IMG/VR virus record: IMGVR_UViG_3300042482_001246
Reading direction: 5' to 3' (one strand)
From: a virus
Lineage: Duplodnaviria; Heunggongvirae; Uroviricota; Caudoviricetes
DNA: 64,000 nucleotides
This document shows positions 1-64,000 of the stretch, piece by piece. Numbering within the stretch: the first letter of the stretch is position 1; every line of letters begins with the position of its first letter. The position numbers and the translations under genes are program-made. The notes under the pieces were generated by a model that did not search any database, had not been told where the DNA came from, and saw nothing but the letters and a program-made list of their open reading frames with translations.

Positions 1-215
1 GTACTGCTGTACTTACACGGACAAGAAGGTCTACCGTTCTCTTTCAAGATTTGTTTTGCCTGTTCAAGTGTCATAACTGTTTCCTTTTAGTTCTTTTATG
101 TATCGATTAATAATATCGTTGTTATTACTAATTCTGTCAAGGGTTTTTTTAACATTTACCCTGTTTCTTTTTGGTTTCCCCTCTTTTCTTGCCTTTGCCA
201 TACTCATAAATATGT

Positions 216-247
216 TAAAAACAAAAAACCCCACCGTTAAGTGGGGT
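216..247 (-). terminator. rho-independent terminator downstream of the cyclophilin gene
   Basis: Hairpin ccccaccgttaagtggggt, followed on the minus-sense strand by a T-run. Confidence 0.55.
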
Positions 248-253
248 TCAAGA

Positions 254-685
254 TTAAATCAATTCCATAGAATTGATTTGGTCACCTTGTTGGAGTTGGT
301 CAATGATATCAACACCTTCAACAATCTTCCCAAAACAGGTATGATTACCGTCCAAGTGTTGGGTGTTCTGTCTATTGTGACAGATAAAGAACTGTGAACC
401 TCCTGTGTTACGACCAGCGTGTGCCATTGAAAGAACACCTTTATCGTGGAATTGTTTTGGCGCTGTTACTTCACATTGGATTGTGTATCCAGGTCCTCCA
501 TTTCCAACACCGTTAGGACAACCACCTTGGGCAACAAATCCAGGAATCACTCTATGGAAATTAAGTCCGTCATAGAATTTCTTGTTAATCAAACTCTTAA
601 AGTTTTCTACCGTGATTGGAGTTTCGTTGTCATACAACTCCGCAATCATATCACCTTTTGCTGTTGAGATTTTTACTTTACTCAT
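254..685 (-). CDS. cyclophilin-type peptidyl-prolyl cis-trans isomerase
   Basis: Translation has the cyclophilin hallmarks FHRVIPGFVAQGG, GGxxG region and SMAHAG...GSQFFI. The likely start is the internal Met MSKVKI (ATG at 685), because the upstream 6 codons look AT-rich and non-coding. Confidence 0.85.
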   Translation of the reverse strand: MSKVKISTAKGDMIAELYDNETPITVENFKSLINKKFYDGLNFHRVIPGFVAQGGCPNGVGNGGPGYTIQCEVTAPKQFHDKGVLSMAHAGRNTGGSQFFICHNRQNTQHLDGNHTCFGKIVEGVDIIDQLQQGDQINSMELI

Positions 686-719
686 ATATCTTGTTTTTAA
701 CAATGATAACTAAAAAATA

Positions 720-1562
720 TTAGTGTATCAAGACCTTCTCGGTTTTACCATTATCATAAAGATAAATTATAATTTCTTCTTTACGAACATTATAAACAGG
801 TCGACCCATCATGTCATACATCCCAATTACTTTTGGTTCAGGTTTGGTAAATGTAATCACACTTGAAAGATTAGAACGCTTACAAACATCTAATTTCCTA
901 AACATGAATGTGTCCTGACTAACACATTTGTTCCACCATTGAGCAACTACTAATACACGACCAGTGTCTTTAAATACAAAGTTAAAAAGCCTTGTATCAC
1001 CATAACCTAAGAAGTCCGCATCTGGAAAATCATATTCCATTCCAATTTGGTAATCACTAAGTGAGTCCCACTCACTTTGAGTCATTTTAGCCATCCAAGG
1101 TCCTGAGTAGAACATTAAGTAGTAGCTCATACAAGTATCTTTTAATGGGTAACCTTTAATAGTGCTCATTTCAAATTTATACTGCTTACAACTATTTGGA
1201 TACACATTCGAACTTACAGTAGCGCCTGGAAACTTAATAATTTCTAAAGGTCGGTAGATGGCCGTATCACATTTTGTACACCTGTTCCAAACCTTCAAAT
1301 ACATTTTATATTTACCTTTAACATTAAATTGAACTTGAATCAACCCCCTATTATCTCTAATAGTATCAGTCTTTTTGGTTTGGAAGTCGTAAACCATAAA
1401 CATATAATCAACACAAGTGTCATCAAGTACTTGACCACTCACATACCATTTGTAAAGATTACGTTGATTTGATTGTTGGAGTTTTAGTGTGCTCCAATCA
1501 CATTTTGCGTTCGCTGTTGCTAAGGAGACCAAAAGCATTAAAAGCGTAAATAGTTTTTTCAT
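720..1562 (-). CDS. secreted hypothetical protein with N-terminal signal peptide (W/Y/C-rich)
   Basis: 280 aa ORF. N-terminus MKKLFTLLMLLVSLATANA is a typical signal peptide. No recognisable catalytic motif. Confidence 0.6.
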   Translation of the reverse strand: MKKLFTLLMLLVSLATANAKCDWSTLKLQQSNQRNLYKWYVSGQVLDDTCVDYMFMVYDFQTKKTDTIRDNRGLIQVQFNVKGKYKMYLKVWNRCTKCDTAIYRPLEIIKFPGATVSSNVYPNSCKQYKFEMSTIKGYPLKDTCMSYYLMFYSGPWMAKMTQSEWDSLSDYQIGMEYDFPDADFLGYGDTRLFNFVFKDTGRVLVVAQWWNKCVSQDTFMFRKLDVCKRSNLSSVITFTKPEPKVIGMYDMMGRPVYNVRKEEIIIYLYDNGKTEKVLIH

Positions 1563-1605
1563 AATTTCAAATATAGAACATATATTTCAGAATATTGTCA
1601 TCATA

Positions 1606-1640
1606 AAGTAAAAACCCCCACCGATTGGTGAGGGTTTCAA
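1606..1640 (-). terminator. rho-independent terminator after the SPFH gene
   Basis: GC hairpin cccaccgattggtgaggg directly after the stop codon, followed by a T-run on the minus sense. Confidence 0.55.
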
Positions 1641-1642
1641 AG

Positions 1643-2497
1643 TTACTTAATCCCATACATTAGATTGGTTCCATTTCCCAGGACCGTGGACGGTACGTTA
1701 CCTTTCCACTTCTCAATCCATTGTTGTTGAATCAACATAGGAGTTAGTGTTTGTTGTCGTAGTCGGTTTGCTTCCGCTTCAGCCTTAGCTCTTGTTAACA
1801 TCGCCTGAGCGTTACCTTCAGCAGTTGCCACTTTAATCTTAGCCTCAGCCTCAGCTTGTTTTACTTTGTTCTCAGCCGTTAAAGCCGCTTGGACCGCGTT
1901 ATTCTTAGCTTCAATTGCTTTCTTGAATGTTTCAGGGTAAACCAAGTTAGATGTAAACTGACTTAGAATAAACCCTTCAGGTTCAAGTTGTTTTACCAAA
2001 ACACTTCTAACCTTCAACTCAAACAATTCACGGTTTGAAATCAATTCATCCGCAGTGTATGAGTTAGCAACAACTCGGAAAGCATCATACACAGCCGTCT
2101 TTAGAAATCCACCTTCAATATCACCCAACTCAACACGATACTTTGAAAAAATGTAAGGTACTTTTTCACGTTTAACTGAGTAGTTCAACAATGGTGATAC
2201 GTGAAACTCGGAACCGTCTTTTGAGTTAACAACAAACGACTCATCGATTTCATTCTCCCTGTCCAACTTATATTCTTTGTGTTGAACGTATGTTGGGAAC
2301 TCAACAATTTTTGTACTGATTGGGTTATAAAATACCCACCCTGTTACCTCAGTAACATCATCAACACCTTTACCATCTCCATAGAGATTTACCTTAACAC
2401 CTACGTGTCCTGCATCAATACGTTCACATCCTGCGAACATAGTGAAAATTAATACCAAAGCAATTACGCTTCCCAAAATTTTAGTTAGATTGCTCAT
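1643..2497 (-). CDS. SPFH/band-7 (stomatin/prohibitin-like) membrane protein
   Basis: N-terminal TM segment, then GHVGVKVNLYGDG...VEFPTYVQ...ELISNRE and an Ala/Glu-rich coiled-coil tail, as expected for an SPFH domain. Confidence 0.75.
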   Translation of the reverse strand: MSNLTKILGSVIALVLIFTMFAGCERIDAGHVGVKVNLYGDGKGVDDVTEVTGWVFYNPISTKIVEFPTYVQHKEYKLDRENEIDESFVVNSKDGSEFHVSPLLNYSVKREKVPYIFSKYRVELGDIEGGFLKTAVYDAFRVVANSYTADELISNRELFELKVRSVLVKQLEPEGFILSQFTSNLVYPETFKKAIEAKNNAVQAALTAENKVKQAEAEAKIKVATAEGNAQAMLTRAKAEAEANRLRQQTLTPMLIQQQWIEKWKGNVPSTVLGNGTNLMYGIK

Positions 2498-2726
2498 CTT
2501 CTTTTTTGTTTGTTTTAAATAAATTAATTAATGAATCCGCAACATTTTTAATTACATAAACTCCGCCAATAAAGGTTGCTAATAAAAATGCGAAGCCAAT
2601 TATTACAAGTGCACTGTCAGGTTTATTCATAAAAATAAATGAATAGTCCATAATTTCCCACATCACCAATACAGTGATTACGATTAATGCTAAATGGAAT
2701 AACGTTTTTATAAGGATATTTTTCAT
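2481..2726 (-). CDS. small two-TM membrane protein (possible NfeD-like partner of SPFH)
   Basis: 81 aa with two hydrophobic helices. It overlaps the SPFH start by 17 nt, so the two are probably translationally coupled. SPFH genes are classically paired with small NfeD-type membrane partners. Confidence 0.5.
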   Translation of the reverse strand: MKNILIKTLFHLALIVITVLVMWEIMDYSFIFMNKPDSALVIIGFAFLLATFIGGVYVIKNVADSLINLFKTNKKEDEQSN

Positions 2727-2738
2727 ACTCGTTTTTTT

Positions 2739-2768
2739 AAAAAACCCCCCACCGAAGTGAGGGGTTAG
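2739..2768 (-). terminator. strong rho-independent terminator (8 bp GC stem, UUCG loop) just upstream of the membrane-protein/SPFH pair
   Basis: Minus-sense cccctcac-ttcg-gtgggggg followed by tttttt. It lies only about 12 nt before the ATG at 2726. Confidence 0.65.
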
Positions 2769-2950
2769 TGTGTTGGCTAGGTTTTCTTCAATAAAGGTTT
2801 TAATGAGTTTTAAGGTTTGACTCTCTCAGTGATTTTTGAACAGGTGAACAATCTAATTTTTGAATACTTTAACGTCATCAATTATCTAATGGATAGTAGA
2901 GTTTTTATGTAACTAAATCTCCAAAAACACCAACCAAACACAACTTTCTT

Positions 2951-3385
2951 TTACAACGTTTTTGTCGCGTTGTATGTGTCTAACTCGTCCTGAAGAGCGT
3001 CAATCTCGTCTTCATAAGACTTAACCATTTTGTCTCGGGTGCTAGCGCTGATAACTACATTATAGTTCAACAACATTGATTCACCATAACCTCTACGACT
3101 AACGTTACCCTCTTGGGTATCCATTTTCTTCAAGGTCTTAACCAAATTTTTCAATTCAGACAAACGGAAAATCTTGTCATAAACTTCATTATTCGCCCTG
3201 TGGATTGCAGTCTTCAATTCAATCAATTGGTTAGTTTCTTCCAACAAACTCTGCAATTCTGTCTGTGGGTCATAACTACGGATGGCTCCTTCGATAACTG
3301 AGTTATCTTTTTCAATTCGAACAATTCTCTCATTGATACTTTTCACCAATCGAGCTTTTTGTTTTAGTGCTTGTTTAATCGTCAT
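2951..3385 (-). CDS. hypothetical coiled-coil protein
   Basis: 144 aa, heptad-rich, no catalytic motif. A TAtaTTTG box sits directly upstream. Confidence 0.55.
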   Translation of the reverse strand: MTIKQALKQKARLVKSINERIVRIEKDNSVIEGAIRSYDPQTELQSLLEETNQLIELKTAIHRANNEVYDKIFRLSELKNLVKTLKKMDTQEGNVSRRGYGESMLLNYNVVISASTRDKMVKSYEDEIDALQDELDTYNATKTL

Positions 3386-3424
3386 AATCTTCTATTTAAG
3401 TTTTACAAATATAAATGTTTTTTA

Positions 3425-4093
3425 TTAACTGTCAACTTCCGTGGGGTCAATTCTTTTTTCGTGATGGTCTTTAGGAAGTGTTAACCTTACTTTTGGTCGG
3501 TCCTTCAACAAAGAACGAATCTCACTTAAATCATAAGGATATAAGTTGTTACCGTCAACCCCAACGTCCATTGCTCGTCCATCAGCAATCTTAAGATGTG
3601 ATGGTAAGTGAACGTGTCCGTGTAAGTGAATTACCCCATCATTCATACCATTCCAAGACGCTATTGGATAGTGTAGACATACGATAGAAATCTTATCTAC
3701 AATCTTTCCGTTGGGAATCCTCAAATCTAAATGTAAGTAATCAAAACATCCTTTGAACACCCTTTGGATGTCTTCTTTATCTCTACGAATGTGGTGGTCG
3801 TGGTTACCAAAAACTAAGTAAACGTTTTTACATAAGATTCTGTTACGAAACTCTTCAATCTTATCGAATCCACCGAAAGACCAGTCACCTAAGTGAATCA
3901 ATATATCATTCTCACCAATCATCTCATTGATGTTGTTGACCAAGACATCATTCATATGGTCAAGGGATTTGAAATCTCGAGTTAGATTTTCAGCGCCAAC
4001 CCATTTTGTAGTTGCGCTACAAATATTACCGTGACCATAGTGAGTATCACTGGTAAAAAATAACCGCTGTCCTTTCTCTAATACAAGTTTCAT
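3425..4093 (-). CDS. calcineurin-like metallophosphoesterase
   Basis: Metallophosphatase signature order DTHYGH ... GDWSFGG ... GNHDHH ... HGHVH. Confidence 0.75.
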   Translation of the reverse strand: MKLVLEKGQRLFFTSDTHYGHGNICSATTKWVGAENLTRDFKSLDHMNDVLVNNINEMIGENDILIHLGDWSFGGFDKIEEFRNRILCKNVYLVFGNHDHHIRRDKEDIQRVFKGCFDYLHLDLRIPNGKIVDKISIVCLHYPIASWNGMNDGVIHLHGHVHLPSHLKIADGRAMDVGVDGNNLYPYDLSEIRSLLKDRPKVRLTLPKDHHEKRIDPTEVDS

Positions 4094-4132
4094 AGGACAA
4101 AGGTAAAATAAAATATAGATTAAATCAAAAAA

Positions 4133-4927
4133 TTACGCGATTTTTTCAAACTTAGATAAAGTTTCACTTGCTTTAGAACGTGCCATACCTGATGAACCAC
4201 CAGCATTCAAGTCAGCAAAATAGTTAGACGCGTCTTTTTCATTATCAAATTTAGGAAGTGAATTTGGTGATTTACCTTTTAACATAAAGGCAATTGCAAC
4301 TTTGGCAGCTACTCTTGGGTCATCTAATGAATCAGGATTACCTTCAAGGTTTTCACCAACAAGACTACCATATTTTTTGTAGTTCGCTCTACCTGTTAGT
4401 CCATTGAACCCTCTACCTCTGTATTTGTATCCATCACCAGGTTCAGTGTTACCCAATCTGATACCTGATTTGTACCCATACATATATTCAAAAAAGTCCT
4501 TATTACTTTTTTTAAGTCTCGTTAACTGTCTATCACTTAACCTTTGGGCTCTTTTACCAAAAATACTTCTGATTCTATCGTTACTTGTATTACCGTAACC
4601 AATTTCAGAACCCATCTGAAAACCAGATTCTTTGGCCAAAACACTTAATATACCAATTTGAGTATCAACATCAGTAATACCCATTTTATTCATTTCATCT
4701 ATCACGATTTCTACGTTTCTGCCGGCTTCACCACTATAACTGTGTTTGATTTTACCATTATCGGAAACTTCAAGGTCGTCGGTTTTAACCTCATCACCTT
4801 TTGGTTTCTCTTCAGGCGCAAATGCTGAAAGGGTTTTTAAAAAATCGGCAAGTCTCCCAATAGCTTGTTCATTTAAACCCATAAGTCTAAACTGCTTATT
4901 AACTTCTTTCAAAAGTGGTTTTGACAT
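4133..4927 (-). CDS. glycoside hydrolase family 19-like lysozyme/endolysin
   Basis: GH19 motifs: KESGF..., then YRGRGFNGLTGRANY (compare chitinase YGRGPIQLSWNYNY), then AAKVAIAFM. Confidence 0.6.
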   Translation of the reverse strand: MSKPLLKEVNKQFRLMGLNEQAIGRLADFLKTLSAFAPEEKPKGDEVKTDDLEVSDNGKIKHSYSGEAGRNVEIVIDEMNKMGITDVDTQIGILSVLAKESGFQMGSEIGYGNTSNDRIRSIFGKRAQRLSDRQLTRLKKSNKDFFEYMYGYKSGIRLGNTEPGDGYKYRGRGFNGLTGRANYKKYGSLVGENLEGNPDSLDDPRVAAKVAIAFMLKGKSPNSLPKFDNEKDASNYFADLNAGGSSGMARSKASETLSKFEKIA

Positions 4928-5261
4928 AATATTTTTATCTATAAATATACAATTACAAAGTATTTATCATATATCTTTGATTCATTATGGCCGACAGGAA
5001 TTTTTATATGAGAAGAGTATTGACCAAAATTGTAAAAAATATGGTTAGTAAAAATCCTGCATTCAAAAATATTCGTTCAGTTGAAATACAATTCTTACTT
5101 AAATCTCCTGTTAGAAGCGCAATGTGTGATTGGGTTTATGGTCTTACTATCAAGACATATAACGATGATGTTAACCAACCTCAAATAATTTCTCAAATAA
5201 AAGAAAGAATTGATTCTGTTACATCACAACTAACAAAAGACACTTTCTGTCTCACCGACTA

Positions 5262-6389
5262 TTACTTCGAGTAGTCGTATTTACGAAAAATCCCATCTAC
5301 CGTATGTAACGCTTGAGCAACCACTTGGTGCATATCATAATAAGCATAGGTCCCAAGTCTACCCCCAAATATGTATTTAGATTCAGACTCTGTCAATGAT
5401 TTATATTTTTCATAAATCTCAACATTTTTACCGTCTCTGATTGGGTAATATGGTTCGTTCTCACCAGTATACTCACAAGAGTATTCCTTACTGATATAAG
5501 TACCTTTTTGATTCTTAGGGTCAAACCATTTATGTTCTAATATTCGAGTATACTTAGTATCAGAATCAGTAAAATTCATTACAGGGTTTCCTTGGAAGTT
5601 GTCAACTTCTAATTGGTAATTCTCCCATCTAAGACTACGATATTCCAATCGACCAAATTCGTAATCGTAAAACTTATCAATTGGTCCTGTGTAAATTATC
5701 TTATCAGATAAAGACTCAAGGATATCTCTATTCTCAAAAAAATCAAATTCAGTCAGTACTTCAATACCTGATAGTAGTTTTTCAAAAATTTGGGTATAAC
5801 CTCCGTCAGGAATTCCTTGGTACTTGTCATTGAAATAATTGTTATTCCAAGTAAATCTAACAGGTAATCTTTTAATAATGGATGGTGGTAGTTCAGAACA
5901 TTTCTTATCCCATTGTTTCTCAGTATAACCTTTAATCAACTTTTCATATATGTCAGTCCCTACCATTGAAAGAGCTTGTTCTTCCAAATTAGTGATAGGT
6001 CCCTTATATTTTTGTTCATCAATCATATACTGTGCCTTTTCAGGTGTGTTAACACCCCACAGTTGATTGAATGTCCACATATTGAAAGGTAATGAGTAAA
6101 TCTCACCCTTATAGTTAGCCAAAGGTGAATTAACAAACTGATTAAAAGTTGCAAATCTGTTTACGTAGTTCCAAACTCTTTCATCATTAGTATGGAATAT
6201 GTGAGCACCATACTTGTGAACGTGTATACCGTCTATATTTTCAGTATAACAGTTTCCACCGATATGATTTCTTTTTTCAACAACTAATACGTTGAATTTC
6301 TTACTTAGTTCGTGGGCGCAGATTGCTCCAAAGAGACCTGCCCCCACGATTACAAAGTCATAATGTCTATAGGAAGTCAAAAACGACAC
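5262..6389 (-). CDS. glf: UDP-galactopyranose mutase
   Basis: FAD-binding site DFVIVGAGLFGAICA, then EKRNHIGGNCYT and UGM-like colinearity over the whole protein. Confidence 0.85.
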   Translation of the reverse strand: MSFLTSYRHYDFVIVGAGLFGAICAHELSKKFNVLVVEKRNHIGGNCYTENIDGIHVHKYGAHIFHTNDERVWNYVNRFATFNQFVNSPLANYKGEIYSLPFNMWTFNQLWGVNTPEKAQYMIDEQKYKGPITNLEEQALSMVGTDIYEKLIKGYTEKQWDKKCSELPPSIIKRLPVRFTWNNNYFNDKYQGIPDGGYTQIFEKLLSGIEVLTEFDFFENRDILESLSDKIIYTGPIDKFYDYEFGRLEYRSLRWENYQLEVDNFQGNPVMNFTDSDTKYTRILEHKWFDPKNQKGTYISKEYSCEYTGENEPYYPIRDGKNVEIYEKYKSLTESESKYIFGGRLGTYAYYDMHQVVAQALHTVDGIFRKYDYSK

Positions 6390-7524
6390 TGTCAGGAGAT
6401 AATACAGGTTTATTAATCTTGTTCTCTAATCTTTCTTTGAACTCATACAAGAAGTTAGATGAATTAGTATAACATCTATCCTCAATCAAGAAACACAAAT
6501 TAGGATATGGGTTTTCTCTACCTTCATTAATCATTTGTTCAACAACCTCAAGAGCTTCTTTGTTCCTTTGTCTTTTCTCATAAAAGAATGCCAAATACAT
6601 CAAGTGTTCATTTCTTGTTGGAGAGAACGGTCCTGCAGATTTGTAGTGTTCTTCCGCTTTATCATACTCCCCTCTAAAGTTATATGCTTCACCCAAAAGT
6701 ATAAATGTTAGATATGACATCTCATCTAATCTTGCAGGTTTACCAGTATTAAACCAGTTGTGATTAAGTGCTAAAAACTTATTAAAGTAGAAAATCGCTC
6801 TACGAGCATATTCGTCTGAGTGGTCCTTTCCAAATGCAAGTTCATCAGGATTTCCATAACAATCAGCATAACTCTTACCAACATACCAAAGATGATACAT
6901 ATCCTCATTGATGGTGTTTCCAACAACTTTGTCAATTTCTAATTCCAAAGCATCTCTCAAAAACTTTCTTGGTGCAAACCAAGTCTGACCATCATTTGTG
7001 ATTAAGTGTCTAAATCCAAAAGGTAGAACCATTCTTTGGAAATTTTCACCGACTTCAGGTAAGTGAATTGTTTCGTGTCTTTTATCGTGTTGAAAAAACC
7101 AAGGTCTTTTTGCATTCCATAACCAAGTTCTGTAATACTTTGTACCCATTGCCTGAGCTGTAATGTTGAATGAATCAATTGAAGTGTCTTCCAATACAGT
7201 CCAATCAAAGTCCTCATCAACAATTAGTTGTTCATCAGCATCCATTCTCAGAATCCAATCACATCCGTGGTCAGCCTTCAAACATTCCTGTAAGGTATGG
7301 TCTCTATTCCATCCTGGATATTGCCATTCAATCTCATACAGGAATCCAGGAATCCCTTTTTCTTTGAAGTAGTTTCTTATAATGTCTTGTGTTCCGTCAG
7401 TAGACCCATTGTCCTGTATAACCCAATAATCAATATATTGGAAACAGGAGTCTAACATTCTTGTGATAGTTCTGGCCTCATTAGCCACCATCGCGTTTAA
7501 GCAAATTTTGGTTTTTTTATTCAT
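6367..7524 (-). CDS. family 2 glycosyltransferase with C-terminal TPR-like region
   Basis: N-terminal GT2 nucleotide-binding core (ICLNAMVANEA...QDNGSTDGT...DADE). Overlaps glf by 23 nt. Confidence 0.7.
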   Translation of the reverse strand: MNKKTKICLNAMVANEARTITRMLDSCFQYIDYWVIQDNGSTDGTQDIIRNYFKEKGIPGFLYEIEWQYPGWNRDHTLQECLKADHGCDWILRMDADEQLIVDEDFDWTVLEDTSIDSFNITAQAMGTKYYRTWLWNAKRPWFFQHDKRHETIHLPEVGENFQRMVLPFGFRHLITNDGQTWFAPRKFLRDALELEIDKVVGNTINEDMYHLWYVGKSYADCYGNPDELAFGKDHSDEYARRAIFYFNKFLALNHNWFNTGKPARLDEMSYLTFILLGEAYNFRGEYDKAEEHYKSAGPFSPTRNEHLMYLAFFYEKRQRNKEALEVVEQMINEGRENPYPNLCFLIEDRCYTNSSNFLYEFKERLENKINKPVLSPDSVVFDFL

Positions 7525-8764
7525 AAATGTAATTCATTACTTGTTCTTGTTTATAGTATTTTTTGATTGGGACACTGTTTTGGAACTTTTGTGAGTGTTG
7601 TGTAATCTCATCCCAATTCCAATCAAAATAACCCATTTCTTCAATTCTGTCGTGTATTCTTTTATCATAGAAGTCCCTGATTAATCTGGCCCTACGATTA
7701 ATATCTGTTGCATTATTATCAACTGTTGAGTTGTTATTGTTGTATTGTAGATATAACACCTTCTTTACGTGAATCATCTTGGTTTCTAAAAATGTACGAA
7801 TAAGAATCTCCAAGTCATCAGCAACAGGTGTTAATTTATTGTGTCCTGAAATATTATGATAAACACTTCTCTCCCACATTCTAGCGTGGTTTGGCATTGT
7901 GATATTGAATCTAATTGTGAGTGGGTTTACATCAGGGTACCAATGAGCAAGTCTATCAACACCGTCAACATTTACCCAACTGTGTCCAGCATACCCAAAG
8001 TCAAAATAGTTATCGTGACGAGCATACCAATTACCAGTCCAATCGTGGTCATAAAACTTAGGTTCACCGTCCTCGTATATCTCTGAACAATCAGTATAAA
8101 GAAATCCCGCGTCAGGGTATTTTAATATTGCATCATTAGCGGTTTCAAGACAAGTTGTAACCAAACAATCATCGTGGTCCAATTCAATCAACCAATCACC
8201 ATCACCTAACATAGCTGCACGATGTTTAGCCAAACCAATATTACCACCCGATAATGGATAAATCCTGTGAGGTTTTACCCGATAGTCTTTCTCCGCAATT
8301 TCAGTTATCATCTCCCAAGTTTCAGGGTCAGGCGAATCATCAACCACAACCCATTCCCAATTATCAAAGGTTTGGTTGTTTAAAGACTCATAAGTCCTAT
8401 AAATCCTTTCTCCTGTTTTGTAGGTTGGTGTGAAAATTGTAAATCTTGGTCTAAAATATTCACAGTTTCTAAACACAGTCTGACAAACAATTACGTTCGC
8501 CAAAATTGCTTCATCAATCGGTTCATCATAGTGAATGTGAAATCTTTTCAAATGATAGTGTGGGATGTTTACTTCTTCACCAAAACTTATAATTAAGTCA
8601 GGTTTATATTTTGTATAATCACCAACGACATCGTTTGTATATGGTAGATTATAAACAACAACATCATCAAACAGATGTTCTTCCCAGTATATTTGTGAGA
8701 TTAAGGTTGTTTCACCTTCCGTACCTAATCCATACACTATTGCTGACGGTTTTTTTGTCTTCAT
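7517..8764 (-). CDS. family 2 glycosyltransferase
   Basis: FTIFTPTYKTGERIYRTYESLNNQTFDNWEWVVVDDSPD ... LDHDD matches the GT2 DXD-type core. Overlaps the downstream gene by 8 nt. Confidence 0.75.
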   Translation of the reverse strand: MKTKKPSAIVYGLGTEGETTLISQIYWEEHLFDDVVVYNLPYTNDVVGDYTKYKPDLIISFGEEVNIPHYHLKRFHIHYDEPIDEAILANVIVCQTVFRNCEYFRPRFTIFTPTYKTGERIYRTYESLNNQTFDNWEWVVVDDSPDPETWEMITEIAEKDYRVKPHRIYPLSGGNIGLAKHRAAMLGDGDWLIELDHDDCLVTTCLETANDAILKYPDAGFLYTDCSEIYEDGEPKFYDHDWTGNWYARHDNYFDFGYAGHSWVNVDGVDRLAHWYPDVNPLTIRFNITMPNHARMWERSVYHNISGHNKLTPVADDLEILIRTFLETKMIHVKKVLYLQYNNNNSTVDNNATDINRRARLIRDFYDKRIHDRIEEMGYFDWNWDEITQHSQKFQNSVPIKKYYKQEQVMNYIYE

Positions 8765-8802
8765 ACGTTCAAAACATAGTTATTTAAAGTGTTGTTGTAA
8801 AG

Positions 8803-8845
8803 TTCATATAAAAGAAAAGGTCCTCTTTCGAGGACCAATTCACCA
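8803..8845 (-). terminator. rho-independent terminator
   Basis: Minus-sense ggtcctcgaaagaggacc hairpin followed by ttttctttt. Confidence 0.6.
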
Positions 8846-8851
8846 ACCATC

Positions 8852-9592
8852 TTATACCCACTCCATCATAATCTGAGACTTCCCGTTCCATTCTTTGATT
8901 TGACGTTTCGGAACCCAAAACTCCATCTCTCCGATTTCCTCAACTCGTTTGAGGTATGCCTCACGGTAAGCTCCGGCTTCAGAAGAGTTCTTGATGTAAG
9001 GGATTCTCATATGCTTTGAACAAATCTTACCCATTCCTGTCAACATTGAGAACTCATCAGTCAAATCTTTACCACAACACATACAAACCTTCATACGGCT
9101 TACGGTCATCTTACCTGAGAACTTAACCGCCTTTGGTGAGATAGCCAAAATCTTAGTGATATCCAAGATTGTTGGGTTGAACTCAAGGTTGTAAGTCTCC
9201 TTCATTTGTTGACCGATTTTACGTCCAACCTTGATGGTTTCTCCTACGGTTGGAAGTTTGAAGTTGATAGTCTTAGACTTGTCTTCTTCCTTCTCGATTT
9301 GTTTGAGAGCTGCGTTGATTTGTTTGTTGGTCAACGTTCCCCACTTTTGAAGTTTAAGAGAGATGTCTTTCACGAAGGTGCTCTCACCGTTGTATTCAAC
9401 GATTTTCTTCAACTCGGGACGTTCCTCAACGTTCAAAGTGGTTACAGGTGCATTGAGACATTTCTCAGCGGCTTCGACTTGCTTGGGAGTCAAACGACCC
9501 CACTGGTTAAGAGATTCTTTCATTTTAAGGATGAAGCTGTTGTTACCTTGGTAGTTACGAACTTTTTCTTGGGTAGTGATGGTGGTTGTCAT
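8852..9592 (-). CDS. hypothetical protein with two LxKWGxLTxKQ repeats
   Basis: The ORF-track start at 9724 reads through the terminator at about 9655-9690. I chose the internal Met MTTTITT instead. The protein carries an internal duplicated roughly 25 aa motif. Confidence 0.55.
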   Translation of the reverse strand: MTTTITTQEKVRNYQGNNSFILKMKESLNQWGRLTPKQVEAAEKCLNAPVTTLNVEERPELKKIVEYNGESTFVKDISLKLQKWGTLTNKQINAALKQIEKEEDKSKTINFKLPTVGETIKVGRKIGQQMKETYNLEFNPTILDITKILAISPKAVKFSGKMTVSRMKVCMCCGKDLTDEFSMLTGMGKICSKHMRIPYIKNSSEAGAYREAYLKRVEEIGEMEFWVPKRQIKEWNGKSQIMMEWV

Positions 9593-9651
9593 ATTGGTTG
9601 GTTTTAAATTCAATACAAAGATAAGGAAAGTTTTGGTTCCCACAACACAAT

Positions 9652-9692
9652 TCAAAAAAAAATCCCCTCTTTTTTTAGAGGGGATTGTCACT
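9652..9692 (-). terminator. rho-independent terminator
   Basis: Minus-sense aatcccctct-aaaaaaa-gaggggatt followed by a run of T. Confidence 0.65.
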
Positions 9693-9693
9693 C

Positions 9694-10158
9694 TTAGTTT
9701 TGAGTGAAGGCTTGGTCTGCCCAAGTCTTAGCTCCGAAGAATTCCCAAATCTTCATATCACACATATCGGGGAAAGACTCTCTCATTGTACCTACAGTCA
9801 ACACGTCCAAGAATCCTTTGTCGATACTGTTCCACTTGTTTCCTTTGGTGGTCAATACGTTCATCCAGTTACCGTATTCGTCCTTCACTTGAACGTTAAC
9901 AAGTGTGTTCTTCTTGTATCCACTGATAACTCGCTTGGGAGTTCCTTTGGTGTCGTGGATACTGATGAACCCTGCTCGACACTTACCAGCGATACGGAAC
10001 TCATACTCTTTGTTCTCGTCTTTAAGGTGGTTAGAAACCGATACAGTGTGACGTTTGCTCTTTACAATGGTTTCGAAACTTCCGTAGAATACGTCTCCTG
10101 CCATTACGCCTTCAGTAACTTTGATGATAGATTTTGGGGTGGTGGTTGTGGTTGTCAT
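9694..10158 (-). CDS. hypothetical protein (N-terminus MTTTTTT)
   Basis: 154 aa ORF with a terminator downstream and a TTTG-N19-TATCTTTG promoter-like element upstream. Confidence 0.6.
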   Translation of the reverse strand: MTTTTTTPKSIIKVTEGVMAGDVFYGSFETIVKSKRHTVSVSNHLKDENKEYEFRIAGKCRAGFISIHDTKGTPKRVISGYKKNTLVNVQVKDEYGNWMNVLTTKGNKWNSIDKGFLDVLTVGTMRESFPDMCDMKIWEFFGAKTWADQAFTQN

Positions 10159-10177
10159 ATGTGTGTGTATTTGTTTT

Positions 10178-10216
10178 TAACACTACAAAGATAGTGATAT
10201 TATCCAAACTGCCAAA
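10178..10216 (-). promoter_or_regulatory. Bacteroidota-type sigmaA promoter-like element (TTTG N19 TAnnTTTG)
   Basis: Minus-sense TTTGgcagtttggataatatcacTATCTTTG, about 25 nt upstream of the ATG at 10158. Confidence 0.4.
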
Positions 10217-10223
10217 ACTTTTT

Positions 10224-10529
10224 TTAAGAATTTCTACAACTTCCGTCACAACCTTGTCCGGCACCTTCGTAGTAGTTGGTCCTGAAGTCAACGTGGGTTC
10301 CTGTTGGTACGTTTGTTTTTCTACCACATTGGATACAAACTTCAAACCCATCGATACTGTTACCTAAACTTGTAACCATACCGTTCTCGTCTATCTGTAA
10401 CGTAACGTGTTCATCTCGGTTAGATTTCATTAACTCAATCTCATTCCAATATTTTTGACGAACATATTCACCGAGAGAATAATCGTTTGGGTGGGAGAGT
10501 ATTTCTTTTGATGTGATTTTTATTTCCAT
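10224..10529 (-). CDS. small hypothetical protein with C-terminal CxxC...C zinc-ribbon-like motif
   Basis: I trimmed the track ORF to the internal Met MEIKIT. The upstream 40 codons are AT-rich junk-like sequence. Confidence 0.5.
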   Translation of the reverse strand: MEIKITSKEILSHPNDYSLGEYVRQKYWNEIELMKSNRDEHVTLQIDENGMVTSLGNSIDGFEVCIQCGRKTNVPTGTHVDFRTNYYEGAGQGCDGSCRNS

Positions 10530-10617
10530 AGTTTTTTTTGTAAAAATAGTTTTAAGTTGTTTGTATGTAAACAAGATACCAGTCTTGTGGTATTTATTAA
10601 ATATCTTGAGGTAAAAT

Positions 10618-11142
10618 ATGAAATTAGATGACGTTTTAAGAATTTTCAAACATTCAGGTGGTTACCCAAACCCAAAAGCAACAGATATTTTGGATTTTAT
10701 GAATCTGAACAAAATCAAGTTCGCCCAAATGGTTGCAGATAGATTTGGTGAATCAGGGGCCGATAAGTTCTTCGACACCTCAGTAAAACGTTTATCTCAA
10801 AAAGATGGTGTATTTAAAATTTACCCATATGCTCAATGGGGACAGGATAACCCAAGTTATCTTGATTTGGATTTTAGTAATTCAAATACGGTTTTAGAAG
10901 AAGTTGGTAACCCTTACATTGGTATTTTGATTGAAGATTGGCAATTAAAAGATTCTTTAGTCGAGTTTATGGATGATGAAGGTAATACTCAAACATATAC
11001 ATTAGACGAACTTTTTGAAGTGATATCTGATGAAGAACCTTACCAACTTGATGATGCAATAGAAGATTGGATGTCTGTCATACAAAGGTCAATTTCAAAT
11101 TACTTAGGAGTTCCGGTAGTTTTAGGAAATAGGAAAAAATAA
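10618..11142 (+). CDS. hypothetical protein (plus strand, divergent from the neighbouring genes)
   Basis: 174 aa ORF followed immediately by a plus-sense terminator. Confidence 0.6.
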   Translation: MKLDDVLRIFKHSGGYPNPKATDILDFMNLNKIKFAQMVADRFGESGADKFFDTSVKRLSQKDGVFKIYPYAQWGQDNPSYLDLDFSNSNTVLEEVGNPYIGILIEDWQLKDSLVEFMDDEGNTQTYTLDELFEVISDEEPYQLDDAIEDWMSVIQRSISNYLGVPVVLGNRKK

Positions 11143-11146
11143 AAAA

Positions 11147-11174
11147 GGTCAGATGATATCTGACCTTTTCTTTT
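11147..11174 (+). terminator. rho-independent terminator
   Basis: ggtcagat-gat-atctgacc hairpin followed by ttttctttt. Confidence 0.7.
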
Positions 11175-11223
11175 GGGACTGACAGGATTTGTCAATCGAC
11201 TCCACCACCTGGACTACCAGGAT

Positions 11224-11517
11224 TTACTTGGTAACCAAAGCTTCCACTTTGGATTTCATATGTTCTGACAATGATACCTCACCAACCGTGGGTGTAATCA
11301 ATGAAGTCAAAACAATTGAATCAACCAAATATTTGTACGGAATGTGAACCAAGAAGTCGGTACCATTGAAGAAATCCAAATCTCCTTTGAGTTCCAAACA
11401 ACCGTGAACCATTTTCAAAAACAACTTAAACTGAATACCGTCAACAAAGGTTTCATTCAAGAGGGTCCCGAACTTCTCGTTCTCAATCCTAATATTGTAT
11501 GTAAAATTGATTTTCAT
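11224..11517 (-). CDS. small hypothetical protein
   Basis: Trimmed to begin after the terminator hairpin at 11558-11579. About 97 aa, no motif recognised. Confidence 0.3.
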   Translation of the reverse strand: MKINFTYNIRIENEKFGTLLNETFVDGIQFKLFLKMVHGCLELKGDLDFFNGTDFLVHIPYKYLVDSIVLTSLITPTVGEVSLSEHMKSKVEALVTK

Positions 11518-11550
11518 ACCACAAATATAGAAATAACTTTTCATATAAAC

Positions 11551-11579
11551 AAAAAAACCCGAAGATTTTTTTCTTCGGG
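11551..11579 (-). terminator. rho-independent terminator closing the tRNA/ncRNA transcription unit
   Basis: cccgaaga-ttttttt-cttcggg hairpin. The minus sense is followed by ttttttt. Confidence 0.6.
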
Positions 11580-11590
11580 TTCTGGCACTT

Positions 11591-12470
11591 AGGTTGAGAA
11601 TACACCTTCGATTAAGAATCTTTAGGGACATTATTGTTTCTTCCCGTTTCCACTACCTTTTGAGTAGTAATTCTTAGTGACGGTTCCTTAGGGGTACCAT
11701 TCCTTGAGTCGTGCGGTTACTCTCTTTGTACTTGTTACTCTCCGAGGTTGCCACCCCAGTGAATCCTTGCGGGATTAGAGAACTTTCTCAAGAATCATTT
11801 GGGTCTTGGGAACCCATAATGGCAATGAACATCTCATTACTATGTAGTCACCTTTCGCCTACGACTGACAGACACTTTTCCTTCGTCTTTTAGTATTTGC
11901 ATACTTCAAAATGCAAAGTTGTTGGTCTGTGGATGGTGAAAGTAGCGGTCTGCCAACCAGACAAGCCATCTTTTGAACGACTCGATACTGAACTACTCTC
12001 TGAGATATCCCTACCTCGATACTTCAAGAAATCTTCATAATTAAAATCTTGGTAGATTCTAACTAAGGTTACCAACAGCACCACCTGTACGATAACATGA
12101 CTTTCGTCTTTAAGACACCTCTGATATTGAATCCCGTGATTGTAAAGTTGGATGACTTTACTTCTCACAACAATTCTACGAGTTATTCTTATTGTTCTTC
12201 CGAACTCAACTCAACGACCCACATCGCTGAGTCATCATTCCATTTTGTCTACAGTGTCACCCTCGACTACTCAGGAACAATGATATCCCGCTTGCCTACT
12301 CGAGCTCTAAGAACCGAAGTTCAAAGAACCGCAGTCTCCGTTAACCTTCGGAGACCACTTTATCCCACTTTCGTGGTTTATTTATTGACCATAGGCGGCC
12401 AATTATCTTATTTACTAACCTGTTGGTTAGAAGGATAATCAAATATGTAAAAGAACGTGTTTCGTTAATT
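11591..12470 (-). ncRNA. candidate large structured non-coding RNA (GOLLD/ROOL-like class) downstream of the tRNA
   Basis: About 880 nt with no credible ORF in any frame. GC is visibly elevated over the roughly 33% GC background. Many local stem-loops (for example gtctccg-aaggttaa-cggagac). Bounded by a TTG-N20-TAACTTTG promoter-like element and a terminator. Confidence 0.3.
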
Positions 12471-12530
12471 GTTTCACAAAGTTAAGAAGATTATTTTAAT
12501 CTGTCAAGCACTTTGTAAAAGTTTTTTTTG

Positions 12531-12604
12531 TTGCGGGAGTCGGACTCGAACCGACGGCCTCAAGGTTATGAGCCTTGCGAGCTACCAACTGCTACCACCC
12601 CGCG
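12531..12604 (-). tRNA. initiator tRNA-fMet (anticodon CAU)
   Basis: Minus-sense CGCGGGGTGGTAGCAGTTGGTAGCTCGCAAGGCTCATAACCTTGAGGCCGTCGGTTCGAGTCCGACTCCCGCAA. Features: cloverleaf, TTCGAGT T-loop, CTCATAA anticodon loop, C1:A72 mismatch, and near-identity in layout to E. coli tRNA-fMet. CCA is not encoded. Confidence 0.85.
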
Positions 12605-12834
12605 ATATATTTTAAAGAACGTGATTCGAAAAAAAATCCCAAAACTTATATCCTCTCGAACACTCATTTTGGGATTTGGGGTTTGAGGATTCTACTCCTC
12701 TTCTTCCGAGTGTCTCACAAACTTACGAACAAATTTTGGACTTGTCAAATTGTTTATGAAACTTTTTTTGGGGGTATTATCTACCTTTCGGTAGAGTTTT
12801 ATAAATATATGCTAAAATTGGAAAAAACCAAGTC

Positions 12835-13254
12835 TTACAGTATATTCATTAACAATTTATTTAATTTTTCTCCTGTTTCAAGGTTTTTTACTTGTTTTTT
12901 GGTAAAATAACCACATTCGGTGTGTTCCTCACCGTCTTTGGCACTCTCCAAATCAGGTATAAGTTCCGTATCGCTATTGTATTCATATAGATACATTAGT
13001 CCCTTGAAGTGTTTACCATCACGCGTAAATCTTGGTAACATACCAGTGAACTTTAAGTTATCAGGATTCAAATCTAAATCAGTTTCTTCTTTAAATTCTC
13101 TAACAGCTGCCACCCTTGTCTCTTCCCCCTCTTCAATTTTTCCCGCAGGAACAGACCACATACCAGGGAAACTACCCTTCTTATTTCTCTTACATAGTAA
13201 GCATTTGTCACCAACTTTGACTAGTACACCGACGTATCTTTTGTAATCATTCAT
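12835..13254 (-). CDS. NUDIX hydrolase
   Basis: Nudix box GKIEEGEETRVAAVREFKEETDL. Confidence 0.8.
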   Translation of the reverse strand: MNDYKRYVGVLVKVGDKCLLCKRNKKGSFPGMWSVPAGKIEEGEETRVAAVREFKEETDLDLNPDNLKFTGMLPRFTRDGKHFKGLMYLYEYNSDTELIPDLESAKDGEEHTECGYFTKKQVKNLETGEKLNKLLMNIL

Positions 13255-13268
13255 ATTTATAGATATCT

Positions 13269-13619
13269 ATGAGAGTAAAAATAGGTGAAAATATATTCAA
13301 TGTGAAGATTAGACACGACAATAAAGGTCGTGCTATGGGTATGATGGGTCGTAAATTTACTGACGAGTATAACGGTATGTTATTCTTTATGGATGAAGAC
13401 TCAAGTTGTTTTTGGATGAAGAACTGCGTCATTCCTCTTGATATCATATTCATTGATAATAGAGTAATAACTAAGATACACCACGACTGTCCTCCTTGTA
13501 AAGAAGATGACTGTCCAAGTTATTGTGGAAAGGGTGGAATGATTTTAGAAATTATGGGTGGTTCTGCAAAAGAACTCGATATCAAAAAAGGTGATGAGAT
13601 TAAGATTCTTGTTGACTAG
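13269..13619 (+). CDS. DUF192 (COG1430) family protein
   Basis: GMLFFMD...FWMKNCVIPLDIIFID...CPPC..DCPSY...MILEI matches the DUF192 pattern. It lies antisense inside a minus-strand gene string. Confidence 0.65.
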   Translation: MRVKIGENIFNVKIRHDNKGRAMGMMGRKFTDEYNGMLFFMDEDSSCFWMKNCVIPLDIIFIDNRVITKIHHDCPPCKEDDCPSYCGKGGMILEIMGGSAKELDIKKGDEIKILVD

Positions 13620-15018
13620 CATCAATCTTCTCTTGTAACTTTCTCAAAAATTCCTCACCAATCATTTTAACAAACTTAATGTAAGGAGCGTCCTCTCTTT
13701 CAGGGTCGTATCTGTATGAACCTCTTGGTGGTCTTGTACTTCTTCCAAGATAGTTAAGTCCTGATATGTTGGTAATACATTTGTGTCCACCTGAGTTAGC
13801 TTGAATCAAGTCCCAAGCGTTGATACCAATCTTATCTAACATTTGCATTTCTTCTTCAGATAGTTGGTCGTATGGTTTTTCCATCATATCCTTAATTTTA
13901 TCAAGGATTTTTTCACCACCATCCATCATCATCAACTTACCACCATAAATTGCATCGAAGTCTTTGAATGTAAATCCTACTGATTCAGGTCCAACTGATG
14001 ATTCACTCACATACTTTATCGTTGATAATGGGATTGTTCTATCTTTAAGTTGTCCCTCCCATTTGGCCAGAACCTCTTGTGCAATCTCACCGAGATTAAC
14101 ACCTTTGAGTTCTCTATCTTTTTTGAATGGATTACAAGATGCCTGTACTAACCCTAACGGCCACATAATAATTAAGAAGTCAGCTTCAGGATTGTTTCTA
14201 AAAGGAGTGTATCGGTCATATGACCCAGTACCTTTTAAACTACCCATACCATACTGAACGATGATATTACCAATCTTCCTAACATTTGGATGACCTTTCA
14301 TTGAGTCCATATAGGTCTCAGCGTTTCTTTGAAGGTCCTCAGGTTTTTCTCTTGTATTGGAACCCATCCAAGATTTGATGTTGTTTAATATTGAAAGTAA
14401 GGATGGTTCCGAATCATTAACCAAGTATTCAAGGAACCCTTTCTTGTTTTTGAACGCCAACAATAGTTTGTTTGTAACAAATCCTAACAACATTTTGTTA
14501 CTAGCCAAATCTTTTTCTTTGTTAAGTCTAAACAAATAATTGATTACATCCTTGGTTGTTAAACCATATTTGGCAAAGTCTGCTGAGTCGACAGTTGATA
14601 TTAATCTAATGTCATCAGCAGGAAATAATTCTTTTGGTGAGATAATTTGTGAAATGGTTTCAACGTTTGACCTTGCCTGTCTAAAAGACTTTGAAGCGTC
14701 TTTCTCAGCACCGACTTGTTTGTCGTGGTGGTCAGTGTGAATAACAAACATTGGTTTACCGTGAGCAAAATCAACTAAGACTGGCATTACATCACCAGAT
14801 GCATCAGGTTTTTTAACTGAGAATTCTTTATCTCCATACTGTATAACCTCACTATCAACAACTTTAATACCATTATCTTCAAGGTATTTTTTCATTGCAA
14901 TTGCAGTTGTTACACCATCCAAATCTTGGTGGAAATATATTTTAGCCTTTGGGTATCTTTGTGCCAAAGCCTTAATGTCTCTTAAACCTGATTCCTTAAT
15001 TATTTTTTTCATACACAC
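13600..15018 (-). CDS. DHH-family phosphoesterase (NrnA/RecJ-like fold)
   Basis: IYFHQDLDGVTTAIAM ... VLVDFAHG ... IHTDHHD shows the DHH motifs I-III. 472 aa with a large C-terminal extension. Confidence 0.65.
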   Translation of the reverse strand: MCMKKIIKESGLRDIKALAQRYPKAKIYFHQDLDGVTTAIAMKKYLEDNGIKVVDSEVIQYGDKEFSVKKPDASGDVMPVLVDFAHGKPMFVIHTDHHDKQVGAEKDASKSFRQARSNVETISQIISPKELFPADDIRLISTVDSADFAKYGLTTKDVINYLFRLNKEKDLASNKMLLGFVTNKLLLAFKNKKGFLEYLVNDSEPSLLSILNNIKSWMGSNTREKPEDLQRNAETYMDSMKGHPNVRKIGNIIVQYGMGSLKGTGSYDRYTPFRNNPEADFLIIMWPLGLVQASCNPFKKDRELKGVNLGEIAQEVLAKWEGQLKDRTIPLSTIKYVSESSVGPESVGFTFKDFDAIYGGKLMMMDGGEKILDKIKDMMEKPYDQLSEEEMQMLDKIGINAWDLIQANSGGHKCITNISGLNYLGRSTRPPRGSYRYDPEREDAPYIKFVKMIGEEFLRKLQEKIDASQQES

Positions 15019-15021
15019 TAA

Positions 15022-15393
15022 TTACATTGATGGTAACATACTCATAAGAACCACATCGTTAGCTCTTAACCCATTTTTAGCCTTTAAATTACACAAATGA
15101 TTGAATTTATACATATGGTTCGCTTGCATCGTCATATCTTCTAATTTACTCAAACTATCACCAGGTTTGATTTTATACAACATTATGTTTTGCACACCTT
15201 CGTTTTTAATATCTTTAACTAAATCTTCTTTAGTGAAACAATATTTTGCACCGGCTTCAGTTGGTTTAGGACCTTTTTTAAGAATCTCTTCCGCTTTTTT
15301 AACGTAAAAAGATTCAGGTTGTGTCTGTTCACTAACAACCTTACGAATTAAGTTAGTTAATTCTGACTCTGTTAATCTAATAACTTTTTTCAT
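15022..15393 (-). CDS. hypothetical protein, possible LysM-like segment
   Basis: YKIKPGDSLSKL...NDVVLM resembles a LysM core. This is weak evidence. Confidence 0.45.
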   Translation of the reverse strand: MKKVIRLTESELTNLIRKVVSEQTQPESFYVKKAEEILKKGPKPTEAGAKYCFTKEDLVKDIKNEGVQNIMLYKIKPGDSLSKLEDMTMQANHMYKFNHLCNLKAKNGLRANDVVLMSMLPSM

Positions 15394-15764
15394 TAGTATT
15401 TAAGTGTTAATAGGTATTTTAATTTGTTTATTAATAGTAACATCTCATCTCTCAAGTTGAGTAAGTCGCTATCAACTTTAGGGTCTAATCTGTCAGTAAG
15501 TGAAATTAAAAATTCACACGTACCATCAATAAAGCTTTGTAATGACATTGATTCTAAGTCTTGAAACATAATTGAGAATGATTCTGTAAATTCAGGTCTA
15601 CCATATTTACCCATCATACCTTCAACAAAGTCATCAATGAATCCCCCCATTTTATCGTATACTTTACCGTATGCTCTGTGTTTTGCGTCATACATAGTTT
15701 GCCAATGTATAAATCTAAATTGGTTTTGTATTTGTACTAATTTTAATATTACTTCTTCTTTCAT
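15393..15764 (-). CDS. hypothetical protein
   Basis: 123 aa, start/stop coupled to its neighbours. Confidence 0.5.
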   Translation of the reverse strand: MKEEVILKLVQIQNQFRFIHWQTMYDAKHRAYGKVYDKMGGFIDDFVEGMMGKYGRPEFTESFSIMFQDLESMSLQSFIDGTCEFLISLTDRLDPKVDSDLLNLRDEMLLLINKLKYLLTLKY

Positions 15765-15765
15765 T

Positions 15766-16821
15766 TTAAGCCGTCATTGGTCCTTTTATTAATGTATTCA
15801 TAAACATACCCATTATATCCATTTTTTGTGAACCTAAAGACATTTCGTTACCACCATCTTTAACTTCATCTGATACTTTTGGGAAATCCTCTTGTAAATA
15901 TGTTTGTGCTTCAGGAGTTTTTTCATACTTCTCCATCTTGGCTAATAATTCGTCTTCCCCTCCAACTATTTTTTCAAGTTCATCTGGTCCAACAAAATTT
16001 GCAACACCTAAATAATCTAAGAATCCTAAATAGAATTTGGTTTTACCCATCAAAACTCTAATCTTCATATTACCTTTTCTCCATAGGTCCGAAACTCTTC
16101 CAGCACCTAATCCACCACCATAAAAAAATCTTTGTAAAAAATTTGGTTTGTTTAAAATTGTGGGGTCCAAGAATTTTTCTCTCTTAACTAACGACTCAAG
16201 TCCTTGAATTAGTTCTTGTTGTTGTTTAGCAGATTTAGTAGGTAATCTTTTCGCTAAAGAAGCCGCCTCAGTTCCAACACCTCTAAAAAGTCTTACCCAT
16301 TCTTTGATGGTGTTTTTAAATCCTCTTGTGATGGCTCCACCAGGTATACGGTCAATGAATTCATCAACTTTTGGTGCCCATTCTCTACCTTTTCTTGCGA
16401 AAGTACCAAGAGCACCTTCACTTTTAGCAATTTGATTTAGATATTTTTGCGCTTTAACAGTATCACCAGCATCAACTGCTTTAGATACCGCTCTCATTAA
16501 TTGAGGTGTTTTACCCCCAACTTTCATCGCTCCCATAACAGATTTACCTAAAGCATCACCAATGTAAGGGACAACAGAAATTAACGATAAAAAGGCATAA
16601 AGGTTATCGCCTTGTCTGTAATAAGATATTGCGTTTATTAAATCAGCAATTCCTGTTGGGTCTACAATCCCAACCAAACTTAACACATCATTTTTCCAAT
16701 TGTCCTCGTTAAGAGTTTTAGTATCAGAAGTTTTTTCCAATACCATAACACTCTTAATGATTTCAAGTTGGGATTCCGTTAATATTACTTGAGGCATAAA
16801 TTCTTTTACAATAAATACCAA
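15766..16821 (-). CDS. hypothetical protein
   Basis: 351 aa with no recognisable motif. Confidence 0.55.
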   Translation of the reverse strand: MVFIVKEFMPQVILTESQLEIIKSVMVLEKTSDTKTLNEDNWKNDVLSLVGIVDPTGIADLINAISYYRQGDNLYAFLSLISVVPYIGDALGKSVMGAMKVGGKTPQLMRAVSKAVDAGDTVKAQKYLNQIAKSEGALGTFARKGREWAPKVDEFIDRIPGGAITRGFKNTIKEWVRLFRGVGTEAASLAKRLPTKSAKQQQELIQGLESLVKREKFLDPTILNKPNFLQRFFYGGGLGAGRVSDLWRKGNMKIRVLMGKTKFYLGFLDYLGVANFVGPDELEKIVGGEDELLAKMEKYEKTPEAQTYLQEDFPKVSDEVKDGGNEMSLGSQKMDIMGMFMNTLIKGPMTA

Positions 16822-16827
16822 GAAGTT

Positions 16828-16858
16828 AAAAAGAAAACCCCCACTTTTTTAGTGAGGG
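16828..16858 (-). terminator. rho-independent terminator overlapping the methyltransferase stop codon
   Basis: Minus-sense ccctcact-aaaaaa-agtggggg followed by ttttctttt. Confidence 0.55.
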
Positions 16859-17718
16859 TTCTGATTGTTGAAATCGATGACTTGTTGTCTTCGTTGTTCT
16901 ACGAATAACCCGACTCTGTCTCGAGCCACTTTAGAATAGTTTGGACTCAGTTCAATACCAATCCATCTTCTGTCAAGTGTCTCAGCGGCGACCAAACTTG
17001 TACCTGAACCTGCGAATGGGTCAAGAACAATGTCATTCTTATACGTAAGAATTTTGATTGCCTTGGTTGGAATATCCATTGAGAACGTGGCTTTAGTTAG
17101 ACTTCGTGTGTCAGCAAAGTATTTCCACTGTCCGAAAACCAAATCGATGAACTCACGTTTTTGTTGTTCCGTATACATCATCTTTGGTCTCATATTACCA
17201 TCCTTACCTTCTACTTCTCCCATTTCGCCAGTCCATTCAGGTTGACCTTTTACTTTCTTAATGTGTTTGTTTTTGTATGCCAAAATAACACATTCTTTTG
17301 GGTTATAGATGTAAGGGGCTGAAGGGCTCATCCAAGACCCCCAAGCCGTGGTACGACTTCTATGTGGTGATTCTTCTTCAAGGTCAACAACTCCGAAGAA
17401 TTTGTAACCAATCTGTTTCATAATCTGCCACACTTCACTGACCATAAAGATTCTACCTCCTTTATCCTGACGGTTGATTTCGTATGGGATGTTAAGAGCA
17501 ATCCTACCATCATCTTTCAATACACGGTATGCTTGTTCCATCCACGAATATGTAAATTTTACATATTCCTCCCAAACCATATCATCTTCGTGAACATCAT
17601 AATCGATACCAACACCATAAGGTGGTGATGTAACAATCAGGTCCACTGAACCTTCAGGCATCGAAGCCATCACTTCAATACAATCTCCATTAATTACTCT
17701 TCCAATTAAATCTTCCAT
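16849..17718 (-). CDS. DNA methyltransferase (N6-adenine/N4-cytosine, beta class)
   Basis: Motif IV DLIVTSPPY near the N-terminus and motif I DPFAGSGTS near the C-terminus, which is beta-class order. No restriction endonuclease lies nearby. Confidence 0.8.
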   Translation of the reverse strand: MEDLIGRVINGDCIEVMASMPEGSVDLIVTSPPYGVGIDYDVHEDDMVWEEYVKFTYSWMEQAYRVLKDDGRIALNIPYEINRQDKGGRIFMVSEVWQIMKQIGYKFFGVVDLEEESPHRSRTTAWGSWMSPSAPYIYNPKECVILAYKNKHIKKVKGQPEWTGEMGEVEGKDGNMRPKMMYTEQQKREFIDLVFGQWKYFADTRSLTKATFSMDIPTKAIKILTYKNDIVLDPFAGSGTSLVAAETLDRRWIGIELSPNYSKVARDRVGLFVEQRRQQVIDFNNQNPH

Positions 17719-17719
17719 A

Positions 17720-18889
17720 TTATAATCCTAAAATTTCAAGGGTTTTATTCACTCTACTTTGTGGTGACAAGTTTCTTTCATAATACTCCCTTGCGTTTTT
17801 AGAAATATAACTTAAAAATTCGTGGTCATCAACAACCTCTTTGAATCTTTCCTCAATCATTTTTACGTGGTGAGGTCCTGATAGTCGGTCACTGGCAACT
17901 CCATTGTGTCTTGGCATATCATCAGGATATGGAACAGAAATGTAATGTACGTTTGGAATTAACTTTTCGTGCATTTCAACTTGGAACTCAAATCTAATCA
18001 ATGGCATTCCAATCGCCATACATTCAATGTCTCTATAACAAAGTTCTCCCACTCCTGCCATAGACAACGACACTTGGTAATCTATCATATCATTGAAGTA
18101 TGCTTCAGGGGTTGTTGGTGTTTCGGGACAATACAACAACTCATCCGAGAAATGTTTTAAAGCGGGTCTTTGTGAAACATTACCTCTGAAATACATTAAA
18201 GGTACTTTGTTTTGAACGTGTTTTCTTTTGTGATAAAACTGTTCCAAGTCAATCAAACCAGATGGGAAATAAATCCAAGGTGAGTATTTGTCATAGTTAT
18301 TATCAACGTGGTGTTTAATCTTGTAATCAATGAACTGTGAAATCAAAACCTTCTTACATAAAGGATTGTGTTTCTCATTCATAGTTGCGTAACCCAAGTC
18401 ATCAGAGACACTCATAATCCAAAACTCACCAGAGTCAGCATCTTCAATAACATATTCACACTCCAACAATAAGAATTCTTTGGCAAGACCTTTTTTTAAT
18501 TTAATTTCTTGTCTGTCAAAGTGAGCATTCTCAAAATGCCTGTTCTCAATAACCTCATATCGTTCTGATAGTTCTTGGGTTAACTCATCCCAAAATAAAT
18601 TGTAATTACGATAGTATCGAGTTTTGTCATTTGTTGGGTTATGGATTATCAGTCTACGATGAGGTTTATCACCATTTCCACTTTTATTCTGAACCTCACG
18701 GTTGAGATACCATAGAGCTTTATTCAAATCTTGAAGTTCCTTGTCAGTCCCCTTTTTACCTGCCCTTGAAATATATTTTACAGTATTCCCAAGATTAAAT
18801 CCTAAGTCCCAAGCTTCAATAACTTTTATTGCTTCATATGGATTATTCTTTCCCCCATAATGTTGAGGGTGATTTACTTGTTCACTCAT
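17720..18889 (-). CDS. DUF3310 N-terminal domain fused to a GT-B (GT1-like) glycosyltransferase-like domain
   Basis: N-terminus HPQHYGG...AIKVIEAWDLGFNLGNTVKYISRAGKKG...LNKALWYL matches the DUF3310 pattern. C-terminus GVGELCYRDIECMAIGMPLI resembles the GT1 E-x7-E region. Confidence 0.5.
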   Translation of the reverse strand: MSEQVNHPQHYGGKNNPYEAIKVIEAWDLGFNLGNTVKYISRAGKKGTDKELQDLNKALWYLNREVQNKSGNGDKPHRRLIIHNPTNDKTRYYRNYNLFWDELTQELSERYEVIENRHFENAHFDRQEIKLKKGLAKEFLLLECEYVIEDADSGEFWIMSVSDDLGYATMNEKHNPLCKKVLISQFIDYKIKHHVDNNYDKYSPWIYFPSGLIDLEQFYHKRKHVQNKVPLMYFRGNVSQRPALKHFSDELLYCPETPTTPEAYFNDMIDYQVSLSMAGVGELCYRDIECMAIGMPLIRFEFQVEMHEKLIPNVHYISVPYPDDMPRHNGVASDRLSGPHHVKMIEERFKEVVDDHEFLSYISKNAREYYERNLSPQSRVNKTLEILGL

Positions 18890-18892
18890 ATA

Positions 18893-20056
18893 TTAATCGT
18901 TATAAATTGAACCACTTTTATTTTCAGACTCTTCGAATTGATGTTGTTCCATAATATCTTTAAGTGGTGATTTTTGAGTATCAACTTTAGTATTCATATT
19001 ATGAATAATCTTATCAAGAGTTAATGCAAAGTCCAGAGTTTCGGATATGATACCAACAATTTTATATGGGTCACCATTTGATGCCGGTCTACGGTCTTCA
19101 ACATAACCCTTCCATTCTTTTGATGTAGACAATGGAACTCTGATTGATGCACCTCGGTCAGCAACCCCCCAACTAAACTTGTCAATAGATTGGGTTTCGT
19201 GTTTACCAGTCAAACGAAGATTGTTATCAGAACCGTAATTGTTAATGTGTAACTGATGACGTGAATCAAAGGCGTTAAAGATGTTTTTGAAGTATTCATC
19301 ACCACCTTCATTTCTCATCTTGTCATTTGAGAAGTTACAGTGTAATCCTGAACCATTCCAATCACCCATCACAGGTTTAGGGTGGAATTCAATCTTAAAA
19401 CCATAGTCCTCAGACATTTGTTGTAAAATGTATCTCGACATCCACAAATCATCACCGGCCTTTAATTTACCTTTGGAGAATACCTGGTACTCCCACTGAC
19501 CCAATAAGACCTCGGCGTTTGTACCTGTAATTTCAATACCTGCCAAGATACAATTTTCCATATGAGTATCCACAAATTTTCTACCGTTAACTTGTCCGTT
19601 ACCTACACCACAATAGTATTTTCCTTGTGGTTCAGGATATCCATTCTCAGGGAAACCCAAAGGTCTACCATCTTTCATAATGGTATACTCTTGTTCAAAA
19701 CCAAACCAAAGGTCCTCTTCTTCTTCCCCAACAAGACTTCTTGTATTTGATACGTGTGGAGTCCCATCGGGATTCATAACCTCACACAACACCAAGAAAG
19801 ACCATAGACCACCTTCGTTAAGTGAGTTGTGATAAACTCTAACAGGTTTCAAAATACAATCAGAAAAATGTCCGTCAGCTTGTTGTGTTGATGAACCATC
19901 AAAACTCCACTCAGGGCAATCCTTCAGTGTTATAATATCCCCATATGGAATATTCTGAAGACCAGTCTCTTCTTTTTCAATCACCTTAACCTTACTTCTA
20001 AGATTAGGTTCTGGCTGATACCCATCCAACCACACATATTCTAATTTAACTTTCAT
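18893..20056 (-). CDS. glnII: glutamine synthetase, type II (eukaryote-like GS)
   Basis: N-terminus EYVWLDGYQPEPNLRSK, GKYYCGVGNG...GTNAEVLLGQWEYQV and GFEQEYT are colinear with GSII enzymes. Confidence 0.8.
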   Translation of the reverse strand: MKVKLEYVWLDGYQPEPNLRSKVKVIEKEETGLQNIPYGDIITLKDCPEWSFDGSSTQQADGHFSDCILKPVRVYHNSLNEGGLWSFLVLCEVMNPDGTPHVSNTRSLVGEEEEDLWFGFEQEYTIMKDGRPLGFPENGYPEPQGKYYCGVGNGQVNGRKFVDTHMENCILAGIEITGTNAEVLLGQWEYQVFSKGKLKAGDDLWMSRYILQQMSEDYGFKIEFHPKPVMGDWNGSGLHCNFSNDKMRNEGGDEYFKNIFNAFDSRHQLHINNYGSDNNLRLTGKHETQSIDKFSWGVADRGASIRVPLSTSKEWKGYVEDRRPASNGDPYKIVGIISETLDFALTLDKIIHNMNTKVDTQKSPLKDIMEQHQFEESENKSGSIYND

Positions 20057-20061
20057 ATTAT

Positions 20062-20253
20062 TTAATTTTCTTTTTTTACAACGTAGTAACCTTTGGAATA
20101 ACTAGACTCCTCAATCAATCCTTCATCCATTAGTTTATTTAATTTAACTTCAGTTTCATTTTCAGTCTCTTTCAAAATGTATTTTGAAATGTAACTGATG
20201 TGAATTGGTTGTCTCAACTTAGAAAGTAGTGTCTTGAGCGTCTTGTCTTCCAT
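20062..20253 (-). CDS. small hypothetical protein
   Basis: 63 aa, tightly packed with its neighbours. Confidence 0.4.
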   Translation of the reverse strand: MEDKTLKTLLSKLRQPIHISYISKYILKETENETEVKLNKLMDEGLIEESSYSKGYYVVKKEN

Positions 20254-20255
20254 AA

Positions 20256-20483
20256 TTAATAATCTAAAAATTTATCATTGTCTTCCAAAAATTCTAAAAA
20301 TGGGTGGTCATAATCCATATCAACCCATTTTCCTTTATTTCCATCCCATATCAAATATTCATCTGAGATATTTGTTCGGGTATATTTAAGTTCAAAAGTT
20401 TTACCCTTATCATCCTTGACCTTATATTGAGTTGTATAAGAGAATGATAGTTCTTCTGGTGGACCTACAATTGAGTATTTCAT
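20256..20483 (-). CDS. small hypothetical protein
   Basis: 75 aa, 4-nt overlap coupling. Confidence 0.4.
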   Translation of the reverse strand: MKYSIVGPPEELSFSYTTQYKVKDDKGKTFELKYTRTNISDEYLIWDGNKGKWVDMDYDHPFLEFLEDNDKFLDY

Positions 20484-20704
20484 TTCTTTTTCTTTTTGTA
20501 CTTTTTCTCAACACCCTCCGTTTTTTCTTTTTTCTTAACTTCGGTAATGATTGGAGCAACTCGTCCATCTTCTTTCCATTCGTTCTTTGGAATGAACTTC
20601 CAATAACCCGTTGAAACTCGTTGGTCCGCAACCTTGTCTTCAACGCGCATAATTCGTCCCACCTCGTACTGAGATGTTTCTTTGATAGCTTTAATGCATT
20701 TCAT
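20480..20704 (-). CDS. small hypothetical protein with lysine-rich tail
   Basis: 74 aa with a C-terminal KKKEKTEGVEKKYKKKKK tail. Confidence 0.4.
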   Translation of the reverse strand: MKCIKAIKETSQYEVGRIMRVEDKVADQRVSTGYWKFIPKNEWKEDGRVAPIITEVKKKEKTEGVEKKYKKKKK

Positions 20705-20906
20705 TTTTAGTAGTATTAGATTTTAAGTTAAATGTAGTAATGATTTCTTGTTCTGACAAATTCTTCTCATAAAGTTTATAAACTTTGCTTGAAAACTCAT
20801 CCATAAAGATGATTGCGTCAGCCTTACCATAGAGACCGTCCAAATTGTATTTGTATAAGTAATGTAAGGTTGTTTGTTCTGAAATGTATCGTCTGTGAAA
20901 ACCCAT
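20691..20906 (-). CDS. small hypothetical protein
   Basis: 71 aa. Confidence 0.35.
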   Translation of the reverse strand: MGFHRRYISEQTTLHYLYKYNLDGLYGKADAIIFMDEFSSKVYKLYEKNLSEQEIITTFNLKSNTTKNEMH

Positions 20907-20915
20907 ATCACAAAA

Positions 20916-21701
20916 TTACGAAACAATTTTTAAATTATCAAAATTTTCTAACTTTTCTTTTGGGACACTTTGAAGAATATATGAAAGAAGTTTTCTTTTC
21001 GCCATTGGGATAAGCGTCTCTTCAAAAGGGAAATGTTGTCTTGATTGAAACTCAAACACAGGTAATTTACTTTGGTACACGTCTTGTTTCCAATTTGTAG
21101 ATTCATTAATTATTTGATTAACTGTTCTACCATCAGTAACTCCTGAAAAAATAGACTCAAGATGTAATTTAGAGTCTTTTGACTTTTTTATCTTTCTTAT
21201 TGAGTACTCCCAAATGTATAACTCTTTTTCAGGTTTACGAGTATAAACTAAGTACCCATAACCTTTGTGTAAGTAGTTCTTATTTTTTTTATGTTGTATA
21301 TCTGTAGATTCGTAAACAATAGACCATATGGATTTACCAATACTGAAAACATCCATAAGTTTTGAGTTTGAGTAATATAAAGTTTTCTTTAATTCTAAAC
21401 TTTGGTCTTCATTTAGATTAGGTAATTTTTTTGGGTATAATTCTTTCAATAGAATTTCATCATCACAAGTTTCGAATTTTTTATTCGTAAGTAATAATGT
21501 ATTTTCTCGATTAATTGATTGGACATTAGCTAAATGAAGTGAAATCTCGACAAAATCAGGGTATATCTTATAATCGTCAAAACTACTCTCACATTTTTGT
21601 ATGTAATCTAATAGCGTATATTTGTTATACTCAAAATCTATTGGTTCCTGAAACATCCATTCAGGACTCAACTTAAATTGTGTTTTTCTCTTTCTTCCCA
21701 T
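20916..21701 (-). CDS. hypothetical protein
   Basis: 261 aa. Confidence 0.55.
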   Translation of the reverse strand: MGRKRKTQFKLSPEWMFQEPIDFEYNKYTLLDYIQKCESSFDDYKIYPDFVEISLHLANVQSINRENTLLLTNKKFETCDDEILLKELYPKKLPNLNEDQSLELKKTLYYSNSKLMDVFSIGKSIWSIVYESTDIQHKKNKNYLHKGYGYLVYTRKPEKELYIWEYSIRKIKKSKDSKLHLESIFSGVTDGRTVNQIINESTNWKQDVYQSKLPVFEFQSRQHFPFEETLIPMAKRKLLSYILQSVPKEKLENFDNLKIVS

Positions 21702-21731
21702 TTACTAAATGATAATTAAAAAGAAAATTTA

Positions 21732-23483
21732 TTAAAGTTTTATAATGTAATAAGTCTCTCCTTGGACGGTCTCTTCGTGAACCGCCCCATCATTGTGTGA
21801 CATCATATCATAACTCTCATTATCGATAACAGTATCTATAAATTTTTCCTTATCAATAAAATCATCTAATTCTAATCCGTAATCCTCCGCGTATCCAGTT
21901 GGGTTGTATCTAACTTCATCCAACTTACTTTCAATCATATTTTCAATATCATCGTCTGAAAAATCACCTTCAGGATTTTCTTCTATTTCTTCTTTTTGTT
22001 CTTCTAATTCAGTAATATAGTCTTCCAATTGACTAATTCTATCGTCAATTTTATCAACCTTATCTTCATCATCAATCCCATATTTAATTTTTTCAAGTCT
22101 TTCTATCTCCCTTTGTGTTTGTAAAACTCTAGCGTCAATAATTTTAATAGTTTCAACTTGTTTTGAATCTAATTGTCTTTGGGAATCGTCTAAATAAGCA
22201 TCAGGCTCTTGGTAAACGTCCTGATTGAAATAATCATCAAACCAATTAAGTATTTCATCCTCATTAACCGCATTATCCTTAACCCAACTAGCAAACCCAT
22301 CATACCCTTCAGTATCAACCATATCCTCAACATACTCTCTCAACGCATCATCCATCTCCGTCTCGGTACCCACAGTATATTCATCACCATATAGTTCAGT
22401 TGCAAATTTTTGCATTCCATAGTGTTGGGATTCCAAAGGTATTAAATCGTAAACGTCTTTATATTCTTTAAACTCATCTAACTCTTCTTCTAATTGTTCA
22501 ATCTGAGATAATAAATCATACCTTACAGTATCAGAATTTTCATATTCTTCTTGAAGTTCACTTATTCTTTCTAAAATATCCGTTCTTCTTTCTTCATCAT
22601 CTTCACTCATAGATTCGATTTCTCCCTCTGAAACCAAATAATCAAAAAGTGCGTGTGCCATCAATCCTATAGTTGGGCAATCAGGACCTAACTCCCACTC
22701 TTTATCAATTCTTCGTTCATTTGCTTCTTCCATAGACAATCTTTTTTCTTGAGCAATCCTTTTTTCTTGTTCTTTTTTATCAATATCAGTCTTTGTTATG
22801 TAGTAATCTAAATTACTCATTTTGTCTTCATATTTTCTCTCAAGAAAACTAATAATAAACGAATACACAACATTAAAGTTTGGTATAGAATTTAAAACAT
22901 CCTCCATACCAACTCTCACATTTTTAACATAAAAATAAGGTTTGGAGTTTCTAACAAAAACAATTGTTATTTTTTCCTCAGGATTATTTTTATTAATTAA
23001 ATAGACAATTTTTTTGTCCCCATATTCCCCATATGTTATGTTAAACGAGTTTTCACTACTAACGTCGACACATCCTACAGAATCTTTACCATAATAACAA
23101 GCGCCTGATTGGGTAGATGGTGAAACAATCAATAATTTATCATCTTCAAATATTATGGACTTGTTATTGGTAGTGGTCATATTGTTTAGATATTGACCGG
23201 TAAAACTATCTATTTGGTTTTTTAAATCTTCATATGAACCAAACTTATTAATGTCAGTTGTTTGTAAAACACCTTTAAGTCTTTCAAATTTCTGTGTCAA
23301 ATCAATAATATTAATTAAGTTAATATTATCCCCTTCTTCAGGGAATTTGTTTGCAACCCAATCCCAATACTCAGGTTGGATGTATTTTACTATTGACGAT
23401 AAGAGTGGTAAACTCAGTTTGTCCTTATATTTTGTTGTAAAATCAGACTTACTTTGTTCTTTTAATAACTTACGGATTGACAT
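21732..23483 (-). CDS. large acidic coiled-coil hypothetical protein
   Basis: 583 aa. The C-terminal half is extremely Glu/Asp-rich and heptad-like. Confidence 0.6.
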   Translation of the reverse strand: MSIRKLLKEQSKSDFTTKYKDKLSLPLLSSIVKYIQPEYWDWVANKFPEEGDNINLINIIDLTQKFERLKGVLQTTDINKFGSYEDLKNQIDSFTGQYLNNMTTTNNKSIIFEDDKLLIVSPSTQSGACYYGKDSVGCVDVSSENSFNITYGEYGDKKIVYLINKNNPEEKITIVFVRNSKPYFYVKNVRVGMEDVLNSIPNFNVVYSFIISFLERKYEDKMSNLDYYITKTDIDKKEQEKRIAQEKRLSMEEANERRIDKEWELGPDCPTIGLMAHALFDYLVSEGEIESMSEDDEERRTDILERISELQEEYENSDTVRYDLLSQIEQLEEELDEFKEYKDVYDLIPLESQHYGMQKFATELYGDEYTVGTETEMDDALREYVEDMVDTEGYDGFASWVKDNAVNEDEILNWFDDYFNQDVYQEPDAYLDDSQRQLDSKQVETIKIIDARVLQTQREIERLEKIKYGIDDEDKVDKIDDRISQLEDYITELEEQKEEIEENPEGDFSDDDIENMIESKLDEVRYNPTGYAEDYGLELDDFIDKEKFIDTVIDNESYDMMSHNDGAVHEETVQGETYYIIKL

Positions 23484-23570
23484 TATTTTTTATTTGATAA
23501 ATACTTTGATTGATTTATATTTCTACAAGTTTACTATTTATATGTAATAAAACTCCAATACTACAAAATT

Positions 23571-23723
23571 ATGGGATGTGGTTGTAAAAACAAAGCAAAC
23601 AACAGTACTAACACTCAATCAAGTCAACAACAGACTCAAGCAACCGCTCAAAGAGCTCAGTATGTTCAAGAGACTGTTAAAGATGCCATTAAGAAAACAG
23701 TTGAGAAATATTACAAACGTTAA
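23571..23723 (+). CDS. small Gln-rich protein beginning MGCGC
   Basis: 50 aa ORF below the track cutoff. ATG at 23571, stop at 23721-23723, terminator just downstream. Confidence 0.35.
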   Translation: MGCGCKNKANNSTNTQSSQQQTQATAQRAQYVQETVKDAIKKTVEKYYKR

Positions 23724-23749
23724 GTTGTAATATGTTAGTAAAATTAAAA

Positions 23750-23774
23750 GGGTGAAGAAATTCACCCTTTTTTT
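23750..23774 (+). terminator. rho-independent terminator (bidirectional-looking)
   Basis: gggtgaa-gaaa-ttcaccc followed by ttttttt, with an A-run on the other side. Confidence 0.65.
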
Positions 23775-23784
23775 ATATTTATAA

Positions 23785-24807
23785 GTGATGACAGGGAAAT
23801 TACAAAGATTAATCGACGATGTTAATAATGGTAAATTTGATATTATCAAAGATTTTTTTGGTGATATGGAAACTTTTTTGGACTATCTTGGTAAAAAAGG
23901 TTTGATACACGAATTAGACCTTATTAACAACGAAGAAGAATTCGAATATGAAGTTAACAAAATAGCCCTCGCAATTAAAGAACATAATCCCGAAAAATTT
24001 AGAGAATATGTTTTATCTTCATTAAGTGATGTTACTTATGAAAATGGTGAATACTATGTGACTTTGAATGATAAAAGTAGACTCGCGTATCTTTTTTGTG
24101 ATGATAGAAGAAATGGTATGTCTCAATCAACAATATCAGAGATACTAGATGGTGAATGGGATTTTGATTTTTGGGATACTACCGATAATGTTTATAGGGA
24201 TGTTATTCAAGAACTAAATAAGGATAATCTTACTTATTTATCAAAAAAAATAAGTAACGAATTATCTGACGTTAAGGTAGAACCTGAAACAGAATTGTTA
24301 GAAGAAATTGCCGAGGAACAAGGTCATCCTGAATATGTAACCTTAACCCCCGAGTTGATTCACGACAGAATATTCAATGATGAGGATTCAACAGAAAGTA
24401 TTTTGAATGAAACCGAAAACATTAAATCAGATTTACACTCATTACATAACAGAGCATATGCAAATGCTTATGAAGATGAGGTGTATAGTGGTATAATGGA
24501 TGAACTTGAAACATTTTTTGATATGCGCCATTCTGATTGGATAACAGTTCCAAGTAGTGTAAACCCAAACAAATCTTATACCTATTTCAAAGTTAAAATA
24601 AATAATTTTGATTCAGAGATTTCCGATTACCTTAATAACGCGAAGAATCATAATGAACCATTAAGTAATTATGGTGACTATCTTAGTATTTTGAGTGAAA
24701 ATATTAGTTATGGTAGTGCCAATTGTTTGGTATATTACACGCCTGATTATGCGGATTGGCCAAAAACAAAAGAAAATATTAACGAACTTTTTGGTGACTA
24801 TTTTTAA
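23785..24807 (+). CDS. hypothetical acidic protein (plus-strand island)
   Basis: 340 aa. Confidence 0.55.
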
Positions 24808-27800
24808 ATAATCCCCTTTAGTTTAGCTTTATCCAAAACTTTTTTAGCTCTCTCTTCAAGAGATGTTATTCTAACCTCTTGTTCTTTTAACGCTTCAATG
24901 TTAACGGCAATCATTTCTTTATAATTCATTGTTAACACTTTACCTTCAGTATAAATAACTTCAGGAACATAAGGCAAAACTTCTTGAGCAATAAATCCAA
25001 TAGCTTTTTTGTCATTAGAACTATATTCTTTACCTCTCCATTTAAATGTGACACCTCTAATACTTAATATCTTATTTAGAGCATCACCGATAGGTTTAAC
25101 ATCTTTTTTCAGTCTTTCATCTGAAGGACCTGTTGGTCCTTGTGGACCTTGAGCTCCTTGTGCTCCGAATGTTGAACTAGCACCTCCTTGAGCCCCTGGT
25201 GCTCCTTGTGCCCCTGTTGGACCTGGTGTTGCAGAACCTTGAGCACCTGTTGGTCCTTTAAGACCTGTAGGTCCTTGTGCACCGACGGCTCCCTCAAAAC
25301 CTTGTGAACCTTGAGCTCCTTGAGCCCCTGTTGCACCTTGTGCACCTTGTGGTCCATTAGGAGACGTTGGCCCTTGAGCCCCTTGAGCTCCTTGAGCTCC
25401 AATAGCACCTGAATTTCCTTGAGCGCCTTGAGCACCTTGAGCGCCGGCTGTACCTGAACCTTGAGCACCTTGAGGTCCTGTTGGTCCTGTTGCACCTTGA
25501 GGTCCTGTTGGTCCTGTTGCACCTTGAGCACCTTGAAATCCTTGACCCCCTGTAGGTCCTACGGCTCCTTGTGAACCTTGAGCCCCTTGAGGTCCTGTTG
25601 GTCCTGTTGCACCTTGAGCTCCTTGAGCTCCAACAGGTCCTTGAGCACCTGTGGCTCCTTGGAATCCCTGCTGACCATTAGGTCCTATTCCACCTACGTC
25701 CCCTTGAGCACCTTGCGCTCCTTGGAATCCTTGTCCTCCTGTTGCTCCTTGAGACCCTTGAGCACCTGTTCCTCCTTGAGCTCCCTGAAAACCTTGTCCT
25801 CCTTGCGCCCCTTGTGGACCTTGAGCTCCTGTGGCACCTTGAGCACCTTGAGCTCCCTGCCCACCTTGCGCTCCTTGTGGACCTATTGCTCCTTGGAAAC
25901 CTTGTGCTCCTTGAAAACCTTGTCCTCCTTGAGCCCCTTGAGTTCCTGTTGCTCCTTGAGCACCTTGAGCCCCTTGTGCTCCCTGTCCTCCTGTTGCGCC
26001 TTGAGCTCCTTGTGCTCCTTGTCCTCCTGTTGCTCCTTGGACTCCTTGTCCACCTGTTGCTCCTTGCGCACCTTGGTTACCAACAGCACCTTGAGCTCCT
26101 TGGAAACCTTGAGCCCCCTGACCTCCTTGTGCACCTTGTACTCCAACAGCACCTTGAGCCCCTTGTGCTCCTTGGAAACCTTGTCCTCCTTGAGCACCTT
26201 GAGTACCTGATATACCTACAGAACCTTGAGAACCTTGAGCCCCTTGTCCTCCTTGAGCACCTTGAGTTCCTGATACACCTTGAGCTCCTTGAGCCCCTTG
26301 GAAACCTTGACCTCCTTGAGCACCTTGAGTTCCTGTTGTACCTTGAGCCCCTTGAGCTCCTTGAAAACCTTGTCCTCCTTGAGCTCCTTGGGTTCCTGTT
26401 GCTCCTTGAGCTCCTTGAGCTCCTTGAGCTCCTTGGAAACCTTGAGCACCTTGGGTTCCTGTTGCACCTTGAGCCCCTTGAGCTCCTTGGAAACCTTGAC
26501 CTCCTTGAGCCCCTTGGGTTCCTGTCGCTCCTTGTGCACCTTGAGCTCCTTGTGCTCCCTGTCCACCCTGAGCACCCTGAGTTGCTGTCGCTCCTTGCGC
26601 TCCTTGAGCTCCTTGAGCTCCTTGACCACCTTGAGCACCTTGGTTACCAACTGCCCCTTGTGAACCTTGAGCCCCTTGTGCTCCTTGTCCACCTTGGGCT
26701 CCCTGATTACCTTTAGCCCCTTGAGCTCCTTGCGCCCCTTGGGCTCCTTGACCACCTTGAGCACCTTGGTTACCAACTGCCCCTTGTGAACCTTGAGCCC
26801 CTTGCGCTCCTTGTCCACCTTGCGCTCCTTGTCCACCTTGAGCACCTTGAGCCCCTTGTGCTCCTTGAGCACCTTGTCCTCCTTGAGCACCTTGTGTTCC
26901 CGTTGCACCTTGAGCACCTTGAGCTCCTTGGAAACCTTGTCCACCTTGAGCACCCTGTGTTCCTGTTGCTCCTTGAGCCCCTTGTGCTCCTTGGGCTCCT
27001 TGTCCACCTTGAGCACCCTGTGTTCCTGTTGCACCTTGAGCACCTTGTGCTCCTTGGGCTCCTTGTCCACCTTGGGCACCTTGGTTACCCTTTCCACCTT
27101 GAGCACCTTGTGCTCCTTGGGCTCCTTGTCCACCTTGAGCACCCTGTGTTCCTGTTGCACCTTGAGCACCTTGTGCTCCTTGGGCTCCTTGTCCACCTTG
27201 GGCACCTTGGTTACCCTTTCCACCTTGAGCACCTTGTGCTCCTTGGGCCCCTTGTCCACCTTGAGCACCCTGATTACCTGTCGCACCCTGAGCCCCTTGA
27301 GCTCCTTGAGCTCCCTGTCCACCTTGTGCACCTTGGTTACCAACCGCTCCTTGTGAACCTTGAGCTCCTTGAGCTCCTTGTCCTCCTTGGGCGCCTTGGT
27401 TACCAACCGCTCCTTGTGAACCTTGAGCTCCTTGAGCACCTTGTCCACCTTGAGCACCTTGATTACCTTTTCCACCTTGAGCGCCTTGAGCTCCTTGAGC
27501 TCCTTGTCCTCCTTGGGCACCTTGGTTACCAACCGCTCCTTGTGAACCTTGAGCTCCTTGAGCTCCTTGTCCACCTTGAGCGCCTTGATTACCTTTTCCA
27601 CCTTGGGCGCCTTGAGCACCTTGAGCACCTTGTCCTCCTTGAGCCCCTTGGTTACCTGTTGCCCCTTGAGCTCCTTGTGCGCCTTGTGAACCTTGCCCTC
27701 CTGTTGCTCCTTGGGAACCTTGAGCTCCTTGGGCTCCTTGACTACCAACCGCTCCTTGAGCACCTTGGTTACCAGTATTACCCTGAGCACCTTGTCCTCC

Positions 27801-28088
27801 TTGGGCACCTTGATTACCTTGAGCGCCTTGTGGTCCAGCATTTACATTACCTTTCCATCCGGTAGAGTCTATTATTAATCCGTAATTGTTTGTAACTGTA
27901 TTAGCACTTAAATTTGTATTTTGTACTTGGAATATAGGTGCTGTCTTGGCAATTTTTAGATATGTTGTTGTTTGATTTACAACATAATTCAATGTAGAAC
28001 TAGAATATACCAAATCACTTCGAGTATTCCCCGAATCATAAAATTGTATTGTTATACTTGCAGGTACTATTATTATATTCTCAGCCAC
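24804..28088 (-). CDS. collagen-like fibre protein 1 with C-terminal S74 intramolecular-chaperone domain
   Basis: About 900 residues of Gly-X-Gln triplets (GAQ/GNQ/GGQ/GSQ/GTQ). C-terminus [10 protein letters not shown]...GFIAQEV matches the endosialidase/tail-fibre chaperone autocleavage region. Confidence 0.85.
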
Positions 28089-31000
28089 GTAATTTTTCTT
28101 CTAATTCAGTTAATGATGTTTTAAGGACATCCATTCTTTTTTGATTTTCTTTTACAAAAGATACTCCAAGAGTAACAAGTAGTTCATACTGTAAAGATTT
28201 ATAACCAAACTTATCTTCCCAAACAATTTCAGGAAAATATTTTTCAACTTGTTGGGCGATAAAACCTATACTTCGTTTTTTAAGTAAATACTTTTCATTG
28301 TCTTTATACAATGAAAGTTGTGGTATATTTTCAACCCAATCAAAAGATACACCATTCATATTAACAACATCAATAGCTCTATCAAATTTCTTGATGTTTT
28401 CTTTCAATCTTCTATCTGAAGGTGGCCCTTGAGGTCCTTGAGCACCTTGTGCTCCTTGTGGTCCCGTTTTACCAGCATTACCTTGAGCACCTTGAGCACC
28501 TTGTGGTCCTGTAACACTAGCACCTTGAGCTCCTTGAGAACCAGTACCTCCTGCAGGTCCTGTTGCACCTTGAGCTCCTTGGACTCCTTGTGGACCTGTC
28601 CCACCTGTAACAGCTCCTTGAGCGCCTTGTGCTCCTTGTGCCCCTGCAGCTCCTTTTCCTCCTTGAGCACCTTGTGCTCCTGTGGAACCCTGAGTTCCGG
28701 CCTTTCCTGTTGCACCTGTAGCACCTTTTGGTCCCGATGGTCCTTGAGCTCCTGTTGGTCCTTGAGGTCCTCTTGACCCTTGTACACCTTGTCCTCCTGT
28801 CTGACCTGCAGCACCTTGAGCCCCCTGTGTCGCACCCGCAGGTCCTTTTGTTCCTCCCGCACCTTGAGCACCTGTAGGACCTGGACCTCCTGTAGGACCT
28901 GTCGCTCCTTGAGACCCTTGAGAACCTTGAGCTCCAGCGGGTCCTTGAGCACCTTGTGTAACACTCGGATTCCCTTGTGGTCCTTGTGAACCTGTTGCTC
29001 CTGTGGCACCCTGAGCTCCTTGGGTACCTCCTTGAGCACCTGTGGCTCCTTGTGGGCCTTGAGGTCCTTTTGCTCCTTGAGCTCCTTGAGGACCTCCTTG
29101 AGCCCCTATCGGACCTTGGGCTCCTTGAGCTCCTGTAGCACCTGTTGCACCTTGAGTACCTCCTGTAGCACCTTGGAATCCCTGAGGTCCTGTAGCACCT
29201 GTAGCACCCTGAGCCCCTTGAGGTCCTCCTTGTGCACCAACAGGTCCTTGAGCACCTGTAGCACCTGTAGCACCTGGAGCCCCTTGCGGAGTACCTTGTG
29301 GTCCTTGAGCACCTTGAGCTCCTGTTGGTCCTGTAGAGCCTGTTGCTCCTTGGACCGCTCCTTGAGCACCTTGATTACCAACAGCACCTGTTTGTCCAGT
29401 CGCACCTTGTGCCCCTTGAGCACCTTGAGGTCCTCCTGGATTTCCCTGAGCACCTTGGGCTCCTTGTCCACCTTGAGCACCCTGTGCACCTGTTGGTCCT
29501 CCCTGTGCACCTGTTGGTCCTTGAGCACCTTGGGCTCCTTGAGCACCTTGTCCTCCTTGTACACCTCCTTGAGAACCTGTTGGTCCTTGAGCTCCTGTCG
29601 CACCTGTGGCACCTGTCGCTCCTTGCGTTCCTCCTTGAGCACCTGTTGGTCCTTGAGCCCCTGTTGCACCTGTGGCTCCTGTAGCCCCTTGAGGTCCTCC
29701 TTGTGCACCAACAGGTCCTTGAGCTCCTGTAGCTCCTGTGGCTCCCGTCGCACCCTGAACTCCACCTTGAGCACCTGTTGGTCCTTGAGCTCCTGTAGCT
29801 CCTGTGGCCCCTGTTGCACCCTGAACTCCACCTTGAGCACCTGTAGGTCCTTGTGCACCTGTTGTTCCATTAGCACCCGTTGCCCCCTGAACTCCACCTT
29901 GAGCACCTGTTGGCCCTTGTGCACCTGTTGTTCCATTAGCACCTTGAGCCCCTTGAGGTCCTCCTTGTGCACCTGTTGGTCCTTGGGCACCTGTTGTACC
30001 TTGAGCACCTTGAGCTCCTTGAGAAGCTCCTTGTGCTCCTTGTGAACCAACGGCTCCTTGAGCACCTTGTGCTCCCTGATTTCCCTGAACTCCACCTTGT
30101 GCTCCTGTAGGTCCTTGGGCACCTGTTGTACCTTGAGCACCTTGAGCCCCTTGAGAAGCCCCTTGAGCTCCTTGTGAACCAACGGCTCCTTGTGCACCCT
30201 GTGCTCCCTGATTTCCCTGAACTCCACCTTGTGCTCCTGTAGGTCCTTGTGCACCTGTTGTACCAGCGGCACCTGTTGCCCCCTGAACTCCACCTTGAGC
30301 ACCTGTAGGTCCTTGTGCTCCTGTGGCACCTGTCGCACCTGTTGCCCCTTGGACACCTCCTTGAGCTCCCGTACTACCTTGAGCTCCTTGAGCACCTGTC
30401 GTACCCTGAGCACCCTGAGAAGCACCTTGTGCACCTTGTGAACCAACGGCTCCTTGAGCACCTTGTGCTCCCTGATTTCCTTGGACACCACCTTGAGCTC
30501 CCGTAGGTCCTTGGGCACCTGTCGTACCTTGAGCACCTTGAGCACCTTGTGATGCACCTTGAGCTCCTTGTGAACCAACGGCTCCTTGAGCACCTTGTGC
30601 TCCCTGATTTCCTTGGACACCACCTTGAGCACCTGTTGTCCCTTGAGCACCTTGAGCTCCTGTCGCCCCTGTCGCTCCTTGCGTTCCTCCTTGAGCGCCC
30701 GTACTACCTTGGGCACCTTGGGCACCTGTGGCTCCTGTCGCTCCTTGTGTTCCTCCTTGAGCACCTGTACTACCTTGAGCACCTTGTGCCCCTGTCGTAC
30801 CTTGAGCACCTTGTGAACCTCCTTGAGCACCTTGTGAACCAACGGCTCCCTGAGCACCTTGGGCTCCTTGTCCTCCTTGTGTCCCACCTTGAGCACCTGT
30901 ACTACCTTGAGCACCTTGAGCACCTGTCGTACCTTGAGCACCTTGTGAACCTCCTTGAGCTCCTTGTGAACCAACGGCTCCTTGAGCACCTTGTGCTCCC

Positions 31001-34000
31001 TGATTTCCTTGGACACCACCTTGAGCACCTGCAATACCTTGAGCACCTTGTGCCCCTGTTGTTCCTTGCGCCCCTTGAGACGCTCCTTGAGCACCTTGTG
31101 CTCCTACTGCTCCTTGAGCACCAGTACTACCTTGTGCTCCTTGAGCTCCTGTACTACCACCCCCACCTTGAGCTCCCGTTGTTCCTTGTGCCCCAACATT
31201 TCCTTGAGCTCCTTGAGCACCTTTAATAGTTGTTTGTGGTCCAATCCATACACCGGCATTATTAATCATATTTTGACCACCAACCCATAAACCTGATGGT
31301 GAACTTGATATTGTAACACCTGTAGTTGTTATGTCATTATTACTGAAAACTACTAATGATGGACTTGTTGTTGCAGAAAATTTGACATCACCCGGTGCAA
31401 CCATATTAATTTGGATACTATCCGCAGCAGACGCCCCCTCGTATACTATATGAGGCGATGAGTTTCCTGTAGTTCCACTTGGATATATTATTACGTCTGC
31501 CATATATTAATTTCTTTCAACCTTTTCTTCTAAATTTGTTAATAGAGAATCCAAGTCATCAATAAATACTTGTTGCTCTTTTATGGCTTCTACTAAATAA
31601 GCGTTAAGTGAGGTATAGTTTAAACTATAATAACCGCCACCCCTTAATTCAATTATATCTGGTATTACACTTCTAACTTCTTGTGCAATAAAACCAAACG
31701 AGTGTAGTTTACCATCTCGTTTCATTGCCTCATAGTTGGGGTCTAATTCGTTCCAATCAAATTCAACAGGATTTAATTGTAAAACACTTTCTAACGAGTT
31801 TTCAATAGTAGTAATTTCTTGTTTTAAACTAATATCTGAAGGACAAGTATTAGGAACACCAATAATTAAACAACCTCCTGTGTCTAGGTCGTAATAAAGT
31901 GATGATAAGTCATACCATACGGGAGCAGGTAAAGGAGTTACACAACTAAGATTTGCACAGTCAGTCGCATTTTCAAACACAGATGTGTTGTTAGTCCAAG
32001 TAGTAATATCGTCTGGCGAGTATATGTCCCCATAAAATCCGCGGTTTAATGAACAAGCACTACCCGGGTCACCCGCATAATAACCTGAATATTGAAAACA
32101 AGATGCTGATGGTGGTCCTGCCGGTCCTGGCGCTCCAGGAGCACCCTGAGCACCTTGTGGTCCCGTATCACCTTGAGCTCCCGTAGCACCTGTTAGTCCG
32201 TCGGCACCTGCAGGTCCTGGTGCTCCTTGAGCACCTTGTGTTAACCCTTGTGCACCTTGTGGTCCTTGAGCGCCTTGTGCACCTTGTGGTCCTTTTGCAC
32301 CTGTAGGTCCTGGTGCTCCTTGTGCACCTAATGGACCGGCACCTCTAAGTTCCCCTATTCCCCCTTGAGCCCCCTGAGCACCTGATGGTACAATTGGTGT
32401 AGGTCCTTGAGCACCTTGTGCACCTTGTCCTCCACCTGCTCCTTGAGCTCCTTGGAATCCAAGAGGTCCTTGAGCACCTTGAGTAGCACCTGTTGGTCCT
32501 TGAGCCCCTGTAGCACCTTGTGGTCCAGGAAGTCCAGCAATTCCTTGTGTTCCAACATTTCCTTGAGCACCTGTAGGTCCGGGAGAACCTTGAGCACCTG
32601 TTGCACCGATATTTCCAATAGGACCAGGACCTGTTCCTTGAGCTCCTTGTGGTCCTTGAACACCAGGAAATCCTGTGTTTCCTTGTGCACCTGTGGCACC
32701 TGTTGCACCTGTTGGTCCAACATCTCCTTGTGAACCTTGAAATCCAAAAGTACCGGTACCACCACCAGCACCTGTATTTCCAACATCACCTTGTGCACCT
32801 GAAAAACCTGTGGCACCTTGAGCTCCTTGAGAACCTGTAGGCCCAACCGGACCTGTTGCTCCACCCGCTCCTTGAGAACCTTGAGCTCCTGTAGCACCAG
32901 TATTTCCAACATTACCTTGTGAACCTTGAGCTCCTTGAGCCCCTTGTGGTCCTCCTCCTCCCACAGGACCCGCAAAACCTGGAAATCCTGTAGAACCTTG
33001 AGAACCTTGAGCTCCTTGAGCCCCTTGTGGTCCAACGGCCCCTTGAGAACCCTGAGCTCCTTGAGCTCCTTGAGCACCTATTGTACCTGAATTACCTGTT
33101 GGCCCAAAGACTCCTACCGTTCCTTGAGCTCCTTGTGCTCCTTGTGGTCCTCCTGAACCTTGTGGACCTCGAGCCCCTTGTGAACCCTGAGCACCTTGTG
33201 CTCCTTGTGCACCCACATTACCTGTAGGTCCAACGGCTCCTTGTGAACCCTGAGCACCTTGTGCTCCTTGTGCACCTTGGTTACCTGTAGGTCCAACGGC
33301 TCCTTGTGAACCCTGAGCTCCTTGGGCTCCTTGCGCACCTTGGTTACCTGTAGGTCCAACGGCTCCTTGTGAACCTTGAGCTCCTTGTGCTCCTTGTGGT
33401 CCTCCTGAACCTTGCGGTCCAACGGCTCCTTGTGAACCTTGTGCTCCTTGTGCTCCTTGTGGTCCTCCTGAACCTTGCGGTCCAACGGCTCCTTGTGAAC
33501 CCTGAGCACCTTGTGCTCCTTGTGCACCCACATTACCTGTAGGTCCAACGGCTCCTTGTGAACCCTGAGCACCTTGTGCTCCTTGTGCACCTTGGTTACC
33601 TGTAGGTCCAACGGCTCCTTGTGAACCTGTATTACCTTGAGCTCCTTGGTTACCGGTATTTCCTTGGGCTCCTGTATGTCCTGTTGAACCTTGTGCTCCT
33701 TGAGCTCCTGTTGCACCTCCATTACCTGTTGGTCCAACCGCTCCTTGGAAACCTGTGTTACCTTGTGCTCCTTGATTACCTGTGTTTCCTTGTGCACCTG
33801 TATGTCCTGTTGAGCCCTGAGCACCTTGTGCACCTGTTGCCCCACCATTACCTGTAGGCCCTACATTACCTTGTGAACCTTGAGCCCCTTGTGCCCCTTG
33901 AGCCCCTTGAGCCCCTTGTGGTCCTACATTACCTTGTGAACCTTGTGCTCCTTGTGCTCCTTGTGGTCCTGTTGAACCTGTTGGTCCGACATTACCCTGA

Positions 34001-34800
34001 GCTCCCTGATTACCTTGAGCACCTGTTGGCCCCACGTTTCCTTGTGCACCTGTGTGTCCTGTTGAACCCTGAGCACCTTGTGCTCCTGTAGCTCCCGCAT
34101 TACCTGTTGGTCCTACGTTACCCTGAGAACCTTGATTTCCTTGTGCACCTGTATTACCAGTATTACCTTGAGCACCTGTATGTCCTGTTGAACCCTGAGC
34201 GCCTTGTGCTCCTGTCGCACCTCCGTTACCTGTTGGTCCGACATTACCCTGAGCGCCCTGATTACCTTGTGAACCTTGTGACCCTGTTGCACCTGTTGGT
34301 CCGACATTACCTTGTGCTCCCTGATTACCTTGTGAACCTTGTGACCCTGTCGCTCCTGTTGGTCCGACATTACCCTGAGCACCTTGATTACCTTGAGAAC
34401 CTTGAGCTCCCACATTACCTTGTGCACCAGGATGTCCTGTTGAACCCTGAGCTCCTTGAGCACCTGTCGCACCTCCGTTACCTGTTGGTCCGACATTACC
34501 CTGAGCACCTTGATTACCTTGAGAACCTTGAGCTCCCACATTACCTTGTGCGCCAGGATGTCCTGTTGAACCCTGAGCTCCTTGTGCACCTGTCGCTCCT
34601 CCGTTACCTGTTGGTCCGACATTACCCTGAGCGCCCTGATTACCCTGAGCACCTGTTGGTCCCACGTTTCCTTGTGCACCAGGATGTCCTTGAGAACCTT
34701 GAGCATTTGCTGAACCTTGAGCTCCTTGATTACCCTTTCCACCTTGTGAACCTTGTGAACCCTGAGCACCCGTATTTCCAATGGCTCCTTGAGCTCCTTG
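25090..34800 (-). repeat. extensive near-perfect triplet/multi-triplet tandem repeats inside the three collagen-like genes
   Basis: Recurrent units such as ggtgctccttgagcaccttg repeat dozens of times. They generate long spurious ORFs in five other frames. Confidence 0.9.
28081..31503 (-). CDS. collagen-like fibre protein 2 with C-terminal S74 chaperone domain
   Basis: GxQ triplets with GGVQG/GASQG interruptions. C-terminus [11 protein letters not shown]...GFIAQQV. Confidence 0.85.
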
Positions 34801-35085
34801 ATTACCTTGGAATCCTGTTATATTTGTTCCAGGTCCTAACCAAGCACCTGTACCATTTAATACTTGAATTCCTCCAATAGTTAGATTATTAATGATATTA
34901 ATATCATCATACGCTTGGATACCACCCGATGACATTAATAATGTAGAACCCCACTTTATAGAAGTACCAGCACCATAAGGTCTGACCTCTAACCTCAAAG
35001 TTCCCGTATTTTCAAAATCAATATAGGGAATCCTTCCGGGATTCGGGACTAAATTACCAGGTACAATTGTTATATTTTTTGCCAT
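31507..35085 (-). CDS. collagen-like fibre protein 3 with Cys-rich knob and C-terminal S74 chaperone domain
   Basis: G-N-Q/G-A-Q triplets with GPTG/GPQG, then a Cys-rich segment, then [11 protein letters not shown]...GFIAQEV. Confidence 0.85.
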
Positions 35086-35089
35086 CAGG

Positions 35090-35125
35090 GATTTTTCTAC
35101 TCTCTATAAATACAATTCTTATGCT
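35090..35125 (-). promoter_or_regulatory. candidate late-promoter motif (minus-sense AATTGTATTTATAGAG...) upstream of the collagen operon
   Basis: A TATTTATAGA-type motif is shared with the upstream regions at 4938-4954, 63193-63208, 44344-44360, 23497-23514 and 36064-36080. Confidence 0.35.
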
Positions 35126-35146
35126 TTTTAGATAAACAAAAAACAA

Positions 35147-35428
35147 TTAAATAATATGTTTTTTGATTATATCAACAGCTTCAGTTAATTCATTATAGTC
35201 CCTATCAGGAGTATACATATGAGGAATGGTTTTTTCTTTAGTTTCTTCAATAATGAGTAATGCTGGTACAAAATCATTTTCTGTTAATTGTGAAAAGATA
35301 TCATACTCTTCTTCATACTCATCAATGTCTCTATCAACGAAGTCAATGTTCTCTTTGACTAACATCTCTTTGAAGTCAGTACAATGAGGACAGCCTTTCA
35401 TTGTATAAACAATAATTGTTTTACTCAT
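35147..35428 (-). CDS. glutaredoxin/NrdH-like redoxin
   Basis: N-terminal CPHC active site in a roughly 90 aa thioredoxin-fold protein. Confidence 0.7.
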   Translation of the reverse strand: MSKTIIVYTMKGCPHCTDFKEMLVKENIDFVDRDIDEYEEEYDIFSQLTENDFVPALLIIEETKEKTIPHMYTPDRDYNELTEAVDIIKKHII

Positions 35429-35736
35429 TAGTTCATTAGTATTTCAGTTAATTCAGGTGTCGGCACAACTCCTGTTCTTGTCATATCAACTACACCATTT
35501 TTGAAGAGTTTTAAAGTCGGTACCGCTCTGATTCCCATCTCTGTTCTTACGAAGTCGTGGTCTGTGTCAATATCGTATTTGTATACAGGTATTTTTGTTT
35601 CATTCTCAGATGTGATTTTCTCAAGTGATGATAACAATACTTTACAAGGCCCACACCAAGTTGCGTATAAATCTAAGAGGAAACTTTCCTTGTTATTTAT
35701 TTTTTCTTTCAATTGTTCTGTCGTTAACTGTTCCAT
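35428..35736 (-). CDS. thioredoxin
   Basis: WCGPCK active site with thioredoxin-fold spacing. Confidence 0.8.
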   Translation of the reverse strand: MEQLTTEQLKEKINNKESFLLDLYATWCGPCKVLLSSLEKITSENETKIPVYKYDIDTDHDFVRTEMGIRAVPTLKLFKNGVVDMTRTGVVPTPELTEILMN

Positions 35737-35745
35737 ATTCTATAA

Positions 35746-36054
35746 TTAGTTTTTTTTATTTAAAAGTGACCTTAAATATATTTCCACAACGTTCATTTTT
35801 TCAGGTAAGAAATAACACACAATACTAAATCGTGTATTACTATCCCATTCCTGTACGTGTAGATATATTTGTTCTTTTTTATTCGCCGAGTAAATCATCT
35901 CTCTAAGATTATTTGTAGGGTAACTATCCTTTACGTATACCAATTCAAGCTTGTTGAATTTTTTACCGTCAATATCAACGTTCCCTAAATTAAACTCTGA
36001 AAATATAACCCCCTCTTTTTGTTCAATACTTTCAATATACCTCGGTCTTTCCAT
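35746..36054 (-). CDS. hypothetical protein
   Basis: 102 aa. Confidence 0.5.
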   Translation of the reverse strand: MERPRYIESIEQKEGVIFSEFNLGNVDIDGKKFNKLELVYVKDSYPTNNLREMIYSANKKEQIYLHVQEWDSNTRFSIVCYFLPEKMNVVEIYLRSLLNKKN

Positions 36055-36080
36055 AATATTATTTTACTACAAAATATATG

Positions 36081-36106
36081 AAAATAAAAAAGGGAGTAAA
36101 CCTCCC
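36081..36106 (-). terminator. rho-independent terminator
   Basis: gggaggtttactccc hairpin right after the stop at 36107, then a T-run on the minus sense. Confidence 0.6.
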
Positions 36107-36394
36107 TTAATTTAAAAATATCTTACCGAAAGCATTTTCAATAAATTGTATTTGTTCTCTGTGTTTTTCTTTGTTCTTCTTAGGTCCACCATTCAACTTC
36201 AAACATATATCAATATATTGTGATTGTGTTAAAGTTATTTCTTCACCACTATCAAAGTTTTGTTGTGCAACCTTTTCGATTTCTTTGTAAAACTCTTCTT
36301 TCTTTTCTAAGGGAACAAGACTTTTTAAATCATCTTCATTAGAATTGAAAAACTTCTTAACTCCTGCAATGTAAATTTTTACATCAACACTCAT
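36107..36394 (-). CDS. hypothetical protein
   Basis: 95 aa. Confidence 0.5.
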   Translation of the reverse strand: MSVDVKIYIAGVKKFFNSNEDDLKSLVPLEKKEEFYKEIEKVAQQNFDSGEEITLTQSQYIDICLKLNGGPKKNKEKHREQIQFIENAFGKIFLN

Positions 36395-36412
36395 AACAAT
36401 AAAATTTAATAA

Positions 36413-37747
36413 TTATCTTCTTCCTTCTAACTCTGTGAAGTCATATAGACCTGGACCAACCTCGAATGCCACATCAGTGATTTCCTTAGGTAATACTATA
36501 TTATTTGAACCCATAATATTCATAATCATAATCTCAGGTAAAGTGGCAACACACGCAGGTATTGACTTAACCTCAGGACAATTTAGAACTGCAAAATATG
36601 CTAATTTTTTAAGTTCACATATCGCATCAGGAACACTAGTTATACACCCATCAAATGTAAGCCTATCTAAGTTTGTGAATCTTGAAATTGTATCAGGAAT
36701 TCTAAATGTAATTGGTGTTCTAGTGTTTCTAGTTGAGATATTAATTTTGTGTATGTCGTCAGGTAATGAATCAAATAACTCATCCAAACCATACAACCCA
36801 ATAAACTTACCTACAGAACCAGACTCAAAGTTATCAATAACCAATTCTTTACCTTGGTGTGTTAAACCTTTAGCAAATTCAGGTTTGAAGTAATCTTTAA
36901 GTTCTGCCATAGGACCGTTCAAATACTCAATTAAATTAACACTACGGTCATCCTTATCCATAAACTGATTTGATTGGAAATGGAATTGGTATCTTTCTTT
37001 TGGTAATCCTGTTGTTGGAGATACATTAGTATCATTTGGATTATAGATAACATACAAAGGTCCGTCTTTAATGTATCTATCGAAGTAACTTAAACCAGGT
37101 GCTGAAGTACACCAACGAGTCTCTTGTTGATTACCACCGTAAAAACAAGCGGCTTCTTTACCTCTTTCTCCTTTATCAGATATCTTAATAACTCTCCAAT
37201 TTTTACCCTCAAATCCAGATTCAGCACCAGGGTGTACTGGCGCAGCCTTTCTTTCGGCTTTAGTTGTTGTCGCCATAGTTAAGTCAAAGTCCTTAACAGC
37301 ATCGTATAAAGCTTCAGGTGTTAGTTTATTGATATCCCTCATTTCAAGAGGTAACTTACCTTTAAACCTTTTAAACTTGGTCAAATCCTCAGTCACTTTG
37401 TAAAGGTCTTCCATAAACCTTTCTCTCATAACTTTAACTTCTCTCTCGTGACCTTGTTCACCTCTTGGGATTTCAGTCTTAACGTTCATATAACTCTTAA
37501 TTAACCAAGGAGTGTATTCACCAACTTTAACTCGAGATAATTCCTCTTTTGATGCTCTTTCCAAATCAACATCATTTAAACGAGATGTTGGGTCGGCTTG
37601 GATTAATTCGAAGAACTCTTGTTTGCTCAATGGAGCCTTTAAAGGTTTACCTTCTTTATCTTTTTTAGGTAATACAAACTTATCCATCAAAACTTCAAGT
37701 CTTGATTGTTCCAATATGATTTTCTTAAGTACGTTTGCGAACTTCAT
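36413..37747 (-). CDS. hypothetical protein with C-terminal leucine-rich repeats
   Basis: The C-terminal roughly 120 aa show LxxLxLxxC/N-type repeats (LDRLTFDGCITSVPDAICELKKLAYFAVLNCPEVKSIP). Confidence 0.5.
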   Translation of the reverse strand: MKFANVLKKIILEQSRLEVLMDKFVLPKKDKEGKPLKAPLSKQEFFELIQADPTSRLNDVDLERASKEELSRVKVGEYTPWLIKSYMNVKTEIPRGEQGHEREVKVMRERFMEDLYKVTEDLTKFKRFKGKLPLEMRDINKLTPEALYDAVKDFDLTMATTTKAERKAAPVHPGAESGFEGKNWRVIKISDKGERGKEAACFYGGNQQETRWCTSAPGLSYFDRYIKDGPLYVIYNPNDTNVSPTTGLPKERYQFHFQSNQFMDKDDRSVNLIEYLNGPMAELKDYFKPEFAKGLTHQGKELVIDNFESGSVGKFIGLYGLDELFDSLPDDIHKINISTRNTRTPITFRIPDTISRFTNLDRLTFDGCITSVPDAICELKKLAYFAVLNCPEVKSIPACVATLPEIMIMNIMGSNNIVLPKEITDVAFEVGPGLYDFTELEGRR

Positions 37748-37793
37748 TATCTTACAAATTTAATAATAAATATACAATTAACCACAAATTATT

Positions 37794-38633
37794 CTAATAA
37801 TTCATTATAAGAATCTCTTCCCCCATATTTTGAGTTTTACCTTTGGTTGCCGCAGCTGCCTTGGCAAAAAGTTTTTTCTCCCATCGATACTTGTCTTCAG
37901 GGAACCAAGTATGTAGTAATTCAAAATCATAATAGGATAAACTGAATTTACCCTTAACCTCATCTAATACATTTGCCAACCTTTCGTGGTCGTCTCTATC
38001 AAAATCGTGATTTGAGTAGTAGTTCTCAGTTTTCCAATATGGTGGGTCCAAATAAATGTATGTAGTTGGTGAATCATACTTAGCAATTACTTCAGCAAAA
38101 TCCATATTTTCGACCACACTAATTTTCAAGAAATGTTCCACCCACTCAGGCTTAGATAACTTATCCCTAAATGTTAGATACTTTGACTTGTATTTACCTT
38201 TCAAATCAATGAACGAACTTGTTTCTGGTCTACTCCCACTAAACACTTGTGTTAGAACATATGCATATTTTGCCGCAATATTATAATCAGGATTATTAAT
38301 CTCTAACCCGTCCGAAAATAATTCTCTCTGGAACTCCACAAATTGTTCTTTATAGATTGTAGGAGTTGTCTCCTCTCCAAGTTGTTGACAAGGAATTGAA
38401 TTAACAGCCTTGAGTAGTTCTTTTGGATTCTTAAGACAAGAAAATAAATTGTGATTCAATGGATTAAAGTCGTTGTAAACAACAGTTTTTAAATTAGGGA
38501 ATTTTTTTAAATCCATATTATAAAAACACCAAAACATTCCTCCGAATGTTTCAACATACGTTTCCATATCTGTTGGATAGAAATCAACTATCCATTTACC
38601 AATCTTACTTTTACCTCCAATATAACTGAGCAT
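37794..38633 (-). CDS. Dam-like (D12 class, alpha group) N6-adenine DNA methyltransferase
   Basis: YIGGKSK near the N-terminus and IYLDPPYW later, which is Dam-family order. I chose the start at the internal Met MLSYIGG. Confidence 0.75.
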   Translation of the reverse strand: MLSYIGGKSKIGKWIVDFYPTDMETYVETFGGMFWCFYNMDLKKFPNLKTVVYNDFNPLNHNLFSCLKNPKELLKAVNSIPCQQLGEETTPTIYKEQFVEFQRELFSDGLEINNPDYNIAAKYAYVLTQVFSGSRPETSSFIDLKGKYKSKYLTFRDKLSKPEWVEHFLKISVVENMDFAEVIAKYDSPTTYIYLDPPYWKTENYYSNHDFDRDDHERLANVLDEVKGKFSLSYYDFELLHTWFPEDKYRWEKKLFAKAAAATKGKTQNMGEEILIMNY

Positions 38634-38689
38634 AGAATTCTTTTTTACAAAGATAAGAATTAGATTCTTAAAAAGCAACCCCCAATGTT

Positions 38690-38770
38690 AAGTTTTTTCA
38701 AGATATTGATATATGTTAACACAACCTTATACTTATGTTAAGAGAGTGTTAACACTTTTCATAAACCAAA
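38690..38770. promoter_or_regulatory. divergent intergenic region with repeated ATGTTAA(G/C) half-sites and GTGTTAACAC palindromes
   Basis: atgttaagtt, tatgttaacaca, tatgttaagag and gtgttaacac lie within 80 nt, between the Dam-like methyltransferase gene and the plus-strand secreted-protein gene. Confidence 0.4.
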
Positions 38771-38785
38771 ATAAATTAAAATAAA

Positions 38786-39028
38786 ATGAAAAAGTTTTTA
38801 TTGGTTTTAATGATGGGTTTATTATTCACACCATCATTCGCTCAAGGCGGAAAAGGAAAGAAGAAACACAAGACACAACAAAATACAGAAGTTGTGTCAG
38901 AAGTGCGACCAATTCATAGACAACGTTGGGTTGAAAGGGATGGTGAGTATTATGTCATCGTTTCAAGAACCACAATAAGTAAAGAAGATTATCTAAGACT
39001 TAGAGAGCTTCAGAGAAACAATCACTGA
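38786..39028 (+). CDS. small secreted basic protein
   Basis: Signal peptide MKKFLLVLMMGLLFTPSFAQ, 80 aa. Confidence 0.5.
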   Translation: MKKFLLVLMMGLLFTPSFAQGGKGKKKHKTQQNTEVVSEVRPIHRQRWVERDGEYYVIVSRTTISKEDYLRLRELQRNNH

Positions 39029-39211
39029 TAACAGTTTTTGTATGGGCGACAAGACGCTTTTTGAGAAAACCCCATCTTGCTACACGGGGTTTTTTTACAA
39101 TATGATTGACTCCACTTACGAGGTTTTTTGAAATTAGATTTACTTGCCTCGTTTGTTTGAATATATTCTTTAATAATTGATTTAATTAAATCTCTCATAA
39201 TAATAAATACT

Positions 39212-39349
39212 ATGGCTTGTCAAGATTGTAAAAAAGGTTCACCAATAAGATTAACTAAAAATCAGTGGTTGTCATTGATTGCCGGAGCATATATGGTTAG
39301 TGCTACGATATACACCACTTATGTTATTTTTCGTTGGCTTCTAAAGTAG
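39212..39349 (+). CDS. tiny CxxC plus TM protein
   Basis: 45 aa, MACQDCKKG... followed by a hydrophobic helix. Convergent with and overlapping the dnaJ-like 3' end. Low confidence. Confidence 0.25.
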   Translation: MACQDCKKGSPIRLTKNQWLSLIAGAYMVSATIYTTYVIFRWLLK

Positions 39350-40259
39350 CCTTATCGAACTTAACACTTAATTTAACATACATATACGCCCCGTTGAATC
39401 CTTTACCTTTTAATCTCAACGGTACGTTACTATCAAACACTTTAGGTGCGGCAACTTTCAATTCACCATCGGGATGTGGGATAGTATAATAATCCTCAGT
39501 TAAATCTTTATAATCCAATACGAGATTATAAATCAAATCATCCCCCATTTTTTGAAATCCTTCTGATTCAACAATTTCTATTTTTAAGATTAAATCTCCA
39601 TACATACCTTGTTGGAAGTCACCCTTTTGGTCCATCTTGAAGAACTGACCTTCATCAACCCCTTTAGGTAAGTTTACACTTATACTTTCAAATTTCTTTG
39701 TTGTACCAACACCAGAACAATTACTACAGAATCTGGCTAAATTATACCCTTTACCCTGACATTGTGGACAAGCACTTCTAACTTGTTGTTGGAAGAATCC
39801 TGAACCAAGGATTTGAGTGATAGCACCTGTGCCACCACATCCATTACAACCAACTCTATCACCACCAGAACCTGAACAACTATTACAAGCAACATCTCTT
39901 TGGTAACTTAAGTTTTTAGTAACCCCCTTATAAGATTCTAAAACACTGACATCAACCTTTAAAACTTTATCAGGAACTTTTCTATGTCTTGGATTACCTC
40001 TCCCCCCATTTTGAAACATCTCTCTAAAAAAGTCCTCAAATTGAGAACCTGCAAAGGGATTGTTTTGTGAGTTAAGATATGATTCTTTTTTAGACGGATT
40101 TGATAATATATCATACGCCTCGGCGATTTCTTTAAACTTTTCAGCACCTTCAGGGTTTACATCTGGGTGATATTGTTTACTTAATTTCCTATACGCTTTT
40201 TTGATTTCATCGTCAGACGCGTTTTCAGAAACACCTAAAATTTCGAAATAATTTTTCAT
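39324..40259 (-). CDS. dnaJ: DnaJ-like co-chaperone (J domain plus Cys-rich zinc-finger)
   Basis: NYFEILGV...YRKLSKQYHPDVNP carries the HPD motif. Four CxxCxGxG-type repeats follow (CNSCSGSGG, CNGCGGTG, CPQCQGKG, CSNCSGVG). Confidence 0.85.
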   Translation of the reverse strand: MKNYFEILGVSENASDDEIKKAYRKLSKQYHPDVNPEGAEKFKEIAEAYDILSNPSKKESYLNSQNNPFAGSQFEDFFREMFQNGGRGNPRHRKVPDKVLKVDVSVLESYKGVTKNLSYQRDVACNSCSGSGGDRVGCNGCGGTGAITQILGSGFFQQQVRSACPQCQGKGYNLARFCSNCSGVGTTKKFESISVNLPKGVDEGQFFKMDQKGDFQQGMYGDLILKIEIVESEGFQKMGDDLIYNLVLDYKDLTEDYYTIPHPDGELKVAAPKVFDSNVPLRLKGKGFNGAYMYVKLSVKFDKATLEANEK

Positions 40260-40270
40260 TCAGCTATTAT

Positions 40271-40912
40271 ATGAACTTCTATATTGTATTGTTTAAGGAT
40301 AAGACTAAGAAAAAGATAATAAAGAAATTTTCTAATTCAAAAAAAGCCGAGGATTTTTATAACGAAATGTTAAAAGAAAATAAAAGTGTTATTTTTGAAA
40401 AGTTATTTGATAACGGGAAACCCTCAAAATACGACATTGGTTTATTGTCAGATAAAAAACCAAAATCAAATCAAATCTATATTCAAGATGAGATTGGTAG
40501 AAATATTAAAGTAACATTTGAGGATGATTCTTTTACCGCAATAAAAATATCACCATACAAAGTTGAAGAAACTATATTCGATATTTCCAATAATAAAAAA
40601 ATATCAATAACCGATTTTGTTTCCTTATTAAAAAAGGACGATAGTTTAAAAGTTATCTATCCTCTTAACAACAAAATTATATTGCAAAATGATGATAACT
40701 TAAAACTATTCTCATTAAAAAGTGAGAGTGAATGTATGAGGTTCATTGAGTGTTTATCTGAACATATCTACACTCAAAAAAGAAAAGATTGTATGTTTGT
40801 GAATGATACTTCCAAACCTCAAAAGAAATATCTAATTAAATTACTTTCAGAATATGGGTTTGATAAAAAAATGTTATACCGTAAACACACTACTTATCCT
40901 CGGTCAACATAA
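40271..40912 (+). CDS. hypothetical protein (plus strand)
   Basis: 213 aa, Lys/Asn-rich. Confidence 0.5.
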   Translation: MNFYIVLFKDKTKKKIIKKFSNSKKAEDFYNEMLKENKSVIFEKLFDNGKPSKYDIGLLSDKKPKSNQIYIQDEIGRNIKVTFEDDSFTAIKISPYKVEETIFDISNNKKISITDFVSLLKKDDSLKVIYPLNNKIILQNDDNLKLFSLKSESECMRFIECLSEHIYTQKRKDCMFVNDTSKPQKKYLIKLLSEYGFDKKMLYRKHTTYPRST

Positions 40913-41120
40913 AATGAAAATCAACCCCTGATATTTCAACAGTAAACTGGTTGTGATGTCTGTCAATTTCCCTGAATTTTCCAATCATTTTACTATAGTC
41001 TTCTTTATTTAATTCAAAAACAACTATTGTGTCACCTTCAGGAAAAAGGTCAACCAAATAATCAGACAGTAATGCCATCTTTCCTAATTCGTCCAGAGAA
41101 TTCTCTTTATCTTGCTCCAT
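40890..41120 (-). CDS. small hypothetical protein
   Basis: 76 aa. Overlaps the next ORF in another frame. Confidence 0.35.
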   Translation of the reverse strand: MEQDKENSLDELGKMALLSDYLVDLFPEGDTIVVFELNKEDYSKMIGKFREIDRHHNQFTVEISGVDFHFMLTEDK

Positions 41121-41266
41121 AATGTTTCTTTTGGTTTGACGAATAATTCATCTTTTTTTAGTTTTTTAAGTTCTTCAGCGAACTTAGTCTTTTCGTTGTT
41201 TAACTCGGCTTGGTCTTTATCAATTTCCTTCTTCAGCCAGTTCAACATTTTCTCCTCGTGGCTCAT
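41084..41266 (-). CDS. small coiled-coil hypothetical protein
   Basis: 60 aa. Overlaps ORFs on both sides in different frames. Confidence 0.3.
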   Translation of the reverse strand: MSHEEKMLNWLKKEIDKDQAELNNEKTKFAEELKKLKKDELFVKPKETLWSKIKRILWTN

Positions 41267-41657
41267 CTATAATATCAAGTAATTGTGGTTTATCTCCAAA
41301 CTCAAATTGTAAGGTCTTTAAAGTGTCTAAATCTCTCTTAGCAAAAGTTTCTTTAAGTTGTTGTACCGCAAGATTGAATAATTCATCTTTCATTTCACGT
41401 TCCTTATTCAATCTAATAACTTTATTGATACCTGTAATTGTTTTCTCAAAAGATATTTCACTCATTTCACAGACAAAACTAATTCCTTTCATATTTTCCA
41501 CGCCAGAATCAAATGGAACAATACTACAAATCTCTTGAATTGATTTTGGTAATCCCCAATTTGAGGGGAAGGCTAAGTCTATAGACATATAAGTCTCAAG
41601 TTTTCTCATTGAGACAAAGTAACTCCCGAAGGATTCTATGTGTTGGTATAAGTTCAT
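41220..41657 (-). CDS. hypothetical protein
   Basis: 145 aa. Confidence 0.5.
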   Translation of the reverse strand: MNLYQHIESFGSYFVSMRKLETYMSIDLAFPSNWGLPKSIQEICSIVPFDSGVENMKGISFVCEMSEISFEKTITGINKVIRLNKEREMKDELFNLAVQQLKETFAKRDLDTLKTLQFEFGDKPQLLDIIDEPRGENVELAEEGN

Positions 41658-41697
41658 ACTTGTAAAATATAGGTTAAAATATAACTAATAGAAAGCC

Positions 41698-41757
41698 CAA
41701 AAAACAATAAGTCCCTGTTAGATAACTTAAGTTCGTTTCCTAACAGGGCCCCTATTA
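41698..41757 (-). terminator. long-loop hairpin plus T-run, candidate terminator
   Basis: ccctgttag ... ctaacaggg is a 9 bp stem. A T-rich tract follows on the minus sense. Confidence 0.35.
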
Positions 41758-41836
41758 ATCTTACGAGGTTCCTTAAACTAACCAATATTGAAAATATAAA
41801 CACAAATAAAAAAATAGTGTTAATATTCAACATAAC

Positions 41837-42010
41837 TTAGTCTTTTTTACTCTCATCCAAAATCTCTACGCGAAGTTGTTGTAACAAAGCTTTCAATTCT
41901 TGACAAGTCTTTCTAGCTCTTGTACCGGCACTTTTATTACCTTTGTAGAACTTCTCCGTGTCAAACGATAGAGTTTCGGTTAAATCTTTAATTTGCTTCA
42001 AAGTTTCCAT
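41837..42010 (-). CDS. Hc1-like (histone H1-like) small DNA-binding protein
   Basis: 57 aa ORF below the track cutoff: METLKQIKDLTETLSFDTEKFYKGNKSAGTRARKTCQELKALLQQLRVEILDESKKD. The KGNKSAGTRARK...ELK core resembles the chlamydial/Bacteroidota Hc1 N-domain (KGNKAAAQRVR...KLEK). Confidence 0.45.
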   Translation of the reverse strand: METLKQIKDLTETLSFDTEKFYKGNKSAGTRARKTCQELKALLQQLRVEILDESKKD

Positions 42011-42081
42011 TTTCAATTAAAAATAAAATCTGTTTATTTGTTGGTTTAATTATAATATAGATTAAACCATAATCAACCCAA

Positions 42082-42546
42082 TTATAAATGAATTACAGAA
42101 CGATTAAATAGTTTATAAACCTCTGTTAATATATCCAGGTCAGATTTAACAAAAGTTTTGTCTAAGTCAAATAAGTCTTTTACAAATAAGTTGATTGATT
42201 TTCTGATGTTCTCATCTTTTTGATTATAAAAGCTGTCGTTCATAAACACCTTCATATAATCTTTATGTTCACCATCAGAATCTATGAGAATATTTTCCTT
42301 TTGGAAGTTTTCTAATATTTTGTTCCAACACCAATTAAAGTGATTTGTTATATCTTCTTCAGAAAATTTAATTTTAGTTTCTAATGTGTCGTCACCAAGA
42401 TATGTTGTTACCACTAATGTGGTTAAAGATTCAACAATATCATTAAATAACTCAACCCTTTCAGGTATCATATTATGGATATTAAACCATATCTCAACGT
42501 CTTCCTTTGGCACAGGTTGGGTTATCCAATTATAAAAATTCTCCAT
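42082..42546 (-). CDS. hypothetical protein
   Basis: 154 aa. Confidence 0.5.
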   Translation of the reverse strand: MENFYNWITQPVPKEDVEIWFNIHNMIPERVELFNDIVESLTTLVVTTYLGDDTLETKIKFSEEDITNHFNWCWNKILENFQKENILIDSDGEHKDYMKVFMNDSFYNQKDENIRKSINLFVKDLFDLDKTFVKSDLDILTEVYKLFNRSVIHL

Positions 42547-42592
42547 AGTTTCCTATGGAGAATCATAAAATCAAATTATATTAATTGTAGTG

Positions 42593-44332
42593 TTATTGAG
42601 TTTTTTTGTTATAATCAACAAGACTTTTCATTTTTTGAATCTCTTCAGAAATTAATTTCTCTTGTTTATTTTCTTTACTCTCACCTAATTTTTTGAAGAT
42701 GTCTTGTGATTTTTTAGCACCTTTCTTAAGTTTCAAATCACCTTGTTCTGTTGACTCACCAGCTTGGTCCACAGGTTGTGGATATCTCTTATAAGACGCG
42801 TTCATTTGTTCTGCACCATAAACATTATCCTCAAAGTTTTTATACATCTTTTCACCAAGTTCTGATGGAACAACATTACCTAAAGCATTCCCATCTTTGT
42901 CAACTTGAGCATTACCCGTTTTAGATGAACCTTTTAAGTTAGCCTCAATCCACTCATCATTTGGTTTAATCTCGTCATAAACCAAATTAGTCATACCAGG
43001 ATATGCAAAATCGTCAATGTATTCCTCAACAGCATCTGAAGCTTTATAAGCTTTCTTAGGTGTTTCTTTCATTTCACCGTTACCCCTTGGGAATTTCTTA
43101 GGTTCCATATCATATTCACCTTCAGAAGCATCTTTTAAATACTCTTTCATCTTCTTAACAGTGTCTTTGATGTGTTTGTCATTAACCTCTTTGTTTTTCT
43201 TTTCAACCTTATTGAAATCGGGTTCAACTGAAGAACTTTTTTTACTAATATTTGATTGTTCCATTACAATTCTTTCAATTAAATCAATTATTTCATTTTC
43301 AGTCAATTTAACACTTTCATTAACTTTAGCTTTACCTTTACCAGGCCAATCTTTTTTAGCTCTTTTTGCAAAGTATAATTGACTCATTTTTGTCTTATCA
43401 GTATGTGGTACTTTCTTACCATCATCTTTTAATTTCTGAGTCTTGTCTTTCAATTTTTTGATTGCCTTATCTAAATCATCAATTGTCATATCAGAATATT
43501 GACCAGTTTGTTTAACATCAACATTTCCTTTCCACTTTTCAGTAACTTCATATTTTTTACCGTCAACAGTAAAACTATCTTTACCTTCTTTCTTAGCCTT
43601 TGCTAAAGCCCCTGAGAATGCATTACCTTCTTCAGTCTCTCCTTGTTCACCCATTCTTTGTTTTTTTATATCCGAGTAAACACCAATAACTTTAGATGGT
43701 CTACCATCAAACTCATCTCTATCTTCTTCACCAATATCCATTCTTTTTTTACGTAATTTCAATGGTCCCCATTTGTCACGATATGTGTTAAATATTCTTC
43801 TACCACTATCACTTTGGTCTCCACTTTGAAACCACCTTTGATTGCCAGCCTTTTCAGTAAATGAATCATAATCATCAAACTCTTCCTCGTCATAATCAAA
43901 ATCAAAACCACCAGTGTACTCTCTATCCCTTTCATCAGTCCAATACTCTTTATCACCTCTGTTTTGACCTAAAAATTTACTTTCATTGAATTCTTTAGCA
44001 ACTTTCTTTTCGTAATTGTATCCTACATTTTTAACCTTGCCTACTTTTTTAGGACTATCAGTTTCAAAATCACCGTAAGGTTTAACCCCTTCAATGTCAT
44101 CATCACCCATAGTGTATTCTTTCATAGGTTTTTTCTTACGTAGAAGTTTGAAGTCCCCAGCATCTATTTTATTATTCTTGTTCTTGTCTAACTCACTTTG
44201 TCTACCGTGTAGTTTTTCAGTGGTTTCAACTTTTTTGGCAATTTCAGAAACAATTTGGTCAGCCTTAGCCTCCAAAGCTTCATTTAATGCTTTTTCAACG
44301 ATGTTGTCAATATATTTTGAAAAATTGTCCAT
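42593..44332 (-). CDS. large Lys/Glu/Asp-rich low-complexity protein (possible virion internal/scaffold-like)
   Basis: 579 aa of highly charged sequence, preceded by a TATTTATAAT late-motif variant. Confidence 0.55.
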   Translation of the reverse strand: MDNFSKYIDNIVEKALNEALEAKADQIVSEIAKKVETTEKLHGRQSELDKNKNNKIDAGDFKLLRKKKPMKEYTMGDDDIEGVKPYGDFETDSPKKVGKVKNVGYNYEKKVAKEFNESKFLGQNRGDKEYWTDERDREYTGGFDFDYDEEEFDDYDSFTEKAGNQRWFQSGDQSDSGRRIFNTYRDKWGPLKLRKKRMDIGEEDRDEFDGRPSKVIGVYSDIKKQRMGEQGETEEGNAFSGALAKAKKEGKDSFTVDGKKYEVTEKWKGNVDVKQTGQYSDMTIDDLDKAIKKLKDKTQKLKDDGKKVPHTDKTKMSQLYFAKRAKKDWPGKGKAKVNESVKLTENEIIDLIERIVMEQSNISKKSSSVEPDFNKVEKKNKEVNDKHIKDTVKKMKEYLKDASEGEYDMEPKKFPRGNGEMKETPKKAYKASDAVEEYIDDFAYPGMTNLVYDEIKPNDEWIEANLKGSSKTGNAQVDKDGNALGNVVPSELGEKMYKNFEDNVYGAEQMNASYKRYPQPVDQAGESTEQGDLKLKKGAKKSQDIFKKLGESKENKQEKLISEEIQKMKSLVDYNKKTQ

Positions 44333-44372
44333 ACGATTTTTAATTATAAATATCCACGATTATGTAATCGTT

Positions 44373-45344
44373 TTATTTTTTGTTTTTAGTTTTTAGATTG
44401 TAATAAAGTATCTTTTTGATTATTTGTTCATCAACACCCAATTTTTGACTAGCCGAATTAATTGCTTCTTTAACTGAACCATTTTCAAAAATTTTAACTG
44501 CACCTGCCCCTTGATTACAATAGGGAAAGGTCAAACATTTCTTTTTGACCTTAACAAACTTTCCTCCTTTATAAATTGGTTTCTTACCCCCTCTCCAGTT
44601 TTTCTTATTTTTAGCAATAAATGCCGGTGTTGAGTAAGCTCCTACTGAGGCTGACGTAGTTGCTTCTGTTGCTTCAACCTTTTCTATATCACCTTCTTTA
44701 CTCTCAATCTTAGATAATTTTGTATAGTAATGTGGGTCTTCATATAAATGGTCTTTTGCAATCTCCATTGCAATTTTAATACTATCGGTATGTTCTAATT
44801 CAGTTTTAACACCCTTAACAAGTTCTTTCTTTAAGGTTTTAAACACATCTTCAATTTCACCCTTCATTTTACCTTTAGAGTGCATTTTAGCAATATCCTT
44901 AAGTGTTTTACCTTTGGCTAAACCACCAGGTATCTTTTCAGTTTCATTTGTTTCCTCTTTAGTAAATAATGGTGCTGAAAATGGACCTGCAGATGATGCA
45001 CCTGTTGCCTCATCAGCCTCTATTTTATTAACCCTACCATATTTTTTCTTTTTTACAAATGGGTCATTAGACGCCGCATTTGGAACACCGTAACTGTATT
45101 GGTCACCAGTGTCTTTATCGTGTTTTCTAGATTTTTTCTTAAACTCAACAAAATCAGAATCTAATTTCAAATCTTCTTTGAATTTATTTTTAGCATCTTC
45201 GTATTCAGATTCTTTTGTCTCACCCTCCATATTCATAGAATATTTCAAAGCATCCCCAATAGTGTCAGAATTTAATTTGACATTCGGCTGTGATGTATAA
45301 GCCGCCATAATACCTTTTTTAAATAAATCTGAACTACTTCTCAT
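44373..45344 (-). CDS. Lys-rich hypothetical protein
   Basis: 323 aa. Confidence 0.55.
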   Translation of the reverse strand: MRSSSDLFKKGIMAAYTSQPNVKLNSDTIGDALKYSMNMEGETKESEYEDAKNKFKEDLKLDSDFVEFKKKSRKHDKDTGDQYSYGVPNAASNDPFVKKKKYGRVNKIEADEATGASSAGPFSAPLFTKEETNETEKIPGGLAKGKTLKDIAKMHSKGKMKGEIEDVFKTLKKELVKGVKTELEHTDSIKIAMEIAKDHLYEDPHYYTKLSKIESKEGDIEKVEATEATTSASVGAYSTPAFIAKNKKNWRGGKKPIYKGGKFVKVKKKCLTFPYCNQGAGAVKIFENGSVKEAINSASQKLGVDEQIIKKILYYNLKTKNKK

Positions 45345-45345
45345 C

Positions 45346-45591
45346 TTATGCGTTTCTTAATCTTGGTTCCCAATATGAACGGTTCATCCACATAAATTGG
45401 TAGAACTCTCTAAACATTCTTAAAGTAATATCTTTAATGTCTCCTTGAAGTTTACCTCTTTTTATTTCTTTGGCAATCGTGTCCATCATTTTGTCTTCGA
45501 ATTGCTTAATAGTATTAGTATTCATAAAGCTCTTTATTTCTTTACGAATTAATACCTCTATTTCTTTTACGTCTGAACTTGTTAGTGCCAT
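45346..45591 (-). CDS. small hypothetical protein
   Basis: 81 aa. Confidence 0.45.
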   Translation of the reverse strand: MALTSSDVKEIEVLIRKEIKSFMNTNTIKQFEDKMMDTIAKEIKRGKLQGDIKDITLRMFREFYQFMWMNRSYWEPRLRNA

Positions 45592-46019
45592 TACTTTGTT
45601 ATGTATAAATAACTCAAAGTCAGAATTATTGCTCCTGAAATTATCTGAGAAAAAGTTTTTTTTGTTTTAACTTTTCTTAATTCTTTTTGAGTGGTTTTTA
45701 TCTCATCGTTTAAGATTTCATTTTTTCTTTTTTCACTTTCAACTAAGGTAATGTAATTATCCTCTTTTGACTTTAGTTTTTGTATTACTGAATCTTGATA
45801 AGTAACTTTTAATTCTAATTGTGTGATTTGAATATTAGCCAAAGATAATTGAGCAATCGCCGAATCACCCCTCATCAAATCTTTAACAACCTCTCTAGCA
45901 ACTTTAACAGGTAAAACTACTACCTGGCTATCTTTACTTTGAGTAACGGTCTGTGAAAAACTTGGTAAGCTCAGTGTCAGTAAAATTACTAACAGAATTA
46001 ATCTTTTTACCATATTCAT
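45591..46019 (-). CDS. signal-peptide protein with C-terminal TM anchor (lysis-accessory candidate)
   Basis: MNMVKRLILLVILLTLSLPSFSQ signal, a coiled-coil middle and a hydrophobic C-terminus. Overlaps the next ORF by 86 nt in another frame. Confidence 0.45.
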   Translation of the reverse strand: MNMVKRLILLVILLTLSLPSFSQTVTQSKDSQVVVLPVKVAREVVKDLMRGDSAIAQLSLANIQITQLELKVTYQDSVIQKLKSKEDNYITLVESEKRKNEILNDEIKTTQKELRKVKTKKTFSQIISGAIILTLSYLYITK

Positions 46020-46302
46020 TCCCTACTTTAATTCTAATCTCTTTTATTTGTTGTATACTGTTGTTTGTCTCTTCAATTTTAACTTCATACTTTTCAATCT
46101 CAGTTTGTAGTTTCTCTTGTTTTTTTTCGATATTTTCAATCTTATTATTTAACTCTCTAATTTCAAAACGAGCTTCTTCACTCATCTTACTTAAAGGTGT
46201 TAAAACAAAAATCATCCAATACAATATAAAAAGACACACAACAAATATTAATATAGATTTGTAGTTGTTCTTAATATATGATATGATTAGATTACTCTTC
46301 AT
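45934..46302 (-). CDS. type-II membrane coiled-coil protein (i-spanin-like architecture)
   Basis: N-terminal TM helix followed by a long heptad region. Confidence 0.4.
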   Translation of the reverse strand: MKSNLIISYIKNNYKSILIFVVCLFILYWMIFVLTPLSKMSEEARFEIRELNNKIENIEKKQEKLQTEIEKYEVKIEETNNSIQQIKEIRIKVGNEYGKKINSVSNFTDTELTKFFTDRYSK

Positions 46303-46867
46303 CTTGTGTTGTTTGTTTTCTTGAAGCTAAAACCCTCGACCACTTAACTTTAAATTTATCGTAAAAACTTTTTAACTTATTAATTGTTTCTAAAGTCTCA
46401 TCATCAACTTTCAACATATTCCCGTTGATGTAAGTACCACTACTTTCACCAATAGTATAAATAAAATCAATATCTTTATCGATAATTTTACCTGACCATT
46501 CAACAGTAGTTGGGTATAGGTTTAATTGATTAAAATCTGAAAGGTCTGAAACCTCTTCAGAGAAGTCATCCATAGTCTCTTGGAAAGCAACTTTATCGTC
46601 AGTTGTAATGTCTGTATCAGATTTTTCTTTTCCGTGAATGGCTAGTATCCCACCTGATATTCTATATTTTTGGACATACTCATCGTCAGCCTCTTTTTCT
46701 TTACCATTCTCAGCAGTATCGTATTCATCCTGTTCGATTTCATCTTCGATACTCTTACCAATATTCATTGGTCCAAGTTTTTCGGCGTTTAATTGTTCCA
46801 TCACCAATCTTGATGTCTTTAACAAGTCTTTAATTTCGTCGTACCTATTGTTCGCTAAGTTGTTCAT
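46292..46867 (-). CDS. hypothetical acidic protein
   Basis: 191 aa. Confidence 0.5.
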   Translation of the reverse strand: MNNLANNRYDEIKDLLKTSRLVMEQLNAEKLGPMNIGKSIEDEIEQDEYDTAENGKEKEADDEYVQKYRISGGILAIHGKEKSDTDITTDDKVAFQETMDDFSEEVSDLSDFNQLNLYPTTVEWSGKIIDKDIDFIYTIGESSGTYINGNMLKVDDETLETINKLKSFYDKFKVKWSRVLASRKQTTQDEE

Positions 46868-47456
46868 CTTCTATTTGTTTTTTGAATGATGTGAAAGGAA
46901 ATGCAGGACTTAAATCTGTAAATCTTTGGTCATAATTACTTCTTGAAACTATTCCCTTGAAGTTTTCGATGCCATCGAATTTTGTATTATGCCCTACGAA
47001 TTTATTTGGTATTGAAAATTTCTCACACAACATTTTACAAAGTTCAACAGATTTCTCGATTTGAACATCCGTGTATGGTTGCCAAAAGAAATAGTCTCTC
47101 CACTTCTTTTCATATACATTATCTTTATAAATATTACCAATCCAATTCAAGTAGTGTTCAGAAAGAGGTTTTTTATTTAACCATCCATAGTTTTCAAAAC
47201 AAACAATTATATGATTTTTTTTAATCCTATCATTAATTAAAAAATCACTAGTGTAATTCGGTGATAATATCTCTAATACTCTACCTTCTCGAGTTATTAG
47301 ATAGTGAGGTAACTTAGTATAGTTACCCCCCATTCTAAACTTAAGGGAGGTCAAGTATTCACTTGCCTCCCTTGATGTATGACAGAGCACAATCTGTCTT
47401 TTTTCTTTAAGTTTTTTTTGTGTCTTAAATTTACCGTAAACGATTACTTCATCCAT
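46845..47456 (-). CDS. N-acetylmuramoyl-L-alanine amidase (amidase_2/PGRP, T7-lysozyme-like)
   Basis: IVLCHTSREAS ... HYLITREGRVLEI parallels T7 lysozyme AIFVHCSAT ... YHFIIKRDGTVE. Confidence 0.6.
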   Translation of the reverse strand: MDEVIVYGKFKTQKKLKEKRQIVLCHTSREASEYLTSLKFRMGGNYTKLPHYLITREGRVLEILSPNYTSDFLINDRIKKNHIIVCFENYGWLNKKPLSEHYLNWIGNIYKDNVYEKKWRDYFFWQPYTDVQIEKSVELCKMLCEKFSIPNKFVGHNTKFDGIENFKGIVSRSNYDQRFTDLSPAFPFTSFKKQIEDEQLSEQ

Positions 47457-48129
47457 TTCGTCCTGTATAGGATAGTCGGTTTATATTGTTTTGTTCTTCG
47501 GATAAATTTTCAAACTTTTTCCTGTTCATTTCATCAAGAAGTTTTTGTAGTCTTTCAATCTCTTCTTGTGACGCTTTTAACCTTTCATTCTCATCTCTTT
47601 CGAATTCTTTCTTAGCAACTTCTTTCGATATTTCGTCAATGTCAACGTCAGGTGGTAAAGTTTTCTTATCCTGTTCCTCAAATTTAACTAACATATGTAA
47701 AAACGAAAGAGAAATTAGTGGTAACATACCACCAGCAAAGAACGCTAAGAATCTTTTATGTGACACAAGGTTACCAGATTCAACTCCAATATATGAAACG
47801 AGAGGGTCTGTCATTTCAACCCAACTCTTGAACATATCTCCATTCATATCAATATACTGATAAGCAAAAAATATGTTACCAATAAATTGTATTAATGTTA
47901 CAATACCAAATGGTAAATAAACTTTTCTACCCATTTGTGCTGATATTGCAGCAAGTGCTGACAACGCAGCAATTTCAATACCTACTGATAGATAGATTGC
48001 CCAAGTAACAGGATTACTTATTCCATACCAAGTAGTAACGTGAGATATTGAAACAAATGCAACTGTTAGAATTGGAATCAAAAATGCAAAGTAGATGATT
48101 TTTTTAAAATTCCTTTGTATCCAATTCAT
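47449..48129 (-). CDS. multi-pass membrane protein (holin-like/lysis-associated candidate)
   Basis: Four or more hydrophobic helices, then a charged coiled-coil tail. Confidence 0.5.
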   Translation of the reverse strand: MNWIQRNFKKIIYFAFLIPILTVAFVSISHVTTWYGISNPVTWAIYLSVGIEIAALSALAAISAQMGRKVYLPFGIVTLIQFIGNIFFAYQYIDMNGDMFKSWVEMTDPLVSYIGVESGNLVSHKRFLAFFAGGMLPLISLSFLHMLVKFEEQDKKTLPPDVDIDEISKEVAKKEFERDENERLKASQEEIERLQKLLDEMNRKKFENLSEEQNNINRLSYTGRNG

Positions 48130-48131
48130 AG

Positions 48132-48419
48132 TTATTTCATTTTAGCTTCTAATGACGAAATTTCATTGTCAATTTGAGTTTGTCTATTAACATCTAAAAT
48201 TTTTCTATCAGTTGATTGAATCATTCTTTTTTCGGATTTCAACCCTTCAATCTGAAGTCTTAAATTCAATTCTTCTTTAGTGTATGTGGAGTCTTTGATT
48301 ACACCAATCTCTTTTCTAATTTTTGACAACTCACGAGTGTCTCCACAACTTTTGAAGAAACTCAACACCGCAATTACCAAAACAATCACAGTGAAATTCT
48401 TTTTAATAAATTCTTTCAT
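48132..48419 (-). CDS. single-TM coiled-coil protein
   Basis: N-terminal signal-anchor, 95 aa. Confidence 0.45.
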   Translation of the reverse strand: MKEFIKKNFTVIVLVIAVLSFFKSCGDTRELSKIRKEIGVIKDSTYTKEELNLRLQIEGLKSEKRMIQSTDRKILDVNRQTQIDNEISSLEAKMK

Positions 48420-48451
48420 AGTTTTTTTTTATAAATAAATATCCAAAAATC

Positions 48452-49261
48452 TTATAGATAATCAAAAAGTTCACTAGACTCATTACGCAACTTACGTAAA
48501 GCCTTCTCTTTAATTTGTCTAACACGTTCCTTAGTTAATTGGAAGTCATTACCAATATCTTCAAGTGTACGGGTATTTCCTGACAATCCGTAGTAATCTT
48601 CAATGATAATTTTTTCACGGTCATCTAAAACTTCTAAGATACCTTTCAACTTGTCTTTAAGGATGTCTTTTGTATGAAATCCGGAGTCAGGTGCCAAAGC
48701 ATCAGGATTACTCAAAACATCCAACAAAGTATCACCATCTTCATTGAGGGGATTATCATAATTAACCGTATAAGGAAGGGTTACAAACTTTTCGGGTAAC
48801 TCAACCCCACTCTTCTCAAGTTCTTTTTTAGCCTTTTGAAGTTCTTGAACAACATTCACAGGAAGACGAATAGTTCTCGCATTCTCGTTAAGTGATTGTA
48901 GGATTGATTGTCTTACCCACCAAACCGCATATGAAATAAACCTTAGCTGTTTGGACCAATCGAAATTTTCAACAGCTTTAAGTAATCCAAGATTACCTTC
49001 AGCAATTAGGTCACAAAGTTCTAATCCTTGATTTTGGTATTGTTTGGCAACAGTAATTACAAATCGGAGATTACCTGTTAACAATTCTTGTTCAATTTGA
49101 CGTTTCTCTGTTAACGTCAAATCATCCGATAACATTCTCTGAGCGAGTTGTTTTTCTCTATCAGGTGTCATAACTTTTATCTTACGAATATCTTTAAGAT
49201 AAGTTGCAATCTCTTCTTGATTAATAGGGATACTTAAATTTTTGTCTTTCATATGTCTCAC
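48452..49261 (-). CDS. sigma-70 family RNA polymerase sigma factor
   Basis: Region 2 RFVITVAKQYQNQGLELCDLIAEGNLGLLKAVENFDWSKQLRFISYAVWWVRQSI, and region 4 HTH TLEDIGNDFQLTKERVRQIKEKALRKLR. Confidence 0.85.
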   Translation of the reverse strand: MRHMKDKNLSIPINQEEIATYLKDIRKIKVMTPDREKQLAQRMLSDDLTLTEKRQIEQELLTGNLRFVITVAKQYQNQGLELCDLIAEGNLGLLKAVENFDWSKQLRFISYAVWWVRQSILQSLNENARTIRLPVNVVQELQKAKKELEKSGVELPEKFVTLPYTVNYDNPLNEDGDTLLDVLSNPDALAPDSGFHTKDILKDKLKGILEVLDDREKIIIEDYYGLSGNTRTLEDIGNDFQLTKERVRQIKEKALRKLRNESSELFDYL

Positions 49262-49800
49262 TTAATGTAGGTTTTTAAAATTTGTTGTTCTTCTTCTGTT
49301 AGTGTTTCAAGTCCTTGGTCGTATATTTTTTCTAAAAGGTCGTCTAATGTAGGTATCTTGATTTTGTTTTTTGAGCGACGAATGATATCAATAATGTCGT
49401 CTTCATCATCATCGTCATCTTCATTTTCAAGAAATTCTAATATTGAAAACCCTTCCGTTCCATTCTTAACATTCGTCATATTAACAGATGACAAATTTAG
49501 TTCCGAATTTGGATTATCGATGTTAAAAAACCACTTTTCGTCATCATCAGGTAAAAAGACTGACATATTGTCAGTTTCACTGACAAAAATTCCATATATG
49601 TTACCGTAAAAAGCATCGTGAACATATGATTTAATCTCATCTTTAGTCATTTCACTCTTGAAATGAAAAAAAAACAAACCTGAATTGTAAAGATAAGAAA
49701 AATTTTCAGACCCAACGACTGGTGATACCACCATAATAATATCGTTTTTGTGTTTGTCGTTAAAGTCCTTAAAAGAGATAATTAAGTTGTACTTTGTCAT
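49258..49800 (-). CDS. hypothetical protein with poly-Asp/Glu patch, translationally coupled to the sigma factor
   Basis: 180 aa with ENEDDDDDEDD. Its stop overlaps the sigma-factor start (ATGA). Confidence 0.5.
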   Translation of the reverse strand: MTKYNLIISFKDFNDKHKNDIIMVVSPVVGSENFSYLYNSGLFFFHFKSEMTKDEIKSYVHDAFYGNIYGIFVSETDNMSVFLPDDDEKWFFNIDNPNSELNLSSVNMTNVKNGTEGFSILEFLENEDDDDDEDDIIDIIRRSKNKIKIPTLDDLLEKIYDQGLETLTEEEQQILKTYIK

Positions 49801-49849
49801 AGATTAAAATTATAATGCTAAGATACAACTTAATTTCTAAATAACCAAC

Positions 49850-52222
49850 CTATTGTATAACATTTGATACGTTATCATCCTTTTTAATCTTAACGATATT
49901 GTCAGCCCAGTTGGACACTAAAGGATTGTGTGTGATAACAAATATCTTTTCAAAGTAATCTTTAATCTTAGAAAAGAACTCACCAACTAATTCCAGATTC
50001 TCATTGGAGATTTTACCGAATACCTCATCCCAAACAATAACATTTGGTTTTGGTAGTGAACATATCTTACTTAAGACTGAACGAAGTGCCATACTTGCAA
50101 TTGTTCTCTCATACCCTGAACCAGAAGCCATAAGTTTTTCAACTCCAGTAGAATTATCAATCATAATGAACTCAACCTCATTCTTATCATTAATTCTAAT
50201 TTCAAGGTTGAAATAACAAGAGTCTTGTAAAAGTCTTTGTAATTCTTGGTTGATGACAGGCATCATAGTCTTCATAATAATTTTAGAAATACCATTCTTA
50301 CCATACAACTCCAAATACAATTTATAGACCTTTTCACGTTCAAACTCTTGTCCAATTTTAGTAATCAAATCTGTATTCTTACTAATTTTATCTTCAAAGT
50401 TTTGAATTTGATTCGCGTTTTGTACTTGTTGTCTCTCAAATCCTCTTTTTTGATTTATAAGTTCATCAATACGAAGTTGTGCCTTTAAAATCTGAGCTTC
50501 AAGTTCCTGGTTCTTTTTAATTTTTTCTTGAGACTCCTCATATCTTCTTAGTTTGTCCTTAACTCTTTCAAGTTTCAACTTTGTTGCCTCGAGAGAAACC
50601 TCATACTTTTCACGAATAAGTTTATTCTTCTCATATTCGTCAAACTCTTTTTTAAGTTGTGTGAATCCTTGTTCTTTGACGGTTAAATCCTGCATTAACT
50701 TCAATTTCTCGTCTTTTTGCACGATAAATCCGTCAAGCTCGGCGATTTTTGCCTGTGTAATTGCAGCGTTCATTAATTCAATCCCACAGTGCTCACACTT
50801 TATGCCACCTGAAACCTCAGACTTTAATTTCTCCAACCCTTCAATTTGAATCTCAATCTGAGCAATTTGAATATTAACGTCACTAATCTCACGTCTAACC
50901 ACATCGTGTTTATCCTCGTGATAATATTGAGTCGGTTCTTTAACAACAACTGACTTTATTTGTTGTTCTATTTTTTCACATTCACCCTCAACATTTGATA
51001 TCTCACTTTTAAGTGATAGTGGGTTTAATGATAACAATTCTTGGTCAATGTCACTAAATTTGGCATTTAATAAACCATCTTTATATTCTTGACCTCTTGA
51101 TAAACGGTCACTAACATCTTTTAACTCTTTCTCAAGATTTTCATCACTTTGTTTAACAGTTATAATTTGTTCCTGTGATGTGGTAATCTCTTGCTTTAAA
51201 GTCTCTGAATTGTAAACGTTAGACAACATACCTTTTGAAAATTCACTGTAAATCTCCTTGGCAGCTTCTTCTTTTCTTTTTAGAAACTCAAGTCCCATAA
51301 ATCTTGATAACACTTGTCCACGAGCAGTTGGTTTGGAATCAATAAGTTCTTCAAGATTACTAGAGGTTGTTAAAATTGTCATCAAGAAATCATCCATTTC
51401 ACCAATAGAATTTTTGATAAACTTTTCAGTCTCTCTACGTTGTTCACCAGTAAAATTTTGATAACTACCATCAGGTAATTTTTTCAAGAAGTCCAATTCT
51501 GTTTTAACATTCCAATCACCAGACTTTGCTTTTTTTCTTTCAATGTTACGACTAACAATGTATTCATCACCGTCAATAACAATTTCACCTCTTACAGAAA
51601 CTTTATTAGAATCTCGGAACCTGTTAAAGATTTCTTCAGCCTTTTGAGTTTTGGATGTTGTGTTGAAAAACAAAAACATCAATAAATCTACAGTTAATAC
51701 TGTCTTACCACCAAAGTTTGGTGGGTCTGATTCCACAACCGTAATACCATTACATTTTTCAAAATCCAAAACTTGATTGTCCCCATAACTTAGAAAGTTT
51801 GAAAAATGTATTTTCTTAATGAACCATTTTTTGAATGGTGTTAGTTCAACATCTTCAACCAACAATTTATTATCAACCGCACCATCAATAGAAATTATTG
51901 AGTCATACAAATCCATAGAACCTTTAGACTCCAACATACTTTTAATAAGTTCTCGTTGGTAGTTCTTATCCATAATATTGAAAGACACGTCAACTGTTTG
52001 AGTAACTTCTTCAGATTGTTTACTCTTTGTAATAACGTTAACGTTGGTTGTGTTATACTTTTTAGTGAAGTATTGTTTAACACTTTTAATTCTTTCTTGA
52101 GTAAAGTTCTCGGGCGTATCTTCCCATATAACTTGTACGTATGGATTTTCGTATTCTTCTATTTTAATTTTTTTAGGCATATTTTTGTAATCAAATAATT
52201 TTGGTGGGTTGAATAAGTCCAT
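49850..52222 (-). CDS. sbcC: SbcC/Rad50-like recombination ATPase (T4 gp46-like)
   Basis: N-terminal P-loop NFGGKTV, long coiled-coil middle, C-terminal signature/Walker B/H-loop (SGSGYERTIASMAL, VIVWDEVFG, FVITHNP). Confidence 0.75.
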   Translation of the reverse strand: MDLFNPPKLFDYKNMPKKIKIEEYENPYVQVIWEDTPENFTQERIKSVKQYFTKKYNTTNVNVITKSKQSEEVTQTVDVSFNIMDKNYQRELIKSMLESKGSMDLYDSIISIDGAVDNKLLVEDVELTPFKKWFIKKIHFSNFLSYGDNQVLDFEKCNGITVVESDPPNFGGKTVLTVDLLMFLFFNTTSKTQKAEEIFNRFRDSNKVSVRGEIVIDGDEYIVSRNIERKKAKSGDWNVKTELDFLKKLPDGSYQNFTGEQRRETEKFIKNSIGEMDDFLMTILTTSSNLEELIDSKPTARGQVLSRFMGLEFLKRKEEAAKEIYSEFSKGMLSNVYNSETLKQEITTSQEQIITVKQSDENLEKELKDVSDRLSRGQEYKDGLLNAKFSDIDQELLSLNPLSLKSEISNVEGECEKIEQQIKSVVVKEPTQYYHEDKHDVVRREISDVNIQIAQIEIQIEGLEKLKSEVSGGIKCEHCGIELMNAAITQAKIAELDGFIVQKDEKLKLMQDLTVKEQGFTQLKKEFDEYEKNKLIREKYEVSLEATKLKLERVKDKLRRYEESQEKIKKNQELEAQILKAQLRIDELINQKRGFERQQVQNANQIQNFEDKISKNTDLITKIGQEFEREKVYKLYLELYGKNGISKIIMKTMMPVINQELQRLLQDSCYFNLEIRINDKNEVEFIMIDNSTGVEKLMASGSGYERTIASMALRSVLSKICSLPKPNVIVWDEVFGKISNENLELVGEFFSKIKDYFEKIFVITHNPLVSNWADNIVKIKKDDNVSNVIQ

Positions 52223-52428
52223 TATCCTTGAATTCCGCTGAATCCTGTGGTTCCGCTATTTTGTACGTCACCTTCTTGTTCTTGTTGTTTAAGAGCGTTT
52301 TCTCTCAAGTCAGCTAAATACTTTTGCATTTGCTCGTTCATCATTTTTTGATAAGCGTTCTGAGCCGCTTTAATTTGTTGGTTGCGAGCAGCAACCTTTT
52401 TACGATGTTCTTTTGCTTTTTTTCCCAT
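52222..52428 (-). CDS. small basic coiled-coil protein
   Basis: 68 aa. Confidence 0.4.
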   Translation of the reverse strand: MGKKAKEHRKKVAARNQQIKAAQNAYQKMMNEQMQKYLADLRENALKQQEQEGDVQNSGTTGFSGIQG

Positions 52429-52433
52429 TTTAA

Positions 52434-52769
52434 TTAATTTCTGTGTTCAAACCATTCTACAATGGAGTTAATTGCCCAAACACCACCTGAAGCTAATAGT
52501 CCATCAAAGAACCAAGAGATTTTAATTGGTGTCATAAAAAAGGCGTTAATTGGAGAGAAGATAGTCAATCCCAAGAAGAATCCCACCCAAGTGCTAGTAC
52601 ACATCATACAAGCAATCAAACCTGACAAGAATTTCCCAATGAATTGGAACGGAGCATAATCATTACCTCCCCATTTATGAATTCCTTCACGCAAACCGCT
52701 GAAGATACTTCCGAAAACTAAAATTTGACTAAATCCATAAGCCAAAAGTAACCAAGTTAATAACAACAT
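52434..52769 (-). CDS. small multi-TM membrane protein
   Basis: 111 aa with three hydrophobic helices. Confidence 0.5.
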   Translation of the reverse strand: MLLLTWLLLAYGFSQILVFGSIFSGLREGIHKWGGNDYAPFQFIGKFLSGLIACMMCTSTWVGFFLGLTIFSPINAFFMTPIKISWFFDGLLASGGVWAINSIVEWFEHRN

Positions 52770-52776
52770 ATTTTTT

Positions 52777-53670
52777 TTATTTATAAAGTTTATCGTCTAA
52801 ATTAGAACCTCTTAAATATAACGCTTTTTTTTCATCTTGTAACCTCATAAGTTCAGAAATCTTACTTTCAAGTTCAACTATTTTAGAATCTTTATCCAAA
52901 ATATTTTGTCTTAATTTTACAAGAGTATCTTGTAGTTTCTTACTATTATCGTTATCAGACTGTTTTTCAATGTAAACTTCTTTTACAATTTCAACTGGTG
53001 GTTTGTCTAAAACTTCGTCTAAACTACGTCTAAGTTCATCTAGTTCTTCATCCTTTTTAGACATTTTATCGTGGAAAATATTTTCCATTTCTGTCGTTTT
53101 AGTGGAAAATATTTGTAGTTTACCCTCAGTTTCTGTTAGTTTAGTGGAAAATTTTTGTTTTTCAGTTTCCAACTGTTGTATTTTTAACAACAGTTCAGTT
53201 CTCTCAATATCCAACTTTTCAATTTTACCACCAAGTTCCTTCACCTGTTCGTCATCGGTTATGTAAACTTCTTTTTCAACTACTCTGTCTACAGGTACCT
53301 CTTTGACAACTTCTTTGATAACAACTTTTTCAACAGGGATTTCCCTGATAACTTCCACAGGAACTTCCACAGTAACTTCCACAGGAACTTCCACAGTAAC
53401 TTCCACAGGAACTTCCTTGATGACCTCAATTTCCTTGATTACTTCAACCTCTTTAATGACTTCAACGGGAATTTCCACCCGTTTTTCTCGGATTACCTCC
53501 TTTTCCACCCATTTTTCTTGTTCTCCACCCATTTTACCCAAAAGACCATATCTCTGAATATCAAACCCCTGTTTGAAGCTATCTTGCACAAACTTGTTGA
53601 TATCTGTGATTCCATTCATCATACAGAAATCGTAAATCTCTTTGGTATTTTTAAGTTGGACTGAATACAT
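52777..53670 (-). CDS. repeat-containing coiled-coil protein (PEVK-like VEVPVEVT repeats)
   Basis: Protein repeats are encoded by perfect tandem 24-nt DNA repeats. Confidence 0.55.
   Translation of the reverse strand: MYSVQLKNTKEIYDFCMMNGITDINKFVQDSFKQGFDIQRYGLLGKMGGEQEKWVEKEVIREKRVEIPVEVIKEVEVIKEIEVIKEVPVEVTVEVPVEVTVEVPVEVIREIPVEKVVIKEVVKEVPVDRVVEKEVYITDDEQVKELGGKIEKLDIERTELLLKIQQLETEKQKFSTKLTETEGKLQIFSTKTTEMENIFHDKMSKKDEELDELRRSLDEVLDKPPVEIVKEVYIEKQSDNDNSKKLQDTLVKLRQNILDKDSKIVELESKISELMRLQDEKKALYLRGSNLDDKLYK
53330..53415. repeat. perfect tandem repeat acttccacaggaacttccacagta x3 or more
   Basis: Read directly from the sequence at 53337-53410. Confidence 0.85.
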
Positions 53671-54452
53671 TACCCTGCGTTTACCAATCTTTCAGACCCT
53701 TCAACAAGGTCATCATAAGAACTAATTTTAAATGCCAAAAATGGTTTAGGATTTGGTAGGTCAATAAACGTATATTCATCTTTTTTAACCTCGTAGACAC
53801 CATATCCGTGTTTAGTTAATGTCTCACCAAAGTTTTGTTGAATCGTAGACCCTACCATATAAGCCTTCTTTTTACCAGGAATATCAAACACTTGTCTTTT
53901 ATGGATATCACCACAAAGAACTAGGTCACACCCTTTGAATTTAGAAGAGTCGAACCCATCTTCAAACTTGTATCCAATATCTGTAGATAAACCAACTACA
54001 GGTCCGTGGAACAACCCAATCTTAACCCTATCACTCTTTTCAATGTCAGGCGGGATGTTATGGTCCATCAATGAATATACCACCCAATCAATGTTTTCAT
54101 CTTCATACACACCCCTGTTTTTATAATAAACAATTTCAGGATTATTCAATGAATCGATAATAGGTGTCAGAGCGTCTAATCTTGACTGGTTGTTTTCAAG
54201 GAAGTCGTGGTTACCGATTATCAAAACTGTTTTAGCAATTTTAGAACACTCGGTAAGTGTCCAAGCAACCATATCAATAAGCTCAGGTGTCATTTGGTTC
54301 TTAGAATGCACCAAATCACCCGTAAAGACAATCCTGTCAGGATTCAATGCTCTCCACTCATCAAATGCTTTTGCCAGAATGGATTTATACAATTCGTGGT
54401 CTTTAAACAAACGAATATGTAAATCAGAAAAGTGAATTAATCTGTTTATCAT
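53670..54452 (-). CDS. sbcD: SbcD/Mre11-like nuclease (T4 gp47-like)
   Basis: Calcineurin-like motifs FSDLHI, TGDLVH, IGNHDF, FHGPV and CGDIH, in phosphoesterase order. Confidence 0.75.
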   Translation of the reverse strand: MINRLIHFSDLHIRLFKDHELYKSILAKAFDEWRALNPDRIVFTGDLVHSKNQMTPELIDMVAWTLTECSKIAKTVLIIGNHDFLENNQSRLDALTPIIDSLNNPEIVYYKNRGVYEDENIDWVVYSLMDHNIPPDIEKSDRVKIGLFHGPVVGLSTDIGYKFEDGFDSSKFKGCDLVLCGDIHKRQVFDIPGKKKAYMVGSTIQQNFGETLTKHGYGVYEVKKDEYTFIDLPNPKPFLAFKISSYDDLVEGSERLVNAG

Positions 54453-54658
54453 TCTGGCATTGCAAATTCAGGATTTATATGTCCACAAGCATCACACTTG
54501 TAGATTGGGAAGGGTACGATAGAATCGTTTGCCGAACCTGTAAGTAGTTTACTCACTTTCTTGAAAGAGAGGACTTCTTGGAAGGTTTCATTTTCGCAGG
54601 CATCACATTTAATTGTTTCTGCGTCTTTAAGACTAATTTGTGGTCGTAAATCGTTCAT
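54449..54658 (-). CDS. zinc-ribbon small protein
   Basis: CDAC...(37 aa)...CDAC. Its stop overlaps the sbcD start. Confidence 0.5.
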   Translation of the reverse strand: MNDLRPQISLKDAETIKCDACENETFQEVLSFKKVSKLLTGSANDSIVPFPIYKCDACGHINPEFAMPE

Positions 54659-54659
54659 A

Positions 54660-55532
54660 TTATTTGTTTAATTGTAAATTTAGTTTAGTTATTAAGTTAC
54701 TCAAGGATTCATTAGCCATTCTAACAAGGTCTGAGTCCAATTCTTGTCCAGCAGCAATTGCAATGTTTTTTTGGATACTACTTAAGTCAATATTTTTGAT
54801 TGTGTTAACCATCTTGTTAATGTCTTGTTTTGCTCTTCTTTTTCTGAACTCTTTAGCACATTCAACACGGTAAAGAGTTATACAGGTCATCACATCATCC
54901 CATTCCCATCCATTTGATACTAGCGTTGAATCATTAACAGTTATGTCTGAAGGGTTGTAAATACTCACTTCACCACCCATAGGATTAGAAGTTTCCTCAT
55001 TGAATAATGCAAATTTAGAATAGTTTCCTGAAACTTCTTTTTTAGAAATTACATACACTAAAAAACCATTTTTCACGTAACGATTAAATGTTGATTCATT
55101 GGTTTTAGATGCCGTACACCATCTTGTTGCCGCACCATACTTAAGGGAACCTTTGTGAGTTAAAGGTTGTAACATAAGTAAATTTTCATTCTCCCAAAGA
55201 ACTCTAATATGAGCATCTCGGTCAAATGTTTTTTCTTCGTGTTTTAAAATGGCGTCTTCAACAGTTTTTTTCAATGTATCAAAATTTTGGTACATTGGAT
55301 TGTAAATGTCCTTAACCTCTATGTAATTTTGATACAACTCAAAACTTCTAACTAAATTAATTAGTGTTTCTGATGTAAAGTTTTTACCAATTTTTTTCTT
55401 ATTAGCCCATACTTTTAAAAGAAATGGTAAATATTTGTGTGTGCTGGTATTATCCGCAGCACGAAATTTATTAAAAATACCAGCACTTACGTTACTACTA
55501 TAAGTCTTCCACAATTCATCTACTTTCGACAT
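54660..55532 (-). CDS. hypothetical protein
   Basis: 290 aa. Confidence 0.55.
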   Translation of the reverse strand: MSKVDELWKTYSSNVSAGIFNKFRAADNTSTHKYLPFLLKVWANKKKIGKNFTSETLINLVRSFELYQNYIEVKDIYNPMYQNFDTLKKTVEDAILKHEEKTFDRDAHIRVLWENENLLMLQPLTHKGSLKYGAATRWCTASKTNESTFNRYVKNGFLVYVISKKEVSGNYSKFALFNEETSNPMGGEVSIYNPSDITVNDSTLVSNGWEWDDVMTCITLYRVECAKEFRKRRAKQDINKMVNTIKNIDLSSIQKNIAIAAGQELDSDLVRMANESLSNLITKLNLQLNK

Positions 55533-55578
55533 AATAATATTTTTTTCAAAGATAAGAATTAAACCTTAGTATGACAAA

Positions 55579-56439
55579 CTATCCAAGGATATTTTTCATA
55601 TCCATATTAAGAACTGTATTGATAACATCTTTAGGGACACGGTATTCTTGGTAATCCCCATCATCTTTGAGTAATACCACAATACTACCCAACAACTTCA
55701 TATCACCATACTTTGTACCTTCCAACATCTTTAACAATAGTTTACCGTAGAAAGGTAACTGAAGATAGTAGTGTCCCAAAGCATTATTAGGATATAAGTC
55801 AAATGGATGATACATTGTCTTGGTAAACTTATTGGTTTCAAAATTCTTCTGTTTATTTGTTTTCCAATCAGTAACCAAGAAACCAATTTCAGTGCCAGTC
55901 GCATTAAGTGTTAACCATACTTTGTCACCTTGTCCTGTATAACCAAGTTCAGGATGACCCAAGACAACTTCAGTATCCAATAATACCAATCCTCTGTCGT
56001 CACATAAATCCAAATATTTGTGACCAGCACGAATCATACTTTCACTTCTAGCTTCAGAAAAAATATCACACTCAAAGACAGGTTGTCTAACTTCTTTGGT
56101 AAGTCCAAAACGAGACAAAGCCTCAACTTCCAAATGATAGTGTGTTCTACTACCCAAGTTAGTGGATTCGTCTGCCAACATCTTCCACTCTTCTTTTAAT
56201 CTTTCGGCTTCTTTATAATCACCTTTCGCCTTCTTAAGTGCCGCCTCTTCTGTCGGGAACTCCTCGTAAAAGTTTTTCAGAAGTTTTGATACCGATGGGA
56301 AATCAGAACGTAATTCCCCATCAAGACCTTTCATATTATATTTGTGATTATCCTCAAAAAACTCAAGTCCAAATTCTTTTCTTTTATCGTCCAAAATTTG
56401 ACGAATTTCTTCAGCAGCAATTTTTAAATCTAACATCAT
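55579..56439 (-). CDS. putative PD-(D/E)XK-family nuclease
   Basis: LLDTEVVLGHPELGYTGQGDKV followed by FLVTDWKTNKQ resembles D...(D/E)xK motifs. Placement between primase and recombination genes supports the call. Confidence 0.4.
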   Translation of the reverse strand: MMLDLKIAAEEIRQILDDKRKEFGLEFFEDNHKYNMKGLDGELRSDFPSVSKLLKNFYEEFPTEEAALKKAKGDYKEAERLKEEWKMLADESTNLGSRTHYHLEVEALSRFGLTKEVRQPVFECDIFSEARSESMIRAGHKYLDLCDDRGLVLLDTEVVLGHPELGYTGQGDKVWLTLNATGTEIGFLVTDWKTNKQKNFETNKFTKTMYHPFDLYPNNALGHYYLQLPFYGKLLLKMLEGTKYGDMKLLGSIVVLLKDDGDYQEYRVPKDVINTVLNMDMKNILG

Positions 56440-57354
56440 CTATTTTATTTCGTAATAATACTCGTCAATTTTACCCCCCAAGTCACATACGTCCTTGTCT
56501 TTAGGTAATTTCAAAATTTTAATTTTATCATATAACACACCACCATTTAAAGTGTGATATAGTTTAAGTGCGTTACTCCAAGCGTCACCATCCAAACATA
56601 TGTGAATATAACCCTGAACATTATTGTATAGTTTTTCAAACAACAAATTTGAAAGGTGTTTACCTAACATTGGGATTGGATTTGGTAGGAAGAACGCGTC
56701 AAACACACCTTCACATAGATACACATCTTTGGTCCAATCAATCCTACTTTCGTTGAAGATTATTTCATCTTTTGGTACCGCAGGGTTTTTATACTTCATC
56801 TTTTTATTTGCCCAAGCTCGTCCAACAAAATAATTCAACTGACCGTTCATATCAAATGAGGGAACAATAATACGATATGCGTAATCACCGCTTACGGTAT
56901 AACCAATATCATACTTATCAATCATCTCATCAGTAATACCACGGGAGTGTAAGTAATTTAATGCTTCTCTGTGTGGAATAAATCTTGAGTTAGAGTCTTT
57001 GAATTTAACAAACCCCTCAGGTAAACGTAACTTAACTTTTGGTTTTTCATCCTCCCCTTCTTTTTTTGGTCTGATTAACTCAAAAATCTGTTTTTGTTTT
57101 TTGGTTGCGAACTGGTCAAATAGTTTACCCAACGCTCCTTGAGTTCCATAGGTTTCGGAACAAGCCCAACATTTGTATACACCTATGTTATAGTTAATTT
57201 CTAAGTTACCTTTACCATCTCCCTTGTCTAACCCTTTCTCCATAGAGCAAACGGGACAGTCGAAAGATATTTGACCTTTCGACTCGTAATGAAGTTTCTC
57301 CTTTCCTAAGAAATCTTTAAGTAACTCAACTATAACTTCAGATTCTTCACTCAT
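56440..57354 (-). CDS. DNA primase (zinc-binding domain plus TOPRIM)
   Basis: CPVCS...CWACS zinc ribbon, then TOPRIM YLCEGVFDAFF and ICLDGDAWS. Confidence 0.7.
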   Translation of the reverse strand: MSEESEVIVELLKDFLGKEKLHYESKGQISFDCPVCSMEKGLDKGDGKGNLEINYNIGVYKCWACSETYGTQGALGKLFDQFATKKQKQIFELIRPKKEGEDEKPKVKLRLPEGFVKFKDSNSRFIPHREALNYLHSRGITDEMIDKYDIGYTVSGDYAYRIIVPSFDMNGQLNYFVGRAWANKKMKYKNPAVPKDEIIFNESRIDWTKDVYLCEGVFDAFFLPNPIPMLGKHLSNLLFEKLYNNVQGYIHICLDGDAWSNALKLYHTLNGGVLYDKIKILKLPKDKDVCDLGGKIDEYYYEIK

Positions 57355-57358
57355 TTTA

Positions 57359-57742
57359 TCAGTTTAATTTGAGTTTCCACTCTACTTTTTTTATGATGAA
57401 ACTCCACTGGTTTATCCCAAATAACTCAATGTCCTTTCTTATTGCGTATTCCGCACATCTTCTAATCATTTTATTGAGTTTAACTTTAGAAATGTTGTGT
57501 GTAACTAAAATCTCAGACGTTAACCATTCAGAGTATCTGTTGTCAAGTCTGGCAAAGATTACTCCGTCGAAGATGATATCGATTTCATACACGTGAGGTC
57601 CGCCCTCATTGTATTTACGGACTTTTTTAACCTTTAAGGAACCATTGATTTTGTCATAGACACTGAAAGGATATGATGCCATAACCTTGTTCAAGTAAGA
57701 AATGTGAGTGTCTTTGACCATTTTCATAGTACAAAGATACAC
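57359..57742 (-). CDS. hypothetical protein
   Basis: 127 aa. Confidence 0.5.
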   Translation of the reverse strand: MYLCTMKMVKDTHISYLNKVMASYPFSVYDKINGSLKVKKVRKYNEGGPHVYEIDIIFDGVIFARLDNRYSEWLTSEILVTHNISKVKLNKMIRRCAEYAIRKDIELFGINQWSFIIKKVEWKLKLN

Positions 57743-57754
57743 ATATTTTTTAAA

Positions 57755-58354
57755 TTACCAAAATTTTTCTTGTTTCATAAATCCTAACACACAAGTATAT
57801 GAGTCACTCATATCAAAGTTTTCCTTTTTAAGTGTGTTGTTTCTGGTGTATAACCAAGTGATTTGAGGTTCTCGTTTGGCAACCATATCCCAAATGACTT
57901 CTTTCTTATCAATCGTTTTTGGGTACCCCCCAAATAATACAAACTTACCCTTATCATTCTTTTGTACCAATTCAGGGAATGCACATTTACGAGCATTATA
58001 AGTAGATATCAACTCAGGTACAATACCAAACACATCATATACATCTTTACAGATAAGTGTGTTGTATCTCATAAGAGTTCCAACAGTGTAAACGTTATTT
58101 GAGTTTAATAGTGGTTCTTCAATAATGACTTTGGTGATACCAAGATTTTGATACTCCATAAGTTTTTCTTTAAAAATTATACTTTTGGTAATCAACTCTT
58201 CAATCTTATTTTCAGATTTTGGTTTTGGTTGAGGGGATAAGTGAGTAAGTTCTAATAGTTGTTGAGTTTGGATATCGAACAATGCGAATCCAATAGTTTT
58301 CGTACTAACATCTAAACCTAATACTTTAGGAGAATTTTTTTGAAGTTTTGCCAT
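57755..58354 (-). CDS. RuvC-like Holliday junction resolvase
   Basis: N-terminus KVLGLDVSTKTIGFALFD resembles the RuvC/RNase-H-fold first acidic motif. Size 199 aa. Confidence 0.45.
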   Translation of the reverse strand: MAKLQKNSPKVLGLDVSTKTIGFALFDIQTQQLLELTHLSPQPKPKSENKIEELITKSIIFKEKLMEYQNLGITKVIIEEPLLNSNNVYTVGTLMRYNTLICKDVYDVFGIVPELISTYNARKCAFPELVQKNDKGKFVLFGGYPKTIDKKEVIWDMVAKREPQITWLYTRNNTLKKENFDMSDSYTCVLGFMKQEKFW

Positions 58355-58355
58355 A

Positions 58356-60524
58356 TTAAAAATCTAATTTAACTACAAACTGTTGTATACCCGCTCTTAG
58401 AACAGGAGATTGTAGTTTAGATATAACAATAAGGTCTAAATTAGAATCGTAAAGCCCAATTTCAGTAATGTAAGGGTTTGTCCCTGTTACAAATGTTGGG
58501 TTTGAACTCGTTGTAAATTGATTATTACCCAAGTTGATTAGATATCTCATCTCGTATATTGTCGCCGCAACATCAGTTTGTAGATTACCATAGAAATAAT
58601 ATTCATCCCCAAAGTTGAGTAACTCTGTTTGTCCGTTTTGAGGTATGTCTATGTAATTCGCTAAATTGTATGTGGTTGCACCTGTGTAATCCTCCAAAGA
58701 TATTTGGAACACTTGGCTAGTAATACCTGAAGCGGTTATGAAATCATTTATTGTTGTTCCCGATAATTGGTCGGTAACATCAATTTCTCTCCATAAGTTT
58801 GGTTGTGGTCTTGTATCACCTGAAACTAACTGACAAATAATCTTCATACTTGTTGCAGTAAACCCTTCAGTAGAACCAGTACCTAAGAATGGGAACTCAT
58901 TACCAAATCTAATTGCAACGTTCTGTGAATTCTCGGTACAAGCAGTTGTTGGTCCAAGAATACTTGAATAGTAGTTACAATGTAACGAATCAGTGAATCC
59001 TGTTGAATCAAATCTATAAGTGACCCACATCTTTTCAGTTTCATTATTCATCACACCTTGACCTGAATTGTTATTTGTAAAACAAGTGTTAGGCGTAATC
59101 AAACTAAGTTGTGGTGCAGGTATCGTCCAGTTTCTATTTGCCTTATATGAAAGTGCAGCAACAACTTCTTCATCATCTATAATAACAATTTCTTGGTCAG
59201 GGAATACCTTACCAATTCTGTTAAGATTATTGTTATCGTCAGGGTTGGTATCATATAAATGATAATATCTAATACCCGGGTCATTCATATCAGGATTTGG
59301 AACCGACTTAATATAATATGGGACACATAAGTCATATCCCGGAGGGTCTATGTAAAATACTTCACCCGTTGTATTACCAGTTGACTTGTGCCACATCAAT
59401 GTTGGAATTGTCAACTTAAAGTTTCTTGCTAATCCTGGGTCTGATGTTGGGTTTTGTGGGTCAAAAGGAACTGTTGCAAATTTCTCAGCATAAACATTAT
59501 CAATAGATTGATTAGTGTAGTGGATAATTGCAATAGTTTTTTGGTCCTTAGGTTGAACCACTACTTTTTCATCAAAAGAATTATAATAAAAAGTTTGGCT
59601 TGTATCAGTCTGACCACTATTTTCTTGATAACCAAGATATTCTTTGGTTCCAATATAAGTAACAGAATTGTATTGATTAAACCCTTCATATGTTGATGTG
59701 AAAACTCCTGCGGGTGATTCGCTCCAAGGAATATTCATATTCCAAATTAAAGTACTTTCTTTTTCACACTCATCAGTTGGTAGTGTCGGAACAATAGTAT
59801 CGTAAAGTTCTGTCATACCTGAAGGATATACTAAACATCTTGCAATAACACCCGCAGACTGACCAGTATAAATTGGTACAGCTCTGTCTAATGTTAGTGT
59901 CCAAGTTGTTGTTCCTGTTGTTCCTGTTGCAGGGTCAATATCCTGTATCTTGTATGTTAAAACAGGAGATGTTGTAAATTCACCTGTATTGTATCCATTA
60001 CCATCAAAGAAGAATGTAATGAAATCACCGATTGATGGTGTCCCTGTTGTTGACGCGGCAAAGTCATAAGTAATTGAAACCCCACTTGTTTGTCCTGATA
60101 AAGTATTCATCTCAACAACATAGTTAGATGTAACTGTGTAGGCTGAACTTGTCTGAGCACTAAATGGGTAGGTATTACCTGTCACAAAAAACCCATAAGG
60201 AACTTGTGAATTATAAATGTAGTCGATATTGGAATCCATAAACGGTATTCCGTAAGTATTTCCTGTTACTCCTTTAACAAATAACGGGTATTTAATATTC
60301 TCTTTGTTAGACTGTGGGACACCGTTATCATTCTGAGCATTAAATGCCGGCATCAATATGTCATTATTTGTAACACTATAACTTGGTACCGCAGTGTAAT
60401 TTACTTCACTGTCCCCAATTGAAAAATAGGAAATCTGGAAACTTCCCTGAGAAATGTTTCTTCTTCCAACATCAGTAAGTCTAGTGTTGATTAACCCTGA
60501 AGTATTTTTAATGATATATCCCAT
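58356..60524 (-). CDS. large virion structural protein candidate
   Basis: 722 aa, Thr/Asn/Gly-rich with beta-rich composition. Adjacent to fibre-like genes. Confidence 0.5.
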   Translation of the reverse strand: MGYIIKNTSGLINTRLTDVGRRNISQGSFQISYFSIGDSEVNYTAVPSYSVTNNDILMPAFNAQNDNGVPQSNKENIKYPLFVKGVTGNTYGIPFMDSNIDYIYNSQVPYGFFVTGNTYPFSAQTSSAYTVTSNYVVEMNTLSGQTSGVSITYDFAASTTGTPSIGDFITFFFDGNGYNTGEFTTSPVLTYKIQDIDPATGTTGTTTWTLTLDRAVPIYTGQSAGVIARCLVYPSGMTELYDTIVPTLPTDECEKESTLIWNMNIPWSESPAGVFTSTYEGFNQYNSVTYIGTKEYLGYQENSGQTDTSQTFYYNSFDEKVVVQPKDQKTIAIIHYTNQSIDNVYAEKFATVPFDPQNPTSDPGLARNFKLTIPTLMWHKSTGNTTGEVFYIDPPGYDLCVPYYIKSVPNPDMNDPGIRYYHLYDTNPDDNNNLNRIGKVFPDQEIVIIDDEEVVAALSYKANRNWTIPAPQLSLITPNTCFTNNNSGQGVMNNETEKMWVTYRFDSTGFTDSLHCNYYSSILGPTTACTENSQNVAIRFGNEFPFLGTGSTEGFTATSMKIICQLVSGDTRPQPNLWREIDVTDQLSGTTINDFITASGITSQVFQISLEDYTGATTYNLANYIDIPQNGQTELLNFGDEYYFYGNLQTDVAATIYEMRYLINLGNNQFTTSSNPTFVTGTNPYITEIGLYDSNLDLIVISKLQSPVLRAGIQQFVVKLDF

Positions 60525-60553
60525 ATAATATTAAATAGTTTTACAATATTTTT

Positions 60554-62545
60554 TTATTGTACTGTTACTTGTGATGCATTTATTGTATGACTTAATTTAG
60601 CCTCTCCTTGATTGTATAACGCTGAACAACAATTACATCCGTTAATTGAAACGTTACTTAAGTATACTGTAATATTTTGTGTTACCTCAGTCATACATCC
60701 ATTAACATTCAACGGAGTGGTTATATTAACATTTGAGTTACAAGCTCCACTTACCACATCACCAGCAACCATAGTAATTGGGTATGTATTAACATAATCA
60801 GTTGTGTATTGGTTATTTGGTGCACAGAATGGTCTTGGGTCAACAGATGACGAACCTGTTGTTGTAGGTGTAAGTACGTTTGTATTCTTCTTAGTTGTCA
60901 GTGTGTAAGTTGCACTACCATCACCAGGTTGTTTTTCAATTTGTTCAACATCGATTCCTAAATCAAATGATAATGTAACACCAGGTGATAAAGGTGGCAG
61001 TACATTTACTCTCCAAGTAATATTTCTACTAAATGTAGCGTTAGTCGCTTGGGTTAATTGTTGTATTCCAACTGAGTATGTTACCGGTGATGCTTGTGAA
61101 GCAACTACGACAGTTTGTTGGTATTGAGCGTTATTTTGGTCTTTTACCACTACAGAATATGCGCCAGGACATAATCCGTTTACGACATTGGTTCCATTGA
61201 ATGTAACTCCGTTATCTGTTGAATATAAATAAGGTCCGATTCCGCCAGATGGTAAAATTGTTATCGCTCCATCACAACTACTTAGACAACTTGATGCCTG
61301 TGCAGTTACTTTAGCACTTATAACATTAATTGTTGAACAAGTACCAGTGTAAACTGTTACGTTAGCATTTTTAGTAGCTCCAACAGGATACCATCCTGAT
61401 AATGGTACTGATGAAGCGTCTTGAGAAGCAACAGTTCCACCATATTGAGTGTAACCAGTTACATACCAAGTACTATTCTGTGGGTTCCATACCATACCAT
61501 AAGTTGAACCATTTGACCAACTTGGTTTACCATTAATACTACCATTCGGGAAGAATTGGATTTGTTCAGGAGTGTTCTGACCCCATTGGATAAACATACA
61601 TAAGTTTGGATACACAGGTGTTGCAGATGGTGTGATTGAAGGTGTTGGTGTATTAGTTGGTGTAGGTGATGGTGCTATTAACGAACAAGATGTATATGCT
61701 GTGAAATCACCATAAAAGTCGGATACAACAACTTGGTAAGACCCCCCCTTTAAGTTAAATAAGTAAGGTGTTTTTTGTCCACCCTCCCAAGTTATATCGT
61801 AAGGTGGTGTTCCACCTGTGATAGTTAGATATAATTTACCATCAAAACTTTTTGGTGTTGATGGGTTAACACCATAACAACTAACTCCCATTGGGAATAC
61901 TGTGAACACATCACAATCATTCTTTGGGACATAAATAACATTGTTTGTTGGTGTCGGAGTTGGTGTTGGTGTATTAGTTGGGCTTGAAGTTACGGTTGAT
62001 GTAACTGTTGGAGTAACTGTAGCAGTTGGTGTTGAATAAGGTGTAGCCGTTGGTGTTTGAGTTGGGCAAGTTGTAGATGCCGGAACAAATAGTTTTGTAA
62101 CTCCGTTATGTGGTTTAGTGTAGTCAAATATAATTGTTGTGCCAGAACTTGTTCCATATACATAGTTTCCACAACAATCGTAGTAATAACACTTCTCACT
62201 AGTCGTATATCCTGAACCACAAACAATAGATGTTGGTGTTGGAGTATAATTAGGTGTTCTAGTTGGGAATGGTGTTGGTGTTATACTTGGCTCGGGTTCA
62301 TCAACACAAGGATTTAATAAAATACCATTAAAATTTATAAAACCACTTCCACCATTTTCAATATAAACATCTTGACTCGTTGCGTATGAACCACTTTCTT
62401 GACAACCACAAACACTATAAAAATTACCAGGTTGTATGGTTGCACTTTGTGATGTAGTTCCATCATTACAAGAATACGAATAAAAAATCTGAGGAGATTC
62501 AGACTCATTCCATACCATCCATCTAATACAAGTAGTACAAGCCAT
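60554..62545 (-). CDS. Cys-rich fibre/receptor-binding-like protein with (T/P)n linkers
   Basis: 663 aa. PTPTPTPTNN linkers separate Cys-containing beta-type modules. Confidence 0.55.
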   Translation of the reverse strand: MACTTCIRWMVWNESESPQIFYSYSCNDGTTSQSATIQPGNFYSVCGCQESGSYATSQDVYIENGGSGFINFNGILLNPCVDEPEPSITPTPFPTRTPNYTPTPTSIVCGSGYTTSEKCYYYDCCGNYVYGTSSGTTIIFDYTKPHNGVTKLFVPASTTCPTQTPTATPYSTPTATVTPTVTSTVTSSPTNTPTPTPTPTNNVIYVPKNDCDVFTVFPMGVSCYGVNPSTPKSFDGKLYLTITGGTPPYDITWEGGQKTPYLFNLKGGSYQVVVSDFYGDFTAYTSCSLIAPSPTPTNTPTPSITPSATPVYPNLCMFIQWGQNTPEQIQFFPNGSINGKPSWSNGSTYGMVWNPQNSTWYVTGYTQYGGTVASQDASSVPLSGWYPVGATKNANVTVYTGTCSTINVISAKVTAQASSCLSSCDGAITILPSGGIGPYLYSTDNGVTFNGTNVVNGLCPGAYSVVVKDQNNAQYQQTVVVASQASPVTYSVGIQQLTQATNATFSRNITWRVNVLPPLSPGVTLSFDLGIDVEQIEKQPGDGSATYTLTTKKNTNVLTPTTTGSSSVDPRPFCAPNNQYTTDYVNTYPITMVAGDVVSGACNSNVNITTPLNVNGCMTEVTQNITVYLSNVSINGCNCCSALYNQGEAKLSHTINASQVTVQ

Positions 62546-63192
62546 TATACGCAGAGTGTAAAGTTGATTATGATTCCACTTGAATCTATTTGTACCGCAT
62601 ATGTGTTAGCTCCGAATATCATTTTTCTCCATCTATTACCTTGATTTACAGGGTTGAATAAACTACCACCAATGTTTGTTTGATAAACTGTTGCACCTAT
62701 TACAGGTGTTGATGGTGTCGCAACATAAGAAGTATAGTAATAGTCATCTAAAAGTGTATCCAAACACGCACTTGATGAATTAACATATAAATTTCTACCT
62801 ATTTGATGCGGATAAACCAAACTTGTTGGTGTTGGAGTAGGCGTGTTACTTGATGTAGGTGTTGGGGTCGCTTGAAGTGTTGTTGAAGGTGTTGGTGTAA
62901 TACTAGCGGTTGGTGTTGTAGTTGGAGTATGTGTTTGTGTTGGAGTTTGTGTTGGCGTATTAGTTGGTGTTGGAGTTGGTGTTATGTAAAGAGTCTGATA
63001 AACGGTACAACCCGCAGCATCAACAATTTTAATCACAAAGTCTAATGAAGAATATGAATCAGGAACATCAAATGTATAAGGGGCACTTGCAACAGTTGCA
63101 ACTGAAACACAGTTCCCACTAAAACTATCGCAATAAAAAACCTCAAACGGTAAGTTTGCTGTAATATTAGGTATGGTAACTGTTTGACTCAT
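62545..63192 (-). CDS. fibre-associated protein with TPTPTPT linker
   Basis: 215 aa. Start overlaps the upstream stop. A TTATTTATAGATAA motif abuts the ATG. Confidence 0.55.
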   Translation of the reverse strand: MSQTVTIPNITANLPFEVFYCDSFSGNCVSVATVASAPYTFDVPDSYSSLDFVIKIVDAAGCTVYQTLYITPTPTPTNTPTQTPTQTHTPTTTPTASITPTPSTTLQATPTPTSSNTPTPTPTSLVYPHQIGRNLYVNSSSACLDTLLDDYYYTSYVATPSTPVIGATVYQTNIGGSLFNPVNQGNRWRKMIFGANTYAVQIDSSGIIINFTLCV

Positions 63193-63221
63193 TTATCTAT
63201 AAATAACATTTTTCATTTTTT

Positions 63222-64000
63222 TTATTGTCTAACTCCAAGTCCTCTGACTCTGTCTGTAAATATTGTATTACCATTTGTGGTTGGTGTCCAAATTTCTCCG
63301 TCATTTGAAACCGCAAGTTGATTTGTTCCAATACCACCCATAATCCATTGGTTACCGTCCCAAGCAACTGAATACACTAATACAGTAATTATACCACTAG
63401 CGGTACTTGATGGTTGCCAACTGAACCCATCAGTTGAATATGCAATTTTATTTGTCCCTCCACCACCGGCTAAGAATCTTAAACCATTGTGAGATACTGC
63501 GTATGTATCTGATGTAAATACGGTGTTTCCGTTTGTGGATGCAGACCAAGTAATACCATCGTAAGAAATTGCAACCTTATTTGTTCCACTTCCAACCGCA
63601 ACGAATCTATCATTATACCAAACAATACTTCTAACTGCACTGTTTATAATTGAATTACCATTTGCCGATTGGAACCAAGTAACCCCATTATCATCAGAAT
63701 AGAATATTGTTTGAGTAACTAAACCTCCAGCTTGTCCACCAATAACCCATCTACTTCCATTTGAAGCCGTACATAACAGTGCGTTGTTACCAAACACACC
63801 ACTGGCTGAACTTCCTGTCCAAGTTATACCATCATTAGAATATGCAACTTTTGACGCTCCTGAATTAATACCAACCGCCATCCAAAGACCATTATACCAA
63901 TTCACCCCATAAACCAATGTACCAAATATTGAACTTCCATTCGCCGAGTCGACCCAAGTATCACCATCATACGAGTATAGTAACTTGTTAGTACCAGATG
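63222..64000 (-). CDS. BNR/Asp-box repeat beta-propeller protein (partial, continues past the window end)
   Basis: At least 4 repeats of S-x-D-G-x-T-W: YSNDGITWTGSS, ISYDGITWSAS, YSTDGFSWQPSS, VSNDGEIWTPTT. Confidence 0.6.
   Translation of the reverse strand, partial: SGTNKLLYSYDGDTWVDSANGSSIFGTLVYGVNWYNGLWMAVGINSGASKVAYSNDGITWTGSSASGVFGNNALLCTASNGSRWVIGGQAGGLVTQTIFYSDDNGVTWFQSANGNSIINSAVRSIVWYNDRFVAVGSGTNKVAISYDGITWSASTNGNTVFTSDTYAVSHNGLRFLAGGGGTNKIAYSTDGFSWQPSSTASGIITVLVYSVAWDGNQWIMGGIGTNQLAVSNDGEIWTPTTNGNTIFTDRVRGLGVRQ

Follow-up and report, generated by a model that had tools for sequence, protein, structure and literature searches.

The glycocin S/O-glycosyltransferases SunS and ThuS (PDB 7MSN and 7MSK) join a GT-A domain to a C-terminal TPR-like substrate-binding domain, and GmaR of Listeria, a flagellin O-GlcNAc transferase that is also an anti-repressor, likewise combines GT2 and TPR domains. 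BclA, a collagen-like filament of the Bacillus anthracis exosporium, carries G-P-T repeats that are O-glycosylated on Thr with a rhamnose/anthrose glycan, and human LH3/PLOD3 with ColGalT1, as well as mimivirus L230, represent systems in which a hydroxylase, a glycosyltransferase (GT) and a collagen-like substrate occur as a set. Mycobacteriophage GTs decorate the phages' own structural proteins in the host cytoplasm, with the C-termini of capsid and tail-tube proteins as the acceptors described in the source (Freeman et al. 2023, cited in PMC12619734). For Rhizobium phage RL38J1, a 5-hydroxycytosine galactosylation pathway has been proposed that includes a phage UDP-galactopyranose mutase (UGM); its GTs are GT-B-like, and a nucleotide kinase and a 5hodCMP synthase of ThyA type accompany them (PMC13326640). 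We compared with these systems a three-gene cassette in a 64,000-nucleotide stretch of DNA (the window) from an uncultured freshwater phage of ~93 kb.

A phage cassette of a mutase and two glycosyltransferases

Positions 5262-8764 of the window are filled exactly by three overlapping open reading frames (ORFs), all on the minus strand. Their Pfam matches agree with the first-pass annotation, which had described a glf gene with two overlapping GT2 genes, one of them TPR-tailed. It had placed the mutase gene ahead of the GT genes, an order that holds in plus-strand coordinates only; the transcription order is GT415, GT_TPR and then UGM.

7517..8764, minus strand: GT415, 415 aa, family-2 (GT-A) glycosyltransferase
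6367..7524, minus strand: GT_TPR, 385 aa, GT-A domain and C-terminal TPR-like helical domain
5262..6389, minus strand: UGM (glf), 375 aa, UDP-galactopyranose mutase
8819..8836, minus strand: terminator-like hairpin (GGTCCTC-GAAA-GAGGACC and a T run), from a consensus scan only

GT415 and GT_TPR overlap by 8 nt. UGM likely starts at either the GTG at 6389 or the TTG at 6380, the latter being the call made in other assemblies, and its overlap with GT_TPR is accordingly 23 or 14 nt. The hairpin separates the start of GT415 from the DUF6011 gene that lies upstream, and weakly suggests that the cassette forms a separate transcription unit. None of the three proteins contains a transmembrane segment, and all are soluble. 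The cassette lies 16 kb from the tail fibre genes, and the genes around it belong to nucleotide metabolism or are miscellaneous. Between 4 and 10 kb upstream of the cassette are DNA methylases of the N6/N4 types, a NUDIX gene and a T7 gp1.7-like nucleotide kinase, and the genome further encodes a third GT2, an epimerase, a cupin and an ADP-heptose-type pair made up of a PfkB kinase and a cytidylyltransferase-like protein.

The profile matches of the cassette proteins are far stronger than chance would give, and the trio was found again in dozens of independent metagenome assemblies. A megablast search of 50,697 phage records with the cassette as query gave zero matches, and tblastn with GT415 and GT_TPR gave distant matches only, in megaphages, a Tunturiibacter phage and S-CRM01; no cultured relative is therefore available for comparison.

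By sequence, UGM is a full member of its family: it scored 400.4 bits over the whole protein with TIGR00031 (NCBIfam equivalog cut-off, 303.75) and matched Pfam GLF (PF03275; E 2e-75, 253.5 bits, cut-off 26.3) and NAD_binding_8 (E 2e-23). It is ~60% identical to E. coli UGM (phmmer E 2e-145 against 1I8T), and alignment to 1I8T showed that E. coli Y151, W156, R170, Y181, R278, Y311, R340, Y346 and D348, which we take to be the substrate-binding and catalytic set of bacterial UGM, are all identical in the phage protein. The FAD fold and EKRNHIGGN motif reported at first pass were recovered (VVEKRNHIGGN), and the FAD-binding Rossmann GxGxxG motif is intact (VIVGAGLFGA at residues 13-22, containing GAGLFG). 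The mutase looks active, and would convert host UDP-galactopyranose into UDP-galactofuranose (UDP-Galf).

The glycosyltransferases and a predicted protein acceptor

GT415 matched Glycos_transf_2 (PF00535) with an E value of 8e-16 (58.8 bits, cut-off 23.3). Its N-terminal alpha/beta domain is confident and spans residues 1-100; a GT-A core (~105-215) and a conserved C-terminal half follow, and the DDS (D142 D143) and DHDD (D196 H197 D198 D199) motifs are invariant across 28 homologues. Its PDB sequence matches are the GT-A cores of K4CP, TarP and TarS. The structural model is poor (pLDDT 59.8), with GT-A fold matches confined to residues 108-215 of the core, and therefore neither the acceptor nor the N- and C-terminal domains can be judged from the fold. 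GT415 may add another sugar to the same acceptor as GT_TPR.

GT_TPR also matched PF00535 (E 1e-7, 32.5 bits, cut-off 23.3), and is divided into a GT-A domain (~1-200) and a TPR-like helical domain (~205-375). The Pfam TPR matches, at residues 274-334, are weak and are backed by consensus-TPR PDB matches and by the helical C-terminal half of the model; the DxD-type motif D95-A-D97-E98 is invariant across 33 sequences. The predicted structure is confident and contains the GT-A fold. Two independent structure searches with this model placed SunS/ThuS far above every polysaccharide GT2, GT_TPR being nearer to these peptide GTs than to TarS, TarP, RmlT or other polysaccharide GTs, and the only named relatives at the sequence level are GmaR and the SunS family. 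As modelled, GT_TPR is structurally closest to peptide GTs, which points to a protein acceptor. Judging from its likeness to SunS/ThuS and GmaR, the TPR domain would hold the protein or peptide acceptor while the GT-A domain transfers the sugar.

GT_TPR nevertheless differs from these enzymes. Its identity to SunS/ThuS is only 14-17%, and it scored 18.2 bits with TIGR04195, for which the cut-off is 350. No glycocin precursor, ABC exporter or thiol-disulfide gene was found near it; the only candidate precursor beside it, a small convergent ORF (4987-5274, plus strand), was rejected because it has no paired-Cys glycocin pattern. It is partnered instead by a second GT2 and UGM, to which relatives add oxygenases and collagen-like fibres. 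The similarity to GmaR is also distant, and GmaR has no UGM partner. Where UGM is present, it always shares a cluster with GT_TPR, in five differing gene arrangements, and GT_TPR may therefore, tentatively, be the likelier user of UDP-Galf.

Synteny with collagen-like fibres

The three genes are kept together in more than 40 viral contigs, at 60-74% identity and with varying flanks. At 14 loci where GT415 is at most 60% identical, its strand also carries a collagen-like fibre gene 0.65-4.8 kb upstream, and the genes between the fibre and the GTs are mostly small oxygenases of two families. The first (PF13640) is P4H-like, with PKHD hydroxylase matches at E 1e-11. The second (DUF6445), for which neither a PDB match nor any profile-level resemblance to the first was found, is oxygenase-like by motif only, namely a conserved HxD...H...R pattern read by eye. 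In RNR-linked and window-type loci the cassette is flanked by additional P4H-like families; a methyltransferase, GT2/TPR and DUF6445 are fused in one protein in half of the long relatives (5/10), and GT4-OGFOD2 oxygenase fusions adjoin GT415 in relatives. A search of 185,579 species genomes yielded a single match, a phage-like contig binned with Saprospirales that has the same collagen-DUF6445-GT415-GT_TPR order; the cassette family is essentially viral. The collagen-like fibre is the only recurrent structural-gene neighbour seen. The fibre region of T4-like aquatic phages is, however, a known hypervariable island that gathers many auxiliary genes (PMC7029224), so the adjacency of GTs and fibres may be positional rather than functional.

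The window phage codes for three collagen-like tail fibres:

31507..35085, minus strand: collagen-like tail fibre 1, 1192 aa, ~296 G-X-Y triplets, C-terminal Peptidase_S74 chaperone
28081..31503, minus strand: collagen-like tail fibre 2, 1140 aa
24804..28088, minus strand: collagen-like tail fibre 3, 1094 aa

The Pfam Collagen and Peptidase_S74 matches have E values of 1e-112 and 8e-13 in fibre 1, 2e-72 and 1e-11 in fibre 2, and 3e-93 and 1e-15 in fibre 3. Thr occupies Y in 22, 28 and 11% of the triplets of fibres 1, 2 and 3, respectively, with roughly 33-83 G-X-Thr triplets per fibre, and Lys at Y is nearly absent. In other phages, homologues of GT415 have a homologue of fibre 1 a short way upstream. 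An IMG/VR scan for co-occurrence of fibre and cassette, using the C-terminal 230 aa of fibre 1, gave distant matches only and none on cassette contigs, as the tips of the fibres vary too much. No oxygenase or hydroxylase was found in the window and its flanks by jackhmmer with four oxygenase families. Lys/Pro composition of the fibres was considered as a tracker of the hydroxylases and set aside: a comparison of relative loci L019 and L022 with the window was suggestive, and was contradicted by locus L015, which has both oxygenases yet no Lys at Y in its fibre.

The fibres are candidate acceptors of the cassette glycan. Between the two targets proposed at first pass, virion proteins and the host surface, we favour the former and grade the latter lower, because GT_TPR is nearest to peptide GTs and because GTs lie downstream of collagen-like fibres and P4H-like oxygenases in relatives; structure prediction and synteny are what this preference draws on. 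The cassette would serve a freshwater phage that looks lytic as a soluble module for protein glycosylation in the cytoplasm, and we see about an even chance that it glycosylates phage proteins there, most likely the three collagen-like fibres (24.8-35.1 kb), with a galactofuranose (Galf)-containing glycan. The acceptor residues would probably be the Thr or Ser of G-X-Thr/Ser triplets, on the pattern of Bacillus BclA; the likeness to BclA lies in the G-X-Thr-rich fibres and is an analogy only, since the enzymes and the glycan differ. Unlike many of its relatives, the window phage has no hydroxylase to provide Hyp/Hyl acceptor sites. Speculatively, the glycan coat may stabilise the fibres, shield them or tune receptor binding.

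There is no detectable orthology between the cassette and LH3/PLOD3, ColGalT1 or L230. The set of hydroxylase, GT and collagen-like substrate is absent from the window phage and present in many relatives; the scarcity of Lys at Y in the window fibres is a further difference, as is the predicted sugar, Galf rather than Gal-Glc. Somewhat more tentatively, several aquatic phage lineages may possess a collagen-type modification pathway of their own, in which P4H/lysyl-hydroxylase-like oxygenases, GT_TPR/GT415 and UGM would build Galf glycans on fibres, with the window phage representing a hydroxylase-free version acting on Thr/Ser of G-X-Thr triplets. The mycobacteriophage system belongs to another phage lineage, has other acceptors and is not known to involve a UGM, a TPR domain or a collagen-like fibre; it has been demonstrated by experiment, whereas the window cassette is known from sequence and predicted structure.

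Alternative targets and significance

The cassette could instead remodel host surface glycans, adding Galf side chains to LPS, capsule or other Und-P-linked glycans and so masking receptors against superinfection or the loss of progeny on debris. GT2 and UGM genes are standard parts of O-antigen and capsule loci, the named sequence relatives of GT415 are the polysaccharide GTs TuaG, PglI and WcaA (all far under the cut-off), and GT4 and GT9-like genes are added in relatives; the third GT2 and the ADP-heptose-type pair, epimerase and cupin of the same genome would also fit, and this is how GTs of the pelagi- and cyanomyophage host-recognition cluster have been read (PMC7029224). However, the three proteins are soluble, no flippase, polymerase or membrane component, Gtr-type or otherwise, was seen, and the TPR-bearing GT is far more like peptide GTs than TarS, TarP or RmlT. 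Polysaccharide synthesis offers no obvious role for the fusions and synteny with collagen-like genes and prolyl-hydroxylase-like oxygenases, and lysogeny genes are absent among the scanned ORFs. We therefore regard a host-glycan target as unlikely.

A protein acceptor other than the fibres is quite improbable. The arguments for a protein acceptor leave its identity unspecified, and capsid or tail proteins could be glycosylated, as documented for the capsid and tail tube of mycobacteriophages (Freeman et al. 2023, as cited in PMC12619734), or host proteins such as ribosomal or translation factors could be, as a take-over device, with hydroxylation in addition in relatives. PKHD/PiuC-type hydroxylases are not known as collagen enzymes, and the window cassette does not adjoin the fibres; yet the collagen-like fibre is the sole structural neighbour that recurs, and no capsid or tail-tube gene recognisably adjoins the cassette in the window.

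More doubtful still is DNA hypermodification, an option beyond the two considered at first pass, in which galactose or Galf glycans on a hydroxylated base would counter restriction and the oxygenases of relatives would act as TET/JBP-like base hydroxylases. RL38J1 offers a proposed precedent for a phage UGM supplying UDP-Galf to phage GTs (PMC13326640), and the window UGM is ~44-45% identical to UGMs of related Rhizobium/Sinorhizobium phages such as RL2RES and phiM9 (RL38J1 was not among the matches listed). GT-A-fold DNA GTs found beside TET-like dioxygenases have TarP as their best PDB match, as does GT415 (bioRxiv 10.1101/2023.12.21.572611), although TarP-like matches are common to any GT2. 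The nucleotide kinase, NUDIX and methylase genes upstream in the window and, in some relatives, the position of the module beside RNR, DnaB, DNA polymerase or ThyA/ThyX genes would also suit this reading. By contrast with RL38J1, both cassette GTs are GT-A, the TPR-bearing one included, and ~84 kb revealed no enzyme that hydroxylates bases. No ThyA homologue, TET/JBP or C5-cytosine methyltransferase was detected among window ORFs of at least 150 aa and flank Pfam matches (~84 of ~93 kb), and the methylases present are of other types. ThyA was rejected as a DNA-modification marker, the sole one adjoining a cassette relative (locus L014) keeping D169 and N177 and thus being an ordinary, canonical dTMP synthase. 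The oxygenases match prolyl/lysyl-hydroxylase-type families and not Tet_JBP, and the TPR domain and SunS likeness indicate a protein acceptor.

A lysogenic route, also raised at first pass, is unsupported, and a Gtr lysogenic-conversion module (GtrA, GtrB and membrane GtrC of a temperate phage) was rejected, since the proteins are soluble, have no such neighbours, and no integrase or other lysogeny gene occurs among the scanned ORFs.

Galf is strongly antigenic and absent from animals. If the target were DNA or host glycan, the cassette would still be a widespread, uncharacterised phage pathway with a sugar rare in viruses. Genes for GTs, 2OG oxygenases and prolyl-4-hydroxylases are among the commonest auxiliary genes in aquatic viromes, and their roles, mostly guessed, have been given as LPS remodelling (PMC7029224) or as "cryptic" (PMC9301287). 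The module yields the concrete hypothesis that phages glycosylate their own receptor-binding fibres. If true, virion glycosylation would reach beyond mycobacteriophages, with a bearing on host range, fibre stability and antigenicity, and a new family of protein-directed GTs, and possibly a protein galactofuranosyltransferase, would be added. The more tentative collagen-type pathway would give bacterial viruses a counterpart to the hydroxylation and glycosylation of collagen in metazoans and mimivirus, and would account for the "cryptic" plenty of P4H, 2OG-oxygenase and GT genes among aquatic viruses.

Layout and predicted enzymes of the cassette

The cassette, window 5262-8764, resolves into exactly three minus-strand ORFs with no remainder, listed here in order of transcription.

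8764..7517, minus strand: GT415, family-2 glycosyltransferase (GT2), 415 aa, first transcribed
7524..6367, minus strand: GT_TPR, GT2 with a TPR-like domain, 385 aa, second transcribed
6389..5262, minus strand: UGM, UDP-galactopyranose mutase, 375 aa, last transcribed

The first two genes overlap by 8 nt, and the overlap of GT_TPR with UGM is 14 nt if UGM begins at TTG 6380 and 23 nt if it begins at GTG 6389, an arrangement typical of translational coupling. Between the cassette and the upstream DUF6011 gene lies a terminator-like hairpin (8836..8819), recognized by consensus match only. The first-pass annotation had described glf followed by two GT2 genes; family matches and intact motifs establish all three identities, but in the transcription unit UGM comes last, not first. 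On the plus strand, a 95-aa ORF (4987-5274) converges on UGM and overlaps its 3' end by 13 nt; several independent assemblies include a gene call of 77-95 aa for this ORF, which showed neither a family match nor a Cys pattern like that of glycocins.

UGM matched the Pfam families GLF (E 2e-75) and NAD_binding_8 (2e-23), scored 400 bits against the NCBIfam UDP-galactopyranose mutase equivalog cut-off of 304, and aligned over its full length with E. coli UGM 1I8T (E 2e-145), with identical residues at the positions aligned to Y151, W156, R170, Y181, R278, Y311, R340, Y346 and D348. Judged by family scores and aligned residues, no sign of inactivation is apparent. UGM genes are also annotated in ~90 deposited phage records.

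The core of GT415 is a clear GT2 domain (PF00535, E 8e-16) whose DDS and DHDD motifs are invariant. Its AlphaFold model was poor (pLDDT 59.8), being confident only for an N-terminal 100-residue domain and the GT-A core, and its fold matches (TarP, TarS, RmlT and K4CP) would indicate 'GT-A' and nothing more specific. The GT2 match of GT_TPR was weaker than that of GT415 yet significant, with an invariant D95-A-D97-E98, and its model was good (pLDDT 87.9), displaying a GT-A domain followed by a TPR-like helical domain. In a Foldseek search against the PDB, the glycocin glycosyltransferases SunS and ThuS ranked at the top (E 7e-14 to 2e-12 over ~380 columns), with TarS, TarP and RmlT lower at only ~1e-6. 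Only two named sequence relatives were found: the SunS family model (E 9e-4) and GmaR of Listeria (E 4e-4), a TPR-bearing flagellin O-GlcNAc transferase. The SunS family score was far below that model's cut-off, which places GT_TPR outside the SunS family; in its build, however, the protein is like enzymes whose acceptors are peptides and proteins. No hydrophobic stretch of membrane-spanning length was found in GT415, GT_TPR or UGM.

Synteny of the module in viral relatives

Like gene identity, intact motifs and structural class, synteny is established: IMG/VR scans with both glycosyltransferases as queries yielded 74 loci, more than 40 of which keep the order GT415-GT_TPR-UGM at 60-74% protein identity, with variable flanks. 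Clustered at 50%, the GT_TPR family comprises 61 full-length-type clusters at E <= 1e-30 and ~3,000 at E <= 1e-10; among 185,579 species genomes it hardly occurs at all. UGM is optional in relatives; where present, it always lies within the GT_TPR cluster.

Five arrangements of the module in viral loci
1: GT415-GT_TPR-UGM; window type
2: GT415-carbamoyltransferase-GT_TPR-UGM; L015
3: GT_TPR-UGM-oxygenase, without GT415, after RNR genes; L053-L059, L074
4: DUF6445-UGM-GT_TPR-DUF6445-GT415-like; L061-L066 and L071, T4-like cyanophages with psbA, ThyX, PhoH and gp32
5: GT415-GT_TPR-like, then a distant UGM-like flavoprotein; L014

In the cyanophage locus L071 (IMGVR_UViG_3300043446_004488, 4158-20276), the diverged module lies between psbA and ThyX/PhoH/gp32 and is preceded by GT47-like and GT2 genes. 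Because a diverged version occurs in this T4-like cyanophage, the module crosses phage lineages and probably host phyla.

In loci whose GT415 is at most 60% identical (L007, L009, L012, L013, L015, L016, L018-L023, L046 and L087), GT415 is preceded on its own strand, at a distance of 0.65-4.8 kb, by a collagen-like fibre gene; most of the other diverged loci end before that point. The upstream fibre genes are homologues of a window fibre gene (31507-35085), and neck-protein, sheath and T4-type terminase genes give several of these loci a T4-like structural set.

The genes between fibre and GT415 are mostly small putative oxygenases. Family A matched PF13640 (prolyl-4-hydroxylase-type 2OG-Fe(II), E ~1e-15), NCBIfam Fe2+-dependent dioxygenase/PKHD hydroxylase models (E 3e-20) and, in the PDB, PKHD-type hydroxylases (E 1e-11) and weakly a Bacillus P4H, and it carries the HxD...H...R motif. 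Family B corresponds to Pfam DUF6445 and conserves the same pattern, but searches linked it neither to a solved structure nor to family A. In window-type loci (L027-L034, L047, L072 and L073), family C (PF13640, 235-243 aa) lies 0-1.4 kb from the cassette, in L029 separating GT_TPR from UGM, and family D follows UGM in L055, L057, L059 and L074. Fusions were also observed: a GT4 joined to an OGFOD2-like oxygenase domain immediately after GT415 (L016-L023), a single methyltransferase, GT2-TPR and DUF6445 polypeptide in five of ten long GT_TPR relatives, and a methyltransferase-GT415 fusion in some window-type contigs (for example, L004 9473-11257). An O-carbamoyltransferase is inserted between GT415 and GT_TPR in L015 (6335-8002), and L046 (11153-14089) encodes a 978-aa protein with GT4 and FkbM/FtsJ-type methyltransferase domains. 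The tailoring enzymes inserted or fused in L015, L046 and L004 imply methylated or carbamoylated sugars.

The window phage and its collagen-like fibres

Contigs of up to ~93-95 kb, assembled from many freshwater metagenomes, encode identical cassette proteins, and the window corresponds to ~9.3-73.3 kb of one such contig of 92,972 bp. Its gene content is that of a phage, with nearly all genes on one strand, and includes a primase, SbcCD, a sigma factor, DnaJ, two DNA methylases, an amidase and a lysozyme-like protein; no DNA-level relative was found among 50,697 deposited phages. SprB repeats are a motif of the Bacteroidota gliding-motility adhesin; together with a lipoprotein-type signal peptide and one related Saprospirales-binned contig, they hint at a Bacteroidota host. 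Three further genes are as follows.

18893-20056, minus strand: glutamine synthetase, GlnII type (Gln-synt_N and Gln-synt_C; NCBIfam GlnII E 2e-116, 389 bits, below the cut-off of 500)
48452-49261, minus strand: sigma-70-family factor with regions 1.2, 2 and 4
60554-62545, minus strand: 663-aa protein with SprB repeats

The first is an unusual auxiliary gene for a phage; its product could also be a glutamyl-ligase with a substrate other than ammonia. Host-like chaperone and membrane-type genes (254-2497 and 39324-40259, minus strand) encode a cyclophilin PPIase (E 8e-42), a protein of the SPFH/Band-7 type, a 280-aa lipoprotein-like protein with Cys after its signal peptide, and a DnaJ that is complete from J domain through zinc finger to C-terminal domain. 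Upstream of the cassette, a minus-strand run of nucleotide- or DNA-related genes (12835-18889) comprises a 389-aa protein with an N-terminal DUF3310/T7 gp1.7-like nucleotide-kinase domain, an N6/N4 DNA methylase, a weakly DHH-like 472-aa protein and a NUDIX protein; the region also holds a convergent DUF192 ORF. These genes could serve the nucleotide pool or DNA modification, and no base-hydroxylating enzyme was found in the ~84 of ~93 kb examined.

Further sugar genes lie outside the window on contigs of the same genome (L082 12870-13589 and 16945-17376; L084 1535-4655): a third GT2 (239 aa; best NCBIfam match an arsenosugar/mftF-like GT, below cut-off), two cytidylyltransferase-like genes, a PfkB sugar kinase, an NAD-dependent epimerase/dehydratase and a cupin, accompanied by large methyltransferases (one of 714 aa). 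This set resembles a nucleotide-sugar pathway, of the ADP-heptose or another type, which may feed the same glycan.

Three tandem paralogous fibre genes (24804-35085, minus strand; 1094, 1140 and 1192 aa), 16 kb from the cassette, each contain ~297 G-X-Y triplets and a terminal Peptidase_S74 intramolecular chaperone, with a local GC of 0.48-0.54 versus mostly 0.30-0.37 across the genome. At Y, Gln accounts for 50-77% and Thr for 11-28%, and Lys is almost absent, whereas in fibres of the hydroxylase-bearing loci L019 and L022 Pro makes up 44-59% of the X residues and Lys 13-20% of the Y residues. This contrast is suggestively in step with hydroxylase presence, but is contradicted by L015. Jackhmmer searches with all four oxygenase families detected none in the window and its flanks; the window phage carries a reduced version of the module.

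Candidate acceptors and proposed function

The peptide-glycosyltransferase-like TPR enzyme, the adjoining or fused hydroxylase-type oxygenases, the same-strand fibre linkage and the soluble enzymes are best fitted by a protein-modifying module with collagen-like fibres as a recurrent candidate substrate. We give about an even chance that the cassette glycosylates proteins, the fibres being the likeliest acceptor. The first-pass annotation had offered modification of virion proteins or of the host surface glycan, the latter during lysogeny or infection; peptide-glycosyltransferase likeness and the collagen/oxygenase synteny favour virion or fibre glycosylation, and the lysogenic option found no support.

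Host surface-glycan remodelling, the usual reading of glycosyltransferases that lie near the fibre genes of aquatic myophages, in their 'host recognition cluster' (PMC7029224), is compatible with the additional nucleotide-sugar genes and with GT4 and GT9-like genes as neighbours, but we consider it unlikely, as it leaves the TPR/SunS likeness and the hydroxylase and collagen links unexplained, and no membrane components for it were found. Capsid, tail or host proteins as the targets are less probable still. The least probable explanation is DNA glycosylation, which we added to these readings: a 2026 paper assigned a phage UGM to 5-hydroxycytosine galactosylation in Rhizobium phage RL38J1 (PMC13326640) and GT-A DNA glycosyltransferases are known beside TET-like dioxygenases (bioRxiv 10.1101/2023.12.21.572611), but no ThyA homologue, TET/JBP or C5-methyltransferase was found in about 84 of about 93 kb, the sole ThyA adjoining a cassette relative is canonical, and the relatives' oxygenases match protein-hydroxylase families, not Tet_JBP.

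For the window phage, we propose that UGM would make UDP-Galf and that GT415 and GT_TPR together would assemble an O-glycan with Galf in it on Ser/Thr residues of the phage's own proteins, the fibres being the most probable ones. The acceptor, the donor of each glycosyltransferase, their order of action and the biological benefit are what we infer. By analogy, the oxygenase-glycosyltransferase-fibre module of the relatives recalls collagen modification by LH3/ColGalT1 in animals and by mimivirus L230, and the hydroxylase-free window case recalls BclA of Bacillus anthracis, which is collagen-like and carries O-glycans on Thr.

The searchable literature, which leaves most subscription journals outside its coverage, yielded no description of a module of SunS-like GT2-TPR, GT415 and UGM linked to oxygenases and collagen-like fibres. 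Virion glycosylation is established for mycobacteriophages, according to Freeman et al. (2023) as cited in PMC12619734, and viral P4H genes are known and labelled 'cryptic' (PMC9301287). On the favoured reading, the module would be a form of phage self-glycosylation. The module is widespread and testable by cloning alone and, if the proposal is true, a function would be assigned to very common virome genes.

Follow-up and report, generated by a model that had tools for sequence, protein, structure and literature searches.

Positions 12401..11591 on the minus strand of the 64,000-nt sequence analyzed here (the window, from the Caudoviricetes record IMGVR_UViG_3300042482_001246 of IMG/VR) are almost certainly the gene for a full-length GOLLD RNA of the env-38 type. 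The gene content of the window supports a phage (tail-fiber, DUF3310 kinase, and NUDIX genes), and the only tRNA gene in the 64 kb, an initiator-like tRNA-Met, is followed directly by GOLLD with a predicted promoter, leader, and terminator of its own, which is an unusually compact context for this RNA (Table 1). A first-pass annotation had flagged positions 11,551-12,530 as a candidate giant structured noncoding RNA of the GOLLD or ROOL kind beside a tRNA, and a match of 307.5 bits together with covariation in both halves now identifies it as GOLLD. The locus is a further copy within a known family and leaves the nature of GOLLD unchanged. GOLLD RNAs are among the largest and most elaborate RNAs of bacteria and phages and form an RNA-only cage that is bigger than the ribosome (PMC12286853).

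Table 1. Features of the GOLLD locus in window coordinates, with the basis of each call
Feature	Position	Strand	Basis and remarks
Upstream predicted promoter (TTTGACA-N17-TAAGTTTG) and conserved ~90-nt element	12622..12749 (promoter 12749..12718; element 12713..12625)	minus	Pattern, relatives
Second boxA-like motif (GTTCTTTAAAA)	12610..12620	minus	Perfect GYTCTTTAANA match; just before tRNA-Met
Initiator-like tRNA-Met(CAU)	12530..12604	minus	ARAGORN and Rfam; 128 nt upstream of GOLLD, same strand
Predicted GOLLD promoter, Bacteroidota sigma-A type (cTTGACA-N17-TAACTTTG)	12476..12507	minus	Pattern match
boxA-like motif in GOLLD leader (GTTCTTTTACATATTTG)	12440..12456	minus	One mismatch to GYTCTTTAANA
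Leader hairpin, AUUAUC (12439..12434)/GAUAAU (12407..12402) enclosing CUAACC/GGUUAG	12402..12439	minus	Fold
GOLLD RNA conserved core, 811 nt	11591..12401	minus	Homology ends and env-38 colinearity; RNA position 1 is window 12401
GOLLD 5' domain (env-38 residues 1-420; putative cage cap)	12001..12401	minus	env-38 alignment; outside Rfam model
GOLLD 3' domain (universally conserved half; putative cage ring)	11591..12000	minus	RF02032 match
Variable internal linker (disordered env-38 loop 497-538, facing cage interior)	11870..11936, approximate	minus	Unpaired in Rfam alignment
Intrinsic terminator of GOLLD transcript (12-bp stem, A-rich loop, U-run)	11547..11583; hairpin 11583..11554	minus	Consensus scan and fold

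The covariance-model search that the first-pass annotation had called for returned a match to the complete Rfam GOLLD model (RF02032, model positions 1-416 of 416; E = 4.3e-87; gathering threshold, 150 bits) at 12000..11591 on the minus strand. At gathering thresholds, neither ROOL, group I/II introns, and RNase P nor any Rfam family other than GOLLD and tRNA gave a match in the whole window, and a permissive scan of 11400-13000 (E <= 1) found only GOLLD and the tRNA. Homologs were drawn from viral contigs and two phages of ~640 kb, giving 17 distinct sequences that are 56-99% identical and span ~10 lineages; ten of the records that carry the RNA were scanned with Rfam, and every one scored 266-319 bits. 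Homology in relatives begins at query position 1 or 2 at every locus where the contig permits; within the closest (~86%) group, each full-length copy ends at position 811. Across 12401..11597, the core is colinear with GOLLD env-38, with 554 of 773 ungapped columns identical (72%). The env-38 sequence came from Supplementary Table 4 of PMC12286853, a machine-read PDF that yielded 815 of ~833 nt, and residue mapping therefore needed local offsets.

The Rfam model spans only the 3' 410 nt, so that the 5' 400 nt, until they were compared, might have belonged to something other than GOLLD, and the locus to some different large RNA (ROOL, a group I/II intron, RNase P, or a new class resembling GOLLD). 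That reading now has a negligible probability, given the outcome of the permissive scan, the colinearity of the 5' 400 nt with the env-38 5' domain, including bridge residues held in common, and the co-occurrence of both halves in all 17 homologs. The suggestion of a new RNA class, made as a hedge in the first-pass annotation, is rejected on the GOLLD model match and the env-38-like 5' half. ROOL is likewise a large ornate RNA of phages or prophages that sits near tRNA genes and builds an RNA-only cage (an 8-mer or 6-mer); however, its sequence and secondary structure are unrelated, and no ROOL match was obtained in the window, even at E <= 1 at the locus.

Only part of the flagged interval is structured RNA, namely the 811-nt core; positions 12402-12529 hold the predicted promoter and leader and have 25% GC. 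The GC enrichment first reported is real but modest (39.9% versus a window mean of 36.8%), with flanks at 35-37% rather than 33%. At the 83rd GC percentile of the window, the flagged 980 nt are alone not beyond chance; the conserved core has 42.3% GC, a level also attained by coding DNA at 8.9-10.2 kb (41-44%).

Protein coding by the GOLLD region is excluded. The earlier view that it holds no credible reading frame stands: the longest stop-free frame in 11551-12530 has 123 aa, which is in the lowest 6% among 980-nt windows of the 64-kb sequence. We considered that the region might be a decayed or unrecognized protein gene, or a cluster of small genes, with incidental structure, in line with an antisense frame of ~110 aa that is open in the window and in the close relatives L004, L006, and L012 and with ORF lists that give frames of 92-135 aa overlapping the region. 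However, this antisense frame is already broken within the closest group, in L024, and all lineages farther away lack it intact. Relatives share no conserved frame, and the three codon positions take up substitutions evenly, with no 3-nt periodicity (p = 0.68-0.97). Pairing is moreover kept through double changes at 138 base pairs, the covariance model scores 307 bits, and the slot in syntenic relatives holds the same RNA and not a gene. A coding origin, exceedingly improbable on our assessment, is refuted as far as computation allows, and with it the first-pass hedge of a decayed gene.

As the supplementary GOLLD alignment of PMC12286853 is limited to the 3' domain, we predicted the 5' structure with RNAalifold. 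On the homolog alignment, RNAalifold gave 199 pairs, 138 of which carry compensatory changes; the comparison with homologs proposed at the outset thus revealed massive compensatory variation in both halves. The 5' domain has 112 predicted pairs in 19 helices and the 3' domain 85 predicted pairs. Because one alignment served both to derive the structure and to count the changes, the contrast with the controls is inflated, yet the margin is still very large: in the 5' domain, 96.3% of cells are paired versus 37-44% with slid partners, and double changes occur at 74/112 pairs versus 21-28 slid; in the 3' domain, 95.2% of cells are paired versus 37-46% slid, with double changes at 64/85 pairs; and the observed values were reached in 0 of 500 shuffles for either domain. 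The 5' domain, which is unmodeled by Rfam, is now seen to be well conserved and strongly covarying across phage lineages. Linker columns are poorly conserved with many indels, and ARAGORN found no tRNA embedded in the linker of the window copy, in contrast to mycobacterial GOLLD copies, in which the linker contains one.

Features of the GOLLD family used for comparison were taken from PMC12286853, PMC12990946, and PMC5737381. GOLLD env-38 derives from marine metagenome scaffold JCVI_SCAF_1096627009515 and was resolved by cryo-electron microscopy as a 14-mer cage (PDB 9MEE; Kretsch et al. 2025, PMC12286853). Both RNAs have 5' cap and 3' ring domains, are similar in size (811 nt in the window versus 833 nt), and lie downstream of a Met-tRNA. 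Bridges B1 to B10 all map to conserved or covarying positions of the window RNA, a mapping made through the machine-read env-38 sequence with local offsets. Residues of B1, B2, B3, B5, the B6 donor, B8, B9, and B10 are invariant or nearly so, and the conserved 5'-domain bridge residues include A32/A33, G140-142, A145, C146, A203/A204, and the AGGGAUA loop. B7 shows perfect covariation in all 17 sequences (GC/UA and GC/AU/CG). The core pairs of B4 are kept, with an AU-to-GC switch in two sequences; relative to env-38, the window RNA has lost 3 nt from the B4 partner loop and one of the five kissing pairs, with the other four retained. Further differences from env-38 are a different linker sequence and a hairpin (probably P11a) that is ~18 nt shorter with its GAAA loop kept.

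The GOLLD RNA of Streptococcus agalactiae is 700 nt and forms a 12-mer, and its 3' domain alone forms a 10-mer; the palindromic loops L21a and L21b set the 14-mer env-38 apart from it (PMC12990946). Membership in the same Rfam family, the conserved 3' domain, and an association with tRNA clusters and phages are common to the window RNA and to S. agalactiae, prophage, and mycobacterial copies. P9, P11a-c, and P21b are missing from the S. agalactiae RNA, and P7 and P10 are incomplete there, whereas both L21a and L21b are present in the window RNA, along with an env-38-like 5' domain. Based on the conserved bridges and the presence of both loops, the window RNA is likely to form a closed cage, and we lean slightly toward this being specifically a 14-mer; the shortened hairpin or the lost B4 pair could change the oligomer number.

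The promoter-like box noted by the first-pass annotation at about 12470-12510 is present, is conserved in close relatives, and fits the Bacteroidota sigma-A consensus. It places cTTG(ACA) at about -33 and the -7 box TAACTTTG at 12484..12477, with a predicted transcription start at about 12472. Close relatives have TTGACA-N17-TATCTTTG, and L012 has TTTG-N20-TATATTTG. Flavobacterial sigma-A promoters carry TAnnTTTG at -12 to -5 (PMC9723704). An intrinsic terminator does follow the RNA, as first annotated, with its place corrected from 11551-11579 (fold, -16.8 kcal/mol; z = -5.1); its sequence is identical in the four close relatives.

Bacterial initiator tRNAs have a CAU anticodon, a 1:72 mismatch, and three successive G-C pairs at the base of the anticodon stem (29:41, 30:40, and 31:39). 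The tRNA-Met of the window has a C1xA72 mismatch and the anticodon arm GGCUCAUAACC, in which A29-U41, G30-C40, and G31-C39 amount to two of the three canonical G-C pairs, as in all related copies; the gene has an irregular D-arm and does not encode CCA. As only two of the three pairs occur, we term this tRNA initiator-like and do not regard it as a proven initiator. The initiator tRNA of the first-pass annotation is thus present and largely supported by the mismatch, although its G-C pairs are incomplete and it begins at 12530 and not 12531. In relatives, positions 1:72 are C1xU72, U1xU72, or C1xA72 in most, and the tRNA is initiator-like in the closest group and most other lineages as well as in the window.

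Most relatives have a tRNA-Met(CAU) on the GOLLD strand, at a distance of 98-432 nt upstream of the RNA. GOLLD clusters with tRNA genes at all loci examined, either beside a tRNA or within arrays of 10-25 tRNAs; a CAU-anticodon tRNA is directly adjacent in most, and a tmRNA is present in some. We regard this tight linkage to a CAU tRNA, and in some lineages to tmRNA, as a lead.

Upstream of the tRNA, the conserved ~90-nt element ends in a terminator-like hairpin with U8 (fold, -32.8 kcal/mol; z = -4.5) and gave no Rfam match at E <= 1; together with the promoter that precedes it, this element may begin a transcription unit extending through the tRNA. GOLLD could then be the 3' part of a long tRNA-Met-GOLLD precursor that is cut later, an arrangement consistent with the lack of a terminator between the tRNA and GOLLD, with the conservation of the same-strand upstream tRNA-Met in most lineages, and with published work in which cotranscription of GOLLD and tRNA was suggested (PMC5737381). 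We judge this unlikely, however, given the well-formed promoter, conserved in close relatives, that intervenes between GOLLD and the tRNA, and the terminator-like hairpin with U8 that separates the upstream promoter from the tRNA. Transcription from GOLLD's own promoter and from the upstream one are compatible and not mutually exclusive routes.

The GOLLD leader holds a motif that resembles boxA, for which the consensus is GYTCTTTAANA (PMC5725501). Conservation extends over 17 nt, GTTCTTT(A/G)A.ATATTGA. The motif stands on the GOLLD strand, 37-81 nt upstream of the RNA, both in the window and at 15 of 17 other nonredundant loci scanned. The lineages that share it have only 60-87% identity to one another, and apart from the motif their leaders cannot be aligned. 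In the window, the mismatch in the 11-nt core (12456..12446) is at position 8, where copies in relatives are perfect or have G. Between the motif and GOLLD, a hairpin is found in every lineage examined, with differing sequences (GAUAUC/GAUAUC in L015), and its 3' strand in the window abuts GOLLD nucleotide 1. The conservation of this hairpin is suggestive only, as individual z scores range from -0.1 to -3.0; we regard it as a lead to a conserved 5' element beyond the published structure, since it lies outside the construct of the solved GOLLD.

The second copy of the motif ends 5 nt before the 5' end of tRNA-Met by the 11-nt consensus, or 2 nt by the 14-nt search regex. By the regex measure, the motif also lies 1-8 nt before tRNA-Met in L004, L005, L006, L012, L021, L024, L026, and L030. 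When sequences were retrieved by the motif only, 9 of 95 distinct matches had a tRNA starting 7-11 nt downstream, versus 0.25 expected (P = 5e-12), and two further matches precede GOLLD; for 105 of 121 motif matches in viral contigs, the next 120 nt downstream contain neither a tRNA nor GOLLD. Across the window, the 11-nt boxA consensus shows no enrichment (24 matches with one mismatch versus 19.4 expected). The repeat ACGTTCTTT was rejected as a general phage promoter, because only two copies occur in the window, both before RNA genes, and as a Bacteroidota -7 box, for which it does not fit TAnnTTTG.

Functional boxA antitermination at the GOLLD leader seems to us an evenly balanced proposition. 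In rRNA leaders and spacers and in CRISPR leaders, where boxA works with NusB and NusE, as well as NusA, NusG, and SuhB, a short single-stranded GYTCTTTAANA-like motif likewise stands in the leader of a long structured untranslated RNA. The window motif also adjoins a tRNA and a hairpin, and the rationale, protection from Rho, would be the same. The difference is that the window element is phage-borne, stands before GOLLD and a tRNA and not before rRNA or a CRISPR array, and belongs to a motif conserved over 17 nt. In the window, the order is boxA and then the hairpin; rrn leaders have boxB, boxA, and boxC, and lambda nut sites have boxA and then boxB.

The 17-nt motif might instead be a phage or alternative-sigma promoter element at structured RNAs, or a site for an RNA-processing nuclease, and not a boxA bound by NusB/NusE. 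It ends 1-11 nt before tRNA 5' ends and 1-5 nt before the GOLLD leader hairpin, as expected for a -10-like element; it runs 6 nt past the 11-nt boxA core; and the GOLLD copy in the window departs from the boxA consensus at position 8. Against this, the tRNA copy and several of the GOLLD copies begin with an exact 11-nt GYTCTTTAANA, and the motif precedes no protein genes in the window. A TAnnTTTG box 20-23 nt upstream of the motif in the window, the L004 group, and L028 would also put the motif inside the transcript, on the predicted starts. Furthermore, its placement ahead of a long untranslated RNA and beside a tRNA is the arrangement of boxA at rrn and CRISPR loci, where it protects from Rho (PMC7665894). 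On balance, we consider this alternative possible but on the unlikely side. In the literature we searched, no paper links boxA and GOLLD, and neither the upstream tRNA-Met(CAU) linkage nor the boxA-like leader motif was found described for GOLLD. As a separate observation, the boxA-like motif before the tRNA sits downstream of the terminator-like hairpin, an arrangement that an antitermination model leaves unaccounted for.

If the boxA reading is adopted, the leader signal suggests rRNA-style, Rho-resistant transcription of GOLLD. Host sigma-A RNA polymerase would start at ~12472 from the TAACTTTG promoter, and read-through from the upstream tRNA-Met unit may add to transcription, as there is no terminator between tRNA-Met and GOLLD. 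The boxA-like motif of the 71-nt leader would recruit host NusB/NusE and the Nus complex, making the polymerase Rho-resistant over a long transcript that is not translated, much as with rRNA and CRISPR leaders; the complex may also aid cotranscriptional folding. Transcription would stop at the intrinsic terminator (11583..11554). The 811-nt core would fold into the 5' cap and 3' ring domains and self-assemble, free of protein, into a closed dihedral cage, most likely an env-38-like 14-mer with the variable linker facing inward. We infer the transcript ends, the cage, and its stoichiometry at this locus from sequence. Taken as a whole, a GOLLD gene in a phage, with a predicted promoter, boxA-like leader, and terminator and a product that would assemble into a cage, is very probably the best explanation of the locus. 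We propose more tentatively, somewhat short of even confidence, that in these Bacteroidota-type phages GOLLD and its partner CAU tRNA are expressed like rRNA, with a boxA in each leader that recruits the host Nus complex as a shield against Rho and may guide the folding of cage subunits. If the boxA reading is true, boxA-like motifs could mark other stable RNAs in phage genomes.

To our knowledge, the GOLLD family has no known biological role. Its clustering with tRNA genes, with an adjacent CAU tRNA in most loci and a tmRNA in some, leads us to a best guess, albeit a doubtful one, that the RNA helps to manage translation or tRNAs at a late stage of infection. Expression of a Lactobacillus prophage copy rises during lytic growth, according to the citation of that work in PMC12286853.

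GOLLD of the kind in the window was found in 29 viral contigs and two huge-phage records, the latter being the only GenBank phage records with a blastn-detectable copy of this subtype. When 24 kb of the window were compared at near identity with 50,697 GenBank phage records, no match appeared; the source phage is uncultured and has no representative in that set. Patterns drawn from the 5' domain were run twice over 185,579 representative bacterial and archaeal genomes and detected no copy of the 5'-domain subtype, and a prophage-based host assignment could thus not be made. Two other ORF-poor stretches, 20062-20906 and 38679-39323, were rejected as further RNA candidates because small, tightly packed ORFs tile both, with no Rfam match. 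The product of a neighboring gene at 5262-6389 is well conserved; it was rejected as a taxonomy marker, being a UDP-galactopyranose mutase encoded by an auxiliary gene with scattered phage matches. The host of this uncultured tailed phage is probably a member of Bacteroidota. Shine-Dalgarno-like tetramers occur at only 4 of 39 gene starts in the window, and the pattern TTTG-N18-21-TAnnTTTG occurs eight times, always on the coding strand, versus 3.0 expected.

Rfam 15, run at gathering thresholds over the whole window, returned two matches in total: a tRNA and GOLLD (RF02032; minus strand, 12000..11591; 307.5 bits against a threshold of 150; E = 4.3e-87; model positions 1-416 of 416). Relaxing the cutoff to E ≤ 1 over 11400-13000 found nothing beyond these two, and ROOL, introns, and RNase P are therefore excluded. 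The first-pass annotation had flagged 11551-12530 as an ORF-poor region between a tRNA and a terminator that might encode a giant GOLLD- or ROOL-like RNA; the finding is real, and that leading interpretation was right. The Rfam model spans only the universally conserved 3' half of GOLLD, leaving 12001-12529 outside the match. The best DNA matches among GenBank phages, LR745206.1 and LR756502.1 (uncultured phages of ~640 kb), aligned over exactly this uncovered part, and both also carry the Rfam core just downstream. Furthermore, the minus strand of 12401..11597 is colinear, from the first residues to the end, with env-38, a GOLLD RNA solved at 3.0 Å as a D7 14-mer cage, in which residues 1-420 form the 5' cap domain and 421-833 the 3' ring domain (Kretsch et al. 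2025, PMC12286853); 554 of 773 ungapped columns are identical in a comparison with the 815 letters machine-read from the PDF of Supplementary Table 4 of that paper, from which about 18 are missing. Like the window GOLLD, env-38 sits downstream of a Met-tRNA (PMC12286853).

In blastn searches with the window element, homology begins at query position 1 or 2 in every locus where the contig permits and, for every full-length copy in the closest group, stops at position 811. These limits fix the conserved element at 12401..11591. This is a full-length env-38-type GOLLD RNA gene with its own promoter, leader, and terminator. Novelty is limited because the family is already known, this copy is a further member, and a routine covariance-model search finds it. 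What the locus adds is comparative evidence for the GOLLD 5' domain, conserved cage bridges, tight linkage with a tRNA of anticodon CAU that is initiator-like in most lineages, and a boxA-like leader.

Coordinates of features in the window and in loci fetched from other viral contigs and phages (L001 to L003, L017, L026)
Feature	Sequence	Position	Strand	Remarks
GOLLD RNA gene	window	12401..11591	minus	811 nt
tRNA-Met(CAU)	window	12530-12604	minus	ARAGORN; borders the flagged interval
Intrinsic terminator	window	stem 11583..11554, then U-run	minus	-16.8 kcal/mol, z = -5.1; opposite border
GOLLD promoter	window	12507..12476	minus	cTTGACA-N17-TAACTTTG; conserved in close relatives
Sister promoter box	window	12749..12718	minus	TTTGACA-N17-TAAGTTTG; upstream of tRNA
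Third promoter box	window	20942..20911	minus	TTGATA-N17-TAATTTTG; precedes four small ORFs
GOLLD boxA-like copy	window	12456..12446	minus	one mismatch to GYTCTTTAANA
tRNA boxA-like copy	window	12620..12610	minus	perfect match to GYTCTTTAANA
Region upstream of tRNA-Met	window	12622-12749	minus	sister promoter box, then a conserved element of ~90 nt
97-aa ORF	window	11224-11517	minus	directly downstream of GOLLD terminator
Polysaccharide-related cluster (auxiliary)	window	5262-8764	minus	UDP-galactopyranose mutase, two glycosyltransferases
Four small ORFs (63-75 aa)	window	20062-20906	minus	tightly packed
Three very large ORFs (1094, 1140, 1192 aa)	window	24804-35085	minus	consecutive
tmRNA directly adjoining initiator-like tRNA-Met	L017	332-2038
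	L026	5488-3713
	L003	2642-3083
Irregular tRNA-like genes	L001	3839-3926, 2203-2292
	L002	2418-2491
	L003	3180-3255

By statistics alone the interval is only mildly unusual, and the observation is solid because of homology and structure, not composition. Both borders are present, and no stop-free stretch exceeds 123 aa, a maximum that places the interval among the lowest 6% of 980-nt windows. The reported GC elevation exists (39.9% versus 36.8% for the window) but is modest, at the 83rd percentile; the conserved core reaches 42.3% and its flanks 35-37%, and nearby coding DNA reaches 41-44%.

Covariation in homologues carries the structural case. RNAalifold on an alignment of 17 distinct full-length GOLLD sequences (56-99% identical, roughly ten lineages) gave 199 pairs, of which 138 show one or more compensatory double changes. 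Because the prediction used that same alignment, pairing comparisons favor the structure, but the margin is very large: in the 5' domain (112 pairs, 19 helices) 96.3% of cells are paired versus 37-44% when slid, and 74 pairs have a double change versus 21-28; in the 3' domain (85 pairs, 14 helices) the values are 95.2% versus 37-46% and 64 versus 9-33. For each domain, none of 500 shuffles reached the observed value. The alternative that the region is a decayed gene fails on the same sequences. Substitutions are even over the three codon positions (p = 0.68-0.97), with no coding signal in the GOLLD region, and the sole sizeable frame (~110 aa, 12097-12438, plus strand, antisense to the 5' domain) is open in the window and three close relatives but broken in a fourth and in every distant lineage. 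This frame most likely arose by chance in antisense sequence poor in G, and a protein-coding gene at the GOLLD position is excluded by the even substitutions and the interrupted frame.

A conserved word of the 5' domain, GAGTTCGGAAGANCAATAAGAATAACTC, is shared by 29 IMG/VR viral contigs (4-237 kb), and all ten relatives scanned with Rfam carry full-length GOLLD (266-319 bits). In the closest group, GOLLD is ~86% identical and the locus is syntenic with the window, sharing the order DHH-family protein (83% amino acid identity), NUDIX (50%), tRNA-Met, GOLLD, terminator, and 97-aa ORF (97%), a synteny that places the window's phage in that uncultured lineage. The 97-aa ORF is 96-98% identical to its counterparts in this group, compared with 32-83% for neighboring proteins and 86% (nucleotide) for GOLLD; it matches nothing in Pfam or PHROG, and no counterpart was found beside GOLLD in other lineages. 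No copy of the window-type 5'-domain subtype was found among 185,579 representative bacterial and archaeal genomes, and among 50,697 GenBank phage records only the two huge phages have detectable copies.

The promoter-like box noted at first pass is present upstream of GOLLD. In flavobacterial sigma-A promoters TAnnTTTG forms the -7 box, at positions -12 to -5 (PMC9723704), and its location here predicts a GOLLD start near 12472. TTTG-N18-21-TAnnTTTG occurs eight times in the window (3.0 ± 1.7 expected), always on the coding strand and at least six times immediately before an ORF start. Almost every gene is encoded on the minus strand, leaders are A-rich and G-poor, and Shine-Dalgarno-like tetramers are not enriched at gene starts (4 of 39, versus 18% background). 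The Bacteroidota-type promoter boxes and this lack of enrichment point to a host that is probably a member of the Bacteroidota. The terminator sequence is identical in close relatives, and several other lineages have a U-run immediately after the final GOLLD hairpin, in agreement with the 3' boundary.

All ARAGORN tRNAs in GOLLD loci are on the GOLLD strand. In most lineages tRNA-Met(CAU) lies 98-432 nt upstream of GOLLD (128 nt in the window), both in phages in which one tRNA is seen and in phages with arrays of 10-25 tRNAs. This partner tRNA is initiator-like in the window, the 86% group, L001, L017, L026, and L023, with a 1:72 mismatch, a GGCUCAUAACC anticodon arm, and only two of the canonical three G-C pairs; the arm is shared by L005 and L006, but there 1:72 is paired. 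The L014/L027 lineage has a different type of CAU tRNA next to GOLLD, with the initiator-like one 3.4 kb upstream. A phage tmRNA directly adjoins the initiator-like tRNA-Met in three loci: L017 and L026 have the order tmRNA, tRNA-Met, GOLLD, tRNA array, and L003 (huge phage LR756504) has no GOLLD within the 6 kb fetched. Huge-phage loci also contain tRNA-like genes with irregular anticodon loops (ARAGORN label tRNA-???, 2- or 4-base anticodons), one of which, in L001, has a boxA-like motif 16 nt upstream.

The element upstream of tRNA-Met contains a GAGGA/UCCUC hairpin, an ACACUC...GAGUGU pair, and a terminator-like CCCAAAA/UUUUGGG stem with U8 (-32.8 kcal/mol, z = -4.5). Relatives are near-identical over its first 35 nt, and compensatory changes occur in the terminator stem. 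It matches no Rfam family; a small RNA is one possible identity, an attenuator-like leader for tRNA-Met another.

Upstream of GOLLD, on the same strand, a motif with consensus GTTCTTTAAAATATTGA recurs: it precedes the RNA by 37-81 nt in the window and in 15 of 17 other nonredundant loci scanned, with no match in L002 or in L013, which has only 72 nt of upstream sequence. In nine loci the partner tRNA-Met is likewise preceded by the motif, at a distance of 1-8 nt, and only one other array tRNA has it within 16 nt upstream. In the window, ACGTTCTTT occurs at two sites only, before GOLLD and before tRNA-Met. The motif's first 11 nt fit the boxA consensus GYTCTTTAANA (PMC5725501), which may not be that of Bacteroidota rRNA leaders; this 11-nt consensus is not enriched in the whole window (24 one-mismatch matches versus 19.4 expected). 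BoxA binds NusB/NusE and nucleates the Nus complex, which blocks Rho termination on rRNA and long untranslated CRISPR transcripts, Bacteroidetes included (PMC7665894). In the window, the L004 group (close relatives), and L028, the motif follows the TAnnTTTG box by 20-23 nt, which would put it inside the transcript. In every lineage examined, a hairpin separates it from GOLLD, its 3' strand abutting GOLLD nucleotide 1; hairpin sequences differ among lineages, and individual fold z-scores are modest (-0.1 to -3.0).

As an independent test, a motif-only scan of viral contigs gave at least 120 matches (119 new loci analyzed). Of 95 distinct matches, 9 have a tRNA 5' end 7-11 nt downstream (0.25 expected, P = 5e-12), and two further matches precede GOLLD; most have no recognized RNA gene downstream. 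The boxA-like leader suggests rRNA-style, Rho-resistant transcription of GOLLD, and the readings of the motif as a promoter or as a processing signal are also viable. In the literature searched, no paper names boxA together with GOLLD RNA. In several unrelated viral contigs, GTTCTTTRAMATATTGA is followed by conserved, possibly noncoding sequence, beginning tgcacagaaatagtatgcgtggaaaagaagtaactggagagcatcaatggatgccgtgacc in one group and catgacaaaatgacagaaacacctgacaaaatgtcatgttgtgactgaag in the other (the two groups being L033, L037, L038, and L062, and L053, L066, and L074); these sequences may represent further stable RNAs of phages, with boxA as their marker.

We mapped the residues of the inter-subunit bridges B1-B10 of env-38 (Supplementary Table 2, PMC12286853) onto the 17-sequence alignment, with local offsets anchored on residue identities because letters are missing from the env-38 copy. 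The donor adenosines of the GAAA loop (A32/A33, window RNA numbering), the GGAA loop (A203/A204), and A429/A430 are invariant, and little or no variation is seen in the daisy-chain residues G140-G142/A145/C146, the residues of B5, or the adenosines of B10. The palindromic GC dinucleotides of L21a and L21b occur in the window RNA (G632 C633 and G651 C652) and are kept in 15-16 of the other 16 sequences. The B7 kissing pairs covary perfectly in all 17 (first position GC in 15 and UA in 2; second position GC in 6, AU in 1, and CG in 10). The B4 core pairs are kept, with an AU-to-GC switch in two sequences, and the window retains four of five pairs. The 12-mer-forming Streptococcus agalactiae GOLLD lacks P9, P11a-c, and P21b, which env-38 has (PMC12990946, a 2026 review), whereas the window RNA carries both L21 loops and an env-38-like 5' domain. 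One env-38 hairpin, equated with P11a (GAAA loop), is ~18 nt longer than in the window RNA; the shortened form occurs in 13 of the 17 sequences. From the conserved bridge residues, both L21 loops, and the 5' domain, we infer that the window GOLLD would form a closed dihedral cage, most likely a 14-mer.

Elsewhere in the window, the first of the three very large ORFs (the one scanned) combines collagen triple-helix repeats with a C-terminal S74 chaperone-of-endosialidase domain, marking it as a tail fiber; this stretch probably accounts for the window's GC maximum (about 58%). The four small ORFs resemble an early-gene block of a phage rather than an RNA gene, and the UDP-galactopyranose mutase is ~58% identical to glf on Streptococcus suis phage records.

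Follow-up and report, generated by a model that had tools for sequence, protein, structure and literature searches.

Three tandem collagen-like genes with C-terminal S74 domains and matched rod lengths in an uncultured freshwater jumbo phage

An array of three long collagen-like genes occupies 10.3 kb, or 16%, of the window (the whole 64,000-nucleotide stretch of phage DNA analysed here) and raises the question of what these genes make and whether their products work singly or together. The window is part of a 93-kb freshwater metagenome contig whose viral origin is borne out by IMG/VR relatives of up to 326 kb, and its source is an uncultured freshwater jumbo phage. It is considered probable that each gene makes a homotrimeric, collagen-like virion fibre of its own, that the three fibres are equally long, that each is nucleated from the C-terminus by an S74 domain which is then cleaved off, and that they serve, most likely, in tail-associated host contact.

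Domain architecture of the three genes

The three ORFs lie on the minus strand at exactly the coordinates given in a preliminary description of this DNA. Gene C (31507..35085; 1192 aa) is transcribed first and encodes an N-terminal domain, 296 collagen triplets, a Cys-rich knob and an S74 domain. It is followed by gene B (28081..31503; 1140 aa) and gene A (24804..28088; 1094 aa), for both of which ORF analysis, Pfam matches and triplet counts gave an N-terminal domain, a collagen rod (segmented in B) and an S74 domain. The GTG start of gene A is backed by orthologues starting MAENIIITP. The Cys-rich copy had been taken for the third, yet its gene is transcribed first, and in all relatives the orthologue heads the array. 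Gene A, starting at 28088, overlaps the stop of gene B (28081-28083) by 8 nt, and 3 nt lie between the stop of gene C (31507-31509) and the start of gene B (31503). The abutting and overlapping of the genes is as described, and gene order is kept in every relative; the single operon deduced from it can be called plausible only. Long alternative-frame ORFs within the three genes were rejected as repeat artefacts. The 52% GC bump of the array reflects amino-acid composition only, with a GC3 of 0.14-0.15 that is below that of neighbouring genes.

In a Pfam search the three proteins matched Collagen (PF01391) with E-values of 1e-72 to 1e-112 (1.4e-112 for gene C) and Peptidase_S74 with E-values of 1e-11 to 1e-15 (8.4e-13 for gene C). 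All matches exceeded the gathering cut-offs and are thus far beyond chance, and the reading of these genes as collagen repeats followed by a C-terminal S74 intramolecular chaperone is supported wherever it could be tested in silico.

The rod of gene C (32110..34815, minus strand; residues 91-992) has 296 triplets with six short breaks and a 63-bp (21-aa) periodicity, while that of gene A (25125-27836, minus strand) has 297 triplets and a period of 126/189 bp, again multiples of 21 aa. In gene B (28420-31221, minus strand) the 298 triplets are arranged in blocks of seven separated by G-x-x-Q-G, that is, by one extra residue, resulting in a 22-aa (66-bp) period and 36 one-residue breaks. The B-type genes of the relatives are always segmented into the same 7-triplet blocks, with 10-39 breaks, and in most phages such regularly spaced insertions are confined to B. 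Built of 7-triplet segments and one-residue breaks, fibre B is probably the more flexible. The longest unbroken Gly-X-Y run is 230 triplets, and with ~297 triplets at ~0.29 nm per residue each fibre would be about 255-260 nm long.

Gly-X-Y makes up 81, 78, and 74% of residues in A, B, and C, respectively, and Gly-X-Gln 78, 50, and 51% of triplets (63, 39, and 38% of residues), with frequent Thr and Val at Y as well; the earlier estimate of 85% Gly-X-Gln was too high. GAQ alone accounts for 45% of triplets in gene A. The scarcity of Pro noted previously holds overall (2.6, 4.7, and 6.5% of residues in the three proteins), but about one fifth of the triplets of the 1192-aa protein contain it. 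In all three types the Pro fraction of the rod climbs from 4.6% in the first decile to 14.9% in the last. A triple helix poor in Pro and free of Hyp may be of only marginal stability.

The S74 domain, with its C-terminal helix, follows the rod directly in gene A (24807-25124, minus strand; S989, K994) and gene B (28084-28419, minus strand; S1029, K1034), and follows the knob in gene C (31510..31839, minus strand; residues 1083-1192, predicted cleavage P1082|S1083, Lys1088). The three domains scored 57.9, 45.2, and 48.8 bits against PF13884 (cut-off 22), the full profile being covered at the C-terminus. The S74 fold is supported by matches of the S74-domain profile to the sequences of solved S74 structures, PDB 6f45 (E 9e-11) and 7dc3, and the BFVD matches are S74-bearing tail fibres. 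The C-terminal motifs were read as previously described (SDERLK, SDRRLK, and SDISLK; GFIAQEV, GFIAQQV, and GFIAQEV); in 29 sequences the S, D, L, and K of SDxxLK and the G, A, and Q of GFIAQ never vary. A Pro precedes the Ser in all three (P|SDERLK, P|SDRRLK, P|SDISLK), Ser and Lys are spaced five residues apart, and in A and B the collagen runs directly into the predicted cleavage serine (GPTGP|SD and GPQGPP|SD, respectively). Characterized S74 domains are cut at P|S by a Ser-Lys dyad in a manner that depends on trimerization, which is driven by a C-terminal coiled coil; the reference dyads are S911/K916 in endoNF and S587/K592 in MyRF (PMC8326128). By analogy with MyRF P586|S587/K592 and endoNF S911/K916, the conserved pair would act as a Ser-Lys dyad cutting N-terminal to the Ser, and the domain would trimerize and set the register of the collagen chains.

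The knob of gene C (31840..32109, minus strand; residues 993-1082) is 90 aa long with six Cys and was modelled by AF2 with a pLDDT of 80-93. Searches of PDB and BFVD gave no structural match for it, the S74 part alone being matched; no C1q domain was detected in the Pfam search of the three proteins, and no gC1q/TNF-like trimeric head was seen. Its orthologues are 77-93 aa with six or eight Cys and share 21% identity, compared with 51% for the S74 domain and 41% for the N-terminal domain, which makes it the fastest-evolving part of the protein. The knob would form the distal tip of fibre C once the predicted cleavage occurs and, being confidently folded and fastest-evolving, is likely its receptor-binding element.

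The N-terminal domains of gene C (34816..35085, minus strand; residues 1-90), gene B (31222-31503, minus strand) and gene A (27837-28088, minus strand) share one profile, in which I7, P9, W82, and G84 are invariant or nearly so, and the common start of the three proteins that had been reported was confirmed in the translations (for example, MAKNITIVP). These domains, presumed to be the virion-attachment end, gave no PDB sequence match, no named homologue and no match to a known fibre anchor. Among 1.84 billion representative proteins the profile had only 104 matches, mostly fragmentary metagenomic ones; it also matched internal repeats of a protein with a Phage_tail_fib domain (PF12571), which is the one remote link to tail fibres. 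The AF2 model of the gene C domain is weak (pLDDT 70) and consists of beta strands.

Length matching among related arrays

The most interesting property of the array, its matched and co-varying rod lengths, was absent from the preliminary description. In 18 related IMG/VR arrays, in which the three genes are always present, co-oriented and overlapping, triplet counts match within each phage but differ from one phage to another, between 95 and 304, with a coefficient of variation of 2.5% within arrays against 37% between them. Paralogue lengths correlate at r = 0.987-0.998, and none of 100,000 column permutations reached the observed value. Outliers of 10-15% were found in L168 (149/170/152) and L046 (126/152). 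The matched quantity is triplet number and not total rod span, B being longer by roughly its one-residue breaks; in many phages the spans of A and C agree within 0-3 residues at a non-Gly identity of just 36-49%.

This agreement is not accompanied by similarity of the genes. End-domain identity within a phage is 29%/25%, the same as for unrelated pairs, compared with 50%/43% between orthologues, and by this measure the three genes are ancient paralogues. Recent gene conversion was rejected on the low DNA identity of the paralogues (63-67%) and their short shared exact runs, the longest being 27-34 nt.

One clade has kept 292-301 triplets while a neighbouring protein diverged by 32%, and in another all three genes have changed in parallel (171, 142, and 113 triplets) at 80-89% neighbour identity. 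Repeat-unit indels were seen even between near-identical strains, indicating a high mutational supply. Such joint lengthening and shortening in related phages suggests selection acting on fibre length as such. It is highly unlikely that the matching is instead a by-product of concerted evolution, that is, of recombination or gene conversion among neighbouring rods. The rods of one phage resemble each other in triplet usage a little more (r 0.83) than orthologous rods do (0.76), and they also have slightly more 9-mers in common (9% on average, compared with 7% for orthologues and 4% for unrelated pairs); in L175 one peculiar Lys-rich break pattern is common to all three rods, and in L169 recombination inside the rods has re-assorted the N- and C-terminal types. 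The likeness in triplet usage and the L175 pattern therefore point to some exchange or coupling between rods. However, the 63-67% identity of the rods is the baseline for GGN-GCN-CAA repeats with no exact run above 34 nt, paralogue rods of one phage share as few as 2 and at most 25% of their 9-mers, and the type-specific periods (22 aa in B, 21 aa in A and C) persist across the family. The close agreement of A and C spans at so low an identity also argues against homogenization.

Proposed assembly, chain composition and virion location

For the favoured homotrimeric fibres the following assembly is proposed. The S74 domain would trimerize via its terminal helices, bring the three chains into register and nucleate the triple helix in the adjoining and most Pro-rich end of the rod, from where the helix would zip toward the N-terminus. 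The assembled S74 trimer would then cleave itself at Pro|Ser by its Ser-Lys dyad, leaving fibre C tipped by the knob and fibres A and B with bare triple-helical ends. Attachment to the particle would fall to the N-terminal domains of ~90 aa, which are related though diverged, and selection would hold the three rods equal across the phage family while their common length is retuned by lineage, from ~83 to 260-320 nm.

The strikingly equal and co-varying triplet counts (296/298/297) would also be expected of a single A-B-C heterotrimer like C1q, in which the S74 domains form a chain-selection and registration module and equal triplets are a structural necessity. That the matching concerns triplet number and not span, and that the three genes always occur together, co-oriented and overlapping, would fit such a helix, as would the L175 rods, whose end domains are old and divergent but which share one compatible break pattern and measure 1107/1106/1109 residues. 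This arrangement is nonetheless judged decidedly improbable. The 10-39 insertions of B in most phages (36 here) would force a bulge every seven triplets in a mixed helix, the break positions of A and C are generally not coincident, and the ~90-aa knob lies solely in C between rod and S74 domain, so that the three S74 domains could not align in register at the rod end. The knobless first gene of L172 (the first gene usually carries a knob across relatives) and the re-assorted end types of L169 suggest interchangeable, self-sufficient modules. The S74 chaperones of endoNF, phi29 gp12 and T5 pb1 are trimers of one protein. That of MyRF is as well (PMC8326128). A broader form of coupling, in which the triad is either an A-B-C heterotrimeric collagen with co-evolved S74 chaperones or a bundle of three co-linear homotrimers, is decidedly unlikely too. 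Were it correct, the structure itself would demand equal triplet numbers, each lineage would retune its three genes jointly, and the array would be, to our knowledge, the first heterotrimeric (or obligately co-assembled) viral collagen. It would then also offer a genetically simple natural model in which to study how collagen chains are selected and how their length is controlled.

The position of the fibres on the virion bears on their function. After the predicted cleavage A and B would lack a globular tip, which is odd for receptor-binding fibres and counts against such a role. The absence of a tip would suit capsid fibres or whiskers of a "hairy" particle, serving in stabilization, dispersal or loose adhesion, as would the location of the genes outside any recognizable tail module. 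The neighbours are non-structural-looking (thioredoxin, glutaredoxin, methylase, and DnaJ), and no capsid, sheath or baseplate genes were recognized within the window. In favour of a fibre context, a 444-aa neighbour weakly resembles (E 2e-7) a virion protein of PA5oct which was identified by mass spectrometry. Collagen-like capsid binders are known, for example SPP1 gp12 (PMC7602432), and the BclA nap offers a precedent in which repeat number determines how long the collagen-like hairs are (PMC10470788). Head fibres are nevertheless considered unlikely. The great majority of the S74-bearing phage proteins found by sequence and fold bear annotations as tail fibres, tailspikes or neck appendages, the S74 region matched annotated tail fibres of cyanophages and of Vibrio and Thermus phages in tblastn, and the hypervariable knob of gene C resembles a receptor-binding tip.

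Comparison with known collagen and S74 systems

Collagen repeats with a C-terminal Peptidase_S74 have already been published for phage and virus fibres, so that the kind of protein is known; polinton-like virus fibres follow the same logic of a collagen shaft and then a terminal S74 chaperone (PMC12220804). Among S74 ORFs of unrelated IMG/VR contigs, 12 of 104 have at least 10 triplets, and one contig (L120) has two tandem genes of 353 and 386 triplets with S74. In the present family, by contrast, three ancient paralogues always occur together, with an N-terminal domain private to them, 95-304 triplets, lengths that match and co-vary, and type-specific rods, a combination which was unreported in the literature searched and appears to be new. 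The new element is the rule that three paralogues, having long had little but glycine in common, keep one triplet number to within a few per cent, although that number varies threefold between related phages. How the length of a virus's host-contact fibres is determined can be studied here as a natural experiment; among the candidate factors are the reach needed to cross a capsule or surface layer, the fit to a particle dimension, and co-assembly. The triad genes are often shredded in public gene calls and are therefore likely under-counted in viromes.

The S74 fold, its C-terminal position, the Pro-preceded SDxxxK Ser-Lys site and the terminal helix are shared with endoNF (3gw6), phi29 gp12 (3gud), the T5 L-shaped fibre pb1 (4uw8), S16 gp37 (6f45) and MyRF (7dc3). 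The chaperones of these proteins fold triple beta-helices or beta-fibres, whereas here the client would be a collagen triple helix.

BclA of the Bacillus anthracis exosporium nap is alike in its N-terminal anchor, Hyp-free collagen-like rod and C-terminal trimerizing domain, and its repeat-number polymorphism sets filament length, as cited from Sylvestre 2003 (PMC10470788). Unlike the triad, it keeps its C1q-like C-terminal domain, is a single, GPT-rich and far shorter gene product, and is without an S74 domain or multi-gene length matching.

In C1q, three tandem genes (A, C, and B) give a heterotrimeric collagen stalk whose chains are chosen by the gC1q heads. The array resembles it in having three adjacent paralogous collagen genes with equal collagen regions and an insertion in one chain. 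However, C1q chains are proven heterotrimers, while the C-terminal modules here are S74 domains and most evidence favours homotrimers.

Bacterial collagen-like proteins (Scl1/2 and others) are likewise without hydroxyproline, and their polar residues (Thr, Gln) are thought to stabilize the helix by hydration (PMC8968730). They average ~19% Pro at X and ~32% Thr at Y (PMC8968730), compared with 43-59% Ala and 7-16% Pro at X and 50-78% Gln and 11-28% Thr at Y here. Very long (~900-residue) Ala/Gln-rich, hydroxyproline-free predicted triple helices of this kind, with a removable folding nucleus, could interest designers of recombinant collagen.

Gene organization and the S74 domain

The fibre array consists of three adjacent genes on the minus strand, transcribed in the order C (35085–31507, 1192 aa), B (31503–28081, 1140 aa) and A (28088–24804, 1094 aa, with a GTG start). 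By ORF calls, 3 nt separate the stop of C from the start of B, and the 3' end of B and the start of A overlap by 8 nt. The three products follow a common plan of an N-terminal domain of ~85–95 aa, a collagen-like rod of Gly-X-Y triplets and a C-terminal Peptidase_S74 domain of ~106–112 aa; only C has an additional 90-aa knob with six Cys residues between the rod and S74. ORF calls and translated proteins confirmed the coordinates, lengths, motifs and junctions of the preliminary description, while its composition figure of about 85% Gly-X-Gln was wrong, as Gly-X-Y triplets account for 74–81% of residues across the three proteins and only 50–78% of triplets are Gly-X-Gln. The X position is mostly Ala (43–59%) and the Y position Gln, followed by Thr, with Gln forming 14–22% of the fibres and Pro 2.6–6.5% of residues.

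The G+C content of the array (~52%) is raised by Gly, Ala and Gln codons, and its GC3 of 0.14–0.15 is below that of neighbouring genes. Horizontal acquisition of a foreign, GC-rich island was rejected on the basis of this low GC3 and of synonymous codons which are AT-biased like the rest of the window. The GGN-GCN-CAA repeats also generate long stop-free ORFs in other frames (26216–27841, 29106–31094, 33114–33848 and others), which were rejected as genes and regarded as repeat artefacts. Public gene calls often split such genes into wrong-frame pieces or retain just a 157-aa C-terminal fragment (related loci L003 and L005; metagenomic protein P0028), and collagen fibres of this sort are probably under-annotated in viromes. 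A promoter and terminator scan gave nothing usable within the array. A perfect hairpin with an 11-bp stem and flanking A and T runs, terminator-like on both strands, is located at 23746–23771 between the divergent 583-aa and 340-aa genes.

That each of the three collagen genes carries a C-terminal S74 domain, as previously proposed, was upheld by Pfam PF13884 (45–58 bits against a cut-off of 22), by profile comparison and by the Ser/Lys dyad. The S74 profile matches the solved tip of the S16 long tail fibre (6f45, E 9e-11) and the ICA domain of MyRF (7dc3), and all 29 aligned sequences have the Ser and, five residues further on, the Lys. This pair occupies the position of the catalytic dyads S911/K916 of endoNF and S587/K592 of MyRF, the latter protein being cleaved at P586/S587 in its trimeric form only (PMC8326128). 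At sequence level the S74 assignment is solid. Putative cleavage sites are GP/SDERLK in A, PP/SDRRLK in B and CP/SDISLK in C, and from the dyad match the release of chaperones of 106 (A), 112 (B) and 110 (C) residues is predicted. Following such cleavage, A and B would end in a bare triple helix and C in its knob.

Relatives and genomic neighbourhood

The contig that contains the window is 92,972 bp long and comes from a JGI freshwater metagenome (sample 3300002835); the same proteins were found on contigs of many other samples. A 444-aa protein encoded near the array retrieved 62 IMG/VR loci at 42–64% identity, on contigs of up to 326 kb, with the adjacent 340-aa gene retrieving only 3. The array-bearing viruses are a family of uncultured jumbo phages. 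No DNA relatives among isolates emerged when the array and its surroundings (20 kb) were compared by megablast with 50,697 phage genomes, tblastn in the same collection gave no match to the 722-aa and 579-aa neighbours, and a contig search aimed at a prophage or host found no relative of the 444-aa marker among bacterial genomes.

Gene order is conserved across the family as DnaJ, Dam-type methylase, the 444-aa protein, small ORFs, thioredoxin, glutaredoxin, C, B and A, followed by the convergent 340-aa gene and a 583-aa acidic protein. PHROGs and Pfam scans of ~30 neighbouring proteins detected no capsid, portal, sheath or baseplate families. Structural surroundings are hinted at only by the 444-aa protein, which shows weak similarity to a virion protein that mass spectrometry identified in PA5oct. 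Attachment of the fibres to the capsid rather than the tail is considered the less likely but a serious possibility.

The thioredoxin and glutaredoxin genes lie directly upstream of gene C (35147–35736, minus strand), a placement kept in each family member checked (L155, L156, L166, L170 and L175), the most divergent one included; beside a gene whose knob consistently carries 6 or 8 Cys, they may point to a redox link or may be syntenic by coincidence. A glutamine-synthetase-like gene (18893–20056, minus strand; Pfam Gln-synt_C and Gln-synt_N), of which a 71%-identical orthologue adjoins the array in L175, could conceivably be tied to Gln supply for the Gln-rich fibres. A UDP-galactopyranose mutase gene and, after it, genes for two glycosyltransferases of family 2, one of which contains TPR repeats (5262–8764, minus strand), are candidates for glycosylation of the Thr-rich rods, as in BclA. 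The window also encodes a full-length DnaJ with J, Zn-finger and C-terminal domains, a histone-like protein of 57 aa resembling Hc1, a probable endolysin of the Amidase_2 family, a nuclease subunit similar to SbcC, a primase similar to DnaG and a single tRNA-Met. This cargo occupies 39324–40259, ~41837–42010, 46845–47456, 49850–52222, 56440–57354 and 12530–12604.

Old paralogues with matched rod lengths

Complete arrays were retrieved with an alignment of B-type N-termini, and the gene trio and its order proved identical in every relative. Proteins of the same type from different phages share 50% identity in S74 and 43% in the N-terminal domain; the values for different types are 29% and 25%, whether from the same phage or from different phages. 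Judged by these identities, the A, B and C types are old orthologous groups.

The number of triplets is alike within a phage and unlike between phages. Counts for C/B/A are 296/298/297 in the window, 303/296/304 in L155, 301/284/300 in L157, 225/249/239 in L175, 174/164/176 in L166, 166/156/163 in L172, 161/155/160 in L072, 152/148/142 in L152, 144/140/141 in L170, 118/105/117 in L167 and 97/95/96 in L156; in L040, C and B each have 195 triplets and the third gene is truncated by the locus end. Across 18 arrays, pairwise length correlations were 0.987–0.998, the coefficient of variation of triplet count was 2.5% within arrays versus 37% between them, and none of 100,000 column permutations matched as well as the observed data. 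The A and C rods often span within 0–3 residues of each other (902/905, 918/917, 354/353, 295/295, 504/504 and 1107/1109), with a non-Gly identity of only 36–49%. At a rise of 0.29 nm per residue (PMC8968730), a rod of 95 triplets would measure ~83 nm and one of 300 triplets ~260 nm, and the L175 rods, which span 1107 residues, would reach ~320 nm.

Length was then mapped on the divergence of the 444-aa neighbour. In one clade the ~300-triplet length is kept despite 32% divergence of this neighbour; in another, with 80–89% neighbour identity, all three genes have shifted jointly to 171, 142 and 113 triplets. Between loci with an identical 444-aa neighbour, B differs by exactly one 22-aa unit (1160 vs 1138 aa in L157 and L158) and C by 42 aa, or two 21-aa units (window and L003), differences which represent either repeat-number polymorphism or assembly collapse. 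Length variants appear to be readily supplied by mutation, yet the triad remains matched. From these sequence comparisons we read a common fibre length as being under selection and retuned between lineages.

Recent duplication or gene conversion as the source of the equal lengths was largely rejected from the end-domain identities and from the DNA identity of the paralogous rods in the window, which is 63–67% with a longest exact common run of 34 nt; recent conversion is therefore not the cause of the matching. Triplet usage is slightly more alike within a genome than between orthologues (0.83 vs 0.76), which suggests some exchange between rods and would favour concerted evolution, although as the sole cause of length matching this is unlikely. 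In L169 (3780–12589) the three genes carry reshuffled combinations of N- and C-terminal types with triplets still matched (216/221/219); recombination within rods therefore occurs and the end modules are interchangeable.

The N-terminal domain gave only 104 matches among 1.84 billion representative proteins, most of them contig-end fragments, and its AF2 model was weak (pLDDT 70, pTM 0.35) and unfit for a fold search. Its profile matches 5–9 internal stretches in some metagenomic proteins of 1,000–3,150 aa (P0162, P0171, P0173, P0174 and P0211), one of which, P0171, carries a Phage_tail_fib N-terminal domain. The anchor domain may be derived from a beta-rich fibre-shaft repeat.

Rod design, proposed assembly and comparison with known systems

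The A and C rods have a 21-aa (7-triplet) period, with TRF periods of 63, 126 and 189 bp, and the B rod a 22-aa period of 66 bp. The B repeat contains one extra residue per 7 triplets (G-[GA]-x-Q-G), found 36 times in the window protein and 10–39 times in B-type orthologues, and therefore the B span is longer than those of A and C by about as many residues as it has breaks, with triplet counts still matched. Pro becomes steadily more frequent along the rod in all three types, from ~4.6% at the N-terminal end to ~15% in the final tenth, beside S74, a gradient which fits a possible C-terminal nucleation zone with C-to-N zipping. The C-type knob measures 77–93 aa with 6 or 8 Cys among orthologues and is the fastest-evolving part of C (orthologue identity 21%, versus 51% for S74 and 41% for the N-terminus). 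The knob is modelled with high confidence, structure searches returned no match to it, and it behaves as expected of a receptor-binding tip. It is absent from a single lineage, L172.

Each gene product would form a homotrimer, in which S74 trimerises, sets the chain register, nucleates the helix and then self-cleaves. The N-terminal domains may dock the three fibre types onto the particle, with C contacting the receptor through its knob, B acting as a segmented, more flexible rod, and all three needing equal reach. A single heterotrimer of A, B and C chains would make equal triplet numbers obligatory, and the rods of L175 do all have one break pattern. However, the extra residues are private to B, the knob is private to C and the breaks of A and C are not aligned; a search for in-register A/C breaks, the heterotrimer signature, gave sporadic cases only (breaks coincide twice in L155 and once in the window), so that a heterotrimer is considered quite unlikely and separate homotrimers are preferred. 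In L175 (array at 5829–19931), a divergent relative, the three rods are all Lys/Pro-rich with a common super-period of ~80 residues, 26–29 breaks and spans of 1107/1106/1109 residues, and the first gene is separated from the second by an additional stretch of ~2.2 kb.

In the literature searched, no account was found of a conserved set of three ancient paralogues whose rods match and co-vary in length, of rods segmented as 7 triplets plus one residue, or of the N-terminal domain of these fibres. Collagen shafts with a C-terminal S74 chaperone are known already, polinton-like virus fibres being one example (PMC12220804), and published work on fibres of phages and contractile injection systems also mentions collagen-like shafts (PMC4621102, PMC12923769). 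At least 10 triplets were present in 12 of 104 unrelated viral S74 ORFs, a background sample from an S74-alignment search (at least 600 stretches, mostly unrelated fibres). Two collagen plus S74 genes ~0.9 kb apart, with 353 and 386 triplets, occur on a viral contig of 41.7 kb from outside the family (L120, IMGVR_UViG_3300025880_000030; 3–10309), so that giant collagen fibres encoded by several genes are not confined to the phages described here. The parts are ordinary, but the length-matching rule is unexpected and directly testable. Bacterial collagen-like proteins average ~19% Pro at X and ~32% Thr at Y; the window rods, with Ala at X and Gln/Thr at Y, differ from these averages and fall inside the known Thr/Gln "hydration" class (PMC8968730). 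A precedent for repeat number setting filament length is provided by BclA (PMC10470788).
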